A stretch of DNA of 64,000 nucleotides from Eledone cirrhosa (Eukaryota). The notes under the pieces are model-generated. The model saw nothing but the letters and a program-made list of their open reading frames with translations. It had not been told where the DNA came from and searched no databases. The stretch covers positions 131,254,001 through 131,318,000 of the forward strand of contig OZ024745.1 of the NCBI GenBank assembly GCA_964016885.1. The letters run 5' to 3'. Shown piece by piece: positions 1-64,000 of this stretch; the first letter of the stretch is position 1; the number at the start of each line of letters is the position of its first letter. The position numbers and the translations under genes are program-made.

Positions 1-460
1 GAATTATATTTCATCTCATTTTTTTTTCTCTTTGTAACAATTATTGAGGCTCATAGATTATGGTTGAAATTTGCAAACCTCATTGCAATGTGTCTTAAGA
101 GAAGACCTGACTCTATGTGACAGCTCTCTCAGTCAAGCCTAAAATTGATATCACATTCACTTTACAGTTTGTTTTTATTGCTATTAGAAAAAGCATTCAG
201 TTATAAATTTACATTTAATTCAAGAATTTATTATATGGAATTCAAAAATATTTCCTGCATATAACTCCTCTAATGAATTAGTCTCAAAGTCTTCAATCCC
301 AATATACAAACACTTCTGAATATCTTTGAAAATATAATAAATTAATCTGAAACCATGCATATATATATCTTTTAAATATCATCATCATCGTTTAACATCC
401 ATTTTGTATGTTCGCAAGGGTTTTTTAATATATCCTATATATATTTAACTGTATTTTCAG

Positions 461-579
461 GATTCCAACATTGTACAATTCTTGTCAATGGGATTTCTGT
501 CGTCAGATCGAAATGAGGTACATGCAGCTATCAATTTACTTTCTATTGGATCCAAGCTGGAATCGTTCCCACATCTTGC
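461..579 (+). CDS. CIP2A: CIP2A internal coding exon (first in window): DSNIVQFLSMGFLSSDRNEVHAAINLLSIGSKLESFPHL(A)
   Basis: Acceptor ttttcAG at 459-460 and donor GTatgt at 580. Ends in phase 2, matching the next exon. The peptide resembles the end of the CIP2A armadillo/dimerisation region (human, recalled: [49 protein letters not shown]). Confidence 0.88.
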
Positions 580-639
580 GTATGTAAACTTATCTTTTCC
601 ATATTGCATACATATCATTGCTTCTATACATATAGAGAT

Positions 640-848
640 TCATCATCATCATTTTACGTCTGCTTTTCCATGCTTGCAAGGGTGGGACGGGTCCTATTCA
701 GCACAGCATCTTTCCACTTGTCACGGTCCTTCGTCATCTCCACTGTGAGCTTCAGCGATCTGAGGTCTGCTCTCACCACCTCCGCCCATATTTTTCGTGG
801 TCTTCCTCTACCACGTCTTCCTTCAACTGGGATTTCTTGGCACTTCTT
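640..848 (-). mobile_element. RTE-clade LINE 3' end, short-tail type
   Basis: Reverse complement of the LINE end at 30900-31222: KKCQEIPVEGRRGRGRPRK followed by a CCCTTGCAAGCATGGAAAAGCAGACGTAAAATGATGATG tail. Confidence 0.85.
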
Positions 849-1237
849 ATCTATATATTATTTTTATCGCATGATAATCTTTGCTATTGTACAATTACAT
901 TGTATCTTTATTTCATAGTTGCCATTAGTTTAACAAACATCTTGTGTAATGTTCAGCTTCATGTCAGCCCCAATCCAACTGACCTATCTCCAGCAGGTTG
1001 AGCAACTACATAGGAGCTCCCTTGTTGGCTCAAAACATCTTGTTTTCATTAATTTAGATATGAGTATATGTAGTTTACTTTTAGGAAGGTCGGAATTGAT
1101 CAAAATTTATTGAACTAAGCTATGTGGAAAATGTATTTAGGGAGTTAATGTCTCTACACAAACCTGCTCCAGATGCAGCTTCAAAACTTTCCACTGCTCA
1201 TGTACATTCTCCACGAACAGAATATTTTTTAATATGG

Positions 1238-1445
1238 TCTCAGCATTCGGTAATCAGAAGAAGGGAGGTAGGTGTAAAAGCCAAACTCGCTATCTTCAAT
1301 TCAGTATTTGTGCCATCCCTTACCTATGGTCATGAATCTTGGGTAATAATGAAAAGAATACGATCGCGAATACAAGCGGCCAAAATGAGGTTCCTCCAAA
1401 GGGTCTTTGGAGTAATGTTACTCAATAAAGTGCGTAGCTCGGATA
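1238..1445 (+). mobile_element. RTE-clade LINE ORF2 fragment
   Basis: Translates as KAKLAIFNSVFVPSLTYGHESWVIMKRIRSRIQAAKMRFLQRVFGV, a typical post-RT RTE motif (LTYGxExW...AAEMxFLRR). The same family occurs at 25330-25620 (-) and 55308-55810 (+). Confidence 0.85.
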
Positions 1446-2276
1446 TTATTTATTTTGAGAACAATACCTTAACATCAGTATGAGTGGCCGGTTACAGTTA
1501 GTTTGAACAGAAAGGGGTGAGAGAATTCTGGCCGGTTACAACCGGTTTAAATGCTAAAGGGTTAAGCATGCTTTTGATATCAACCTGCCCAAAACTGGCT
1601 CTGCTTCTATTACACAAAACCACCCATTTTAAAGGGGTCCTATTTAAATTAAAATCTTTCAAAATAGTTTTATATAAGAACCCATCATGTTAATATCCAT
1701 TTTGCCACCCACCCTTGCAAGGGTTGGCTGAGTCCTTCTCTATATGTTAAATTATCATCATTGCCGTTTTATGTTTGTTTTTACATGGGTTGGACAGAAC
1801 CATGTGGTAAGATATTAGTATTAAAATCATCACCATCATCATCATCATGTATATTTTCAATGCTTGTATGGGTTGGACAGGTTGTCGCATTCAGAGACTT
1901 GACAGGTCAGACAACTGTGTCTATTACATTCCATTCTGGTATGGTTTCTACGGCTGGACACCCTTCCTTATGGTAACCACCTCATAGTGTGTACTTCATG
2001 TGTTTTATCATGGCACCACCACTGCCTTCTAACAGGGTGGATTACCATTTATCAACATAATGATTAATAATTTGAGTAAATTCCTCAAAATTCTTAATTA
2101 ATTAAAATGGAGTATATTTCATTAGAAATATGGTTCCAAAAGTATTAAGCCAATGAAAGTCAACAGTGATTCTGTTTAAAGAAACATTGTTTTTTGTAAT
2201 GCATCTATTGGAAAGATCCGAAATATTAATGTTTTAACTATCTGTTAACAAAATATTGGTTACTATGTTCATAGAA

Positions 2277-4790
2277 TCATCATCATTTAACATCCATTTT
2301 TCCACGCTAGCATGGGTTAGACAAGTTGTCCTATTGAGACAAGTCAGATTAGATGACCGTTTCTTGTTCATACTGAACTGTTTCTGGCTTTGTATCTATG
2401 GCTAGATGCCCTTCCTAATGCCAACCACATTTACAGTGTGTACTGGGTGCTTTATGGGGTAACACCTATACAACACTTTACAGTGTGTACTGGGTGCTTT
2501 ATGTCATGATGCCTACATGACCACTTTACAGTGTGTACTGGGAGCTTTATGTCATGATGTCTACATGACCACTTTACAGTGTGTACTGGGTGCTTTATGT
2601 CATGATGTCTACATGACCACTTTACAGTGTGTACTGGGTGCTTTATGTCATGATGTCTACATGACCACTTTACAGTGTGTACTGGGTGCTTTATGTCATG
2701 ATGTCTACATGACCACTTTACAGTGTGTACTGGGTGCTTTATGTCGTGATGTCTACATGACCACTTTACAGTGTGTACTGGGTGCTTTATGTCGTGATGT
2801 CTACATGACCACTTTACAGTGTGTACTGGGTGCTTTATGTCATGATGCCTACATGACCACTTTACAGTGTGTACTGGGTGCTTTATGTCGTGATGTCTAC
2901 ATGACCACTTTACAGTGTGTACTGGGTGCTTTATGTCATGATGTCTACATGACCACTTTACAGTGTGTACTGGGTGCTTTATGTCATGATGTCTACATGA
3001 CCACTTTACAGTGTGTACTGGGTGCTTTATGTCGTGATGTCTACATGACCACTTTACAGTGTGTACTGGGTGCTTTATGTCGTGATGTCTACATGACCAC
3101 TTTACAGTGTGTACTGGGTGCTTTATGTCATGATGTCTACATGACCACTTTACAGTGTGTACTGGGTGCTTTATGGGGTAACACCTATACAACCACATTT
3201 ACAGTGTGTACTGGGTGCTTTATGTCATGATGCCTACATGACCACTTTACAGTGTGTACTGGGTGCTTTATGGGGTAACACCTATACAACCACATTTACA
3301 GTGTGTACTGGGGGCTTTATGTCGTGATGTCTACATGACCACTTTACAGTGTGTACTGGGTGCTTTATGTCATGATGTCTACATGACCACTTTACAGTGT
3401 GTACTGGGTGCTTTATGTCGTGATGTCTACATGACCACTTTACAGTGTGTACTGGGTGCTTTATGTCGTGATGTCTACATGACCACTTTACAGTGTGTAC
3501 TGGGTGCTTTATGGGGTAACACCTATACAACCACATTTACAGTGTGTACTGGGGGCTTTATGTCATGATGTCTACATGACCACTTTACAGTGTGTACTGG
3601 GTGCTTTATGTCATGATGTCTACATGACCACTTTACAGTGTGTACTGGGTGCTTTATGTCGTGATGTCTACATGACCACTTTACAGTGTGTACTGGGTGC
3701 TTTATGTTGTGATGCCTACATGACCACTTTACAGTGTGTACTGGGTGCTTTATGTTGTGATGCCTATATGACCACTTTACAGTGTGTACTGGGTTTTTTA
3801 TGTTGTGACACCTATACAACACTTTACAGTGTGTACTGGGTGCTTTATGTTGTGACACCTCTACAAACACTTTACAGTGTGTAGTGGGTGCTTTATGTAG
3901 TGACACCTCTACAACTACTTTACAGTGTGTACTTTATGTGGTGACATCTATACAACTACTTTACAGTGTGTACTGGGTGCTTTATGTTGTGACACCTATA
4001 CAACCACATTTACAGTGTGTACTGGGTGCTTTATGGGGTAACTCCTCTACAACCACTTTACAGTGTGGACTGGGTGCTTTATGTTGTGACACCTATACAA
4101 CACTTTACAGTGTGTACTGGGTGCTTTATGTTGTGACACCTCTACAAACACTTTACAGTGTGTACTGGGTGCTTTATGTAGTGACACCTCTACAACTACT
4201 TTACAGTGTGTACTTTATGTGGTGACACCTATACAACTACTTTACAGTGTGTACTGGGTGCTTTATGTTGTGACACCTATACAACCACATTTACAGTGTG
4301 TACTGGGTGCTTTATGTGGTGACACCTCTACAACCACTTTACAGTGTGGACTGGGTGCTTTATGTTGTGACACCTATACAACACTTTACAGTGTGTACTG
4401 GGTGCTTTATGTGGTGACACCTCTACAACCACTTTACAGTGTGGACTGGGTGCTTTATGTTGTGACACCTATACAACACTTTACAGTGTGTACTGGGTGC
4501 TTTATGGGGTAACTCCTCTACAACCACTTTACAGTGTGGCCTGGGTGCTTTATGTTGTGACACCTATACAACACTTTACAGTGTGAACAGGGAGCTGGGG
4601 TGGGAAACTTGCATTGGGATGAAAAAAGTAGATCTAGGGGTGGGGGAGGACGTGGGTAGTGTGTTAGGATGGGGGAGGGGAAGTGGTGCTTACTAAATGT
4701 ATGTTACAACCTGTGCATATGGGAAGGCGGGTCTTTTGCATTATTACATAACTCCAGAAATCTTGATCCTATGTCATTGTCTTTGAAATA
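2277..4790 (-). mobile_element. 5'-truncated RTE LINE (long 3' UTR type) whose 3' UTR contains the 48-bp array
   Basis: (CAT)n tail at 2277 and GATGCCCTTCCTAA box at about 2405, then the array, then a G-rich tract and AAGGCGGGTCTT at about 4724. This is collinear with the unexpanded copies at 36258-36955 and 47667-48120. Confidence 0.75.
2425..4586. repeat. 48-bp minisatellite A, about 45 copies (ATGACCACTTTACAGTGTGTACTGGGTGCTTTATGTCATGATGTCTAC)
   Basis: Direct tandem repeat. Homogeneous from 2480 to 3780, then a second variant (TTGTGACACCTATACAAC) with 1-bp and 8-bp indels to the end. Confidence 0.97.
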
Positions 4791-5058
4791 GTGATTATGT
4801 TATTGTTATTGTTGTCAACTAAATTTCAGCTTCTATTTGATATTGTCAACTAATTCCAAATAAATTAATGTCATCATATTTATTGTGGTGAGCATTAAAT
4901 ACCTTTGTCATTGTCATCATCATCATCATCATAAGTCCATTGTCTATGAATTGGACACGTTATCACTGTCAGAGATGAAACAAGTTCAAGAGCCACGTCT
5001 TGTTTATACATTCCATTTTTGGTTTAGTTTGTACATATGGATGACCTTCTTAATGCCA

Positions 5059-7237
5059 ACTACTTTACAGAATGTACTTGGTGCATATTATTGTGGTACC
5101 AACATTACCACTTTACAGAGTGTACTGGGTGCATTTTATTGTGGCACTAACATTACCACTTTACAGAGTGTACTTGGTACATATTATTGTGGTACCAACA
5201 TTACTACTTTACAGAGTGTACTGGGTGCATATTATTGTGGTACCAACATTACTACTTTACAGAGTGTACTGGGTGCATTTTATTGTGGCACTAACATTAC
5301 TACTTTACAGAGTGTACTGGGTGCATATTATTGTGGTACCAACATTACTACTTTACAGAGTGTACTGGGTGCATTTTATTGTGGTACCAACATTACTACT
5401 TTACAGAGTGTACTGGGTGCATTTTATTGTGGCACTAACATTACTACTTTACAGAGTGTACTGGGTGCATATTATTGTGGTACCAACATTACTACTTTAC
5501 AGAGTGTACTGGGTGCATTTTATTGTGGTACCAACATTACTACTTTACAGAGTGTACTGGGTGCATTTTATTGTGGCACTAACATTACTACTTTACAGAG
5601 TGTACTGGGTGCATATTATTGTGGTACCAACATTACTACTTTACAGAATGTACTTGGTACATATTATTGTGGTACCAACATTACTACTTTACAGAGTGTA
5701 TTGGGTGCATTTTATTGTGGCACTAACATTACTACTTTACAGAGTGTACTGGGTGCATATTATTGTGGTACCAACATTTCTACTTTACAGAGTGTACTGG
5801 GTGCATATTATTGTGGTACCAACATTACTACTTTACAGAGTGTACTGGGTGCATTTTATTGTGGCACTAACATTACTACTTTACAGAGTGTACTGGGTGC
5901 ATTTTATTGTGGCACTAACATTACTACTTTACAGAGTGTACTGGGTGCATATTATTGTGGTACCAACATTACTACTTTACAGAGTGTACTGGGTGCATTT
6001 TATTGTGGCACTAACATTACTACTTTACAGAGTGTACTGGGTGCATTTTATTGTGGCACTAACATTACTACTTTACAGAGTGTACTGGGTGCATATTATT
6101 GTGGTACCAACATTACTACTTTACAGAGTGTACTGGGTGCATATTATTGTGGTACCAACATTACTACTTTACAGAGTGTACTGGGTGCATTTTATTGTGG
6201 CACTAACATTACTACTTTACAGAGTGTACTGGGTGCATTTTATTGTGGCACTAACATTACTACTTTACAGAGTGTACTGGGTGCATATTATTGTGGTACC
6301 AACATTACTACTTTACAGAGTGTACTGGGTGCATTTTATTGTGGCACTAACATTACTACTTTACAGAGTGTACTGGGTGCATTTTATTGTGGCACTAACA
6401 TTACTACTTTACAGAGTGTACTGGGTGCATATTATTGTGGTACCAACATTACTACTTTACAGAGTGTACTGGGTGCATTTTATTGTGGCACTAACATTAC
6501 TACTTTACAGAGTGTACTGGGTGCATTTTATTGTGGCACTAACATTACTACTTTACAGAGTGTACTGGGTGCATATTATTGTGGTACCAACATTACTACT
6601 TTACAGAGTGTACTGGGTGCATTTTATTGTGGCACTAACATTACTACTTTACAGAGTGTACTGGGTGCATTTTATTGTGGCACTAACATTACTACTTTAC
6701 AGAGTGTACTGGGTGCATTTTATTGTGGCACTAACATTACTACTTTACAGAGTGTACTGGGTGCATATTATTGTGGTACCAACATTACTACTTTACAGAG
6801 TGTACTGGGTGCATTTTATTGTGGTACCAACATTACTACTTTACAGAGTGTACTGGGTGCATTTTATTGTGGCACTAACATTACTACTTTACAGAGTGTA
6901 CTGGGTGCATATTATTGTGGCACTAACATTACTACTTTACAGAGTGTACTGGGTGCATATTATTGTGGCACTAACATTACTACTTTACAGAGTGTACTGG
7001 GTGCATTTTATTGTGGCACTAACATTACTACTTTACAGAGTGTACTGGGTGCATATTATTGTGGCACTAACATTACTACTTTACAGAGTGTACTGGGTGC
7101 ATTTTATTGTGGCACTAACATTACTACTTTACAGAGTGTACTGGGTGCATATTATTGTGGCACTAACATTACTACTTTACAGAGTGTACTGGGTGCATAT
7201 TATTGTGGTACCAACATTACTACTTTACAGAGTGTAC
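5059..7237. repeat. 48-bp minisatellite B, about 45 copies (ACTACTTTACAGAGTGTACTGGGTGCATWTTATTGTGGYACYAACATT)
   Basis: Indel-free tandem repeat with two alternating variants. It is preceded by the same degenerate GGATGnCCTTCnTAATGCCAAC box as array A. Confidence 0.97.
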
Positions 7238-8109
7238 TGTTTATCATGACTCCAGTGCTACTACACCTACCACTTTGCAGAGGTCTTTCTTTTAAATCAT
7301 TTCAGCAAGTGTGGTAGACAGTAAGTAGGATATGATTTGCAGAAGATTTCGCTGCTGTTTCTAGCAGTCTCAGCAACCATATAAAGGGTTCTTTCTTGGC
7401 TTGCAAACTAGTGATAGTCTAACATTACAATAAAAAGTTGGAGGTTTGTTATAGTGTATTCAGTACAGTTGATGTAAACATTAAAATCCTATCAAAGAGA
7501 AAATTTCTTTTAACTTGTTGTTGTTGTTGTTGTTGTTAGTTAGCATTTATTTGTCTTTTGTGTTTTTCTTCTGTCTTTCCTTCTGTTTGAAATGTTTTAT
7601 TACATGAGAGAAGTTCAACAATATCTCTGATGACAAATGTAATTTGTTGATGATTCTTTTGTTTTATATTTTCTCTCTTATTGTCAGATCTATTATTACT
7701 CACTTCCCCTATTATCTAACATTAAACAGTCTGTGTATTATTTGTTCCAGCTCTGACCTTTCCATGAATTCCCCTCATTATATTCTCTCATCTACTTAAG
7801 TAAATATTTAAAGATTCTCATTATTCTGCCTAACTTGACTTCCTACTCAGATTATGTTGGTCTAAACAAAACCAAATGAAATACAAAAATACACTTAAAA
7901 TATAAACAAAACCTGCCATCATATTTGTATCTAACGTTTTTTGTGTCTGTCAATATTTTGAAATTAAAACAGTATTATGTTCTGTCTTGACAATTTCTTC
8001 ACATCACACAAAAAATAAATTGTATTATTGTATAAAAGGAAAGAGTTAACACTTTGAGAATTATTATATTTACAATAGTTTATAACTTTGCCTATTAATT
8101 TGTATGGTG

Positions 8110-8345
8110 AGAAAATGGGGTCCCACATGCTGGCCTCCCCACAGCCCCGGCAGACAGGATGGAGAAGGCGTTTCCCCGGAGGATGGTAAGGGAGATTTGC
8201 TGGAAGAGCCATTCCAACTCGCGAGGCTCACACCTGCGGCTGGCCAGCTCAGTGCCTATGGAGGTTAATAGGGAGGTAGCCCTAGGGCCAAGGACACCAG
8301 AAGTCTCCACTGCCAAGGGCACGACCTGTCGGAGAGTGACCAGTA
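8110..8345 (-). mobile_element. C-terminal fragment of a restriction-like-endonuclease non-LTR retrotransposon, CRE-like
   Basis: PLAVETSGVLGPRATSLLTSIGTELASRRCEPRELEWLFQQISLTILRGNAFSIL fits the CRE-clade end motif PxAVETxGxxG...QRISxxxxRGNAxSIL. A second copy lies at 60097-60262. Confidence 0.72.
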
Positions 8346-8419
8346 GTTGGAGAGTTTGGCCTCCTCAGCCCGACGTGCAGAGTAGAGTCTAGTCTAGTTT
8401 AAAGTCTGTCTTAAGCTTG

Positions 8420-8672
8420 TTAGGCTGATACTTATCCCAGTTTCATGGCATGAAGCAACTGAGACTGAAGGACTCCCCCCTGGACAGAATGCCAGTCCAT
8501 CGCAGGAGTAAATTCTCAGCTATTGTTGGTACTCATTTTCAGCTGAGTAGAGTGGAGCAATGTGAAATGAAGTGTTTTGCTCAAGAACACAACACACCAC
8601 ACAGCCCAGGAATCAAACTCACAAGATTATAACCATAAATCCAACACCCTTACCACTAGGCCACACATCTCC
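8420..8672 (-). mobile_element. tRNA-derived CORE-like SINE
   Basis: The reverse strand has a tRNA-like head (TGGCCTAGTGGTAAG...GAGTTTGATTCC) followed by TGTGTTCTTGAGCAAAACACTTCATTTCACATTGCTCC, shared with the SINE at 39840. Confidence 0.7.
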
Positions 8673-8972
8673 ACTATCAGTGGAGTGCTGGATTGGATGT
8701 TGTATATGGTTTATTCTCAGTTTTTGACTTTCCCATTCATCTTTCCAGAGTTAACAAAATAAGTACCAGTAATATATTAGATTCATCAGAACAGTGTTGT
8801 TATGGCTCCTTAATAGTTAAAACGTCTAGTTGGTATCTGGAAGATATGGGTTTAGTTCCTCATAGCAGCCAATGGCAACTTCTTTTTCCATCTTTTAAGG
8901 GTTTTCACCCTATTTTATAAGCCACCTTTATAGCATTTCTGCATTTGAACTCACCATCCTTCATATACATAC

Positions 8973-9030
<58 letters not shown>

Positions 9031-9036
<6 letters not shown>

Positions 9037-9161
9037 TGTATAGAAGGAGCTTCTACAGGACTAGAACTGTTTCATTCAGATGAAATCTTCAGGAGCTTCC
9101 TGAAGATTTCATCTGAATGAAATAGTTCTAGTCCTGTAGAAGCTCCTTCTATACAATAAAT
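9031..9161. repeat. 131-bp near-perfect palindrome of a Penelope-like terminal sequence next to (TA)n
   Basis: Arms ATTTATTGTATAGAAGGAGCTTCTACAGGACTAGAACTGTTTCATTCAGATGAAATCTTCAGGA and its reverse complement, with 1 mismatch. A related single copy lies at about 55045-55095. Confidence 0.9.
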
Positions 9162-9230
9162 ATATTTTACTCTGCCATGTATTGACTACCTTACTTACTG
9201 TGGTTATCCCCGACTCAACCCGGGACCTAC

Positions 9231-9262
<32 letters not shown>

Positions 9263-10201
9263 ACATATACATACACTGTAAATGTGATTAGTGTTAGGAA
9301 GGGCATGCAGCTGTAAAAAACCTGCCAGAGACACTTCTGTACGAGCGAGACACGGTTTCCCAACCATTCCCGCATCAAATGGAACAAAACCGTCTAACTC
9401 ATGCTAGCGTGGAAGATGGATGTTAAACAATGATGATGATGATGATATATATGTATATATACTTTGTGAACTTATCTTAACTCCTAATTAGAAAGAAATC
9501 ATTCTTTCATTAACCTTGTTAGAAGCTTTGATAATTCTGTAAAGAAAACACATTTTTTAAAAATCCCGCTCCATTCTCTCTTTCTCTCCTAATTTTGCCA
9601 AGCTCTCCTGAAGCAGAATATATTTTACTTCACTTACGACATTTGATGAAAGAAAGACTCTAAAGTCTGTTTAATATCACAAGATTGGCTACTGAGTTCA
9701 GCCTCAAGCTTTGGCACCAGATGAGTTTGTTAAATGAAACTTGCTGTTAAGTAAATTTCAACTTAGTTCTGATACCACGTATGTCGTTAAGCAGATTATG
9801 TGCTGATATTCCAATTAACTTTAAAAGAAGAGAAACACCTTATCTCAGACTAGAATTAGATTTGTTCTGCTTGAAGCTGATTATTGTTGTTGTTGCTACT
9901 GTTAGTCTTTATTTGCTTTGTTTTCAAACTAATACAGACATGCATACACATACTCATATCATCATCATCATCGTGGTGGATTGGCAGTATCGGTAGAGCG
10001 TTGGACAATATGCTTTATGGCATTAAGTTATGGCCCTTTACGTTCTGAGTTCAAATCCTGCCGAGGTTAGGTTTGCCTTTCATCCTTACGAGGTCGATAA
10101 AATAAAGTACCAGTAATGCACTGGGGTTGATTTAATTGACTTTCCCCTTCCCCCAAATTTGTAGGCCTTGTGCCTAAATCAGAAACCATCATTATTATCA
10201 C

Positions 10202-10600
10202 TAGGGGTGGTGGATTGGCAGTATTGGTAAAGGGTCGGACACCATGTTAGGGTGGTGGATTGGCAGTGTAGGTAAGGGTCGGACACCATGCTAGGGTGGT
10301 GGATTGGCAGTGTAGGTAAGGGTCGGACACCATGTTAGGGTGGTGGATTGGCAGTGTAGGTAAGGGTCGGACACCATGCTAGGGTGGTGAATTGGCAGTG
10401 TAGGTAAGGGTCGGACACCATGCTAGGGTGGTGGATTGGCAGTGTAGGTAAGGGTCGGACACCATGCTAGGGTGGTGGATTGGCAGTATAGGTAGTGGGT
10501 TGGACACCATGCTAGGGTGGTGGATTGGCAGTGTAGGTAGAGGGTCGGACACCATGCTAAGGTGGTAGATTAGCAGTATCGGTAGAAGGTCGGACGCCAT
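10202..10600 (+). repeat. 44/45-bp tandem array of the SINE head, about 9 copies
   Basis: CTAGGGTGGTGGATTGGCAGTGTAGGTA(G)AGGGTCGGACACCATG repeated, then continuing into one SINE body. Confidence 0.95.
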
Positions 10601-10904
10601 GCTTTGTCGCATAGAGTTATGGCCCTTGCCATTCTGAATTCAAATCCCGCCGAGGTTAACTTTGCCTTTCATCCTTATGGGGTCGATAAAATAAAGTACC
10701 AGTAATACACTGGGATAATTGCTGGCCTTGTGCCAAAAGTAGAAACAAAATATAATAATTGTTTCAACTTTTGGCACAAGGCCAGCAATTATCCCAGTGT
10801 ATTACTTGTACTTTATTTTATCGACCCCATAAGGATGAAAGGCAAAGTTAACCATGGCGGGATTTGAACTCATAAAGTAAAGGGCCGTAACTCTTTGCTG
10901 CAAA

Positions 10905-11715
10905 GCATGGTGTCCGACCCTCTACCTACACTGCCAATTCACCACCCTAGCATGGTGTCCGACCCTCTACCTACACTGCCAATCCACCACTCTAGCATGG
11001 TGTCCGACCCACTACCTACACTGCCAATCCACCACCCTAGCATGGTGTCCGACCCTCTACCTACACTGCCAATCCACCACCCTAGCATGGTGTCCGACCC
11101 TCTACCTACACTGCCAATCCACCACTCTAGCATGGTGTCCGACCCTCTACCTACACTGCCAATCCACCACCCTAGCATGGCGTCCGACTTTCTACTGATA
11201 CCGCCAATCCACCACCCTAGCATGGTGTCTGACCCTCTACCTACACTGCCAATCCACCACCCTAGCATGGTGTCCGACCTTCTACCGATACTGCCAATCC
11301 ACCACTCTAGCATGGTGTCCGACCCACTACCTACACTGCCAATCCACCACCCTAGCATGGCGTCCGACCTTCTACCGATACTGCCAATCCACCACCTTAG
11401 CATGGTGTCCGACCCACTACCTACACTGCCAATCCACCACCCTAGCATGGTGTCCGACCTTCTACCGATACTGCCAATCCACCACCCTAGCATGGTGTCC
11501 GACCCACTACCTACACTGCCAATCCACCACCCTAGCATGGTGTCCGACCTTCTACTGATACTGCCAATCCACCACCCTAGCATGGTGTCCGACCTTCTAC
11601 CGATACTGCCAATCCACCACCCTAGCATGGTGTCCGACCCACTACCTACACTGCCAATCCACCACCCTAGCATGGTACCCGACCTTCTACCGATACTGCC
11701 AATCCAGCACCCTTG
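10905..11715 (-). repeat. 45-bp tandem array of the SINE head, about 18 copies, inverted relative to 10202-10600
   Basis: CATGGTGTCCGACCCTCTACCTACACTGCCAATCCACCACCCTAG repeated. The host SINE is bounded by the TSD GAAACAAAATATAATA (10742-57 and 11716-31). Confidence 0.95.
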
Positions 11716-13384
11716 AAACAAAATATAATAGTGGTTTCTGATTTAGGTACAAGGCCAAGAATTGTTTGGGCGAAGGGGAAAGTCAATTAAATTGACCCCA
11801 GTGCATTACTGGTACTTTATCTTATCAGCCCTGTAAGCATGAAAAGCAAACCTAACCGAGGCAGGATTTGAACTCAGAATGTAAAAGGCCATAACTCTAT
11901 GCTGCAAAGCATGTCCAACGCTCTATCGATATTGACAATCTACCCCCAAAATAGAAAATAATTGTTTCTACTTTTGGCACAAGGCCAGCAATTATACCAG
12001 TGTATTACTGGTACTTTATTTTATCGACCCCGTAAGGATGAAAGGCAAAGTTAACCTCGGTGGGATTTGAACTCAGATCATAAAGGGACGTAACTGTGCT
12101 GCAAAGCATGACGTCCGACCCTCTACCGATACTGCCAATCTACCCCCAAAATAAAAAATAATAATGGTTTCTGATTTAGGCACATGGCCTGGGGAAGGGA
12201 AAGTTGATTAAATCGACCCCATAAGAATGAAAGTCAAAGCTAACTTCTGAGGATTTGAACTCAGAGTGCAAAGGGCTGTAACTCTATGCCACAAAGGATG
12301 TTGTCCGACGCTCTACTGATACTTATTTATAATAATAAATAATGGAAATATTAATCTTTTAACGATTTTTGAAAATTTATTTTCCTAATTATTCTCCACC
12401 TTTCTTTATGTCTTTGATTGCCATCAATTAAACACTGCCATCTTGCACCATCAGCATTCCACTGCAATTACTTATATTATCTGTTCTGCTAAACCAACTT
12501 AAAAGAGAGAGCTGCATCTACCAAGACATATAAAGCTGTGCATTGGCACATGTCTAGGTGACTTAGACACCACCTACGTTTGGCTTGCCATCAACATGTT
12601 CTTCTACCTTCCGTAGTAACAGAAGATCATCTACACACACAGATGCACACTTTGTTGATGTAGACTATGTTAGTGAGCAGACTCTCGCTTAAACTTGCAT
12701 CACTATAAAACCAGCCTCTTTTACATTTATAATAACACGACTAAAATTCTGAATATTTCAAAAAATATATATAGATGTTTTGTTGTTATATTTTCATTTT
12801 TTATTTAAATGAGAGAAAAAAAATCTAAAAGTAACTCTTCTAATAACATGATTGAAGAGAAGTGTAGGCAGTTGTTTTTATATGGCAGGTTTTGTTATAT
12901 ATTTCCCCATGTCTGTCTATCCAATCTCATATATTTTATTATGTTTGAAAATGAGTTAAATAAATATGAGTCATGAATGTGTTGTAGTAGCAGGTATTCA
13001 GCTAACTATAGAGGTCATCAGTTGATGAAGTAGGCTGTGTGTGTAGAAGTGTGTGTGTGTATATGTGTGAGTAGAATGTGTGTGTTTGTTGTAAACTGTT
13101 ACCATATGTTTGCTGTTTTGGAAGTGTGTGTGTTTTCCAAATCTTTTGGATGTTTCATCAATTAATTAGTAAGTAGATTTGGTATAGCAACTGACAGGTA
13201 GCTAGCTAGTTTAGTTTTAAAGAAGAATGCAGACTCCATATAAATAATGTTTTGTTTTGGCATTTCTAACAGAAAAACTGGATTAAAAAAATAAAGAAAT
13301 TGTATTTTAAGAATAAAAAAAAACTCAACCGAAACATAACTAAGTGTGAAACAGTAAGTGGATGTAGAAATAATTTATTAAAGG

Positions 13385-14041
13385 TTCTTTAGTTACGAAC
13401 CTGGCAAAAACCACCTCTGGTTCTATGAAATAAAACCACCCATTTTAACTCTTTAGTTAGATTGGAAACCTTAAGAATGGATGGTTTTATTTATTAGAAC
13501 CAGAGCTGGTTTTGGTTAGTATGGTAACTAAAGGGTTAAAATGGGAGGTTTTATTTCATAGAACCAGAGCTGGTTTTGAGCAGGTTGGTAACTAAAGGGT
13601 TAAAATGGGTGGTTTTATTTCATAGAACCAGAACTGGTTTTGGTCAGGTTGGTAACTAAAGGGTTAAAATGGGAGGTTTTATTTCATAGAACCAGAACTG
13701 GTTTTGGTCAGGTTGGTAACTAAAGGGTTAAAATGGGAGGTTTTATTTCATAGAACCAGAGCTGGTTTTGGTCAGGTTGGTAACTAAAGGGTTAAAATGG
13801 GAGGTTTTATTTTATTGAACCAGAGTTGGTTTTGGTCGGGTTGGTAACTAAAGGGTTAAAATGTGTGATTTTATTTCATAGAACCAGAGCTGGTTTCAGT
13901 CAGGTTGGTAACTAAAGGGTTAAAATGGGAGGTTTTATTTCATAGAACCAGAGCTGGTTTCAGTCAGGTTGGTAACTAAAGGGTTAAAATGGGAGGTTTT
14001 ATTTCATAGAACCAGAGCTGGTTTCAGTCAGGTTGGTAACT
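13385..14041. repeat. 64-bp tandem array (about 9 copies) of a MITE terminal arm, with an inverted arm at 13385-13457
   Basis: Unit CTAAAGGGTTAAAATGGGAGGTTTTATTTCATAGAACCAGAGCTGGTTTTGGTCAGGTTGGTAA. It carries the same AAAGGG-TTAA end as the piggyBac-like MITEs. Single arms also occur near 1575-1632, 17040-17088 and 37100-37160. Confidence 0.88.
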
Positions 14042-14762
14042 GGTTAAGTGATATAGAAACAGACAAATTCCAGCTCTGAGAACCAACTGAAGTAGAGAAT
14101 AAGAAAAACAAAGTAATAATAGTCATAAACAAGTTTCTGTACTCTGGGGTATAACTTTATTATTGTTTAGGAAAATTAAGGCAGGAGTTGCAATCGGTAG
14201 ATAGTATCAGCAATGGAAAGACCAATGGAAACATTGTTTCCTCGGTCCAATTTAACAAGTTCAACCCCACTCAGTAAGTGAACAGGGCATGATGAACATT
14301 GTCAATTGAACTCTGTTAGTGTTGAGGAAACAGTATTTTCATTGACATATTGTTTTTGATAAAGTGGATAGCATTGGTGGATAAGGAAGTCAGGACCGCT
14401 ATATAGATAGTATTGCATCCAAATTCAGATAACTCTCTGAGCAAACTCAGTGGAGATTGTTCAGCTCAGTTTCTGCTTCAGCTAAGAAAGAGAAAAAAAC
14501 AATCATATAATGTAAAATTTTAAAGTGTTACTCATTAAAATGTTCAAATTGCTCCTCTCCTTGTGGAGCATGTACCAAACATTCACAATCCCTGCTTTAA
14601 TATTTCTGCCATTCTACATCAGTTCAAGGTGTATAGTTGATTGAATCAAACCAATACCTGACTGGTATTTATTTTTTATTTTTGTGGTAAAGGCTTTACC
14701 TTCCACAATTATCTCATAATAAATAATAATAATATTAACAATAATAATTATTATTATTTTAG

Positions 14763-14973
14763 GTTAGGTGATGCTTTGACAACAAACAACATTGTTCGGG
14801 AACAAGACCCCAAGATATCAAATGATTCTGCGATTCAATGGAACAATAAAATCCACAACTCTTATGATAATCTACCACCAAATCATATTGATCAAAAAGT
14901 TTCTGGAAAATTGACATCAATTCATGAGCAGAACATTGAAGACTTGATAGAAAAGATTCAAACTGGTTTAGAA
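14763..14973 (+). CDS. CIP2A: CIP2A exon: (A)LGDALTTNNIVREQDPKIS...SIHEQNIEDLIEKIQTGLE
   Basis: AG at 14761-62 and GTaagt at 14974. Length 211 nt (1+210), phase 2 to 0. NIEDLIEKIQTG matches CIP2A NIEELIEKLQSG. Confidence 0.92.
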
Positions 14974-15751
14974 GTAAGTATATATTTCTCTGTATTTCTA
15001 GAGATGGTCCTACATAGTGCTGAGTAATACTATTTATTGTAAAGTGAATTAATATGTATGGTGAAGGTGGTGCTTGTGTTCTTGAGTGAGACACTTTATT
15101 TCAGTTTACTCAGCTGTAGAAATGAGTTGCAACATTACTGGTACCAAGCTGTATCAGCCATTGCCTTTCCCTTGGATAACATTGGTGGTATGGAGAGGAG
15201 AGACTGGTATACATGGGCGACTGCTGGTCTTCCACAAACACACCTTGTCTAGGCTTGTGCATCAAAGAGGAACTTTCTAGGTGCAAAACCTTGGTCATTC
15301 ATGGCAGAAGGGGGCCTATGATGAATATGTATGATATGTAGGATTGTATTTGTGTTTTGTGATATTCTTCTGGTTTTTTTCCTACTACCAGTACTTTGAT
15401 TATTCTTGGAATAAACTATCCTTAGAAATTGCCAGGGGTCAATAAAATAAAGTACCAGTAATACACTGAGGTAATTGCTGGCCTTGTACCAAAGGTAGAA
15501 ACAATTATTTGTATACAAATATAAATAGTAATAAAATACTGTCAAATATAAAATGGTACAATGATGCTAAAAAAAACTTAAGAAATGTTTTGCCTTTAAT
15601 TTCTGTATAAGTTCCTTTTCTCCTCCTCACTCCTGAATAATTGTTTCAGAAAGACATTTTAAAAAAATGGGAAATAGAAATTTGAAAAACAAAAGGATTA
15701 TTTTACAGATCCTTTTGTAACTAAAATTTCAACACGCTTTCTTTTTTCCAG

Positions 15752-15814
15752 GTAAAAGATGTAAAAGTTTCCGAAATGATTGATGTTTATGAGCACAAGT
15801 TACAATCAATGCAG
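15752..15814 (+). CDS. CIP2A: CIP2A exon: VKDVKVSEMIDVYEHKLQSMQ
   Basis: Polypyrimidine tract plus cAG at 15750-51, GT at 15815, 63 nt. Matches CIP2A DVRISDIMDVYEMKL. Confidence 0.93.
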
Positions 15815-17208
15815 GTAAAATTGGTTATATTGAATATGTATTGTGAAAATATCTCCTTAATTGTCTGTATACAATGTATCAGTTTATTTGTTATTTGTAT
15901 ACTAAAAGCATGATCTGAGGCCTGGTTGTGTGGTTAAAAGGTTTGCCTCACAACTGCAGAACTTTTAGTATGTCTTGAAACATTAAAAAACATTATACAT
16001 GGCGAAAAAGATCATTACTAGAAATCTCATATGTTATAAAATAAATAGGATGGGTTAGGGTCTCAATATGTAAACTAATAGACTAATTCTGGTTTAAAAA
16101 AACAAATCAATGGAGACAACCCAGAAAAATAACTGTTTCTTTCCCCACCACTTATTCCAAACCCTCCTCTATTATTTGGGTCCCATGAGTGTCAATAAAA
16201 CAGTGATATCTGATGAGCCAAAATTTGGCAGCCTTTTCCTTCAGTTTCCAAATCTTCCAATTTCCCTTAAAAAATTTTTTTTCTTTCATTTTGTTAATTA
16301 CTACTTAATTAGATGAGCTCATTTGGCAGTACATCCAAGTGAATTTACCTGTATTTATTTTGGGTTAATCCCTTCAATGTAGACAAGAATGGATTTCTAG
16401 GTGGGATATGTAGTTTTGGGGAGAAAAGGACAGAATGAAATATAGTTTGTAAAAAGGTGAAGCAAGTACATTTAGTTTCAGGTCAGCAAGTACACTGGAG
16501 TAAAGACCAGTATTGTAGCTTAATGACTATAAATGATTCAAATGTGTTTTGGTGAGTGAAGGTATTTCTAAATATGGAGAAGGACACATGGCTTAATGGT
16601 TAAGATATTTACTTCATAATCACAAGGTTCTCAGTTCAATTGATCAAAGCCTTGCTAATTAAATTGGGTAATCTAAAACTGTGGTAGACTCTTTGATGGA
16701 CTATTCCTGTAACTGAAAGGGTCAGCTATGTTGCTATGTGACACCTGATCTGGATAGGGGTTAAGTTTAGAGTACAAGTATCTGTAGAATACACTATAGT
16801 TCAGTGAGTATATAGTTTTGTTGGTTGAACTGGAGTACTCATTGTTGAAACGAACAAAAGATTCATTTAACCTTTTCATAACTGCATTTCTAATTTTAAT
16901 TAATTAACAAAGAATGTCAAGGGATTTACTAAAATGATTAGTTATATGATTACTAAGACAGTAACTTAATGTAAGGTTTCTTTGTAAAATTATGTGGGAG
17001 GATTTTAATTTAAATTGAAAATCTTTAAAATCTATATTTCATTGAGCCAGAGCTGGTTTTGGCTGGGTTGATAACAGAAGGGTCAACCATGAAGTGTGAA
17101 TAGCTCTTCCCCTCCTTTTGTATTCTTATTGATTGGATTACAAATAAATAAAGACCACATGGAACGTATCCTTAATCTGTGTAAAGAAAATATCATATAC
17201 TTCCTTAG

Positions 17209-17319
17209 ATGCGAGAACAGCAGTTGCAGGACTTATTGGAAGCTAAGACATTAGCAGTGATTCGAGCAGATCGTGTCATTAGTCAGTACCGATCCCGTCG
17301 TGCAGAAGCTGAGGCAGAG
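17209..17319 (+). CDS. CIP2A: CIP2A exon: MREQQLQDLLEAKTLAVIRADRVISQYRSRRAEAEAE
   Basis: ttccttAG at 17207-08, GTaagt at 17320, 111 nt. Strong match to CIP2A [36 protein letters not shown]. Confidence 0.95.
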
Positions 17320-17564
17320 GTAAGTTTTTATTTGCATGGTCTTCATATACATCATCATCATCGTTTAACATCCATCTTCCATGCTAACATGAGCACTTTA
17401 CTGTGCGTACTGGGTGCTTTTTGTCATGACTCCTACATGATCACTTTACTTTGTGGGCTGGACGCATTTTGTTTACAGTGTAAGGGTGGTGTGGACAGAA
17501 CTTTATATTAATGTTATAATGTAAGTATGAAGTGTCAGCTGTCTCAACCAACCACAGACACTTT

Positions 17565-17900
17565 GCATGTATGGTCCCGTATCTCCTGAAGGAGTCGTAG
17601 GTATGCGGTATTGACATGTGGCGTTTCTAGGACATTTTTAAACCTGGCAGAGCGCATCTCCTTTCCAGGTCTGAATACAGCAGATTTTATTCCAGTAAAT
17701 GATAGAGGGTGAGAGGAAGGAAGCGAGAAAGAGATATAGAGAACGAATCGACCCCAGTACTTGACTGGTACTTTTTTATCGACATCGAATGGATGAAAGG
17801 CAAAGTTGACCTTGGTGTGACTTAAACTCAGAGAACAGAACCGAAACAAATGCCACAAAGTATTCCATCTGATGTTCTAATGACTCTGCCAATTTGTTAC
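17565..17900 (-). mobile_element. tRNA-derived SINE family 2 (long tail ending ...GGAGTTACGGGACCATAC)
   Basis: Same head and body as family 1 but a different 3' part (AAATCTGCTGTATTCAGACCTGG...). Other copies at 24110-24430 (+), 37195-37480 (-), 46608-46925 (+), 48255-48545 (-), 57101-57396 (+, TSD ATATATAATCTCCAG) and 61175-61502 (-). Confidence 0.8.
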
Positions 17901-19404
17901 CAGACACATTACTAGTGATTTAATTTCTGAGGAAAAATGTTTATGATTTGGAATGAGACATATACATCTAGGGTGGGTTAGGGGCATGAACAAATTGGAT
18001 TCCAACAAGTCAATCTCTGGCTCACTGTAATTTCAGATTTTAACTCAACATTCACATGAGCTCTATCTTTACATACACATAATAAATTATCTTATATATA
18101 CTATGGGGGTGTAATATACAAGTTAGATGATTTTTATTCTTCTTACACATCATCATCATTGTTTTTTTACGTATGTTTTTCCATGCTTGCATGGGTTGCT
18201 ATTTTTATAGTCAGCTGTAGAAACCAAGCTAGAAATGGTTCTGTATGAGCAAGACACGGTCATCTCTGATCTTTCAACGGGACAACTCGTCTTACCCATG
18301 CTAGCATGGAAAATGGACGTTAAACAGTGATAATGAAGATATATAATTATCGTTGTTAGACGTGATTTATATTTAATTAAACTGTTTAAGTTTACTTTGT
18401 TATAATTTTCAACACATTGTCATTCCCTACTTTTACTTCCTACTTATGATGTACCATTTCTTGAAATTTATTTGAAATATTGCCAAACAAGTAATCAACA
18501 CCGAAGGTAAACTACTGCCAGCTTGAATCAGTTAACCAATTTTTATTCCAAATGGAAGCTATGAATTCTTACTTACATCGTTCATATGAATTAATAAATG
18601 TTACAACTCCCAATCTAATTGATCTAATGATGTTAGAATCAAAGTCAACCAGGACACGACAATGGAGAAATCAGTCAAGTGTATTCTCCTTGAGTTACTG
18701 TGACAGTCATGTTAAGTTCTGCTGATATATCATCATTGTTTAATGGTAGCATGGGTTAGACAAGTTGTCCTGATATAAGATATGCCAGATCAGTTGACCG
18801 TGTTTTGCTCATACAGAACCGATTTTGGCTTGGTTTCTACAGCTGGATGCCCTTGAAAGTAGAAATAGCTTTGAAATTGTTTGGGGTCAGTTCTTCTTGA
18901 ACCAACATTATATCTTTATTTAAACTCTTAATGCCCTTTGAAATCTCATATGACTCCCTCTTTTTCCCTGAAATACACAGTTTTTGTATTTCATGAAGAA
19001 GAAACCTACCTTATATTGTCACCATAAGTTTTGTAGTAGTTTATTTGTTTTTAAATGTGATTGCCAAAGACTTGTTCACCAAACCCTACAACCTCTAGTC
19101 CACAGTTATGTTGGCTCCTCACTGATTTTACTCATGAGAACTTACTAGTTACATACCACCTCCACCCACATGGCACACTTGTCTCTCTCTACTCTTGATC
19201 CTTGCACTAACCAATCCTTCCACCCCATAACAAACTTCAGCTCTTTGGAATTTCCTTCCCACCCACTCATTCTGCCTTAAAGAGATGTTGGAATTGAACA
19301 CCAACCATATTAAATCCCACGAGTCTCAGTGGCTGTTTAAAGGTCCTAGGTACTGCTCCTTGCTCCTGACCAACATCACCAGTTTCTAAGTATTGGTGAA
19401 ATAC

Positions 19405-22400
19405 ATGGTCACTGCTCCGTCCCTCCTGACCAATGTTATTGTCTTTGAGGTCCTGTGAAGGTCATGGTCACTGCTCCGTCCCTCCTGACCAATGTTATTG
19501 TCTTTGAGGTACTGTGAAGGTCATGGACACTGCTCCATCCTTCTTGACCAATGCTATTGTCTTTGAGGTACTGTGAAGGTCATGGTCACTGCTCCGTCCC
19601 TCCTGACCAATGTTATTGTCTTTGAGGTACTGTGAAGGTCATGGACACTGCTCCATCCTTCTTGACCAATGTTTTTGTCTTTGAGGTACTGTGAAGGTCA
19701 TGGACACTGCTCCTTCTCTCCTGACCAATGTTATTGTCTTTGAGGTCCTGTGAAGGTCATGGACACTGCTCCATCCCTCCTGACCAATGTTATTGTCTTT
19801 GAGGTACTGTGAAGGTCATGGACACTGCTCCATCCTTCTTGACCAATGTTTTTGTCTTTGAGGTCCTGTGAAGGTCATGGACACTGCTCCTTCTCTCCTG
19901 ACCAATGTTATTGTCTTTGAGGTCCTGTGAAGGTCATGGACACTGCTCCATCCCTCCTGACCAATGTTATTGTCTTTGAGGTACTGTGAAGGTCATGGAC
20001 ACTGCTCCATCCTTCTTGACCAATGTTTTTGTCTTTGAGGTCCTGTGAAGGTCATGGCCACTGCTCCATCCCTCCTGACCAATGTTATTGTCTTTGAGGT
20101 ACTGTGAAGGTCATGGACACTGCTCCATCCTTCTTGACCAATGTTTTTGTCTTTGAGGTCCTGTGAAGGTCATGGACACTGCTCCTTCTCTCCTGACCAA
20201 TGTTATTGTCTTTGAGGTCCTGTGAAGGTCATGGACACTGCTCCATCCCTCCTGACCAATGTTATTGTCTTTGAGGTACTGTGAAGGTCATGGACACTGC
20301 TCCATCCTTCTTGACCAATGTTTTTGTCTTTGAGGTCCTGTGAAGGTCATGGACACTGCTCCTTCTCTCCTGACCAATGTTATTGTCTTTGAGGTCCTGT
20401 GAAGGTCATGGACACTGCTCCATCCCTCCTGACCAATGTTATTGTCTTTGAGGTACTGTGAAGGTCATGGACACTGCTCCATCCTTCTTGACCAATGTTT
20501 TTGTCTTTGAGGTCCTGTGAAGGTCATGGACACTGCTCCTTCTCTCCTGACCAATGTTATTGTCTTTGAGGTCCTGTGAAGGTCATGGACACTGCTCCAT
20601 CCCTCCTGACCAATGTTATTGTCTTTGAGGTCCTGTGAAGGTCATGGACACTGCTCCTTCTCTCCTGACCAATGTTATTGTCTTTGAGGTCCTGTGAAGG
20701 TCATGGACACTGCTCCATCCCTCCTGACCAATGTTATTGTCTTTGAGGTACTGTGAAGGTCATGGACACTGCTCCATCCTTCTTGACCAATGTTTTTGTC
20801 TTTGAGGTCCTGTGAAGGTCATGGTCACTGCTCCATCCCTCCTGACCAATGTTATTGTCTTTGAGGTCCTGTGAAGGTCATGGCCACTGCTCCTTCTCTC
20901 CTGACCAATGTTATTGTCTTTGAGGTCCTGTGAAGGTCATGGCCACTGCTCCTTCCCTCTTGACCAATGTTATTGTCTTTGAGGTCCTGTGAAGGTCATG
21001 GCCACTGCTCCTTCTCTCCTGACCAATGTTATTGTCTTTGAGGTCCTGTGAAGGTCATGGCCACTGCTCCTTCCCTCTTGACCAATGTTATTGTCTTTGA
21101 GGTCCTGTGAAGGTCATGGCCACTGCTCCTTCTCTCCTGACCAATGTTATTGTCTTTGAGGTCCTGTGAAGGTCATGGCCACTGCTCCTTCCCTCTTGAC
21201 CAATGTTATTGTCTTTGAGGTCCTGTGAAGGTCATGGCCACTGCTCCTTCTCTCCTTACCAATGTTATTGTCTTTGAGGTCCTGTGAAGGTTATGGCCAC
21301 TGCTCCTTCCCTCTTGACCAATGTTATTGTCTTTGAGGTCCTGTGAAGGTCATGGCCACTGCTCCTTCTCTCCTGACCAATGTTATTGTCTTTGAGGTCC
21401 TGTGAAGGTCATGGCCACTGCTCCTTCCCTCTTGACCAATGTTATTGTCTTTGAGGTCCTGTGAAGGTCATGGCCACTGCTCCTTCCCTCTTGACCAATG
21501 TTATTGTCTTTGAGGTCCTGTGAAGGTCATGGCCACTGCTCCATCCCTCTTGACCAATGCTATTGTCTTTGAGGTACTGTGAAGGTCATGGCCACTGCTC
21601 CGTCCCTCCTGACCAATGTTATTGTCTTTGAGGTCCTGTGAAGGTCATGGACACTGCTCCTTCCCTCTTGACCAATGTTATTGTCTTTGAGGTCCTGTGA
21701 AGGTCATGGCCACTGCTCCTTCTCTCCTGACCAATGTTATTGTCTTTGAGGTCCTGTGAAGGTCATGGCCACTGCTCCTTCCCTCTTGACCAATGTTATT
21801 GTCTTTGAGGTCCTGTGAAGGTCATGGCCACTGCTCCTTCCCTCTTGACCAATGTTATTGTCTTTGAGGTCCTGTGAAGGTCATGGCCACTGCTCCATCC
21901 CTCTTGACCAATGCTATTGTCTTTGAGGTACTGTGAAGGTCATGGCCACTGCTCCGTCCCTCCTGACCAATGTTATTGTCTTTGAGGTCCTGTGAAGGTC
22001 ATGGACACTGCTCCTTCCCTCTTGACCAATGTTATTGTCTTTGAGGTCCTGTGAAGGTCATGGCCACTGCTCCTTCTCTCCTGACCAATGTTATTGTCTT
22101 TGAGGTCCTGTGAAGGTCATGGCCACTGCTCCTTCCCTCTTGACCAATGTTATTGTCTTTGAGGTCCTGTGAAGGTCATGGCCACTGCTCCTTCCCTCTT
22201 GACCAATGTTATTGTCTTTGAGGTCCTGTGAAGGTCATGGCCACTGCTCCATCCCTCTTGACCAATGCTATTGTCTTTGAGGTACTGTGAAGGTCATGGC
22301 CACTGCTCCGTCCCTCCTGACCAATGTTATTGTCTTTGAGGTCCTGTGAAGGTCATGGCCACTGCTCCTTCTCTCCTGACCAATGTTATTGTCTTTGAGG

Positions 22401-24033
22401 TACTGTGAAGGTCATGGACACTGCTCCTTCCCTCTTGACCAATGTTATTGTCTTTGAGGTCCTGTGAAGGTCATGGCCACTGCTCCTTCCCTCTTGACCA
22501 ATGTTATTGTCTTTGAGGTCCTGTGAAGGTTATGGCCACTGCTCCGTCCCTCCTGACCAATGTTATTGTCTTTGAGGTCCTGTGAAGGTCATGGCCACTG
22601 CTCCGTCCCTCCTGACCAATGTTATTGTCTTTGAGGTCCTGTGAAGGTCATGGCCACTGCTCCGTCCCTCCTGACCAATGTTATTGTCTTTGAGGTACTG
22701 TGAAGGTTATGGACACTGCTCCTTCCCTCTTGACCAATGTTATTGTCTTTGAGGTCCTGTGAAGGTCATGGCCACTGCTCCTTCCCTCTTGACCAATGTT
22801 ATTGTCTTTGAGGTCCTGTGAAGGTTATGGCCACTGCTCCGTCCCTCCTGACCAATGTTATTGTCTTTGAGGTCCTGTGAAGGTCATGGCCACTGCTCCG
22901 TCCCTCCTGACCAATGTTATTGTCTTTGAGGTCCTGTGAAGGTCATGGCCACTGCTCCGTCCCTCCTGACCAATGTTATTGTCTTTGAGGTACTGTGAAG
23001 GTTATGGACACTGCTCCTTCCCTCTTGACCAATGTTATTGTCTTTGAGGTCCTGTGAAGGTCATGGCCACTGCTCCTTCCCTCTTGACCAATGTTATTGT
23101 CTTTGAGGTCCTGTGAAGGTTATGGCCACTGCTCCGTCCCTCCTGACCAATGTTATTGTCTTTGAGGTCCTGTGAAGGTCATGGCCACTGCTCCGTCCCT
23201 CCTGACCAATGTTATTGTCTTTGAGGTCCTGTGAAGGTCATGGCCACTGCTCCTTCCCTCTTGACCAATGTTATTGTCTTTGAGGTCCTGTGAAGGTTAT
23301 GGCCACTGCTCCGTCCCTCCTGACCAATGTTATTGTCTCTGAGGTCCTGTGAAGGTCATGGCCACTGCTCCGTCCCTCCTGACCAATGTTATTGTCTTTG
23401 AGGTCCTGTGAAGGTCATGGCCACTGCTCCGTCCCTCCTGACCAATGTTATTGTCTTTGAGGTACTGTGAAGGTCATGGACACTGCTCCTTCCCTCTTGA
23501 CCAATGTTATTGTCTTTGAGGTCCTGTGAAGGTCATGGCCACTGCTCCTTCCCTCTTGACCAATGTTATTGTCTTTGAGGTCCTGTGAAGGTTATGGCCA
23601 CTGCTCCTTCCCTCCTGACCAATGTTATTGTCTTTGACGTCCTGTGAAGGTCATGGCCACTGCTCCTTCTCTCCTGACCAATGTTATTGTCTTTGAGGTC
23701 CTGTGAAGGTCATGGTCACTGCTCCGTCCCTCCTGACCAATGCTATTGTCTTTGAGGTCCTGTGAAGGTCATGGCCACTGCTCCTTCTCTCTTGACCAAT
23801 GTTATTGTCTTTGACGTCCTGTGAAGGTCATGGACACTGCTCCTTCCCTCTTGACCAATGTTATTGTCTTTGAGGTCCTGTGAAGGTCATGGCCACTGCT
23901 CCTTCCCTCTTGACCAATGTTATTGTCTTTGAGGTCCTGTGAAGGTCATGGTCACTGCTCCGTCCCTCCTGACCAATGTTATTGTCTTTGAGGTCCTGTG
24001 AAGGTCATGGCCACTGCTCCTTCTCTCCTGACC
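19405..24033. repeat. 59-bp satellite, about 78 copies (GGTCATGGCCACTGCTCCTTCCCTCTTGACCAATGTTATTGTCTTTGAGGTCCTGTGAA), with higher-order structure
   Basis: Indel-free 59-bp period across about 4.6 kb inside a CIP2A intron. A diverged precursor-like unit lies at about 19340-19400. Confidence 0.98.
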
Positions 24034-24774
24034 TGACCAAACCAGTAAAAATAAACATTGAACAATTCAGAAAAAGATAAATTTAACTGAAACTATTTTG
24101 ATATTTAAAAGGTGGTGAATTGGCAGTCATTAAAACGTTGGATAGAATGCTTTGTGGTATTCATTTCCGCTCCCTCAGTTCAAATCTTGCTGAGGTCAAT
24201 TTTGTCTTTCATCCTTTTAATGTTGATAAAAAAAAGCACCAATCTATTACTGGGGTCAATTATTCCTCTATCTCTTTCTCACTTCCTTCCTCTCACTCCC
24301 TAGCCTTCTCTGGAAGAAATCTGCTGTATTCAGACCTGGAGAGGAGATGGGCTCCACCAGCTTTAAAAAATCCCCTAGAAACACTATCAATACGACGCCC
24401 CTACAACTCCCTTTGGAGTTATGGGACCATGTTTGCAGGGCTTGATTTACCATTGTGCTTAGGTGTGTTTATGCACAGGGCCCCGTTGGCCAGGGAGGCC
24501 AATACCCCCACCCCCACCCACCCCCCAAAAAAATGTTTTACCACCTTCAGAGCCCAAGTAAGGGGCCTCATAGCTTAAGTAGCACAAGGCCTCATCTGTC
24601 CTAAATCTGGCACTGCATGCATTTAGATTTTTACAGCTGATTAATGTAGAAGAGGTCAGATATTTTGTACACAAAAATTTGATGAAAATAGACCAAGCCA
24701 CTTTAAAAAATGTTATTTAACATTTACAGTTGAAGTTTTATTGATTTTCTCTGTCTTTGGAACTTTATCTTCAG

Positions 24775-24896
24775 AACTGTAGCATACGTATTATGGTTCG
24801 GAACTTTGAAAAAAGAACAGAGGAATATCAAGAGAAGTTAAAAAATATGACTGTCCTTGAGACAAACTATAATAATTTGTTGGCGGAAAAACAAAA
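24775..24896 (+). CDS. CIP2A: CIP2A coiled-coil exon: NCSIRIMVRNFEKRTEEYQEKLKNMTVLETNYNNLLAEKQ(K)
   Basis: ttcAG at 24773-74, GTgagt at 24897, 122 nt, phase 0 to 2. Open frame with coiled-coil composition. Confidence 0.88.
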
Positions 24897-26958
24897 GTGA
24901 GTTTTTTTAAATTTTTGCTTTTAGTTTTGTTGTTTGTTTTTTATTTTTATTTTCTGATTCTATTTTTGCTCATCTCTAAGTTTGGTTTGTTTTGTCTTGT
25001 TAAAAGCATGAAAATTATTTTTTGTTTGTGTGTGTGTATGTATGTGTATATGTGTACGTATATATATATATATGTGTGTGTGTATATATATATATATGTG
25101 TGTGTGTGTTGTTTTCATTTTCTTTGCAGATGTTAGCAGCTGTTTTAGAATTTTATTATGCTCTCTGTTGATAAGCACCATTTTAGTCCATCTCTTGCAC
25201 TAAGATTAGATCACAATCCTCCCCTCACATCAACATTTTCAGATATTGGAAGCCAATCATAGAATTCAGAAAATTATGCATGTTTGTATGTGTGAGAAGG
25301 GAGAACATATACTAGAATATAATGTATGGATACTTCTTCTCCTCTTGGAACAACTCTCTGATCTTTGAGCTATCCACTCTATCAAGTAACATTACTCCAA
25401 AGACTCCCTCAGAAGAACCCCATTTAGGACCATAGGTAAGGCTTGGCACAAATACTGAATTAAAGATTGCAAGTTTGGCTTTTACAGCTACTTCCCGTCT
25501 TCTGATTACTGAATGCTGAAACTGGTGCATTACTGCACCAGCTCCTGCAATTCTTGCACATAATTCAGCCGCATGCCTTCCATCTCTCGTGAACACGGCC
25601 CCGAGATACTTGAGTATGGATACTGAAAAAATGATATTTATTTTTGTGAGAACCCATTCTCTTGAATATTTGTAAGCGCTGTCGGCTTATTTACCAGAGT
25701 AATTTGATGGTTGCAACTAATATTTTGTCTAACCCATGCATAATCATCATCATCAGCATTGTTTTTATGTCTGTTTTCCCATGCTCTCATGGGTTGGACA
25801 GGTCCTTCTCAGCCCAATATCTCTTCACTCACCACGCTTCTTCATCATCTCTGTGAGTCTCAGTGATTTGAGGTCAGCTCGCACCACCTCTACCCAGGTC
25901 TTTGTTGGGGGTGTAGGAAAATACTCCTTAAATGATGATGATGATGATGATTACATACAGAAATATGACTATAAATCAAACAATAAATGTAATTTTCCAC
26001 ACAACAAATACAATCTTGATCTGTCTTTCCCTTTATTTATCAATAAATGGTACATTAACAGTGTTTTATTTCAGTGTTATACTCCAGAATCTCTACATCT
26101 TAGCCACCACCATCTATAACAGGAGTACACACTGTGTCTTTATATACAATATCTTCAAAGACAAATGAGATCAGTCTAACTAGTTTCATACCTGTATTTC
26201 ATCAATAGTTGAATATTCTCTTTAAACTACAAAGGCACTGCTTGAAACCCAAGCTTAAATAAATCTGATCAACAAAATTGCATAAAATAGAAGATATAAT
26301 GTTGGCAATCTACATGATAAACACACTCAGTGCACGCTGTAAAGTGGTTGGTGATAGGAAGGGCATCCAACTGCAGAGAGATTGCCAAACAATGGATTGT
26401 TTCAAAGACATGACAACCTCTCCTGTGCACTCAGTAGAACATGCCACTGTACGTAAGTGAGACAACAGATCTCTGGCTTGTCTAGGAGATCAGTAGCCAC
26501 TGCTTCTGTACTGAGTTGACCTATGTAGACCTGTCCAACCTTTGCTTGCAGGGAAAGTGGATGTTAAAATGAGGATGATGATGAATCCACCCTGTAAATG
26601 TAATAAGTGTTAGAAAGGGCATCCAACCATGGAAACCTAGTCAGAAACAGTTCTGTATGAGCAAGACGTGGTCACCTCGTCTAACTCATGCTAGCCTGGA
26701 AAATGGACATTAAATAGTGATGATGGTGATTGCATTCTTGGCAGCTGGAGGAATTGAAGATAAAGTATATAGAAACAAGATATTTACATCTATCTACTGC
26801 TGGTTAACATCTATAAGTATAATCTGCAGTATAGAATAACATTTATTTATTATTTCCTGCAAAATATATTGATTTCAGCTGTTAAATATTTATAGAATTC
26901 CTATGAAAATCATTCATTTTTAGTGCTATGTAAACATCCTTTAGAATGCCTGCTTTAA

Positions 26959-27165
26959 CCCTTTAGTGTTCAAACCGGCCAAAACTGGCCAGAATTCTCT
27001 ACCTCTTTCTGTTGAAACTGGCTGTAACTGGTTGCTCAAACTGATGTTAAGGTATTGTTCTCAAAATAAATACTTTCAAAATCTCATAGATTCGATATTA
27101 TGTGAGGTAAAGCCTTTACCATCAAAATATAATAGTAAATATAAAATAATGTGAATGCTAAAGGG
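26959..27165. mobile_element. piggyBac-like MITE
   Basis: TTAA|CCCTTTAG...CTAAAGGG|TTAA, i.e. short terminal inverted repeats (TIRs) with a TTAA target duplication. Confidence 0.85.
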
Positions 27166-27644
27166 TTAAACAAAGTCAGTGTCAAAAGGTAGATAGTTCT
27201 AAGTATTGAATTACAATAAATTCAGTTTTTAACCCTTGTGATAATGTCTCCAACTAACTTTATACTTGGTTCATTTCTTCTAGTTTTATATCATTACTGG
27301 CTTTATGAACAAGATTTCATTTCACAGTAAACTTTCTAGTGAGGATGCTTTCATCACTCTTCCCTTCCATGATTGTAAAATTGTTTCTGAAGAAGAAAAC
27401 ATGGTTTAGCATCAAATGCCCACAAGTGTTGTTTAATATTTAAAAAAAAAATCATATTGAAATTGTATTTTTTAACAACAATGTAACATTGTGATATTTA
27501 TAAAACTTCTATGTTTTGTTATTCCAATTTTATTGCAACATAATTTTGTCTTACACAATATGTTAATTTCTAGCTTGTTTCCAAAATGAAATATGATTCA
27601 TATTGTATATAAATAATAATATAAAATCCCCTTCCTTATTTCAG

Positions 27645-27707
27645 GCTGGCATTAATAGCAGAGGAACATATGGTATTGAAAGAAAATTATAATGAGCAAA
27701 GTCAAAA
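27645..27707 (+). CDS. CIP2A: CIP2A exon: (K)LALIAEEHMVLKENYNEQSQ(K)
   Basis: tttcAG at 27643-44, GTaaga at 27708, 63 nt, phase 2 to 2. Matches CIP2A KLESVAEEHEILTKSY. Confidence 0.9.
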
Positions 27708-29009
27708 GTAAGAGCAAAGCAGTTTCATATAATTTCATTTGAATCTTTTTGTTTCTGACTCACTGTTGAATGATATCAGAGCAGATTTTGCAGATTATTA
27801 TTTATAAGTTTCATATTACTCTTGTAAATGCCATCATTGATAAGCTGAGAGCAGCTAGTTAGCAAAGTCAAATACACAGAAATAAGATAACTAAACAGTA
27901 AAAGAGAGAAGGGGGGAAAGGAAGATGTAGGGGAGCTCTCTTTTTTTTTTATATTAAGGATAACAATATATCACTGATATGGCAATTACATAAAGACAAT
28001 CAGTTCAGATTGTTCTAGAAAATTAAGCTAACCCCATGAAGTGAGATGTTTATAAAGTTATTATTCACTTCAGCATTCTGAACACAGAATATATAGCAAA
28101 ACATTGGCAGATTCATTAAAACTATGGATAAAATACCTTGCAGTACTTTTTCCAGCTCTCTATTCTCCAAGTTCACATCCCACTATGGTCAGCTTTGCTT
28201 TTCATCCTTTCAGTGTCTAAAGCAGTGGATTGACAGAAATGTTAATCAGATGAGATGCTTTGCAGTATTCTTGCTCTTTGTGTTCTGCATTCAAATCTCA
28301 TTGTGGCCTACATCAGTTCTAAACTGGTTTAACTTGAGTACCTCTAGTAGTGTATAATTTATTGTAAGCATTTGAAGATGTCTCTCTCTCTCCCCCAATA
28401 GACTCAGGGGGCCTGAAGAGGGTCTTCAGTGCTGTTCTCTCCTTGACTAAAACTAAAAATATCATATAAAAGAAGCTTAGAGAGAGACAATTGTTGATCA
28501 TTAGAATCATCAAGTCTACTATAATGACACTTTATAGTTTTTGAGTATATTTCATGTTATTAACATAGCTTAGATCAGTCTTTTCAACCACAATACCACC
28601 ATATTTCAGTTGTGCAAGATTATTAAATGTATTATATTAATCCATAGATGCAGATATATTATGACAAAAAGCACCCAGTACACTCTGTAAATGTGGTTGG
28701 TGTTAGGAAGGGTATCCAGTTGTAGAAACCAAGCTAGAAACAGTTTTGTAAGAGCGGGACGCGGTCACCTGACCTGATTTGCCTTAAATGGGACAACCCG
28801 TCTAATCCATGCTAGCATGGAACAATGAATGTTAAATGATGATGATGATTACTAAAAGTTCTAAAAGAAACCTAACTCTGTTATAAATTAAGATTTGGAG
28901 TGGTGCTGTCACTGAAAGGAAAACAAAAAATTGAAAAACACTAGATTTGGTATTTTCTTGAAAATAATTGATCATCATAGTTGTTATTGATATGGTGGTC
29001 TGTGAGGCA

Positions 29010-29392
29010 GCACTTATCAATCTAAGCCCAACCTTCCCATCCATGAAGACCTGGAAAACCTTCCCAAGATGTGCTTAAGATCACGCAAACCATTCTGGGA
29101 TTCAATGAAGACCCTTCAAGACAATAACTTTGATTTGAAGGAAGAAAAGCTAGGACTATGGAATTAGTCCAAATTTGTCAACCATGACCTCATTACTGAC
29201 CCTACATCTAAACCAGCCAGCTTTCACCTTCCCAGAAAGTAATGGGTGTCCTTTAATCGGACCTGTACAACACATGCCAGGACAGCCCATCATCTCCATC
29301 GAAGGAAAATGAAAGACACCCGAGCATGTGTCAGTAGGGACCATGTAATCCATAATACTACAAGTGACACCTTTGTCTGGCTCACCAATCTT
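29010..29392 (+). mobile_element. Vingi/Ingi-like LINE 3' fragment
   Basis: Translates as ITDPTSKPASFHLPRK*WVSFNRTCTTHARTAHHLHRRKMKDTRAC. Homologous to 63407-63760 on the opposite strand. Confidence 0.72.
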
Positions 29393-29723
29393 GATCTGTC
29401 ACTCTAACTATTGTACATATGTCATACAACAAGAAGATTGCTATGTCATACTTTTTTAACCCTATAATTAGACAAATCCCTTTCTTCTCTAGTTTTGTTC
29501 AATTTGTAATGATATCTTACTGACAACTCTGTATGATCTGTCTGAAATAAATTTAACAGTGCTGCTCACATTTTAGATTCAGCTTTATCTAGCTTTACCC
29601 CAACTGATAACTGTTTTAACCATTGATTCTTGCCAGAGATTGTTTACCCTAACACAGATCTAAATATTGTATATTATTTCTGTGCTGATTCACTGGATGT
29701 GGTAAAAATATTTACATTCTTAA

Positions 29724-29931
29724 CCCTTTAGTATTTAAACTGGCCATATCCGTCCAGAATTCTCTCACCTCTTTCTGTTCAAACCAGCCATAATCGACCA
29801 CTCATACTGATGTTAAGGTATTGTTTTCAAAATAAATAATATCAAAATCTCATAGATTCAATATTATGTGAGGTAAAGCCTTTACCATGAAAGTACAATA
29901 GTAAATATAGAGTAATGGAAATACTAAAGGG
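29724..29931. mobile_element. piggyBac-like MITE, second full copy
   Basis: TTAA|CCCTTTAG...CTAAAGGG|TTAA, with the interior collinear with 26959-27165. Confidence 0.85.
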
Positions 29932-30899
29932 TTAAGACAGCGATTATTTAGTGCTGGAAGTTGTCATATTTTAGCTACCATTTGTGGAAGGACTGTTGGA
30001 AGAATTTTCACTTTTGTCACACTGAATATTCTTCTGAGGTCAGAGGCCACTCAGATGGGCAAATTACATGCTTTACAAAGTCATTTAAGGCAGCCTGGCT
30101 TATTGTAACAACTGACCAAGTGACACTAGACATCTTTCTATACTTACATATATGAACCAAAGAAGACTCTATGTGGCTGCTTGATCTGCTAGAAATAGTA
30201 GTAAAATCACATCCTAACATTTTAGAAAGAAAAGACACACTTGATAATGTGACCCTGAGTTTTGGAAAAAGATGAAATAGTTCCAGCTAGAATTTCTTTG
30301 GTCGTAGATCTCCTGAACCACAGGTGACCTGTGGCTAAACAATATCAACAACCTAACATGTAGACTGTTAGCAAAACTTAATAATAATCTACTAACTGCA
30401 GTAATTTCTCTCACCACATGGTACACAGACTGTTATTTAATATTGAATGTATAGTATTTGTGTAACACTAAAGTTGTTGTTTAGCTGTGACCATGCCGTC
30501 TGTTTCTCAGACATAGTATATCTAGGACTATATTATCCAATGTGTTCTTTCTTTTTTTATAGGGGTGGGGGAGATTTAATTTAAAGGAACGACCATGTGA
30601 AGGATCTCTGGATGGTTTTTGTTTAGCGCTAAAGATGTTTTAAGTTGATACCTCTCTAAAAACTAGTTTTACTAAAGTCATTGGATATAACATTATAAAG
30701 AGGAACGTAGTAAGTTTCATGAAGTTTTGGATGTAAGAATACTTTGTAGTTATCTTAAACTGCATGTCTTTCTTTGTTTTTTTTAAAAATATTTTTGAAT
30801 AGCCTCAATTTTTGTGGTTTTCTTGATCGAAGACACACCATTGATAGGGAGTTGAGACTCCTCCCCCCCATGTTCAGTGTCTCTGAACCATCCATCACA

Positions 30900-31222
30900 T
30901 GCATTTATTTATTTGACGTTGCATTGAGGTGCAGGAATTTTGTTTTGTCAGGAGAGAAGGCTGAGTTGGTATGGACATGTGATGCACATGGAGGATGACC
31001 GCTGGGTAAAGAAGTGTCAAGAAATCCCAGTAGAAGGAAGACGCAGTAGAGGTAGACCACGAAAAACTTGGGCGGAGGTGGTGAGAGCAGACCTCAGATC
31101 GCTGAAACTCACCGAGGAGATGACGAAGGACCATGACTGATGGAGGGATGCTGTGCTGAATAGGACCCGTCCAACCCTTGCAAGCAGGGAAAAGCGGACG
31201 TAAAATGATGATGATGATGATG
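30900..31222 (+). mobile_element. RTE-clade LINE 3' end with (ATG)n tail
   Basis: RRLSWYGHVMHMEDDRWVKKCQEIPVEGRRSRGRPRKTWAEVV is the canonical RTE C-terminus (LRWYGHV...GRPRKTW). Tail ACCCGTCCAACCCTTGCAAGCAGGGAAAAGCGGACGTAAAATGATGATG. Confidence 0.9.
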
Positions 31223-31229
31223 AAGAAGA

Positions 31230-31620
31230 GTCCAGTGGACTGAGCTGCAGCCTCCATTCTGTAGTACTTCCTCGGGATGTGGGACATGGACAGAAACACA
31301 ACGCGGATTAGTGGCACATTCACCCAGATGCTGAGAAAGGTCCAAAGCGTACCCTGGAGAATACTCAAAGAAATGCTCTCTCGCTGACACCTTTGACCTT
31401 TCTGACATCGTAAGGCGTAAGTGGCTCGCATTGGCCAGACATGTCAAACCTCACAATGAACCTACTGGAGAGTTCATTTCTGGGAACCTGATGTGTGCAG
31501 ATGAGTTAGGAGACCAACCACAACACTGAAGGATGTTCTTGTAGATGACAGTGGGTTGGAGGCAGGGGAAATCCAGACAGAGTGAGCTGGATGAGGAACT
31601 TCATCATGGTACCAGTAATG
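31230..31620 (+). mobile_element. Decayed RTE-like LINE fragment, different family
   Basis: Frameshifted RISGTFTQMLRKVQSVPW...LSDIVRRKWLALARHV...WEP...RRPTTTLKDVL. Confidence 0.6.
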
Positions 31621-31663
31621 AAAATAATTTTTGTATGACATAACATTTCTTATTATGTAATAG

Positions 31664-31777
31664 GCTGGAGAATGCTGAACATATGTTGAGTACTTTGAAG
31701 CAGGAACATACTTCATTGACAGAAATGCATGAAATTCTACGTAAACATCATGAATCTTTGAAGCAACAAAATGAGGT
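31664..31777 (+). CDS. CIP2A: CIP2A exon: (K)LENAEHMLSTLKQEHTSLTEMHEILRKHHESLKQQNE(V)
   Basis: tAG at 31662-63, GTaagt at 31778, 114 nt, phase 2 to 2. ESLKQQNE matches CIP2A ESLKEQNE. Confidence 0.88.
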
Positions 31778-31959
31778 GTAAGTATAATCTAATATATAAA
31801 GACGTACATTGCGTATATGTTGTATGTGTGTGTGGGTGTATATATATATGTTGTGTGTGGGTGTGTGTATATATATATGTATGTATGTGGGAATATCTTG
31901 TGGTTGATGTATGATGAGTTTTGTGTTGAACAGTGAACACTCTGACATGGCTTGTAATC

Positions 31960-32670
31960 AGAACCATGGCTAAACCCAAGGTTAAAGCAAAACAGCAACA
32001 GACATTATCTGGTCTAAAGCCAAACTAGATTGATCAGGTACCTACCCCAATCAGGTAAGTAAAGCCAGAGGTCCTTGCAAGGAGTGCTCTAACAACTGCA
32101 GCATTTGCTAAGCTGAAACCTTTCTAGAGAGACAAAAGCACCACTCTCAGGTGCAAACTAAAACTCCTCTGTACGTTGGTCTTATACATGCAAGTCATGG
32201 ACCCTGACCACTGAACTGCAAAGATCGAAACAGTGGAGATGAGTTGCTATAGAAGAATCCTGGGAATCTCTGCCCCTCCCCTCTCTTTCCCTGCACTGTG
32301 CTTTGGAGAATTGTCTTAGAGAGTCCGATCTTGCTACATGCCCATACTACATAACAAACAAGGCGGACCACAAAAGAATCACCCAGCACTTGTTTCACTT
32401 TGAAGATCTGCTGACCACAGTGAAGGAAGTTGAGGTGGTATGGGCATGTAAGAAGATCGGACAGAGTCTCTAAGACAATTCTCTAAGGAAGAGTGTAGGG
32501 AAAGAGAAGGTGGGGCTGACAGAGGAAGAAGTGGTCAGACAACAGAGTTGAGTGGACGGGAAAGAACTTGCCACAACCGAAGCACTCATCTATGACTGAC
32601 AGAGATGGGGGCACTTAGTGCAACATTCAACACTGCAGTCTCTCAATGACCCTGAAAAGGGTTAAGGGAC
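31960..32670 (+). mobile_element. Decayed BovB-like RTE LINE 3' fragment with an internal inverted duplication
   Basis: AAFAKLKPF, SWTLTTELQ, EMSCYRRILGIS, LRWYGHVRR...KTIL.G...GKRR.G.QRKKWSDN. An RT-domain fragment of similar type lies at 33985-34360 (PKKGNL...SHATKVML...EE..F.KGRS..EQIF). Confidence 0.75.
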
Positions 32671-32789
32671 CCTAGTGACAATAATTCTACTACCTAGAAA
32701 CACAGCAGAAGTAGGTTTAAACTTTATACTCATTAACTATTTAATCATTTTACCATATGATGGGTATATATTTACATACATGTCTTCAC

Positions 32790-33000
32790 AATGGCTAACT
32801 GAATATACTTTTTCTCAAAAACATTTCTTTTCCCATTCCTTCTTCTTCTCGCTCTCTATTTCAACTTTTATTTCTCATTCTATCTTCTGATGAAGGACTA
32901 GTGTCTGAAACGTAAAGACTCTTTTCCTACTCTATCAAGTGTTAAACTAATATATTTCTTCATTGTACTGTGTTGTTTGCTTTCTTGTTTCTGTTGACCT
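32790..33000 (+). mobile_element. Penelope-like terminal repeat remnant with a minimal hammerhead motif; inverted sister copy at 34855-35072
   Basis: TCTT-CTGATGA-A-GGAC(TAGT)GTCT-GAAA-CGTA-AAGA at 32883-32918. About 200 bp of flanking sequence also matches the reverse complement of 34855-35072. Confidence 0.6.
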
Positions 33001-33256
33001 TTTGTTTGCATACATAGATACACACATAAAGGAAAGATAGTGAGAAGGATGAAGCCAAATGCCAAACACTATACCTCACTGTTGGTAGCATTAGACTGAG
33101 GGTCAATAGAGGGTGATAGCTGGGAAGATGAGGGGAAAGGTGGTGTAGTAGGTGGGAGAGAGAGGACTTAACAGAAGTATATCGGGTGCCTTGTTTGTGT
33201 CTTCATTTTACTTCCACTTTCCCTGCTAGGGTGGGCTGGACTGCATACATACATAG

Positions 33257-33291
<35 letters not shown>

Positions 33292-34709
33292 AATATATAC
33301 ACATACATACACTCATACATTTAGGAACTCAGTGGCAATGGTATTCAGTGCTGTACTCTACAATATCTTGCTTTTTAATGTTTTTATACAAAAATAGAAA
33401 GAATAAAGAAAGAAAGCTGTAGGCCACCCTGGGGCTATCACTTTGTGTATCCTATTTTCAGAATCTATTCTGATAAAGTAATTCACTTTACTCTCTTTCT
33501 TTGTTTCTTGTTCCTGTAACTGAATAGTTTTGATGTTTACAGTTTGTAATGATTGCTAAGGATAGGACAGTAACTCATTGGTAGGAACTGATAACTTTGT
33601 AGAACATCTGAGTTCAAATTAAGAAACATGATTTACCTGAGGCTCCAGATAAAACCAGCTTTATTCATGTGAATCACTTCATCTCTTTTATTTTTTGAAA
33701 TGTCATTCTTATGCCCTTGGAGGCAGTTGGATATTTCTGGAAACTTCAAAAAGATTTTAACTAAGAAATAGAATTTATGTCTTTTTTACTGGAAGTATGT
33801 ATGTACTTTTATATTAAGTGTCTATACTATATAAGATTAGTAGTAATTGAAAGACGGACAGTGTACTGTTAAAAACTGTACAATTACCAACACAGACGGA
33901 ATCCTGGTGTGCTGTATGAAAAAGATGTTAGCTAAGAAATAGAATTTGTCTTTTTTTATTGGAAATATGTACTTTTACACAAACATAAGACAATCTGCAA
34001 TAAAGTCTGGTAGCCTTGTGAATGGTCAGCACTGTGGAGTGACTGATCATAGTAGTTCCCAAGAAAGGCAACCTCCAACTATACCAGGACTACTCTATCA
34101 TCAACAAGGTCAGCCATGCAACCAAAGTAATGCTCAGTGTTAGTATGAAAATACTGAAGCCCCACACAGACACTAGCATAGTTGAGGAAGATGCAGACTT
34201 CTGTAAAGGTAGAAGTTTTACTGAGCAAATCTTCAGCTCATTAAGTGAGGAATATCTTCAATAGCAGAAAGAGCTTCATTGACTTCATTGACTTCAAGAA
34301 AGCATTTGATAGAATCTGGTAGGATGCTCTAAAGATCACCATAAGGAAACAAGGCAAAAGTTGAGTCATACCATATAACATAATAAATCATTACAGACAG
34401 TAATTTAATACCTGTAATTCACCAAGGAAGCCAAGACAAATATTCAATAACACAAAAGGAGCTGATTATCCTATTGGATCAAGCAAACAATGTTTCCATT
34501 GGTCTTTACTGATACTACCTACTGGTTGCAACTTCTGGCAGAAGGAATAACATGGGACATAGTATTTTGGTGAGGAACATAAGGTACCACCCAGTCCAAG
34601 AATTGAACACACAACCTTATGATCACAAGCTCAACAGCCAAGCGACTAATCCATGTGCTTTCATTAATGTAATAAATATTTCTTGTTGAAGAACAAACTG
34701 AATTGAATT

Positions 34710-34846
<137 letters not shown>

Positions 34847-35295
34847 TTAATTGAAAAAACAAACAGCACAGTACATGGAAGAAATATATTAGTTTAATGC
34901 TGGAAATAGCAGGAAGAGAGTCTTAATGTTTCAGACACTAGCCCTTCATCAGAATATAGAGTTAGAAATAGAAGATAAATAGAAAGTAAAGAGCAATGAG
35001 AGGAAGGAATGGGGAAAAAAATGAAGAAAAAAAAGGAGGATAAAAAAACACATGCTTATTCCGTCAGCCATCTTGTATATATATATAATATAGAAATGGC
35101 TGCTACAGGAAGTAAGGTACTCAATACATAGCAGAGTATAAATGTTTATACTGTATTATGTATTGAGTACTTTATTTACTGTGGTTACCCCCGATTGAAC
35201 CCGGGATACACACACACACATATAATACTGATACCCTGTAACAGTGTAGTTGATCAGTGAGTGGTTTTGATGGCACAACTGACATTTTTTTACAG

Positions 35296-35357
35296 AGGAC
35301 TTGAAAAACAAGGTAAACTTTCCAGGCAGTTAAAGGAGTCAGAATCACTGGTTAAAT
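35296..35357 (+). CDS. CIP2A: CIP2A exon: (V)GLEKQGKLSRQLKESESLVK(S)
   Basis: Branch-like ctgac, T-tract and cAG at 35294-95; GTaagt at 35358. Length 62 nt, phase 2 to 1, which is exactly the phase bridge required between the flanking exons. Confidence 0.82.
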
Positions 35358-35458
35358 GTAAGTTGTTGAGTTTTATTGGTCTTTGTGCTTTTGTTTTCTT
35401 TTAATATTTTGTTCTACTTGTTTGATAATGACCACCACTACTAGTAGTGTGATGATGA

Positions 35459-35492
<34 letters not shown>

Positions 35493-35994
35493 TGTGATAG
35501 TAGTGATGATGATGATGATGTGCTACCCAGCCTAGAAGACTGAGTCACACAGTACTATACTAGATCCAATCATTTGATACCCAAGAACACATTCCTTATT
35601 CTCACACAAACTGATATTCTGTGTAACCCTTTCATTACGATATTTCTCATAAAATACACTATTTGTATTAATGAAACATTTGGAGGGATCTATTAATAGT
35701 TATTTCATTATAGACAGTGACTTGGTAGAATTGGTAGAGAGTTGGCCAAATGGTTAGTAGTATTCCTTCTGGGTCTTTACTTTCTGAGTTCAAATCTCAC
35801 CGAGGTCAACTTTACTCTTCATCCCTCTGGAAGTCGCTAAAGGCCCTAGTGAAGTTGATATAATTGACTTTCCCCACAAATTACTGGATTTGTGCCCAAC
35901 TTAGAAGAAACCAATAAGATGGTAATTGTAACACTTTAACAAAAGGTTTGTATATTTATAGTGGAAGATATTGATTTACATAGGAACCCATTAA

Positions 35995-37093
35995 CCCTTT
36001 AGCATTATTGTATATACTAATGGTGGATTGGCAGTATCGGTAGAGGGTCAGACGCCATGCTTTGCAGCATAGAATTATGGCCCTTTACAGTCTGAGTTCA
36101 AATCCTGCAGAGGTTAACTTTGCCTTTCATCCTTACGGGGTCAATAAAAGAAAGTACCAGTAATGTACTGGGGTAATTGCTGGCCTTGTGCCTAAAGTAG
36201 AAACAATTATTGTATATACTATTGTATTTTTGTTGTAAAGGCTTTACCTCACATAATTCATCATCATCATCATCATCAGGTTTAGCGTCCGTGTTCCACG
36301 CTTGCATGGGTTTGGACGGGGGTTTTCCCACTTGAGGCAAGAGTGGTTGTCTTGCTCGCATAGGACTGTCTGGCGGGTTTTCTACAGTTGGATGCCCTTC
36401 CTAACACCAACCACATTTACAGTGTGGGGCTGGGAGGTTTTTACCGTGTTGCCTACACGGCCACATTACAGCGTGGACTGTCTGGCGGGTTTTCTACAGC
36501 TGGATGCCCTTCCTAACACCAACCACATTTACAGTGTGGGGCTGGGAGGTTTTTACCGTGTTGCCTACACGGCCACATTTACAGCGTGGACTGTGTGTTT
36601 TTTTGTCGTGACACCTACACGATCTCATTTGTTTCGGCCTGGATGTTGTGGGACCAACATAACTGTACATTGAAAGGGGCGGTGTGGATGGGGTGGAGGT
36701 GGTGGGACGGGGGGGGGGGGTGTTTTGATAGAGATGCCTACTGACTGTAGTAGGTTTTTACTTTGTATTTAGGTAAGGCGGGTCTTCTCTATTACTGAGT
36801 ACCGCCAAAGGTCTTGGTCCAGTGACATTGTCTTGGAGAGGTGTAAGCGTGTGAGGTCGGAATTTATCAGCTCGTCCCATGTTTTTCTGGGTCTGCCTAC
36901 TCCGTGGCTACCGTCTATCTTTATTGCCCTGCACTTTGTTATACAGCACTTTGTTATATAATATCAAATCTATGAGATTTTGATGTTATTTATTTTAAGA
37001 ACAATACCTTAACGTCAGTATGAGCAGCCAGTTTGAACAGAAAGAGATGCAAGAATTCTGGTGGGATAGAGCCAGTTTAGATGCTAAAAGGTT
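35995..37093. mobile_element. piggyBac-like MITE split by two nested retroposon insertions
   Basis: Begins TTAACCCTTTAGCATT. MITE pieces at 36222-36257 and 36958-37093 flank a SINE (36020-36205, TSD ATTATTGTATATACTA) and an RTE LINE (36258-36955). Confidence 0.8.
36258..36955 (-). mobile_element. 5'-truncated RTE LINE with long 3' UTR
   Basis: The minus strand reads ITKCRAIKIDGSHGVGRPRKTWDELINSDLTRLHLSKTMSLDQDLWRYSVIEKTRLT*, then about 500 nt of UTR with a duplicated GTTGGTGTTAGGAAGGGCATCC box and an (ATG)n tail. Confidence 0.85.
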
Positions 37094-37529
37094 GAAATAG
37101 AAAGTTTTATTTGATAGAACCAGTAGTAGGTTTTGGTGGTTTGGTATGGAAAGGGTTAATCAACCAGAATTTTTTTATTAACTTATCATGCATACTCCTA
37201 TAACTCCTTCCGAGGGAATTGTAGAGGCGCCACATTGACATATGGCATTTCCAGGGCATTGTTTAAACCTGGTGGAGCCCATCTCTCCAGGCCTGAATAC
37301 AGCAGATTTCTTCCTGAAAAGGATAGAGTGAGAGAGAGATAGAGAGGAAGAACTGACACTAGTAGTAGACTGGTACTTTTTTATCGACCTTGAAAGGATG
37401 AAAGGCAAAGTTGACCTTGGTGGGATTTAAGCCGAGAGAGCAGAGAGAGGAAATGAATACCACAAAGCATTCTGTCTGATGTTATGTATTTGTTCTTAAA
37501 TATATTTACATGTTCATTTATTTGTTCAG

Positions 37530-37669
37530 CATTGCAAAAGACTGTATCAGAGATTGAAGAACAGCTGCACAAACTGTCTAAGGAGCGAGATGATCTAGAT
37601 GAAGCCATTGAAAAAGTACGGAGAAATTTGGCCAAAACTGAAATGGAGAAGAAGGAACTGCAACAAAAA
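37530..37669 (+). CDS. CIP2A: CIP2A exon: (S)LQKTVSEIEEQLHKLSKERDDLDEAIEKVRRNLAKTEMEKKELQQK
   Basis: ttcAG at 37528-29, GTaaga at 37670, 140 nt, phase 1 to 0. Matches CIP2A [29 protein letters not shown]. Confidence 0.92.
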
Positions 37670-37780
37670 GTAAGATCACTCATCATCATCATCATCATCG
37701 TTTAACGTCCATTTTCCACGCTAGTATGGGTCTTTATACATTTAAATTAACTTTTCACTTTCATTATTAATATCTGTTGG

Positions 37781-37964
37781 TGGTGGTTTGGCAGTATCGG
37801 TAGAGGGTCGGACGCCATGCTTTGACACATAGAGTTACGGCCCTTTGTGGTCTGAGTTCAAATCCCGCTGAGGTTAACTTTGTCTTTCATCCTTACGGGG
37901 TCGATAAAATAAAGTACCAGTAATGCGCTGGGTAATTGCTGGCCTTGTGCCAATAGTAGAAACA
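37781..37964 (+). mobile_element. SINE family 1, full copy with 18-bp TSD
   Basis: TSD ATTATTAATATCTGTTGG at 37763-80 and 37965-82. Other copies at 45499-45688, 56915-57085, 58717-58899 (TSD ATTATTAGTGAGG) and 59668-59830 (-). Confidence 0.9.
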
Positions 37965-38613
37965 ATTATTAATATCTGTTGGGTGGGGAAGTACACATGT
38001 CAGGTTTTCTATTGTCTCTACTTCCCATTTTCATCTCATGATGATGATGATGATGATGGTAGTGGTGGTGGGGGTGGTGACAGAAGCAGTAGTGATGATG
38101 ATGTTGATATCTTCCCCACCACCCCTCGCCACTTCCTTGGTACACCTTTCCTGTCAAAACATTCTCCACAATAGACCACCCCATGACACATCACTCCATA
38201 TGTCAGGTGACCGTGTCTTGCCCATACATTTGGTCTTTAGCTTGGTTTTCTACAGATGGATGCCCTTCTTAATACCAACCACTTTACATGTATTGGGAGC
38301 ATTTTTCATGGTACCAGTACAACCATCTTACAGGGTAGACTGGGTGTTTTTTGTCATGACACCAGCACTACCACTTTACAGGGTGGACTGGGTGCTTTTT
38401 TGTCATGAAACCAGCACTACCACTTTACAGGGTAAACTGAGTGCTGTAAAATACTCAGCCAAATTTACAGTCCTCGTCAGAGCAACACATGGCCAACCCT
38501 GGCCAGACTTGCCTCTCGGGGTGGACAACCTGTCTAACCCATGCAAGCGTGAACAAATTGATGTTAAACGGAAATGATGAATGAGGATGATATATATATA
38601 TATATATATATAT

Positions 38614-38957
38614 CATCATCATCATCATTTCATTTTACGTCCGCTTTTCCCTGCTTGCAAGGGTGGGACGGGAACTGATTCTGGCATGATTTCTACAGCT
38701 GGATGCCCTTCCTAACACCAACCTCATTTACAGTGAGTGCTGGGTGCTTTTTTGCCGTGGCACCTCCACGACCACTTTGCAGTGGAATGATAGGGACCCC
38801 AGTCCCTATCATCTCATTTCTACAGCTGAGCAAACTGGAGCAATGTGAAATAAAGTCTCTTGCTCAAGGAAACAACACATCACCCCGTCTGAGAATTGAA
38901 CTCACAACCTTTCGATTGCAAGGCCAATGCTCTAACCACTAAGCCATATGCCTCCAT
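38614..38957 (-). mobile_element. SINE family 3 (tRNA head, CORE-like body, RTE tail) in a (TA)n tract
   Basis: Near-identical reverse complement of 39840-40177. Confidence 0.88.
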
Positions 38958-38999
38958 ATATATATATATATTTCTTAATTGTTTGTTTTGATATTTCAG

Positions 39000-39161
39000 A
39001 TCACATCCCTTGAACTTGTGTGTCAAAAACATGAAAGTGTCATCAAAGAGAAGACTGAACAATTGGAAGGCATCAAAGATGAACTTGCTAAACACGAACA
39101 AATAGCTGCCATGATCCACAATTTAAGCAGTAGTAAAGTTCCTCCGAAGATTGGCTTTTAA
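39000..39161 (+). CDS. CIP2A: CIP2A terminal coding exon: ITSLELVCQKHESVIKEKTEQLEGIKDELAKHEQIAAMIHNLSSSKVPPKIGF*
   Basis: tttcAG at 38998-99 and TAA at 39159-61. ELAKHEQIAAMIHNLSSSK matches the conserved CIP2A C-terminus ELNKHSHMIAMIHSLSGGK. Confidence 0.94.
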   Translation: MTSLELVCQKHESVIKEKTEQLEGIKDELAKHEQIAAMIHNLSSSKVPPKIGF

Positions 39162-39598
39162 ACACATTACACCTTTTTATATATGCTTGTATGTGTGTAT
39201 ATATATGTGAGTGCATGTGTAGGTATGTTTGTGTCTGTATATGGCCTGATATGAAGTGGTTTGCTTTGCTATCCCTTGGTTCCAGGTTTGAACCAACTGT
39301 GTAGACCTTTGGGCAAGGAGTCCTAATCTTGAGAGTGAAATATGATAGACAAAAACTGTATGGAAGGTTGTGATATGGGCCAGCTTTACCTGTATCATGC
39401 TGATTCTGTCTGAGGACTATACAAGTGTGTAGAATACTCAACTACCATAATCTATTGAGTACATCATTCAGTTTAACTGTTAATGTTCTCTCCTGCATTA
39501 GCAAGACATTCTTCATGTGTATGTGTGTCTTTCAATATTAAGATAGAATGAAATATTAAAATACTGAATATCCGACTGTTTTTTTTTAGATTTATTTT

Positions 39599-39604
39599 AA
39601 TAAA
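39599..39604 (+). terminator. Candidate polyadenylation signal of CIP2A
   Basis: First AATAAA after the stop codon, about 440 nt downstream. An ATTAAA also lies at about 39555. Not verifiable without transcripts. Confidence 0.4.
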
Positions 39605-39682
39605 TGTAGGTATATATATATATATATATATATATGCAAGCAGGGAAAAGCAGACGTAAAAATGAAATAATGATGAAAATTG

Positions 39683-39839
<157 letters not shown>

Positions 39840-40177
39840 ATGGAGGCACATGGCTTAGTGGTTAGAGCATTGGCCTTGCAATCGAAAGGTTGTGAGTTCA
39901 ATTCTCAGACCGGGTGATGTGTTGTTTCCTTGAGCAAGACACTTTATTTCACATTGCTCCAGTTTCCTCAGCTGTAGAAATGGGATGATAGGTACTGGGG
40001 TCCCTATCATTCCACTGCAAAGTGGTCATGGAGGTGTCACGGCAAAAAAGCACCCAGTACTCACTGTAAATGAGGTTGGTGTTAGGAAGGGCATCCAGCT
40101 GTAGAAATCAAGCCAGAATCAGTTCCCGTCCCACCCTTGCAAGCAGGGAAAAAGCGTACGTAAAATGAAATGATGAT
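39840..40177 (+). mobile_element. SINE family 3, full length
   Basis: A-box TGGCTTAGTGG, B-box GAGTTCAATTC, CORE-like TGTTTCCTTGAGCAAGACACTTTA, a 48-bp module, the AGGAAGGGCATCC box and a tail CCCTTGCAAGCAGGGAAAAAGCGTACGTAAAATG nearly identical to the LINE tail at 31175-31207. Confidence 0.9.
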
Positions 40178-40895
40178 AAAGTGTTAAAATGATCAAATTT
40201 TAGTTTAGAACATTTATTTGCTGGATCTTATCCCAGTATCACTATTAAAATTTATTCAGTATATATTATAAATATGTATTTCTAATTTAACCACAAGTCC
40301 ATCAAATTGACGAAGGTGTAAGTTGATTTAATTGACTCTTGTTCTTGACTGCTATTTTATTTTATCAACCTTGGAAGGTTGAGTGACAAAGTTAACCTTG
40401 CTGGGATTTGAACTCAGAACAATTAGCACAAACTATTCTGTCCAACTCTTCCAATTCACTACCCTATAATGGTTTCTAACTTTGAAATAAAGCTTTTTGG
40501 TACCTATTTTATAAATGTGTGCTTATATTAGTCATCTTTGGCAGGATTTTTTTCTAGCATGTATTGGGTGTATTTTATCATAAAAATGGTTTTAACACAG
40601 ACACAGCGCTACATTTGAACTAAGCCAGCGAAAGGTTGCAACACAGTGCCATTTCTGCTACTCAGTAGTTTCTATGAAATAATTCTTTCTAAACACAAGG
40701 CTAGCAATTTGGGGAAAAGAAAAGGTCAATTAAATTGATTCCAGTACTTGACTGGTATTTTTTATCAACTCAAGAAGGATGAAGATCAAAGTTGACCTCA
40801 GCAGGATTTCAACTCAGAAAGTAGGGAACCAGTACAAAATACTGCAAAATATTTTCTCCAACTATCTTCCAATCCACTGCTCTTAATTTTCTATG

Positions 40896-41162
40896 TAATA
40901 ATTGTTTCTACTTTTGACACAAAGCCAGCAATTAACCCAGTGTATTACTGGTACTTTATTTTATCAACCCTGTAATAATTGTTTCTACTTTTGACACAAA
41001 GCCAGCAATTAACCCAGTGTATTACTGGTACTTTATTTTATCAACCCTGTAATAATTGTTTCTACTTTTGACACAAAGCCAGCAATTAACCCAGTGTATT
41101 ACTGGTACTTTATTTTATCAACCCTGTAATAATTGTTTCTACTTTTGGCACAAAGCCAGCAA
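40896..41162 (-). repeat. 77-bp tandem array (about 3.5 copies) of the SINE family 1 tail
   Basis: TAATAATTGTTTCTACTTTTGACACAAAGCCAGCAATTAACCCAGTGTATTACTGGTACTTTATTTTATCAACCCTG at 40896, 40973, 41050 and, partially, 41127. Confidence 0.93.
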
Positions 41163-41440
41163 TCTGCTGGGAAAAGGAAAGTCAATTAAATCAACCCCAA
41201 TGCATTACTGGTATTTTATTTTATCGACCCTGTAAGGATGAAAGGTAAAGCTAACCTCTGTGGGATTTGAAATCAGAATGTAAAGGATGACAACTCTATG
41301 CCAGACAGCATGTCCAATGTTCTACCAATCCACTGCCCTTAAAATTTTCTATGTAATAATAATAATATTGTTTGTTTTTTCATTATATAGATACAAGCCA
41401 GACATTTTGTAGGGGGGCTATAGACTAAACATTGAACCCA

Positions 41441-43155
41441 GGCCAGAATTCTCTCAACTTTTTTAGTTCAAACTATCCATATCCAGCCACTCATACTTAT
41501 GTTAAGGTATTGTTCTCAAAATAAATACTAACAAAATCTCAGATTCAATATTATCTGAGATATTATGTAAGGTAAAGCCTTTACTGTGAAAATACAATAG
41601 TATATATAGAGTAATGTAAATGTTATGTGAGATATTATGTGAGGTAAAGCCTTTACTGTGATAATACAATAGTATATATAGAGTAATGTAAATGTTATGT
41701 GAGATATTATGTGAGGTAAAGCCTTTACTGTGACAATACAATAGTATATATAGAGTAATGTAAATGTTATGTGAGATATGTGAAGTAAAGCCTTTACTGT
41801 GAAAATACAATAGTATATATAGAGTAATGTAAATGTTATGCGAGATATGTGAAGTAAAGCCTTTACTGTGAAAATACAATAGTATATATAGAGTAATGTA
41901 AATGTTATGTGAGATATTATGTGAAGTAAAGCCTTTACTGTGAAAATACAATAGTATATATAGAGTAATGTAAATGTTATGCGAGATATGTGAAGTAAAG
42001 CCTTTACTGTGAAAATACAATAGTATATATAGAGTAATGTAAATGTTATGTGAGATATTATGTGAAGTAAAGCCTTTACTGTGAAAATACAATAGTATAT
42101 ATAGAGTAATGTAAATGTTATGTGAGATATTATGTGAGGTAAAGCCTTTACTGTGACAATACAATAGTATATATAGAGTAATGTAAATGTTATGCGAGAT
42201 ATTATGTGAAGTAAAGCCTTTACTGTGAAAATACAATAGTAAATATAGAGTAATGTAAATGTTATGCGAGATATTATGTGAAGTAAAGCCTTTACTGTGA
42301 AAATACAATAGTAAATATAGAGTAATGTAAATGTTATGTGAGGTAAAGCCTTCACCGTGAAAATACAATAGTATATATAGAGTAATGTAAATGTTATGTG
42401 AGGTAAAGCCTTTACTGTGAAAATACAATAGTAAATATAGAGTAATGTAAATGTTATGTCAGATATTATGTGAGGTAAAGCCTTTACCGTGAAAATACAA
42501 TAGTATATATAGAGTAATGTAAATGTTATGCGAGATATGTGAGGTAAAGCCTTTACTGTGAACATACAATAGTATATATAGAGTAATGTAAATGTTATGC
42601 AAGATATTATGTGACGTAAAGTTTTTACTGTGAAAATACAATAGTATATATAGAGTAATGTAAATGTTATGCGAGATATTATGTGAAGTAAAGCCTTTAC
42701 TGTGAAAATACAATAGTAAATATAGAGTAATGTAAATGTTATGCGAGATATTATGTGAGGTAAAGCCTTTACTGTGAAAATACAATAGTATATATAGAGT
42801 AATGTAAATGTTATGCAAGATATTATGTGACGTAAAGCCTTTACTGTGAAAATACAATAGTATATATAGAGTAATGTAAATGTTATGCGAGATATGTGAA
42901 GTAAAGCCTTTACTGTGAAAATACAATAGTAAATATAGAGTAATGTAAATGTTATGTGAGGTAAAGCCTTCACCGTGAAAATACAATAGTATATATAGAG
43001 TAATGTAAATGTTATGTGAGGTAAAGCCTTTACTGTGAAAATACAATAGTAAATATAGAGTAATGTAAATGTTATGTCAGATATTATGTGAGGTAAAGCC
43101 TTTACCGTGAAAATACAATAGTATATATAGAGTAATGTAAATGCTAAACAGTTAA
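41441..43155. repeat. piggyBac-like MITE whose subterminal segment is amplified into about 23 tandem units of 60/69/72 bp
   Basis: 41441-41560 is collinear with the MITE interior at 26988-27100. The units TGTGAGGTAAAGCCTTTACTGTGAAAATACAATAGTATATATAGAGTAATGTAAATGTTA(+TGTGAGATATTA) match the MITE 3' part. The array ends in ATGCTAAACAGTTAA, a degenerate TIR plus TTAA. Confidence 0.92.
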
Positions 43156-44314
43156 CAGATCATATAAAGACAAAAGTAAGTGTTGAAAGACAATTTAATT
43201 TACAGTTTGTGCCATTTCACTGCCAATACAATAAATAATGAACTCATACATTGTTTGCAATATAAAACTATACTTTGAAAAGTAAAGAAAAGCTTCAGTA
43301 GGATTTGAATTCAGAATGTAGAGAAATGAAGACATCCTGTAAGGTATTTAATCTGTTACTCTCAGGTCCCAAATAATAGGGGGTAATTTTTCTAGGTTGT
43401 TGCCATTGATTATTTTAAAAACCAGAATTAGTCATTTAGTTTACATCGAGACCCCAACCCATCCTATTTATTTTATAACATATGAGATTTCTAATAATGA
43501 TCTTTTTCGCCATGTATAATGTTTTTTAATGTCTTCTTGGTCTCATTAAAAGTTTCATGCTGATTATTTATGGCCAGATGGTCTGTTTAACACCAACCCT
43601 TTTAGTTGCCTCTTACAACATCTGGAGATACAATGTTAATTGGGTAGCAAAAGGTAAACTGAAGCTTGTAAAAAACAAAAGCAAAATGAAAAATTTAAGA
43701 GTTGTTTATTCAGTGAAAGTTAAGTTGATAAAAAAATTCAATACCACCTCCCTTTTTTTTGTTTCTCTTTAGGAAAAATTTGCACATATTTTTGTGTACA
43801 GATATCACAACTTTGAAACAAGATTGGGTGTAAGTAGCCTTTATCCTAGTCCTTCAGTAGAGTGGTCTTTATCAGGAATGAATCATATTGGGAATCTCCA
43901 TTGGTATCCATTATGGCTGAAAATGTATCAGTTCACAATTGCAGATAACACAGCTGGCAGTCCAAGCAGCACAAGCATATTTACTGCATGACTCATCACT
44001 CCCACTACAATTGCCTTGACAACTCGCCATTGTCTCATGACACAACAATGCCTCCCCAGGATTCATCATACCTGAAAATAAGAAAAAATAGGGCTTAGAA
44101 TATATTTCTCTTTGGGCGGCTTGTTCATTAGTCATAATCTGATATTTATGGTGTTATGTTGTGGACTTCATGCATGTCCTGTTCTCTGTCTAATAGTTTA
44201 CTGTGTATTATCTGATTTTTGTTGCAACAATATAACTAGAGGGTTGTTGCTAACCAAGTTAATAAGGTATGTTCTATTTTTACAATGTCTTCACAAAATA
44301 TACATAATGTAAAC

Positions 44315-44830
44315 GTGGTTGGTGTTAGGAAGGGCATCCAGCCGTAGAAAACCCACCTTCTCAGGTGTACAGGTTGAAGTATACACCTAGTGCACACTAC
44401 TTTCCCTTACCTCCTGCTTCCATACATTTCTAACATCCTAACACCCCTCCCTTGATCTACACCTCACCTGATGTGTGCTCCACCCTAGCACTTAGTCCAC
44501 TCTGTAAAGGGGACGTTTCTAGTGTCACAACAAAAAGCACCCAGTCCACTCTGTAAAGTGGTCATGTGTTACAACAAAAACACCCAGTCCACTCTGTAAA
44601 GTGGTCATGTAAGTGTTACAACAAAAAGCACCCAGTCCACTCTGTAAAGTGGTCATGTAAGTGTTACAACAAAAACACCCAGTCCACTCTGTAAAGTGGT
44701 CATGTAAGTGTTACAACAAAAACACCCAGTCCACTCTGTAAAGTGGTCATGTAAGTGTCACAACAAAAAGCACCCAGTCCACTCTGTAGATGTTGGTGTT
44801 AGGAAGGGCATCCAGCCTTAGAAACCAAGT
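44315..44830 (+). repeat. RTE 3'-UTR fragment with about 6 copies of the 47/48-bp module
   Basis: CACCCAGTCCACTCTGTAAAGTGGTCATGTAAGTGTTACAACAAAAA repeats lie between two GTTAGGAAGGGCATCCAGCC boxes. Confidence 0.88.
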
Positions 44831-45127
44831 GGTGGTGTTAGGAGTAATGGTAGAAGTAATAATAGTAGTAATAGTAGTAGTGGTAACAGCAGTAGTAATG
44901 GTAGTAGTAGTGGTAACAGCAGTAGTAGTAGTAGCAGCAGCAGTAGTAGCAGCAGTAGTAGTAGTAGCAACAGCAGTAGTAGTAGTAGCAACAGCAGTGG
45001 TAACAGTAGTAGTAGCAGCAGCAGCAGTAGTAGTAGTAGCAACAGCAGTAGTAGTAGTAGCAACAGCAGCAGTAATGGTAGTAGTAGTGGTGACAGTAGT
45101 AGTAATGGTAGTAAAAGCAGTAGTAGT
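44831..45127. repeat. Degenerate (GTA/GCA)n trinucleotide repeat
   Basis: Directly visible. Confidence 0.93.
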
Positions 45128-45829
45128 CCCCCCCCCCCCTACTATTTGTAATTATTATTGTATCAATATATGAAGGTTTAAGTTACCCAGAAAGACTGCA
45201 CCACACAGCAAAACAATCAATGACATGTATTGCTTCATATTCTGGAAAATTAATTATTTAAATTAAGAACGTAATGTAAATGTTAAAGGGATAAAATACT
45301 CTATATTTGAATTAATCAATTTACAATTCAGAGGGATTTACAAAAATTGTTTCAATTATTTTTCTATAATCAAACGTTGATAATTATCTTTCTTTTATTT
45401 TTGAATTTAATAAATTATTTCACAATTATGGCATAAAAAAAAAATAGTTTTACATATATAAAATAAGTGATCATTGTTCATTATCATACAATCACTACGG
45501 TGAATTGGCATTATCAGTAGAGGGTCGTACACCATACTTTACAGCATAGAGTTACGGCCCTTTGCAGTCTTAGTTCAAATCCCGCCGAGGTTAACTTTGC
45601 CTTTCATCCTTTCAGGGTCGATAAAATAAAGTACCAGTAATGCACTGGGGTAATTGTTGGCCTTGTGCCAAAAGTAGAAACAATTATTAATAACAGCTCA
45701 TAAAGCCAGCAAAGCTTCCTTCAAGCTCGGCAGTTTCATTGTATTTAAAATTCATGTATTGAAGAAATAACACACTTTTCATAGGATTGATACAAATATG
45801 TTCTTTGTTTTTTAATTTTTTATGTTAAT

Positions 45830-46080
45830 CAAATTTCTCCATCTTCAGCCCTGGAAAGTGCATTGTTAGATATAGGCCTACCCAGAAATGTGCCATCTTT
45901 TGCTGATCCTGAGCCATTCATGGCCAAAAGTTTTTGATTTTCTCGGGGTCTTGCCACCTGGTCTTCTGGCAGCCTTGGTTTCTTGTGTGACCTCATGGGT
46001 CCAGAAAGCGATGTGAGTGATCCATCTGTTGTCAATCATTCTGGCAATATGTCATGTCCACTTCCATTTTGCTTTGAAAA
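45830..46080 (-). mobile_element. Decayed RTE LINE C-terminal fragment
   Basis: KAKWKWT*HIARMIDNRW...KKPRLPEDQV resembles the RTE motif KWxWAGHIARxxDNRW. Confidence 0.65.
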
Positions 46081-47072
46081 ATTTGAAATGATCCAAATTT
46101 GTATTTCTCTAAACTGCAACAAACTATTCTTTTAAAATGATTTATTTTTAATCCATTCATCTCAAAGTTTATACATTTGTTTCAACATTTAAAGAGTTTT
46201 AAAGGAAATCTACACTTACCAAACAATTCACACTTGGGTTTGCACTTATTTCTTTTAATAGCCACTTAAAGTGAAACAAAACAACTTCTTGCTAAAATGA
46301 AATTTACAAAAATGAAACTTGGAAAATTGAAAGCTTTGGGTTTTTTTGTTTGTTTATGTTTTTTGAAAAGCACAAGATATATTATTTAAAACGATACATG
46401 TTATAAAAAATAAAATAGTTATTTACCTCAACCTCCAATTTAAAATAAACTAAAACTATTGTAAACGAACGAAGAGTTTCCCTCTTGAAAAGATTAATTA
46501 GTTTAGTGTTAATATAGAATTGTGTTAAACGTAATTTGTATATTGAAGAATTCATCACCAACTACAGCGTTTGTTTCTTGAGTAATGCTCGATATCTTGG
46601 TGTACCGGTCGTGAATTGGCAGAGTTGTAAGAACGTCAGGTAGAATACTTTGTGGTATTAGTTTCAGCTCTCTGCTCTCTGAGTTTAAATACTACCGAGG
46701 TCAACCTTGCCTTTCATTCATTCAAGTTCGATAAAAAAAAATGTACCATTTTTATACTGGGGTCCATCTGTCCTCCATATCGCTCTCGCTTCCATTCTCT
46801 CACCCTGTATCTGTCTCTAAGAAATCTGCTGTATTGAGGGCTGGACTCCATCAGGTTTTAAATGCCCTAGAAATGCTGTATGTCAATATAGCGCCCCTAC
46901 GACTCTACAGGGAGTTACAAGTCCCTACACAATTGTGTATTGGATGGCGGGTCTGGGTTAGTTTGGGTTTGTTGTATTCGTTTAACTTTATTTCGATGTT
47001 GGTTTCCGACGATGAGTGTTCCAGTTGATTCTATCAATGGAACTGTCTGTTTGTGAAATTAACATATAAGTA

Positions 47073-47400
47073 CTCTTGGGTCCCAAATAATAAGGAGGAG
47101 GGGGTCGGAATAAGGGGCGAGGGGCAGGGGGAAATCATATTTTTTCTAGATTATTTTCCTTGCCTTTAAAAAAAGCCAGAATTAGTTGTTTAGTTTACAT
47201 ATCGAGACCCCCAACCCATCCTATTTATTTTATAACATGGGATTTCTAGTAATGTACTTGTTTGTATAATGTATAATGTTTTTTATTGTCTAAAGAAAAT
47301 TAATTGTTGCAGGAATGCTATGACTTAAAATAAAATATCGCCTGAGATAGATTAGCAAAATTGAAAAATGGGGTGGGGGATTATTCGAGACCCAAAAGTG
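47073..47400. mobile_element. TA-flanked MITE nested in a CORE-like SINE (host about 46965-47622, minus strand)
   Basis: TIR CTCTTGGGTCCCAAATAAT / ATTATTCGAGACCCAAAAG. Same family as 53492-53810. Confidence 0.75.
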
Positions 47401-49456
47401 GCTGAACATTCCACAGACATGTGTACCCTTAACGTAGTTTTCGGGGGGTGATTCCGCATGATACAATGTGTGTCAAGGCTGGCCCCTTGAATTACAGATA
47501 CATCTGATTTTTGCCAGCTGAGTGGAGTGAAATAATGCATTGTTTAATGTGCCGCTCGGTACAGAAATTGAACTCATGACCTTACAATCCTGAGCCGACT
47601 ACTCTAACCACTAAGTCATGCACATTTACTGTATTCACATAAGTCACTTTCGTCTTTTCTCCTACATCATCATCATCATCTTCGTTTAATGTCCATCTTC
47701 CACGCTACCATGGGTTAGACGGGAGTTGTCCCACTTGAGGCAAAGTTGGTCGGGTGACCGTGTCTCGCTCATATAGGACTGTCTGGCAGGTTTTCTACGG
47801 CTGGATGCTCTTCCTAACACCAACCACATTTACAGTGTGGAACTGGGAACTTTTTACGGGTTACCTACACGGCCACATTACAGCGTGGACTATGTGTCTT
47901 TTTGTCGTGACACCTACACGATCTCGATCTCATTATCTCATTTATTTGGACTGGATGTTGTGGTACCAACTTTGCAGAGAGAAGGTGGTGGGAGTGGGAG
48001 GATAGGGTAGGGGTAGTGGATTGGGGCGTATATTTGGTTAAGAAGTGCCCACTGACTGTAGGTTTCGCTTTGTACATAGGCAAGGCGGGTCTTCTGTATT
48101 ACTGCGGCGCGCCAAAGATCTACATCCATATACATATTTAGAAAGATTTCTTTAGAAATGAACTGTCAGTAAAGATTCTAATTTGTGATACAGAAAAGAA
48201 CGTTGTGGATTCAACACTCACAATAAGTATTTCATCTTATTTAATATGTCTCACGACTCCCACGGGAGTTGTTGGGGCGACGTATGGCGTTTCTGTGGCA
48301 TTTTTAAAACCTAGCAGAGCTTATCTCCCTTTAATGTCTGAATACAGCAGATTTCTTGCAGAGAAGGATAGAGAGAGTGAAAGAATAAAAGTGAGAAAGA
48401 GATATAGAGGAAGAATCGACCTCAGTACTTGACTGGTACTTTTTTGTGACCCCGTAAGGATGAAAGGCAAAGCTAATCTCGGTGGGACTGTAACTCAGAA
48501 CGTAAAAGGGCGTAACTCTATGCCGCAGAGTAGAGCGTCGGACACCCTGCTTCGCAGCTTAGAGTTACGTCCCTTTACGTTCTGAGTTCAAATCCCGCCA
48601 ATGTTAGTTTTGCCTTTCATCCTTACGGGATCGATAAAACAAAGTACCAGTCATGCACTGGGTCGATTTAATCGACTTTCCCCTCCTCCAAAATTGCTGG
48701 CCTTGTGCTTCAATCACAAACCATTATATCTTACGGGGTCGATAAAATAAAGTACCAGTAATGTACTGGATAATTGCTGGCCTTGTGCCTCAATCACAAA
48801 CCATTATATCTTCTACTTCGCCCAGTTATTCCCGAGAGGATCGTGGGGGCCATTATATATAATTTCTATTAATTAATTTTGCGATGGGGTTGAATGAATG
48901 TGTTTTATCGTTTTAAAAATATAGCTGCGAGGGAACGACTAATAGTTTGGCCGCCGTTTATAGTATGTATAATTTTAGATATATTTTATACCATTCCCAA
49001 AGATATACATTGATATATACTGAAGACCATAAACAATCGTCTGTATTACTTCAACTGTAACTACAAGCTGTATCAAAAGACTATATTTCAAAAACTATAT
49101 TTTTAAACAAATGGTCATATAATCATGCGGTAAATTGTACAATTCATGTCTGAATATAAAGTTTTATTCTGTTTTTATAACTTATAAATTTTGATTAAAT
49201 TATTTACATATTGAACATTCATAAAAAAAAATGTAATGAAAATCGGATGATTCTTTTTGATACATCGTGTACTAAATTATACAGTATCGTATTCATCGCA
49301 AGCAAGTATAATTACCAAATTAGACTAGAAGCAACAGGTATATAATTCTATTTTCATTCATAATTTAGCAGTGTAACTATGATATTTTTTCAACTCATAT
49401 CTACAAATATTTCCTGTTATTTTATTTTATTGTTTTTGATTCGTACACCAAGATGT

Positions 49457-50942
49457 ATGTATGGTCCTGTAACTCTTGTGGGAATCGCTGCGGCGCCATA
49501 TTCACATACGGCATTTCCAGGGCATTTAAAACCTGGTGGAACCCATCTCCCCCTCTCCAGGTCTGAATACAACAGATTTCTTCCAGAGAAGGATAGAGAG
49601 TGAGAGAATGGAAGTGAGAAAGAGATATAGAGGAAGAATCGACCCCGGTAATTGATTGGTACTTTTTTTTATTGACCTTGAATGGATGAAAGACAAAATT
49701 GACCTCGGTGAGATTTAGACTCAGAGAGCAGAGAGCCAAAACGAATACTGCAAAGCATTCTAACGACTCTGCCATTCTATCCTATGTTCTAACCACTCTA
49801 CCATTCTAACTGACGTTCTAACGACTCTGCCATTCTATCCTATGTTCTAACCACTCTACCATTCTAACTGACGTTCTAACGACTCTGCCATTCTATCCTA
49901 TGTTCTAACCACTCTACCATTCTAACTGACGTTCTAACGACTCTGCCATTCTATCCTATGTTCTAACCACTCTACCATTCTAACTGACGTTCTAACGACT
50001 CTGCCATTCTATCCTATGTTCTAACTACTCTACCATTCTAACGACTCTGCCATTCTATCCTATGTTCTAACCACTCTACCATTCTAACTGACGTTCTAAC
50101 GACTCTGCCATTCTATCCTATGTTCTAACCACTCTACCATTCTAACTGACGTTCTAACGACTCTGCCATTCTATCCTATGTTCTAACCACTCTACCATTC
50201 TAACTGACGTTCTAACGACTCTGCCATTCTATCCTATGTTCTAACCACTCTACCATTCTAACGACTCTGCCATTCTATCCTATGTTCTAACCACTCTACC
50301 ATTCTAACTGACGTTCTAACGACTCTGCCATTCTATCCTATGTTCTAACCACTCTACCATTCTAACTGACGTTCTAACGACTCTGCCATTCTATCCTATG
50401 TTCTAACCACTCTACCATTCTAACGACTCTGCCATTCTATCCTATGTTCTAACCACTCTACCATTCTAACTGACGTTCTAACGACTCTGCCATTCTATCC
50501 TATGTTCTAACCACTCTACCATTCTAACGACTCTGCCATTCTATCCTATGTTCTAACCACTCTACCATTCTAACTGACGTTCTAACGACTCTGCCATTCT
50601 ATCCTATGTTCTAACCACTCTACCATTCTAACTGACGTTCTAACGACTCTGCCATTCTATCCTATGTTCTAACCACTCTACCATTCTAACGACTCTGCCA
50701 TTCTATCCTATGTTCTAACCACTCTACCATTCTAACTGACGTTCTAACGACTCTGCCATTCTATCCTATGTTCTAACCACTCTACCATTCTAACTGACGT
50801 TCTAACGACTCTGCCATTCTATCCTATGTTCTAACTACTCTACCATTCTAACTGACGTTCTAACGACTCTGCCATTCTATCCTATGTTCTAACTACTCTA
50901 CCATTCTAACTGACGTTCTAACGACTCTGCCAATTCCCCACC
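49457..50942 (-). mobile_element. SINE family 2 copy whose head is amplified into a 58-bp array (49757-50932, about 21 units)
   Basis: Body at 49457-49756, then units TTCTAACGACTCTGCCATTCTATCCTATGTTCTAACCACTCTACCATTCTAACTGACG (two 29-bp subunits, some 46-bp deletion units). The array ends in the true SINE 5' end CTCTGCCAATTCCCCACC. Confidence 0.93.
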
Positions 50943-51245
50943 CGTACCGAGCATTATTCAAGAAACAAACGTCGTAGTTGGTGGTGAATTCCTTGAATAA
51001 GAATTATAATAATTCTGCATGAATGTATCATTTGAAACAAAACCTATATATTCTTTGTAACAGGTACACAGTTAAAAAATGTTTTACCTCTTGCAGAAGA
51101 TAGGCAAACAATTCTCGCCGAAGGGTTTTGTGCAAAACAACTCTTCTTTTTATCACCTTCAGCTTTGACATAATAATTGTTTTTACCTTTAACACATGAA
51201 CGTCTATCATTCAATAATGAGATAACATTACTATTGTATATAAAA

Positions 51246-51573
51246 ACGGCTTCTGATTTAGAAACAAGGCCAATAATTTGGGGAAGGGGAAAGTCGATTT
51301 AATCGACCCCCACCCCAATTGTTAGCCCCATGTCTAAATCAGAAAGCATTATTTAAGGACGATGGATTGGCAGAGTTGATAGAGCGTCCGACAAATGCCT
51401 CGCAGTATCTGTTCCGACTCTTTACTTTCTGAGTTCAAATCTCGCCGAGCTCGACTTTGCCTTTCATCTTTTCGAGGTCGATAAAATAAAGTACCAGTCA
51501 TGTACTGGTGTTGATATAATCAACTTTTGTCTCCCACCAAAATTGTTAGACTTGTACCTAAATTAGAATCTAT
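51246..51573 (+). mobile_element. SINE preceded by a palindromic tail fragment, all within one TSD
   Basis: TATTGTATATAAAA at 51232-45 and 51574-87. The segment 51248-51352 is an inverted tail plus a direct tail, and 51355-51573 is a full SINE. Confidence 0.75.
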
Positions 51574-53491
51574 TATTGTATATAAAACTGAATCGTTGTA
51601 TTTTGGTGTTCCCTTTTTCTAATTCTAATTTACTCCACAAGAGTACCAATTCTAGTCACTATTCTTATTGTTGTGTTGACAAGTAACTTGATTCACAATG
51701 AAATTGCAAATTGACCTCAATAAAATTCCTAGGCGTCTTTTGTTCTATTCTGGGGATAGGGGAGATGATGAGGCCATCAGTATGTCAACGCTTAGAAAAA
51801 TGTTAGAGAAATCTAATTTTGAGGACAAACTAAATACTTAAGAAACAGTGTTATTTTCCTTACTCTTTTTCTTATTTCCTCTCTTTTTTGTTTCCTTATT
51901 GCCATATATATTACAGTTTTTTTTCTACTATTGTATTTTGTATTACAATAAAGTGTATGTCTGATGATGGGAGTACAGGGGCAGTGGAACTGGGGGTGGG
52001 GTGGTAATAATAATTACATTTTTCTCCCCAAACTACCAAACATATATACGCTACAATTTATGTACTTGCTATGTTTACCGCATATCAAAGTTTTCATATC
52101 TTGGTTGATATTTGATAATAACAGCTAAACTAATCACTACAACTAAATTGACCAAATTTCCACCCCCACCCCAATTCAAAAATGTTTCCATCGCCCCTGA
52201 GTTAGGAATAGAAAAATTCAACTCTTCAATTTTTATTTTCAATCCAGACGTTTGTGGGGAGCTGAGTCGCTGCCAACGAAGTTCTTGTCACTGTTGGCGG
52301 TTCGCTTTCCTAGGGTATCAGGTGATTCCACGAGGATGCTTGGTCGTTCCAGCGCCCTAGTCTTTCTATCACCTGCAACAATAATGTATGTTGGCTTGCC
52401 TACAAAAATGATTAAGGAAACTCCAGCACCCCTTGTTTGTGACGTGTGATTGATTGCATGGGACATGTCCCACTTTTTTTTTTTCATACAATTTAAAAAA
52501 AATATAAAATTCAACGATTGCTAAGTGTCAGAACACTGGCATTAGAGAGTGCCTTCAAAATAACTCACTTTCACACCTGAAATCTCTGGCCACTCTGTTT
52601 CAGGTACAACGGTCCTTCTTCACCTACACTCTACACAACAACTGAATCAACACCACAACACAACTACACATCCTAGGATTCGACACTCCAGACAGAGGTA
52701 TATGTTTTATGTTAATTTCATTAATTTTATGACAATACTGGTACTATTGTTACAACAGCCGAGATTCTGATTATATGTGGAACATTTGAAGTGTTAGGTA
52801 ATGTTCCTGAAGTACCAGTCATTTATTAATGTTCTGCTATATAATACTGTTCTTTTCTAATATATCTGAAGCCCCGTGAAATTTCTGAAGTCGTAGATGC
52901 TAACCGCTTTTTCTGTTTAACGACTTCCAGTGTGGGAAGCTCTAATTAATGGTTGGAGGTGTAACTTGATAGAAAGGAAGTAACCCCAAAAGTTTATTTC
53001 GTATAGTTGCCTTTGGTAAATATCTCTAGTTAAAAAATGATATAAAAAGGTCAGAAGTCCTGTTGACATACTGTGTTGTCTTTTCTGATTCTATGAAAAA
53101 ACTATTGTTTGTTCACAGCTGGTTTATGACTTCCTTCAATTATATTCAATACATGCCAGTTGAGTGCAGTTTACTAAATGGACACAGAAGTATTATAATG
53201 ATTAGTTAAATCCACATCTCTATTGTTAGTGTCTAAGTATTATACTAAATATGGTTAACACATAAATGCTGTCTAAAATGGCGATGGCTCACAGAATCGT
53301 TAGAATGGTAAACAAAATGACTTGAGATACCCCACCTTACATTTTAAGTTCGTACGAAGTCGAATTTGTTTATCATCTTTCCGGGTTCAGTAGAAATTAC
53401 GAATCAAGTATTGGCGTTGATACATTTAATTATATATTCCGAACCGAATTAATATAATAATTATAAAGGTTTAGATTACATATTTAATTTA

Positions 53492-53810
53492 CTCTCGGGT
53501 CCCAAATAATAAACGGTGGTGCAATAAACGGGAGGGTTGGAAAATCGGTAATTTTTCTAGGTTGTCTCCATTTTGTTAAAAGCCAGAATTAGTCGTTTAT
53601 TTTACATATTGAGATCGCAACCCATTCTATTTATTTTATAACATGTGGGATTTATTGTAATGTTCTTTTTTTGCCATGTACAATGTTTTAGTAATGTCGA
53701 AAGAAAATGTATTGTCGCAGGAATGCTACCATTAAAAATAATATTTCGTCAGAGATAGATTAGCAAAATTTAATGGGGGGGGGGGGGGTCGATTATTCGA
53801 GACCCGAGTG
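53492..53810. mobile_element. Tc1/mariner-pogo-type MITE
   Basis: TA|CTCTCGGGTCCCAAATAAT...ATTATTCGAGACCCGAGTG|TA. Partial copies at about 15980-16190 (-) and 43358-43535. Confidence 0.8.
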
Positions 53811-54379
53811 TATAAGTATTCAAAACGTTTCCAGTAATAATGATTCCTGTTATTTTAATTCCCCTAAAGAATAACATTAAATAATCAATGATTTAATAAT
53901 TGTTTCTACTTTTGGCACAAGGCCAGCAATTATTCCAGTGTATTACTGGTACTTTATTTTATGGACCCCGTAAGGATGAAAGGCAAAGTTAACCAATAAT
54001 TTAATAATAAAAGAGGCAGTAAAAATAAATTAACATCACTGCTGAAGTGAGACCACGAGGCTCTAGAAACGTTGACAAAATTATGAAACTAGGAACTGTA
54101 TTGTTCCAAATCAAATATAGAGGCTTTATTAGAAAAAAAAGAGAAGATTCTAAGAGATGAATTGAAACTTAATGGTAGTTGTGTTGTAGTGGCGCACACA
54201 CATGTATTCCCTCATGTGCCACACACATCACAACTTCACCCCATACCACTTCCGTTCTATGTGCATCATACAGCCACACACATATTTACAGAATATTTCC
54301 TTTGACCCCCCCAAAAAATAATTTTGTTCTGTGAAGAAACACAACTACCAACACTACTGCTACTACCATGACTACACAC

Positions 54380-54412
<33 letters not shown>

Positions 54413-54747
54413 CACAAGAACTCATTCTCCAGTCCACTTCTGAGCAAGGAAGATGGGGAAAAAAACTTACCCCAACACTTAATTTCAAATCTTTAATTTT
54501 TATTTTTTAACTCCTATTAATTCTTTTTAATTTTTAATTTCAATACTCAACATTTGATAAGATGAATTTTAATAATACATGGAAACCGGTAATACTTTAT
54601 ATACTTTATAGAACTCTTTTTTAAAAACATTGTCCCTCACATTTTTTCAATAATGTCACTTTGACGAATCAAAGAAAAGAAAAACAGACCCTAAAATATA
54701 TTTTCCGTGCTATTTCCACTGTTTTGTATAGAACCATACGTCCCTTT

Positions 54748-54794
<47 letters not shown>

Positions 54795-55307
54795 GTGTGT
54801 GTGTCCCGGTTCAGTCGGGGTAAAAGCTCAGTAAGTAAGGTACTCAATAGTGTTGTAATGGAAAATGTATAAATGAAGTGACTTCGCTTGGCATGGGAGA
54901 GAGCATGCGCATTGTCAGACATGATGGATGCCATTTTGTATTGGGGATGTTTTTATCAACCTGTTTTAGTCTTAAGTTTGGAAAATAGTTTCTTTGAGCC
55001 AGATAACTAACTGGTCATTCATATCAAGTGTAAACAACAATTTTAATATAGAAATGGCTTATACAGGTCTAGAACTGTTTCATTCGAAAGAAATATATAT
55101 ATATATATAATCTTGATGACTAACATTCCCAAATTTTCTTTTTAATGGAATGCAAGGAGGTTGTGTTTTTAAAGTTGTATTTTAACACATTACTTAAATT
55201 ATAGCTTGGTGTAAAAGTAAATATCATCTTATACGACCTGGCCTAAATACAATTACTATTTTATCAGAAGTCAGTGAAACACTAAATAAACATTTGAACT
55301 AATAGGC

Positions 55308-55810
55308 TTCAGCATTCGGCAATCAGAAGGGAAGGAGGTGTAAAGGACATCTTCAATTCAGTATTCATACCAACCCTTACCTATGGTCATGAATCTTGGG
55401 TAATTACCGAAAGCATATGATCGCGAAAAGAAGCGGTCGAAATGGGGTTCCTCTCAAGGGTCTTTGGAGCAACGTTACTCGATAGAGTGTAGCTCGAAGA
55501 TCAGAGAGTCACTCCAGGTAGAGCCGCTACTTCTGCGAATTGAGGGATCACAGTTCAAATACGACGGCCATGTAGTTAGAATGTCTCAAGAAAGAATCGC
55601 TGGACAAATTTTATGGACAAAACAAACAGGCAGGAGACACAGGGTAGACCCCGCGAGCATGATGGTTGGATAACATACACGAGCTCGACTGGTCCCGCTT
55701 GGGGATCCAGTTGGAGATTGTTGCTTCTGACAGGACCCGCTGGAAAGAGTGTTTGAGGACTCTGCCTCCATGACCCTCTCAGGAATAAGTGGGCGAAGAT
55801 GAAGAAGAAT
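55308..55810 (+). mobile_element. RTE-clade LINE 3' fragment with (GAA)-type tail
   Basis: IFNSVFIPTLTYGHESW...IRESLQVEPLLLRIEGSQFKYDGHVVRMSQERI...TGRRHR. The same 3' end recurs at 56263-56392. Confidence 0.85.
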
Positions 55811-57635
55811 TGTTGAAGTTTATACATCTTCAACATTCGTTGAATAGAACTACACACAAAATAAAGTAAGGAAATATTTATTCAAAACGTTCTACTTTGA
55901 TAGTTTTGTAAAGCTCATTAAATTTTCCTTTCACAAAGGGATATATTTTGGCTGACTTCGGGCTATAAAAATTACTTCGGAAGCCATGGGATTCCGATAT
56001 GAATGAAGCTGCAAATATCATAGCTATTTTTTTTTATCTGGTTCTCTTAACTTAGGAGCGACCAAACATATCAGCGTTAAAATATCAGTAGTGCAGCATG
56101 TAGAATGATACCTATATTGCTGCAGTGAAATAGGAATTATTTTCTATTTTTCTTTAAGGTCCGTGCTGTGATTTCATGGATGACATGCATGCATTATACC
56201 GTAACTCCTGAGGGAATCGTAGGGGAAGGGTATTGATATCCAGCGTTTCTAGGGCATTTTTAAACCCGGCTGGTCCAACTTGGGGATCCAACCGGATCAG
56301 TTAGAAACGGTTGCTTCTGACAGGACCAGCTGGAAGGAGTGTTTGAGGACTCTGCCCCACGACCATCGCAGGAATAAGTAGGCGAAATAGAAGTTAATTT
56401 AATTACTGGAAATTTCGTCAAAATTCCCAACACTGCCGGTGTTGTAGCTCCGGTTTCATGGAACAAAGCAGACAACCATATTGGTTAGATTTCCAAGACA
56501 TGGGAAATACTTCAAGACTGATCACTTCACAAGTGCTACACAATAAAACACTTCAGATGTGACTGACATTGTCGTTCCTACATATGCACAAATATCCAGG
56601 ATATAGATAGAGAGAGAAGCTAGACTGCTGATTGACAAAGTTTCACTAACCAACACACTACAATCATTGGCTTATAAACGTCCCGTTTCTTCTATCACAT
56701 CTATAAACTGCTTTGCTCCTAAGCACTTTGCCTAGTATTTCCCACCCGGAACTACACTTTGCCTAGTATTTCCCACCCGGAACTACACGCCAACTTTACT
56801 TCTGTCCGTAAACATGAAACCACAGAAGCCGAGAAACAACGAAATGCCAGCAGTATGTTTGGACTCATGATCTCTGAGCTCCAAATCTATTAAGCTATCA
56901 TGTCTGCATTTCATTATCGGTAGAGCGTCAGACACCATGCTTTGGAGCATAGTTATGGCCCTTTGAGTTCTGAGTTCAAATCCTGTCGAGGTTAATGTTT
57001 GCCTTTCATACTTACGGGTCGATAAAATAAAGTACCAGTAATGCACTGGGTAATTGCTGGCCTTGTGCCAAAAGTAGAAACAATTATATATAATCTCCAG
57101 GCGGAGAATTGGCAGAGTCGTTCATTCTTTAGTCTCCGAGTTCAAATCCCGCTGCGGTCAACTTTGCCTTTCATCCATTCAAGGTCGCTAAAAAAGTATC
57201 AGTCAAGTAATCGGTCGATTCTTCATCGATATCTCTTTCTCACTTCCATTCTCATTCTTTATCCTTCTCTGGAAGAAATTTGCTATATTCAGACCTGGAG
57301 AGGATTGGGGTCCACCAGGTTAAAAAAGAAATGCCCTGGAGACGTCAATAGGTCGCTCCTGCGACTCCCTCAGGAGTTACGAGACCATGTCAGGCCATAT
57401 ATAATCTCCAGTGTGTCGTGGGAAATGTATAGAATTCTCTGCCAATAGCACAGACTTCAAATATAAATTTCTTTTTCTGATACAACACTTTCGAAATGTA
57501 AAATGAATTGCTTATTCTATCTTAACCTTGTTTTAGAATAATAGAACAATAGCTTCTCACGATTCTTTATTGCCATTCTTATCTTCTGCATCTCATCCGC
57601 TTCGTCAAACACAATTGTTACACATAGACACACTT

Positions 57636-57679
57636 ACACACACACACACGCGTGTGCACGCGCACGCGCACGCACACGC

Positions 57680-57723
<44 letters not shown>
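57636..57723. repeat. (CA)n/(CACG)n microsatellite
   Basis: Directly visible. Confidence 0.95.
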
Positions 57724-57726
<3 letters not shown>

Positions 57727-57796
57727 AAAGTGACAAACAGTGATACAAAAACAATTAGTGATACATATACATATATATATATATATATATATATCA

Positions 57797-58273
57797 CTAA
57801 TAATTATCTTCTTTTACTTCCTAGCTGTATAATCTTAGCATAATTTCAAACCCCAGGCAACGCTGGGTAAATCTGCTAATGTATATATATATATACATTA
57901 GCAGATTTACCCGGCATTGCCTGGGGTTTGAAATTATGCTAAGAATATACAGCTAGGAAGTAAAAGACGATAATTATTTGTCCCCAACCTGTCAAAATAA
58001 GCAGAAGTCTTCAATAATCAATGCAAACGAATATTTAGTGCAATCTTTGTACACATAAAACTATGCTGATAACGAAGGAAAACACTGAACAGGACACTTT
58101 AGAAAAAATAATTTTGCTATCGATTTTTTATTGCTCAACGTGGGTCAATTTGAAAAGATTTTGTGATGTGACCCTCTTAGCGACAGGTGCAACGTGCACA
58201 GAAAATTTGGTCAAATTCGGTTGGGAATTGTAAAAGCCTTAGCTGTCCAAAGTTGTCCACACACACATCCTCG

Positions 58274-58285
<12 letters not shown>
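57797..58285 (+). mobile_element. Non-autonomous Helitron/Helentron-like element (about 57898-58280) with an inverted duplication of its first 85 bp or so
   Basis: The start TTAGCAGATTTACCCGGCATTGCCTGGG and the end AAAATTTGGTCAAATTCGG...ACACACACATCCTCGCTTTTATATA resemble Lep1/DINE-type rolling-circle elements. It sits in (TA)n, and 57797-57980 is a palindrome. Confidence 0.6.
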
Positions 58286-58320
<35 letters not shown>

Positions 58321-59289
58321 ACTATCATATTCGCTACAACCGTCTCCCACTCCTATCATTTCTATTATTTTTCTCACGTTAGATGTCTTTACATCGTACG
58401 CAGCATACAAGGTTAGTAGGTTAAGTTCCATTAGTTAGGAAATGTGTTTGATTTGTCTAGATTGTTCTGCTGTAGTATCAATATTGGTTGCCATATTATC
58501 TATTGTTACAAAACGGTCAGCAATAATCATTACAATTACAATTATTTAATCAGTTATCAAAAGAACTGCATTTGTCGTCTGCGCGGAAATTGAATGGATT
58601 TCTGACGGGATTAACATAACATTTACACGGACAGAAACCTTAGATACAGTATTGTCCCCTAACTCCTGAGGCAGCATTCTATTGACAAAGTTAGACAAAC
58701 AATATTATTAGTGAGGGCGGTGGATTGGCAGTATCGGTAGAGAGTCGGACACCATGCTTTGAAGCATAGTTATGTCCCTTTATGATCTGAGTTCAAATCC
58801 CGCCAAGGTTAACTTTGCCTTTCATCCCTACGGGGTCGATAAAATAAAGTACCAGTAATACACTGAGTAATTGCTGGCCTTGTGCCTAAAGTAGAAACAA
58901 TTATTAGTGAGGAATCACTAATAATATATTCCAAAGACGAAGAAGAAGAAGAATCCCATCTAGAATTGAATTTAAATTTGATTTCAATTTGAGATTGATG
59001 TTGAGCCATTTCTGTGTGATGACGAAGTGATGAGATGATTCTCTCACTTTCCCACGCTCTTAACGTCGCAGAGGACATTGGCAAGTTTCCCGTGTCAGAT
59101 AATTTTGGCAATATCCCAACGTCACGTAACACGAAAGTAGGAAAACATTTTCATAAGTTGTCAGCTTTCCCGCCATTAATTTCTGGGAACTGGCCAGCCA
59201 CTTATCACCTACCAATCAAATAGGTCCACAAACCTAGTAGACTTTATAGTCACCGGGAAACGGGATATACATATGGTTGTAATAAGGTA

Positions 59290-59600
59290 CCACTCAACTT
59301 ATATAGTGACAGCCTCGAGAGGAAAAGACAATTTAAAGAAGGAAGGAGTGGAAGCTAAAAGATTAATTTGCTAGACATAGAAAAAGGGTTTCTTCTCCAA
59401 GTGAACCTAAGGGAAATCAGTTATAGAAATTGGTAACTAAATGTTCGAAAAGGTTGGTTAAGGATATAAAAGCAGAGAAAGCAGTTCGGCCATCAGAGAT
59501 AGTTGTTAAAATACTAAGAATATTAAGCAAAGTAGGGCACAAGCCAGTGACTCACATGAAGATGCCATTTGACTGGTAAATCGCTTTAGTCATCAAGTGT
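59290..59600 (+). mobile_element. Decayed RTE RT-domain fragment
   Basis: KDIKAEKAVRPSEIVVKILRILSKVGHKPVT resembles the RT N-terminal motif KxMKxGKAxGPSxIxxEML. Confidence 0.55.
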
Positions 59601-59889
59601 TAAGAGGGCAAAGAAAAATGAAAACAACTACTGAAGCATCAAACTGATCAAAGTTATGAAAATAACATTTGTTTCTACTTTAGGCACAAGGCCAGCAATT
59701 ATCACAGTGTATTATTGGTACTTTATTTTATCAACCCCGTAAGGATGAAAGGCAAAGTTAACCTCGGCGGGATTTGAACTCAGACCGTAAACGGCCGTAA
59801 CTCTATGCTGCAAAGCATGGTGTCCAACTGCCTATCCACCGCATCGAATGAATAGAAGTAAACATACACACACAAGCACACCAAGTCCG

Positions 59890-60080
59890 AACACAGAGGA
59901 GTTGAACTCCCACTGTTATCACCTCCGTCTCTCTCGCCCTCCCCCCACACACACGCACACAGAGGAGCTGAACTCCCACTGTTCTCACCTCCGTTTCTCT
60001 CGCCCTCCCCATCACACACACGCACACAGAGGAGTTGAACTCCCACTGTTATCACCTCCGTCTCTCACGCCCTCCCCATC
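59890..60080. repeat. Tandem repeat of about 66 bp, 3 copies
   Basis: CACAGAGGAGTTGAACTCCCACTGTTATCACCTCCGTCTCTCTCGCCCTCCCC at about 59892, 59957 and 60025, directly 3' of the CRE-like fragment. Confidence 0.88.
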
Positions 60081-60096
60081 TCTCACTATTATGTGC

Positions 60097-60262
60097 AAAT
60101 GGGGTCCCATGCGCTGGCCGCCCCTTGGCCCCGACAGACAGAATAGAGAAGTCATTTCCGCGGAGGTTGGTGAGGGAAATGCACTGAAAGAACCATTCCA
60201 GTTGGTGAGGCTCACACCTACGGGTAGCCAACTCTCTGCCTGTGGGTAGCCCTAGGACACCT
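60097..60262 (-). mobile_element. CRE-like retrotransposon C-terminal fragment, second copy
   Basis: GRELATRRCEPHQLEWFFQCISLTNLRGNDFSILS, homologous to 8110-8345. Confidence 0.7.
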
Positions 60263-61789
60263 AGAAAACATTTACACACTAAATTGAACCTAAAGGTTTT
60301 TAAGTTGTCTTTCTTTGTTGTAGTTTATTTTATTTTTGTCCTGTGCGCTTGTGTAGGTCTGTGCATGGCATGCAGACCTGTCAACTCTCCCCATCCGACG
60401 TGGGAGATCTCCCACCCACTTAGAGATGTCTTCTCTTGTGAAAATGGGTATAGCTTTCATTATGTAAAATCTCCCCATTTTGCCTCATTTCTCCCCGATT
60501 GGGGGCACTTTTTTTCATATACTCCCCGTTTGGGTTTTCTAGAGGTTGGCAGGTCTCGGCATGTGTATGCCTCTGTAAATGTGTTCATGTTGGTGTAAAA
60601 ATAGGGGAGTCAAAACATATTAAAAAAAAAAAAAAAAATTCAGTTTGCAGAATTGAACAAAGAAATTCACGTTATAATAAAGTAGAAAATAATGAAAGTA
60701 TCATAACTTACATGGTTCTTTACGTTGGCGGGTTGTCTGTTTATGGAACTGGTAAACACAAGTCAACCAATTTCTTCTCTTCTGTGATGTTCCCATTTAC
60801 GGCTTTCTTTTATAAGTGTTTTCTTCTTTATTATATTTTCTTTTATTTGTATAATTTTGTTTTATTTTAATCTCATGTTTCAACTACGATTGTTAATCAG
60901 ACCTGTGAAAAACATTTGAAAGTTTTAAACATTCCTAAATCGTTAAGTTTTACCCTCCACACACATGGTCGACACTAGAACAGTATACAAGATAAACTTT
61001 TTTCTTCTTTATTTACTATTGTTTTCTTCTTCTTTATTTACTATTATTTTCTTTTTCTTGTTTGTTTTGTTCTTCTTACTGTCGTCGTCAGTATAATTCT
61101 GGTGACTGAAGAGAATTTAAAAACAAACATTTTTGTTGAAACTACTTTTACTGAAATTGTAAGACAAATATTATGTAACGGAGTCGTAATGGTGCCGTAA
61201 TGGTGCCGTAGTGACATACATCCAGTCTTGGGTAATTTAAAACCCGCAGAAACCCATTCCCGACCCATGTCTGAACACAGTCGATTTCTTCCAGAGAAAG
61301 AAGAGTGATAGAGAGGAGGTTAAGAAAGAGATATAGAGGAATAATCGCCCTCAATACAGAACTGGTACGTTTTTTATCGACCTCGAAAGGAAGAAAAGCG
61401 AAATTAACCACGGCAGATTCTAAATTCAGAGAGTAGAGAGCTGGAAGGAATATTGTAAATCCTTTTATCCATCGTTCTAACAACTCTGCAAATTTGTCGC
61501 CCTTGCAAGACAAGTTATTTTCTCGAACAACTGTGAAGTTGAAGTTGTAATGTAGTTATTGTGGCTGTAGTTCTTATTAAAATGTTTGCACGGTGAAAGC
61601 TTTGAGGCCAACACACCAATAATGGCATGTTAATGAGGCTTCAGCTTCAGACACCCTAATCTTGAAAGGGCATCAAAAGCAATTTTTAAAAAATGTTACT
61701 CTATTGTAGTTGGTTGCGAAGTGGTCCTCATAAGATTTTAAGCTTCAGGGCTCCCAAAATGTATCATGTTATTTGATGTGTCTGGTGTT

Positions 61790-62000
61790 ATGATTCCCAG
61801 CAAGATGGCTTTCATCCACCTCAATATGTCGAACGCACCATTCATCTCTTTTGAGCCAGATGTAGTAACTCGCTTTCTTAGTTGCTTCCGATAATGCTCT
61901 GGAAAAGTGTTTCCTTTCCTTTGCGCCGATCCAATGGCCCTTCTAACTTATAGAAGAATTAAATAGGCGAATGAATGTCTTGTTTGTATCCCATGCTACC
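61790..62000 (-). mobile_element. HERO/NeSL-like RLE retrotransposon C-terminal remnant
   Basis: The minus strand gives NKTFIRLFNS...RALSEATKKASYYIWLKRDEW, matching the HERO-type end motif LSEAAEKASxWLWLKR. Confidence 0.55.
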
Positions 62001-62939
62001 AAATTATTCTATCCAAATTTACGAAAAGAAAGAAGCAATAATTACTATTATTCCTGATCAGTCATGTTCATTCCAATTTTGGTGCCAAATAGTTAGGATT
62101 ACTTTTTATACTGCAGGATTACTGATTTTCCCAACCCTCCAAGATCAGTAATCCTAGTTTGTTGAAATTTACTAGTCTTCTTTCCTTCGATAACTTTCTC
62201 TATTCTTCTCACTTACGATTACACGGTACTATGAAAAGACAATGTTAAACTCTAACGCTCGAAGAGCTTCTTACGTTCCCACTGAGAAATTTCGACAGAA
62301 ATTTCATTAGTAAGCTGAAGTTCTATTTTATCCTGTTAACTCAACTCTTTCTCCGACGACTGATCTAATAGAACTTGCTGTGGCAATGGTAGTCAGCACT
62401 TGTAGTATTTGTTGCCTTCGTTATCACTACTACTGTTACTGATGTTGCAAGTTTGTCATCACTTTTACTGCTTTTGTTACTGACGTGTTGGACTGTCCCT
62501 TAACCTGCATTAATAGATCGCAAGACAGTTACAGCAATGTTTTCACTGAATAATATAACATGACAGCTGCCTGATCGATGACTGAAACCAGTTGGATATA
62601 TTGGTATCTAGGAATAAGGCCAGCACATTTGGAAGAAAGGGCAAAGTTGATTAAACCAACCCCACTACTTGACTGATAGTTTATTTCATAGACCTCGGAA
62701 GGATAAAAGGCAAAGTTAACATCAGTGGGATTTGAACTCGGGATGTAAAGAGCAACACTAAATGCCGCTATATGTCATTTTATCCGACGATCCCTCATTC
62801 CCCTGAAAAGAAACTAAAATATATGAAGAGTTAATGTTAAGAAATTTAGTTAGTAATTTATAAATTTATTACTTCCATTGAGTTCTATATTCTTCTTGTC
62901 GTATGATATATGCTCAATGGTTAGAGAGGGAGGGGGAGA

Positions 62940-64000
62940 GAGACTGGTGATCCAGACTAAGGTGTCGTAATATTATGGATTGCCTCAAGGCCGCTGGGAA
63001 AAGATCTGAGGGGTCTGTAGCGGTTGTCTCCCTTGTTTAGATTAATGTCTGGACGGGAAGTGGGGCCCTTTCTGTAACTTCCGGTCAGAGCCCTATAAAA
63101 CTAACAACTGTAAGCTCTCTTTCTCTCATTGCCTTTTCGGCACCAGGTCAAGAGCCTCTCATTTGGCTCTGCCATTCATTTGGCTCTGCCATTCATTTGG
63201 CCAACAGGCGCCTGGCCTTAACCAGGCGTCCTCTGCCAGCCGCGTTTGCCTGGCAATCAAAACGGTAACTACTAACTTTGCTTCATTCTATCATCCTCAT
63301 CTTTGACATGTCAACTATACTATCTACCATTGTTAATTAAATATTATACACACAAACAATGTATTCCTTGTTACATTCATACAACCCAGTATCCTCGCTA
63401 TAGGTCAATCCCAGACAACATGCAGCACTGTCTGGTCAGGGTCCCCACAGTCACATGCTGGGCTGTCTTTGATTTTCCATCAATGGAGATGACGGACTGT
63501 CCTGGCATGTGTTGTACAGGTCCGATTAAGGGACACCCATTGATTTCTAAGAAAGTCAAAACTGGCTGGTTTAGATGTGGGGTCAGTGACGAAGGCATGG
63601 TTGACAAATTTGGACTCATTCCATGATCTGCGTCACCCTTTCCTCAGATCAAAGTTATTGTCTTGAAGGATTTTCACTGATTCACAGAATAGTTTGCGTG
63701 ATTTCAAATCCACGTTGGGAAGGTTTTCATGGATGGGCTTGGACTTTTGGTAAGAAATGTTGCCTGGCGGATCATTTCCTGACGCCGCATGTGAGAAGGA
63801 GCTATATTAGAAAGGGTATTAAGTATACCCATGGAAATTGAACCGCCGTGTCCTGGCTACTGCGACGGCGGTGTTTAAGATAAGGTACAGTGTGTCGGCC
63901 TGCCCATAGGGCATACATAGTCATCAAGGTATGGTGTCAGATCCCATGGACCCGCGCTGCCACCCCGACTGACGTCCGCTTCCCCGTGTGGTTTTATTAG
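62940..64000 (-). mobile_element. Vingi/Ingi-like LINE 3' portion interrupted by a solo LTR; continues past the window end
   Basis: LSNIAPSHMRR...VTDPTSKPASFDFLRNQWVSLNRTCTTHAR...WKIKDSPACDCGDPDQTVLHVVWD*|PLRSFPSGLEAIH, a CCHC zinc-knuckle C-terminus with stop codons. Confidence 0.78.
63016..63402 (+). mobile_element. Solo LTR, 387 bp, Gypsy-like 4-bp TSD
   Basis: GGTC|TGTAGCG...CGCTATA|GGTC. Terminal inverted repeat with the final CA mutated to TA, TATAAAA at about 63094 and ATTAAA at about 63336. Removing it rejoins the host LINE frame. Confidence 0.85.

What the first reader, a model, noticed from the sequence alone, without database searches (positions are those of the whole stretch)
9973..11950. 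2-kb SINE palindrome with mirror-image amplification of the Pol III A-box head in both arms
Seen: the layout is A(+) B(+) | B'(-) A'(-). Both inner SINEs have their 44-45 bp head multiplied, about 9 and 18 times. Both arrays share derived states absent from ordinary copies: GTGTAGGTA instead of GTATCGGTA, and a CTAG junction. B' nevertheless has its own 16-bp TSD that includes the end of B, so it looks like a separate insertion rather than a simple inverted duplication. Inference: either a multi-headed SINE is itself mobile and re-inserted beside its parent, or the arms exchange sequence through hairpin-mediated conversion. Many A-boxes in front of one B-box could give nested Pol III starts, with convergent transcripts forming dsRNA.
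Basis: partly seen in the sequence, partly recalled or inferred. Interest (0 to 1): 0.72.

Follow-up and report, generated by a model that had tools for sequence, protein, structure and literature searches.

The report
Facing SINEs swap head-repeat units
Two unrelated copies of a common small jumping element sit tail to tail, each with its first 45 bases repeated many times, and the two repeat runs share rare variants found nowhere else in the genome, so they likely copied from each other during DNA repair; no function is shown.

Summary
The layout is real: A(+) B(+) | B'(-) A'(-), 9 and 18 heads, a 16-bp TSD around B'. Two more SINEs follow on the minus strand, and only about 300 bp per arm is 92% complementary. 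Neither ingredient is unique: the same head junction has 7,576 exact matches in arrays (nine in the first 4 Mb of C1), and 182 tail-to-tail pairs exist. The two bodies belong to different single-headed subfamilies, so B' is not B re-inserted. Yet two unit haplotypes occur only here in 3.0 Gb, in both arms (2 of 2 and 6 of 6 matches). Arm-to-arm transfer by repair or template switching is the best reading (0.75). B's innermost head otherwise occurs only in two arrays on another chromosome, so units likely also travel between chromosomes. Arms of other tail-to-tail pairs share rare variants too (7 of 36 against 41 of 3,427). The dsRNA idea is weak: B's B box is mutated and T4 runs flank the centre. 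The reads did not test the centre. The scan had already noted SINE-head arrays elsewhere in this genome.

The parts
9973..10201 (+). SINE A, long-tail type, single head, A and B boxes intact; possible degenerate (CAT)n TSD
10205..10604 (+). Head array of B: 9 units of 44-45 bp; five units carry a 1-bp deletion seen only in this arm
10560..10604 (+). Innermost head of B; its 28-mer occurs elsewhere only in two arrays on C10; its start-plus-AGAA haplotype recurs once in B'
10605..10748 (+). Body of B, short-tail subfamily 'S1'; B box at 10636 mutated; tail end non-canonical, no TSD
10742..10757 (.). Left copy of the 16-bp TSD of B'; loop of the inverted repeat
10758..10901 (-). Body of B', short-tail subfamily 'S2'-like; B box intact at 10871
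10902..11714 (-). Head array of B': 18 units of 45 bp, two unit types alternating in the outer two-thirds
11715..11730 (.). Right copy of the 16-bp TSD of B'
11731..11947 (-). SINE A', long-tail type, single decayed head, internal T4 runs
11963..12147 (-).
12157..12323 (-).

Best explanation
B and B' are SINE copies of two different subfamilies lying tail to tail in a six-SINE pile-up, and their head arrays share genome-unique variants, likely because array units were copied from one arm to the other by DNA repair or template switching. Steps. (1) Shown: B' has its own TSD that includes B's end, so it was inserted after B's end stood there. (2) Inferred: B lost its tail end and right TSD by a deletion. 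(3) Inferred: a unit of the genome-wide 45-bp head minisatellite entered this subtelomeric locus (3.46 Mb from the end of C5) by ectopic conversion; B's innermost head matches the units of arrays on C10. (4) Inferred from private haplotypes: units passed between the arms, most simply by break repair in one G-rich array using the inverted arm 300 bp away as template; a fold-back hairpin intermediate is possible but not shown. (5) Inferred: each arm then expanded on its own (44-bp units only in B, a dimer alternation only in B'). No function is implied.
For: Private haplotypes in both arms: 2 of 2 genome-wide matches, one per arm; 6 of 6 matches, 1 in B and 5 in B'. GTGTAGG units: 54 matches in 4 loci, the other three being long arrays where it is a minority. 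An 8-head SINE 51 kb away has none of these variants in 8 of 8 units. Bodies of different subfamilies. The same junction sits on at least four body classes in 39 other arrays (approximate motif classing). In 11 of 21 arrays with an intact 5' end the first unit keeps the single-head C while internal units have T, as expected if units were added inside an existing copy. B's innermost-head 28-mer: 19 matches, 1 here and 18 in two C10 arrays with other bodies. Arms of other tail-to-tail pairs share doubleton variants in 7 of 36 pairs against 41 of 3,427 unrelated pairs (Fisher p 4e-7); L216 shows a shared patch between arms of different subfamily. Direct-orientation neighbours of multi-headed copies stayed single-headed in 7 of 7 cases seen (L036, L054, L061, L066, L067, A, A').
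Against: The 5' bodies next to the arrays are not homogenised (11 differences), so whole-hairpin correction does not fit. Overall arm divergence in other tail-to-tail pairs is not lower than between random copies (median 8.8% against 10.3%, p 0.18; 9.9% against 11.0%, p 0.21, before filtering). Some sharing in those pairs (L174, L176, L208, L220) could come from two insertions of one source copy. By simple unit distance, B and B' (2.0) are matched or beaten by 17 of 300 pairs of unrelated arrays. The AGAA variant alone is not private (88 matches at many loci). None of 98 arms of 49 other tail-to-tail pairs has an array, so the mirror case has no replicate in my sample (49 of 182 pairs seen). 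One assembly only; no population or ortholog data.
Confidence: 0.75

Rival explanations
1. A multi-headed SINE is mobile as such; B (or a chimera made by reverse-transcriptase template switching from a single-headed RNA to B's RNA) was re-inserted beside its parent as B'.
For: B' has a clean TSD. Other multi-headed copies have TSDs (9 of 30 by a strict test), including two-headed ones. The 3' bodies of B and B' differ at only 2 sites (1 of 120 S1-by-S2 pairs is that close). An A box one unit upstream is about 98 bp from the B box.
Against: 5' bodies belong to different subfamilies; B's B box is mutated; 267 of 3,321 copy pairs are as close in the 3' body; a TSD is also kept when an array grows inside an inserted copy; no third copy with these haplotypes exists in the assembly; a chimera needs two switches.
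Confidence: 0.08
2. Both arms acquired their arrays separately from the same distant donor array, with no exchange between arms.
For: Units do seem to move between chromosomes; GTGTAGG units exist at three other loci.
Against: No donor in the assembly carries the two private haplotypes; arrays are rare even here (1 of 53 other SINEs in 264 kb; 0 of 57 in 400 kb of evenly spaced samples).
Confidence: 0.07
3. Fold-back (inverted) duplication of one multi-headed SINE, followed by divergence.
For: 298-nt arms, 92% complementary, 10-nt spacer.
Against: TSD around B'; differences fall on subfamily-diagnostic sites; A and A' are 84.8% alike and flanks are not mirrored.
Confidence: 0.03
4. Assembly artefact (chimeric fold-back read or mis-joined repeats).
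For: No listed contig spans the centre in three runs whose contigs match the flanks exactly (lists were cut).
Against: Arms differ by 8-11% with subfamily-specific states, arm-specific unit types and a TSD, which a fold-back read would not give.
Confidence: 0.03
5. A functional unit: multiplied A boxes boost or diversify Pol III starts and the pair yields dsRNA (editing or small-RNA substrate).
For: Single-stranded DNA of 10195-11320 folds into one long hairpin (-612.7 kcal/mol; no shuffle control at this length). B' keeps its B box.
Against: B box of B mutated; T4 on both strands at the centre; arrays are locus-variable like minisatellites. dsRNA would need a Pol II transcript across the locus, which was not shown.
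Confidence: 0.04

Closest known systems
SINE-derived satellites (sSat1-3) of squamate reptiles, PMC10702118 (text parts 1-4 of 5 read; supplements not read)
   Same: Tandem unit shorter than the SINE and taken from it; SINE remainder attached at one end; few to hundreds of units; alternating sub-variants within a locus; subtelomeric bias.
   Different: Unit is 45 bp (theirs about 67-290) and holds only the A box. One junction sits on several body subfamilies. In the parts read I saw no inverted pair with arrays in both arms and no transfer of units between copies.
Closely spaced inverted Alu pairs and CLIQUEs, PMC3215922 (abstract and first third of Results read)
   Same: SINEs pile up in the TSDs of earlier copies, mostly in one orientation; inverted pairs with short spacers are the rare class (here 10 direct against 2 inverted within 60 bp); deletions at inverted pairs.
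   Different: No head arrays in Alu pairs; other target site (ATT-type here).
Arm homogenisation of inverted repeats: template switching in yeast (PMC8604942, abstract read; PMC3820800, search listing only) and arm-to-arm conversion in Y palindromes (PMC3723533, search listing only)
   Same: Variants pass between the arms of an inverted repeat.
   Different: Arms here are only about 89-92% alike and what passed is a tandem array, while the adjacent 5' bodies stayed distinct.
Complex (dimeric, trimeric) SINE families, PMC3531059 (passages read); colugo t-SINE and Culex Twin (reference titles only, details recalled)
   Same: More than one tRNA-like head module before the tail.
   Different: Those transpose as fixed multimers; here head number runs from 2 to over 100 and bodies are of several subfamilies.
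Octopus tRNA-derived SINEs OK/OR1/OR2 (named in PMC4758252, passages read)
   Same: Resemblance recalled from memory only.
   Different: No sequence comparison was possible; organism and family name are untested.

Membership tests
SINE (Pol III type 2) | Short, interspersed, at least 100 copies | tested here: met
   45,308 exact matches to a 35-place head pattern, control 0
SINE (Pol III type 2) | A and B boxes at tRNA-like spacing | tested here: met
   50-53 bp apart in A, B, B', A', C' (box consensus recalled); B's B box mutated
SINE (Pol III type 2) | TSDs and simple-repeat tail | tested here: met
   20 of 29 single-headed copies have a TSD of 10 bp or more; B' and C' have TSDs; B does not
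SINE (Pol III type 2) | Head similar to a tRNA | tested here: inconclusive
   No tRNA hit by Rfam at E up to 1 or ARAGORN
SINE (Pol III type 2) | Pol III transcription and a partner LINE with shared 3' end | not tested
   No RNA holder listed; no LINE search made
SINE-derived satellite (sSat) | Tandem unit from part of a SINE, at least four middle monomers, SINE remainder at one end | tested here: met
   9 and 18 units followed by full bodies
SINE-derived satellite (sSat) | Many loci, some long | tested here: met
   7,576 junction matches; 39 other arrays parsed, 2 to at least 138 units
SINE-derived satellite (sSat) | Subtelomeric bias | tested here: met
   Locus 3.46 Mb from the end of C5; 9 arrays in the first 3.84 Mb of C1; 0 of 57 SINEs in evenly spaced samples; not a full genome map
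Complex (multimeric) mobile SINE family | Fixed multimer with one body lineage and shared diagnostics | tested here: not met
   At least four body classes, variable head number
Arm-to-arm conversion in inverted repeats | Derived variants private to the locus present in both arms | tested here: met
   enrichment in other pairs
Arm-to-arm conversion in inverted repeats | Direction and tract shown against an outgroup or other alleles | not testable with these tools
   No relatives held for this genome; contigs swamped by repeats
miRNA-type hairpin | Rfam family match at gathering score | tested here: not met
   13 matches, all below gathering score, driven by the stem alone

The most novel reading that the evidence does not exclude
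The 45-bp head array is a self-spreading minisatellite that uses the tens of thousands of single-headed SINEs as landing sites: it converts them by DNA repair regardless of subfamily, jumps between subtelomeres of different chromosomes (C10 to C5 here) and crosses between the arms of inverted pairs, with a bias towards gain, like a homing element without an enzyme. This locus records two such hops.
Probability: 0.3. Interest if true: 0.62.

Novelty: new variant of a known kind. Interest (0 to 1): 0.36.

Why it matters
How one satellite unit comes to sit at many separate loci is usually inferred from averages. Here genome-unique haplotypes trace single transfers, between two arms 300 bp apart and probably between chromosomes, onto SINE bodies of different ancestry. 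With 182 tail-to-tail pairs and many arrays in one assembly, rates and tract lengths of ectopic conversion become testable. It also warns that head-based SINE subfamily calls can be chimeric. No cellular function is indicated.

Tried and rejected
Read support: no RNA holder was listed, which says nothing on expression. Contigs of X1 and X3 match the flanks exactly (9433-10001, 12212-12700), and these may be the assembly's own sample. No listed piece spans the centre, but both lists were cut (483,588 and 38,907 rows hidden) and swamped by other SINE copies: no verdict. Run X4 (another organism label) gave no usable ortholog piece. Host gene: 32 of 66 stop-to-stop ORFs of 90 aa or more were scanned against Pfam, no hit; short exons would be missed, so an intronic position is open. 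Rfam and ARAGORN: nothing meaningful. Unit distance as a test of kinship was weak and was replaced by haplotype counts; no unit tree was built. Conversion of the inner 3' body is only suggestive; the S2 set was partly chosen by similarity to B', which biases it. The idea that B's innermost head is its native head was dropped. Rows dropped: 9 of 49 pairs lacked 80 shared columns; one search kept 87 of 95 aligned arms and 36 pairs. Look-up of earlier findings by sequence was blank. Literature searches listed no paper on head arrays in both arms of an inverted SINE pair; subscription papers, and supplements that I did not open, may hold one.

Full report
Observation. B has 9 heads and B' 18. B' is flanked by a 16-bp direct repeat (10742-10757, 11715-11730) that includes the last bases of B. 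The best inverted pair is 298 nt per arm, 92% complementary, with a 10-nt spacer. A and A' are 84.8% alike, as ordinary family members are. So the outer symmetry is a by-product of a SINE pile-up. The right flanks of A', C' and B' suggest one AT-rich site hit repeatedly (inference). B has no TSD and a non-canonical tail end (0 of 76 other copies end like it), which points to a deletion before B' arrived (inference).

The ingredients are common. The window is G000:C5:131,254,001-131,318,000, 3.46 Mb from the end of a 134.7-Mb contig. The young head pattern has 45,308 exact matches. The head-to-head junction has 2,232 and 7,576 exact matches with two patterns, with nine arrays in the first 3.84 Mb of C1. 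I parsed 39 other arrays of 2 to at least 138 units on at least four body classes (these loci were found by targeted searches, not sampled at random). In 40 evenly spaced 10-kb samples 0 of 57 SINEs were multi-headed; in 264 kb around the window 3 of 55. Tail-to-tail pairs of the short-tail type with 5-15-bp spacers number 182, control 1; I examined 49, and none of their 98 arms has an array. The CTAG junction therefore does not link the two arms, and the mirror case is rare.

The bodies are unrelated. Against 15 single-headed copies of one subfamily and 8 of another, B has 7 of 8 diagnostic states of the first and B' 5 of 8 of the second; they differ at 11 sites in the 5' body and 2 in the 3' body. 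The nearest copies of each are other loci. The second set was partly selected by similarity to B'. This argues against both re-insertion of B and fold-back duplication.

The arrays are related. A unit with a changed first base plus the AGAA change has exactly two matches in 3.0 Gb, one in each arm. A unit with TAGGTAGT has six matches, one in B and five in B'. GTGTAGG units have 54 matches in four loci; it is the major type in both arms here and a minority in three long arrays. An 8-head copy 51 kb away has none of these. Against this: AGAA alone occurs 88 times at many loci, and plain unit distance is not exceptional (17 of 300 unrelated pairs as close). Each arm also has private features: five 44-bp units in B, a dimer alternation and a three-copy variant in B'.

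A more distant link. The 28-mer of B's innermost head, with three G-to-A changes, has 19 matches: one here, 18 in two arrays near the start of C10, none in a single-headed copy. Three C10 units equal B's head but for the first and last base, and one C10 unit has the same changed first base; their bodies differ from B's. Independent triple mutation is possible given many arrays, but transfer between chromosomes is the simpler reading (inference). In 11 of 21 arrays with an intact 5' end the first unit keeps the single-head C while internal units have T, which fits addition of units inside existing copies; it would also fit a two-headed source.

Other inverted pairs. Arms share variants seen in only two sequences in 7 of 36 pairs against 41 of 3,427 unrelated pairs (p 4e-7), while overall divergence is not lower. 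L216 shows a shared patch between arms of different subfamily; L174, L176, L208 and L220 are same-subfamily pairs that could be twin insertions from one source. Patchy arm-to-arm exchange thus seems to be a general property of these pairs.

Mechanism. Two separate insertions; arrival of the head minisatellite by ectopic conversion; copying between arms; separate expansion. The unconverted 5' bodies next to converted arrays favour repair initiated in the unstable array with the nearby inverted arm as template over whole-hairpin correction, though the strand can fold as one hairpin. That minisatellites mutate by such repair is recalled knowledge; template switching between inverted arms is described in PMC8604942 (abstract).

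RNA reading. B's B box is mutated, and T4 runs lie at 10769 (+) and 10750 (-). Pol III transcripts would be two same-sense SINE RNAs overlapping by about 26 nt. dsRNA needs a read-through transcript, which I could not test.

Comparison. It meets the description of SINE-derived satellites in PMC10702118 (parts 1-4 of 5 read), and the clustering resembles Alu CLIQUEs (PMC3215922). It fails the test for a fixed multimeric SINE family. PMC13282606 (passages) does not mention satellites. Earlier notes of this scan report head arrays elsewhere in this genome and guess spread between copies; they are unreviewed, and the counts above are my own. What this locus adds is haplotype-level tracing of transfer.

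Verdict. Real; a new variant of a known kind; likely without function; interest 0.36.

Noticed in passing
window 9027-9165: Near-perfect palindrome, 68-nt arms 99% complementary, 3-nt spacer; MITE-like or fold-back.
   Followed up: no
window 2424-4596, 5059-7239, 38302-38445, 44487-44788, 36363-36594: Minisatellites of 47-49 and 112 bp that share a core motif and seem to derive from a second interspersed repeat.
   Followed up: no
window 40894-41163: 77-bp tandem of the 3' end of the same SINE, 3.5 copies, 99% alike: tails as well as heads are amplified.
   Followed up: no
window 19404-24033, 13471-14041, 41547-43143, 49758-50932: Further unrelated minisatellites (59, 64, 72 and 58 bp units); the window is rich in tandem arrays.
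   Followed up: no
window 48414-48807: Head-to-head SINE pair with overlapping truncated heads.
   Followed up: no
G000:C5 about 131,213,379 (L118): 8-head SINE of a third body subfamily, 51 kb upstream, with its own unit variants; used as control.
   Followed up: yes
L222 (C10:2.19 Mb) and L223 (C10:2.46 Mb): Two arrays 263 kb apart, opposite strands, different bodies, sharing rare head variants with each other and with B's innermost head.
   Followed up: partly
L174, L176, L208, L220, L216: Tail-to-tail pairs whose arms share rare variants; four are same-subfamily pairs 2-7% apart (twin insertion or conversion), L216 has a shared patch across subfamilies.
   Followed up: partly
L001 1812-1860: The 5' end of a 10-head array is replaced by a short palindrome.
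   Followed up: no
G000:C1 3.03-3.09 Mb, 10.32-10.42 Mb, 20.68-20.76 Mb; C2 18.42-18.44 and 21.86-21.89 Mb: Head arrays spanning tens of kilobases.
   Followed up: partly
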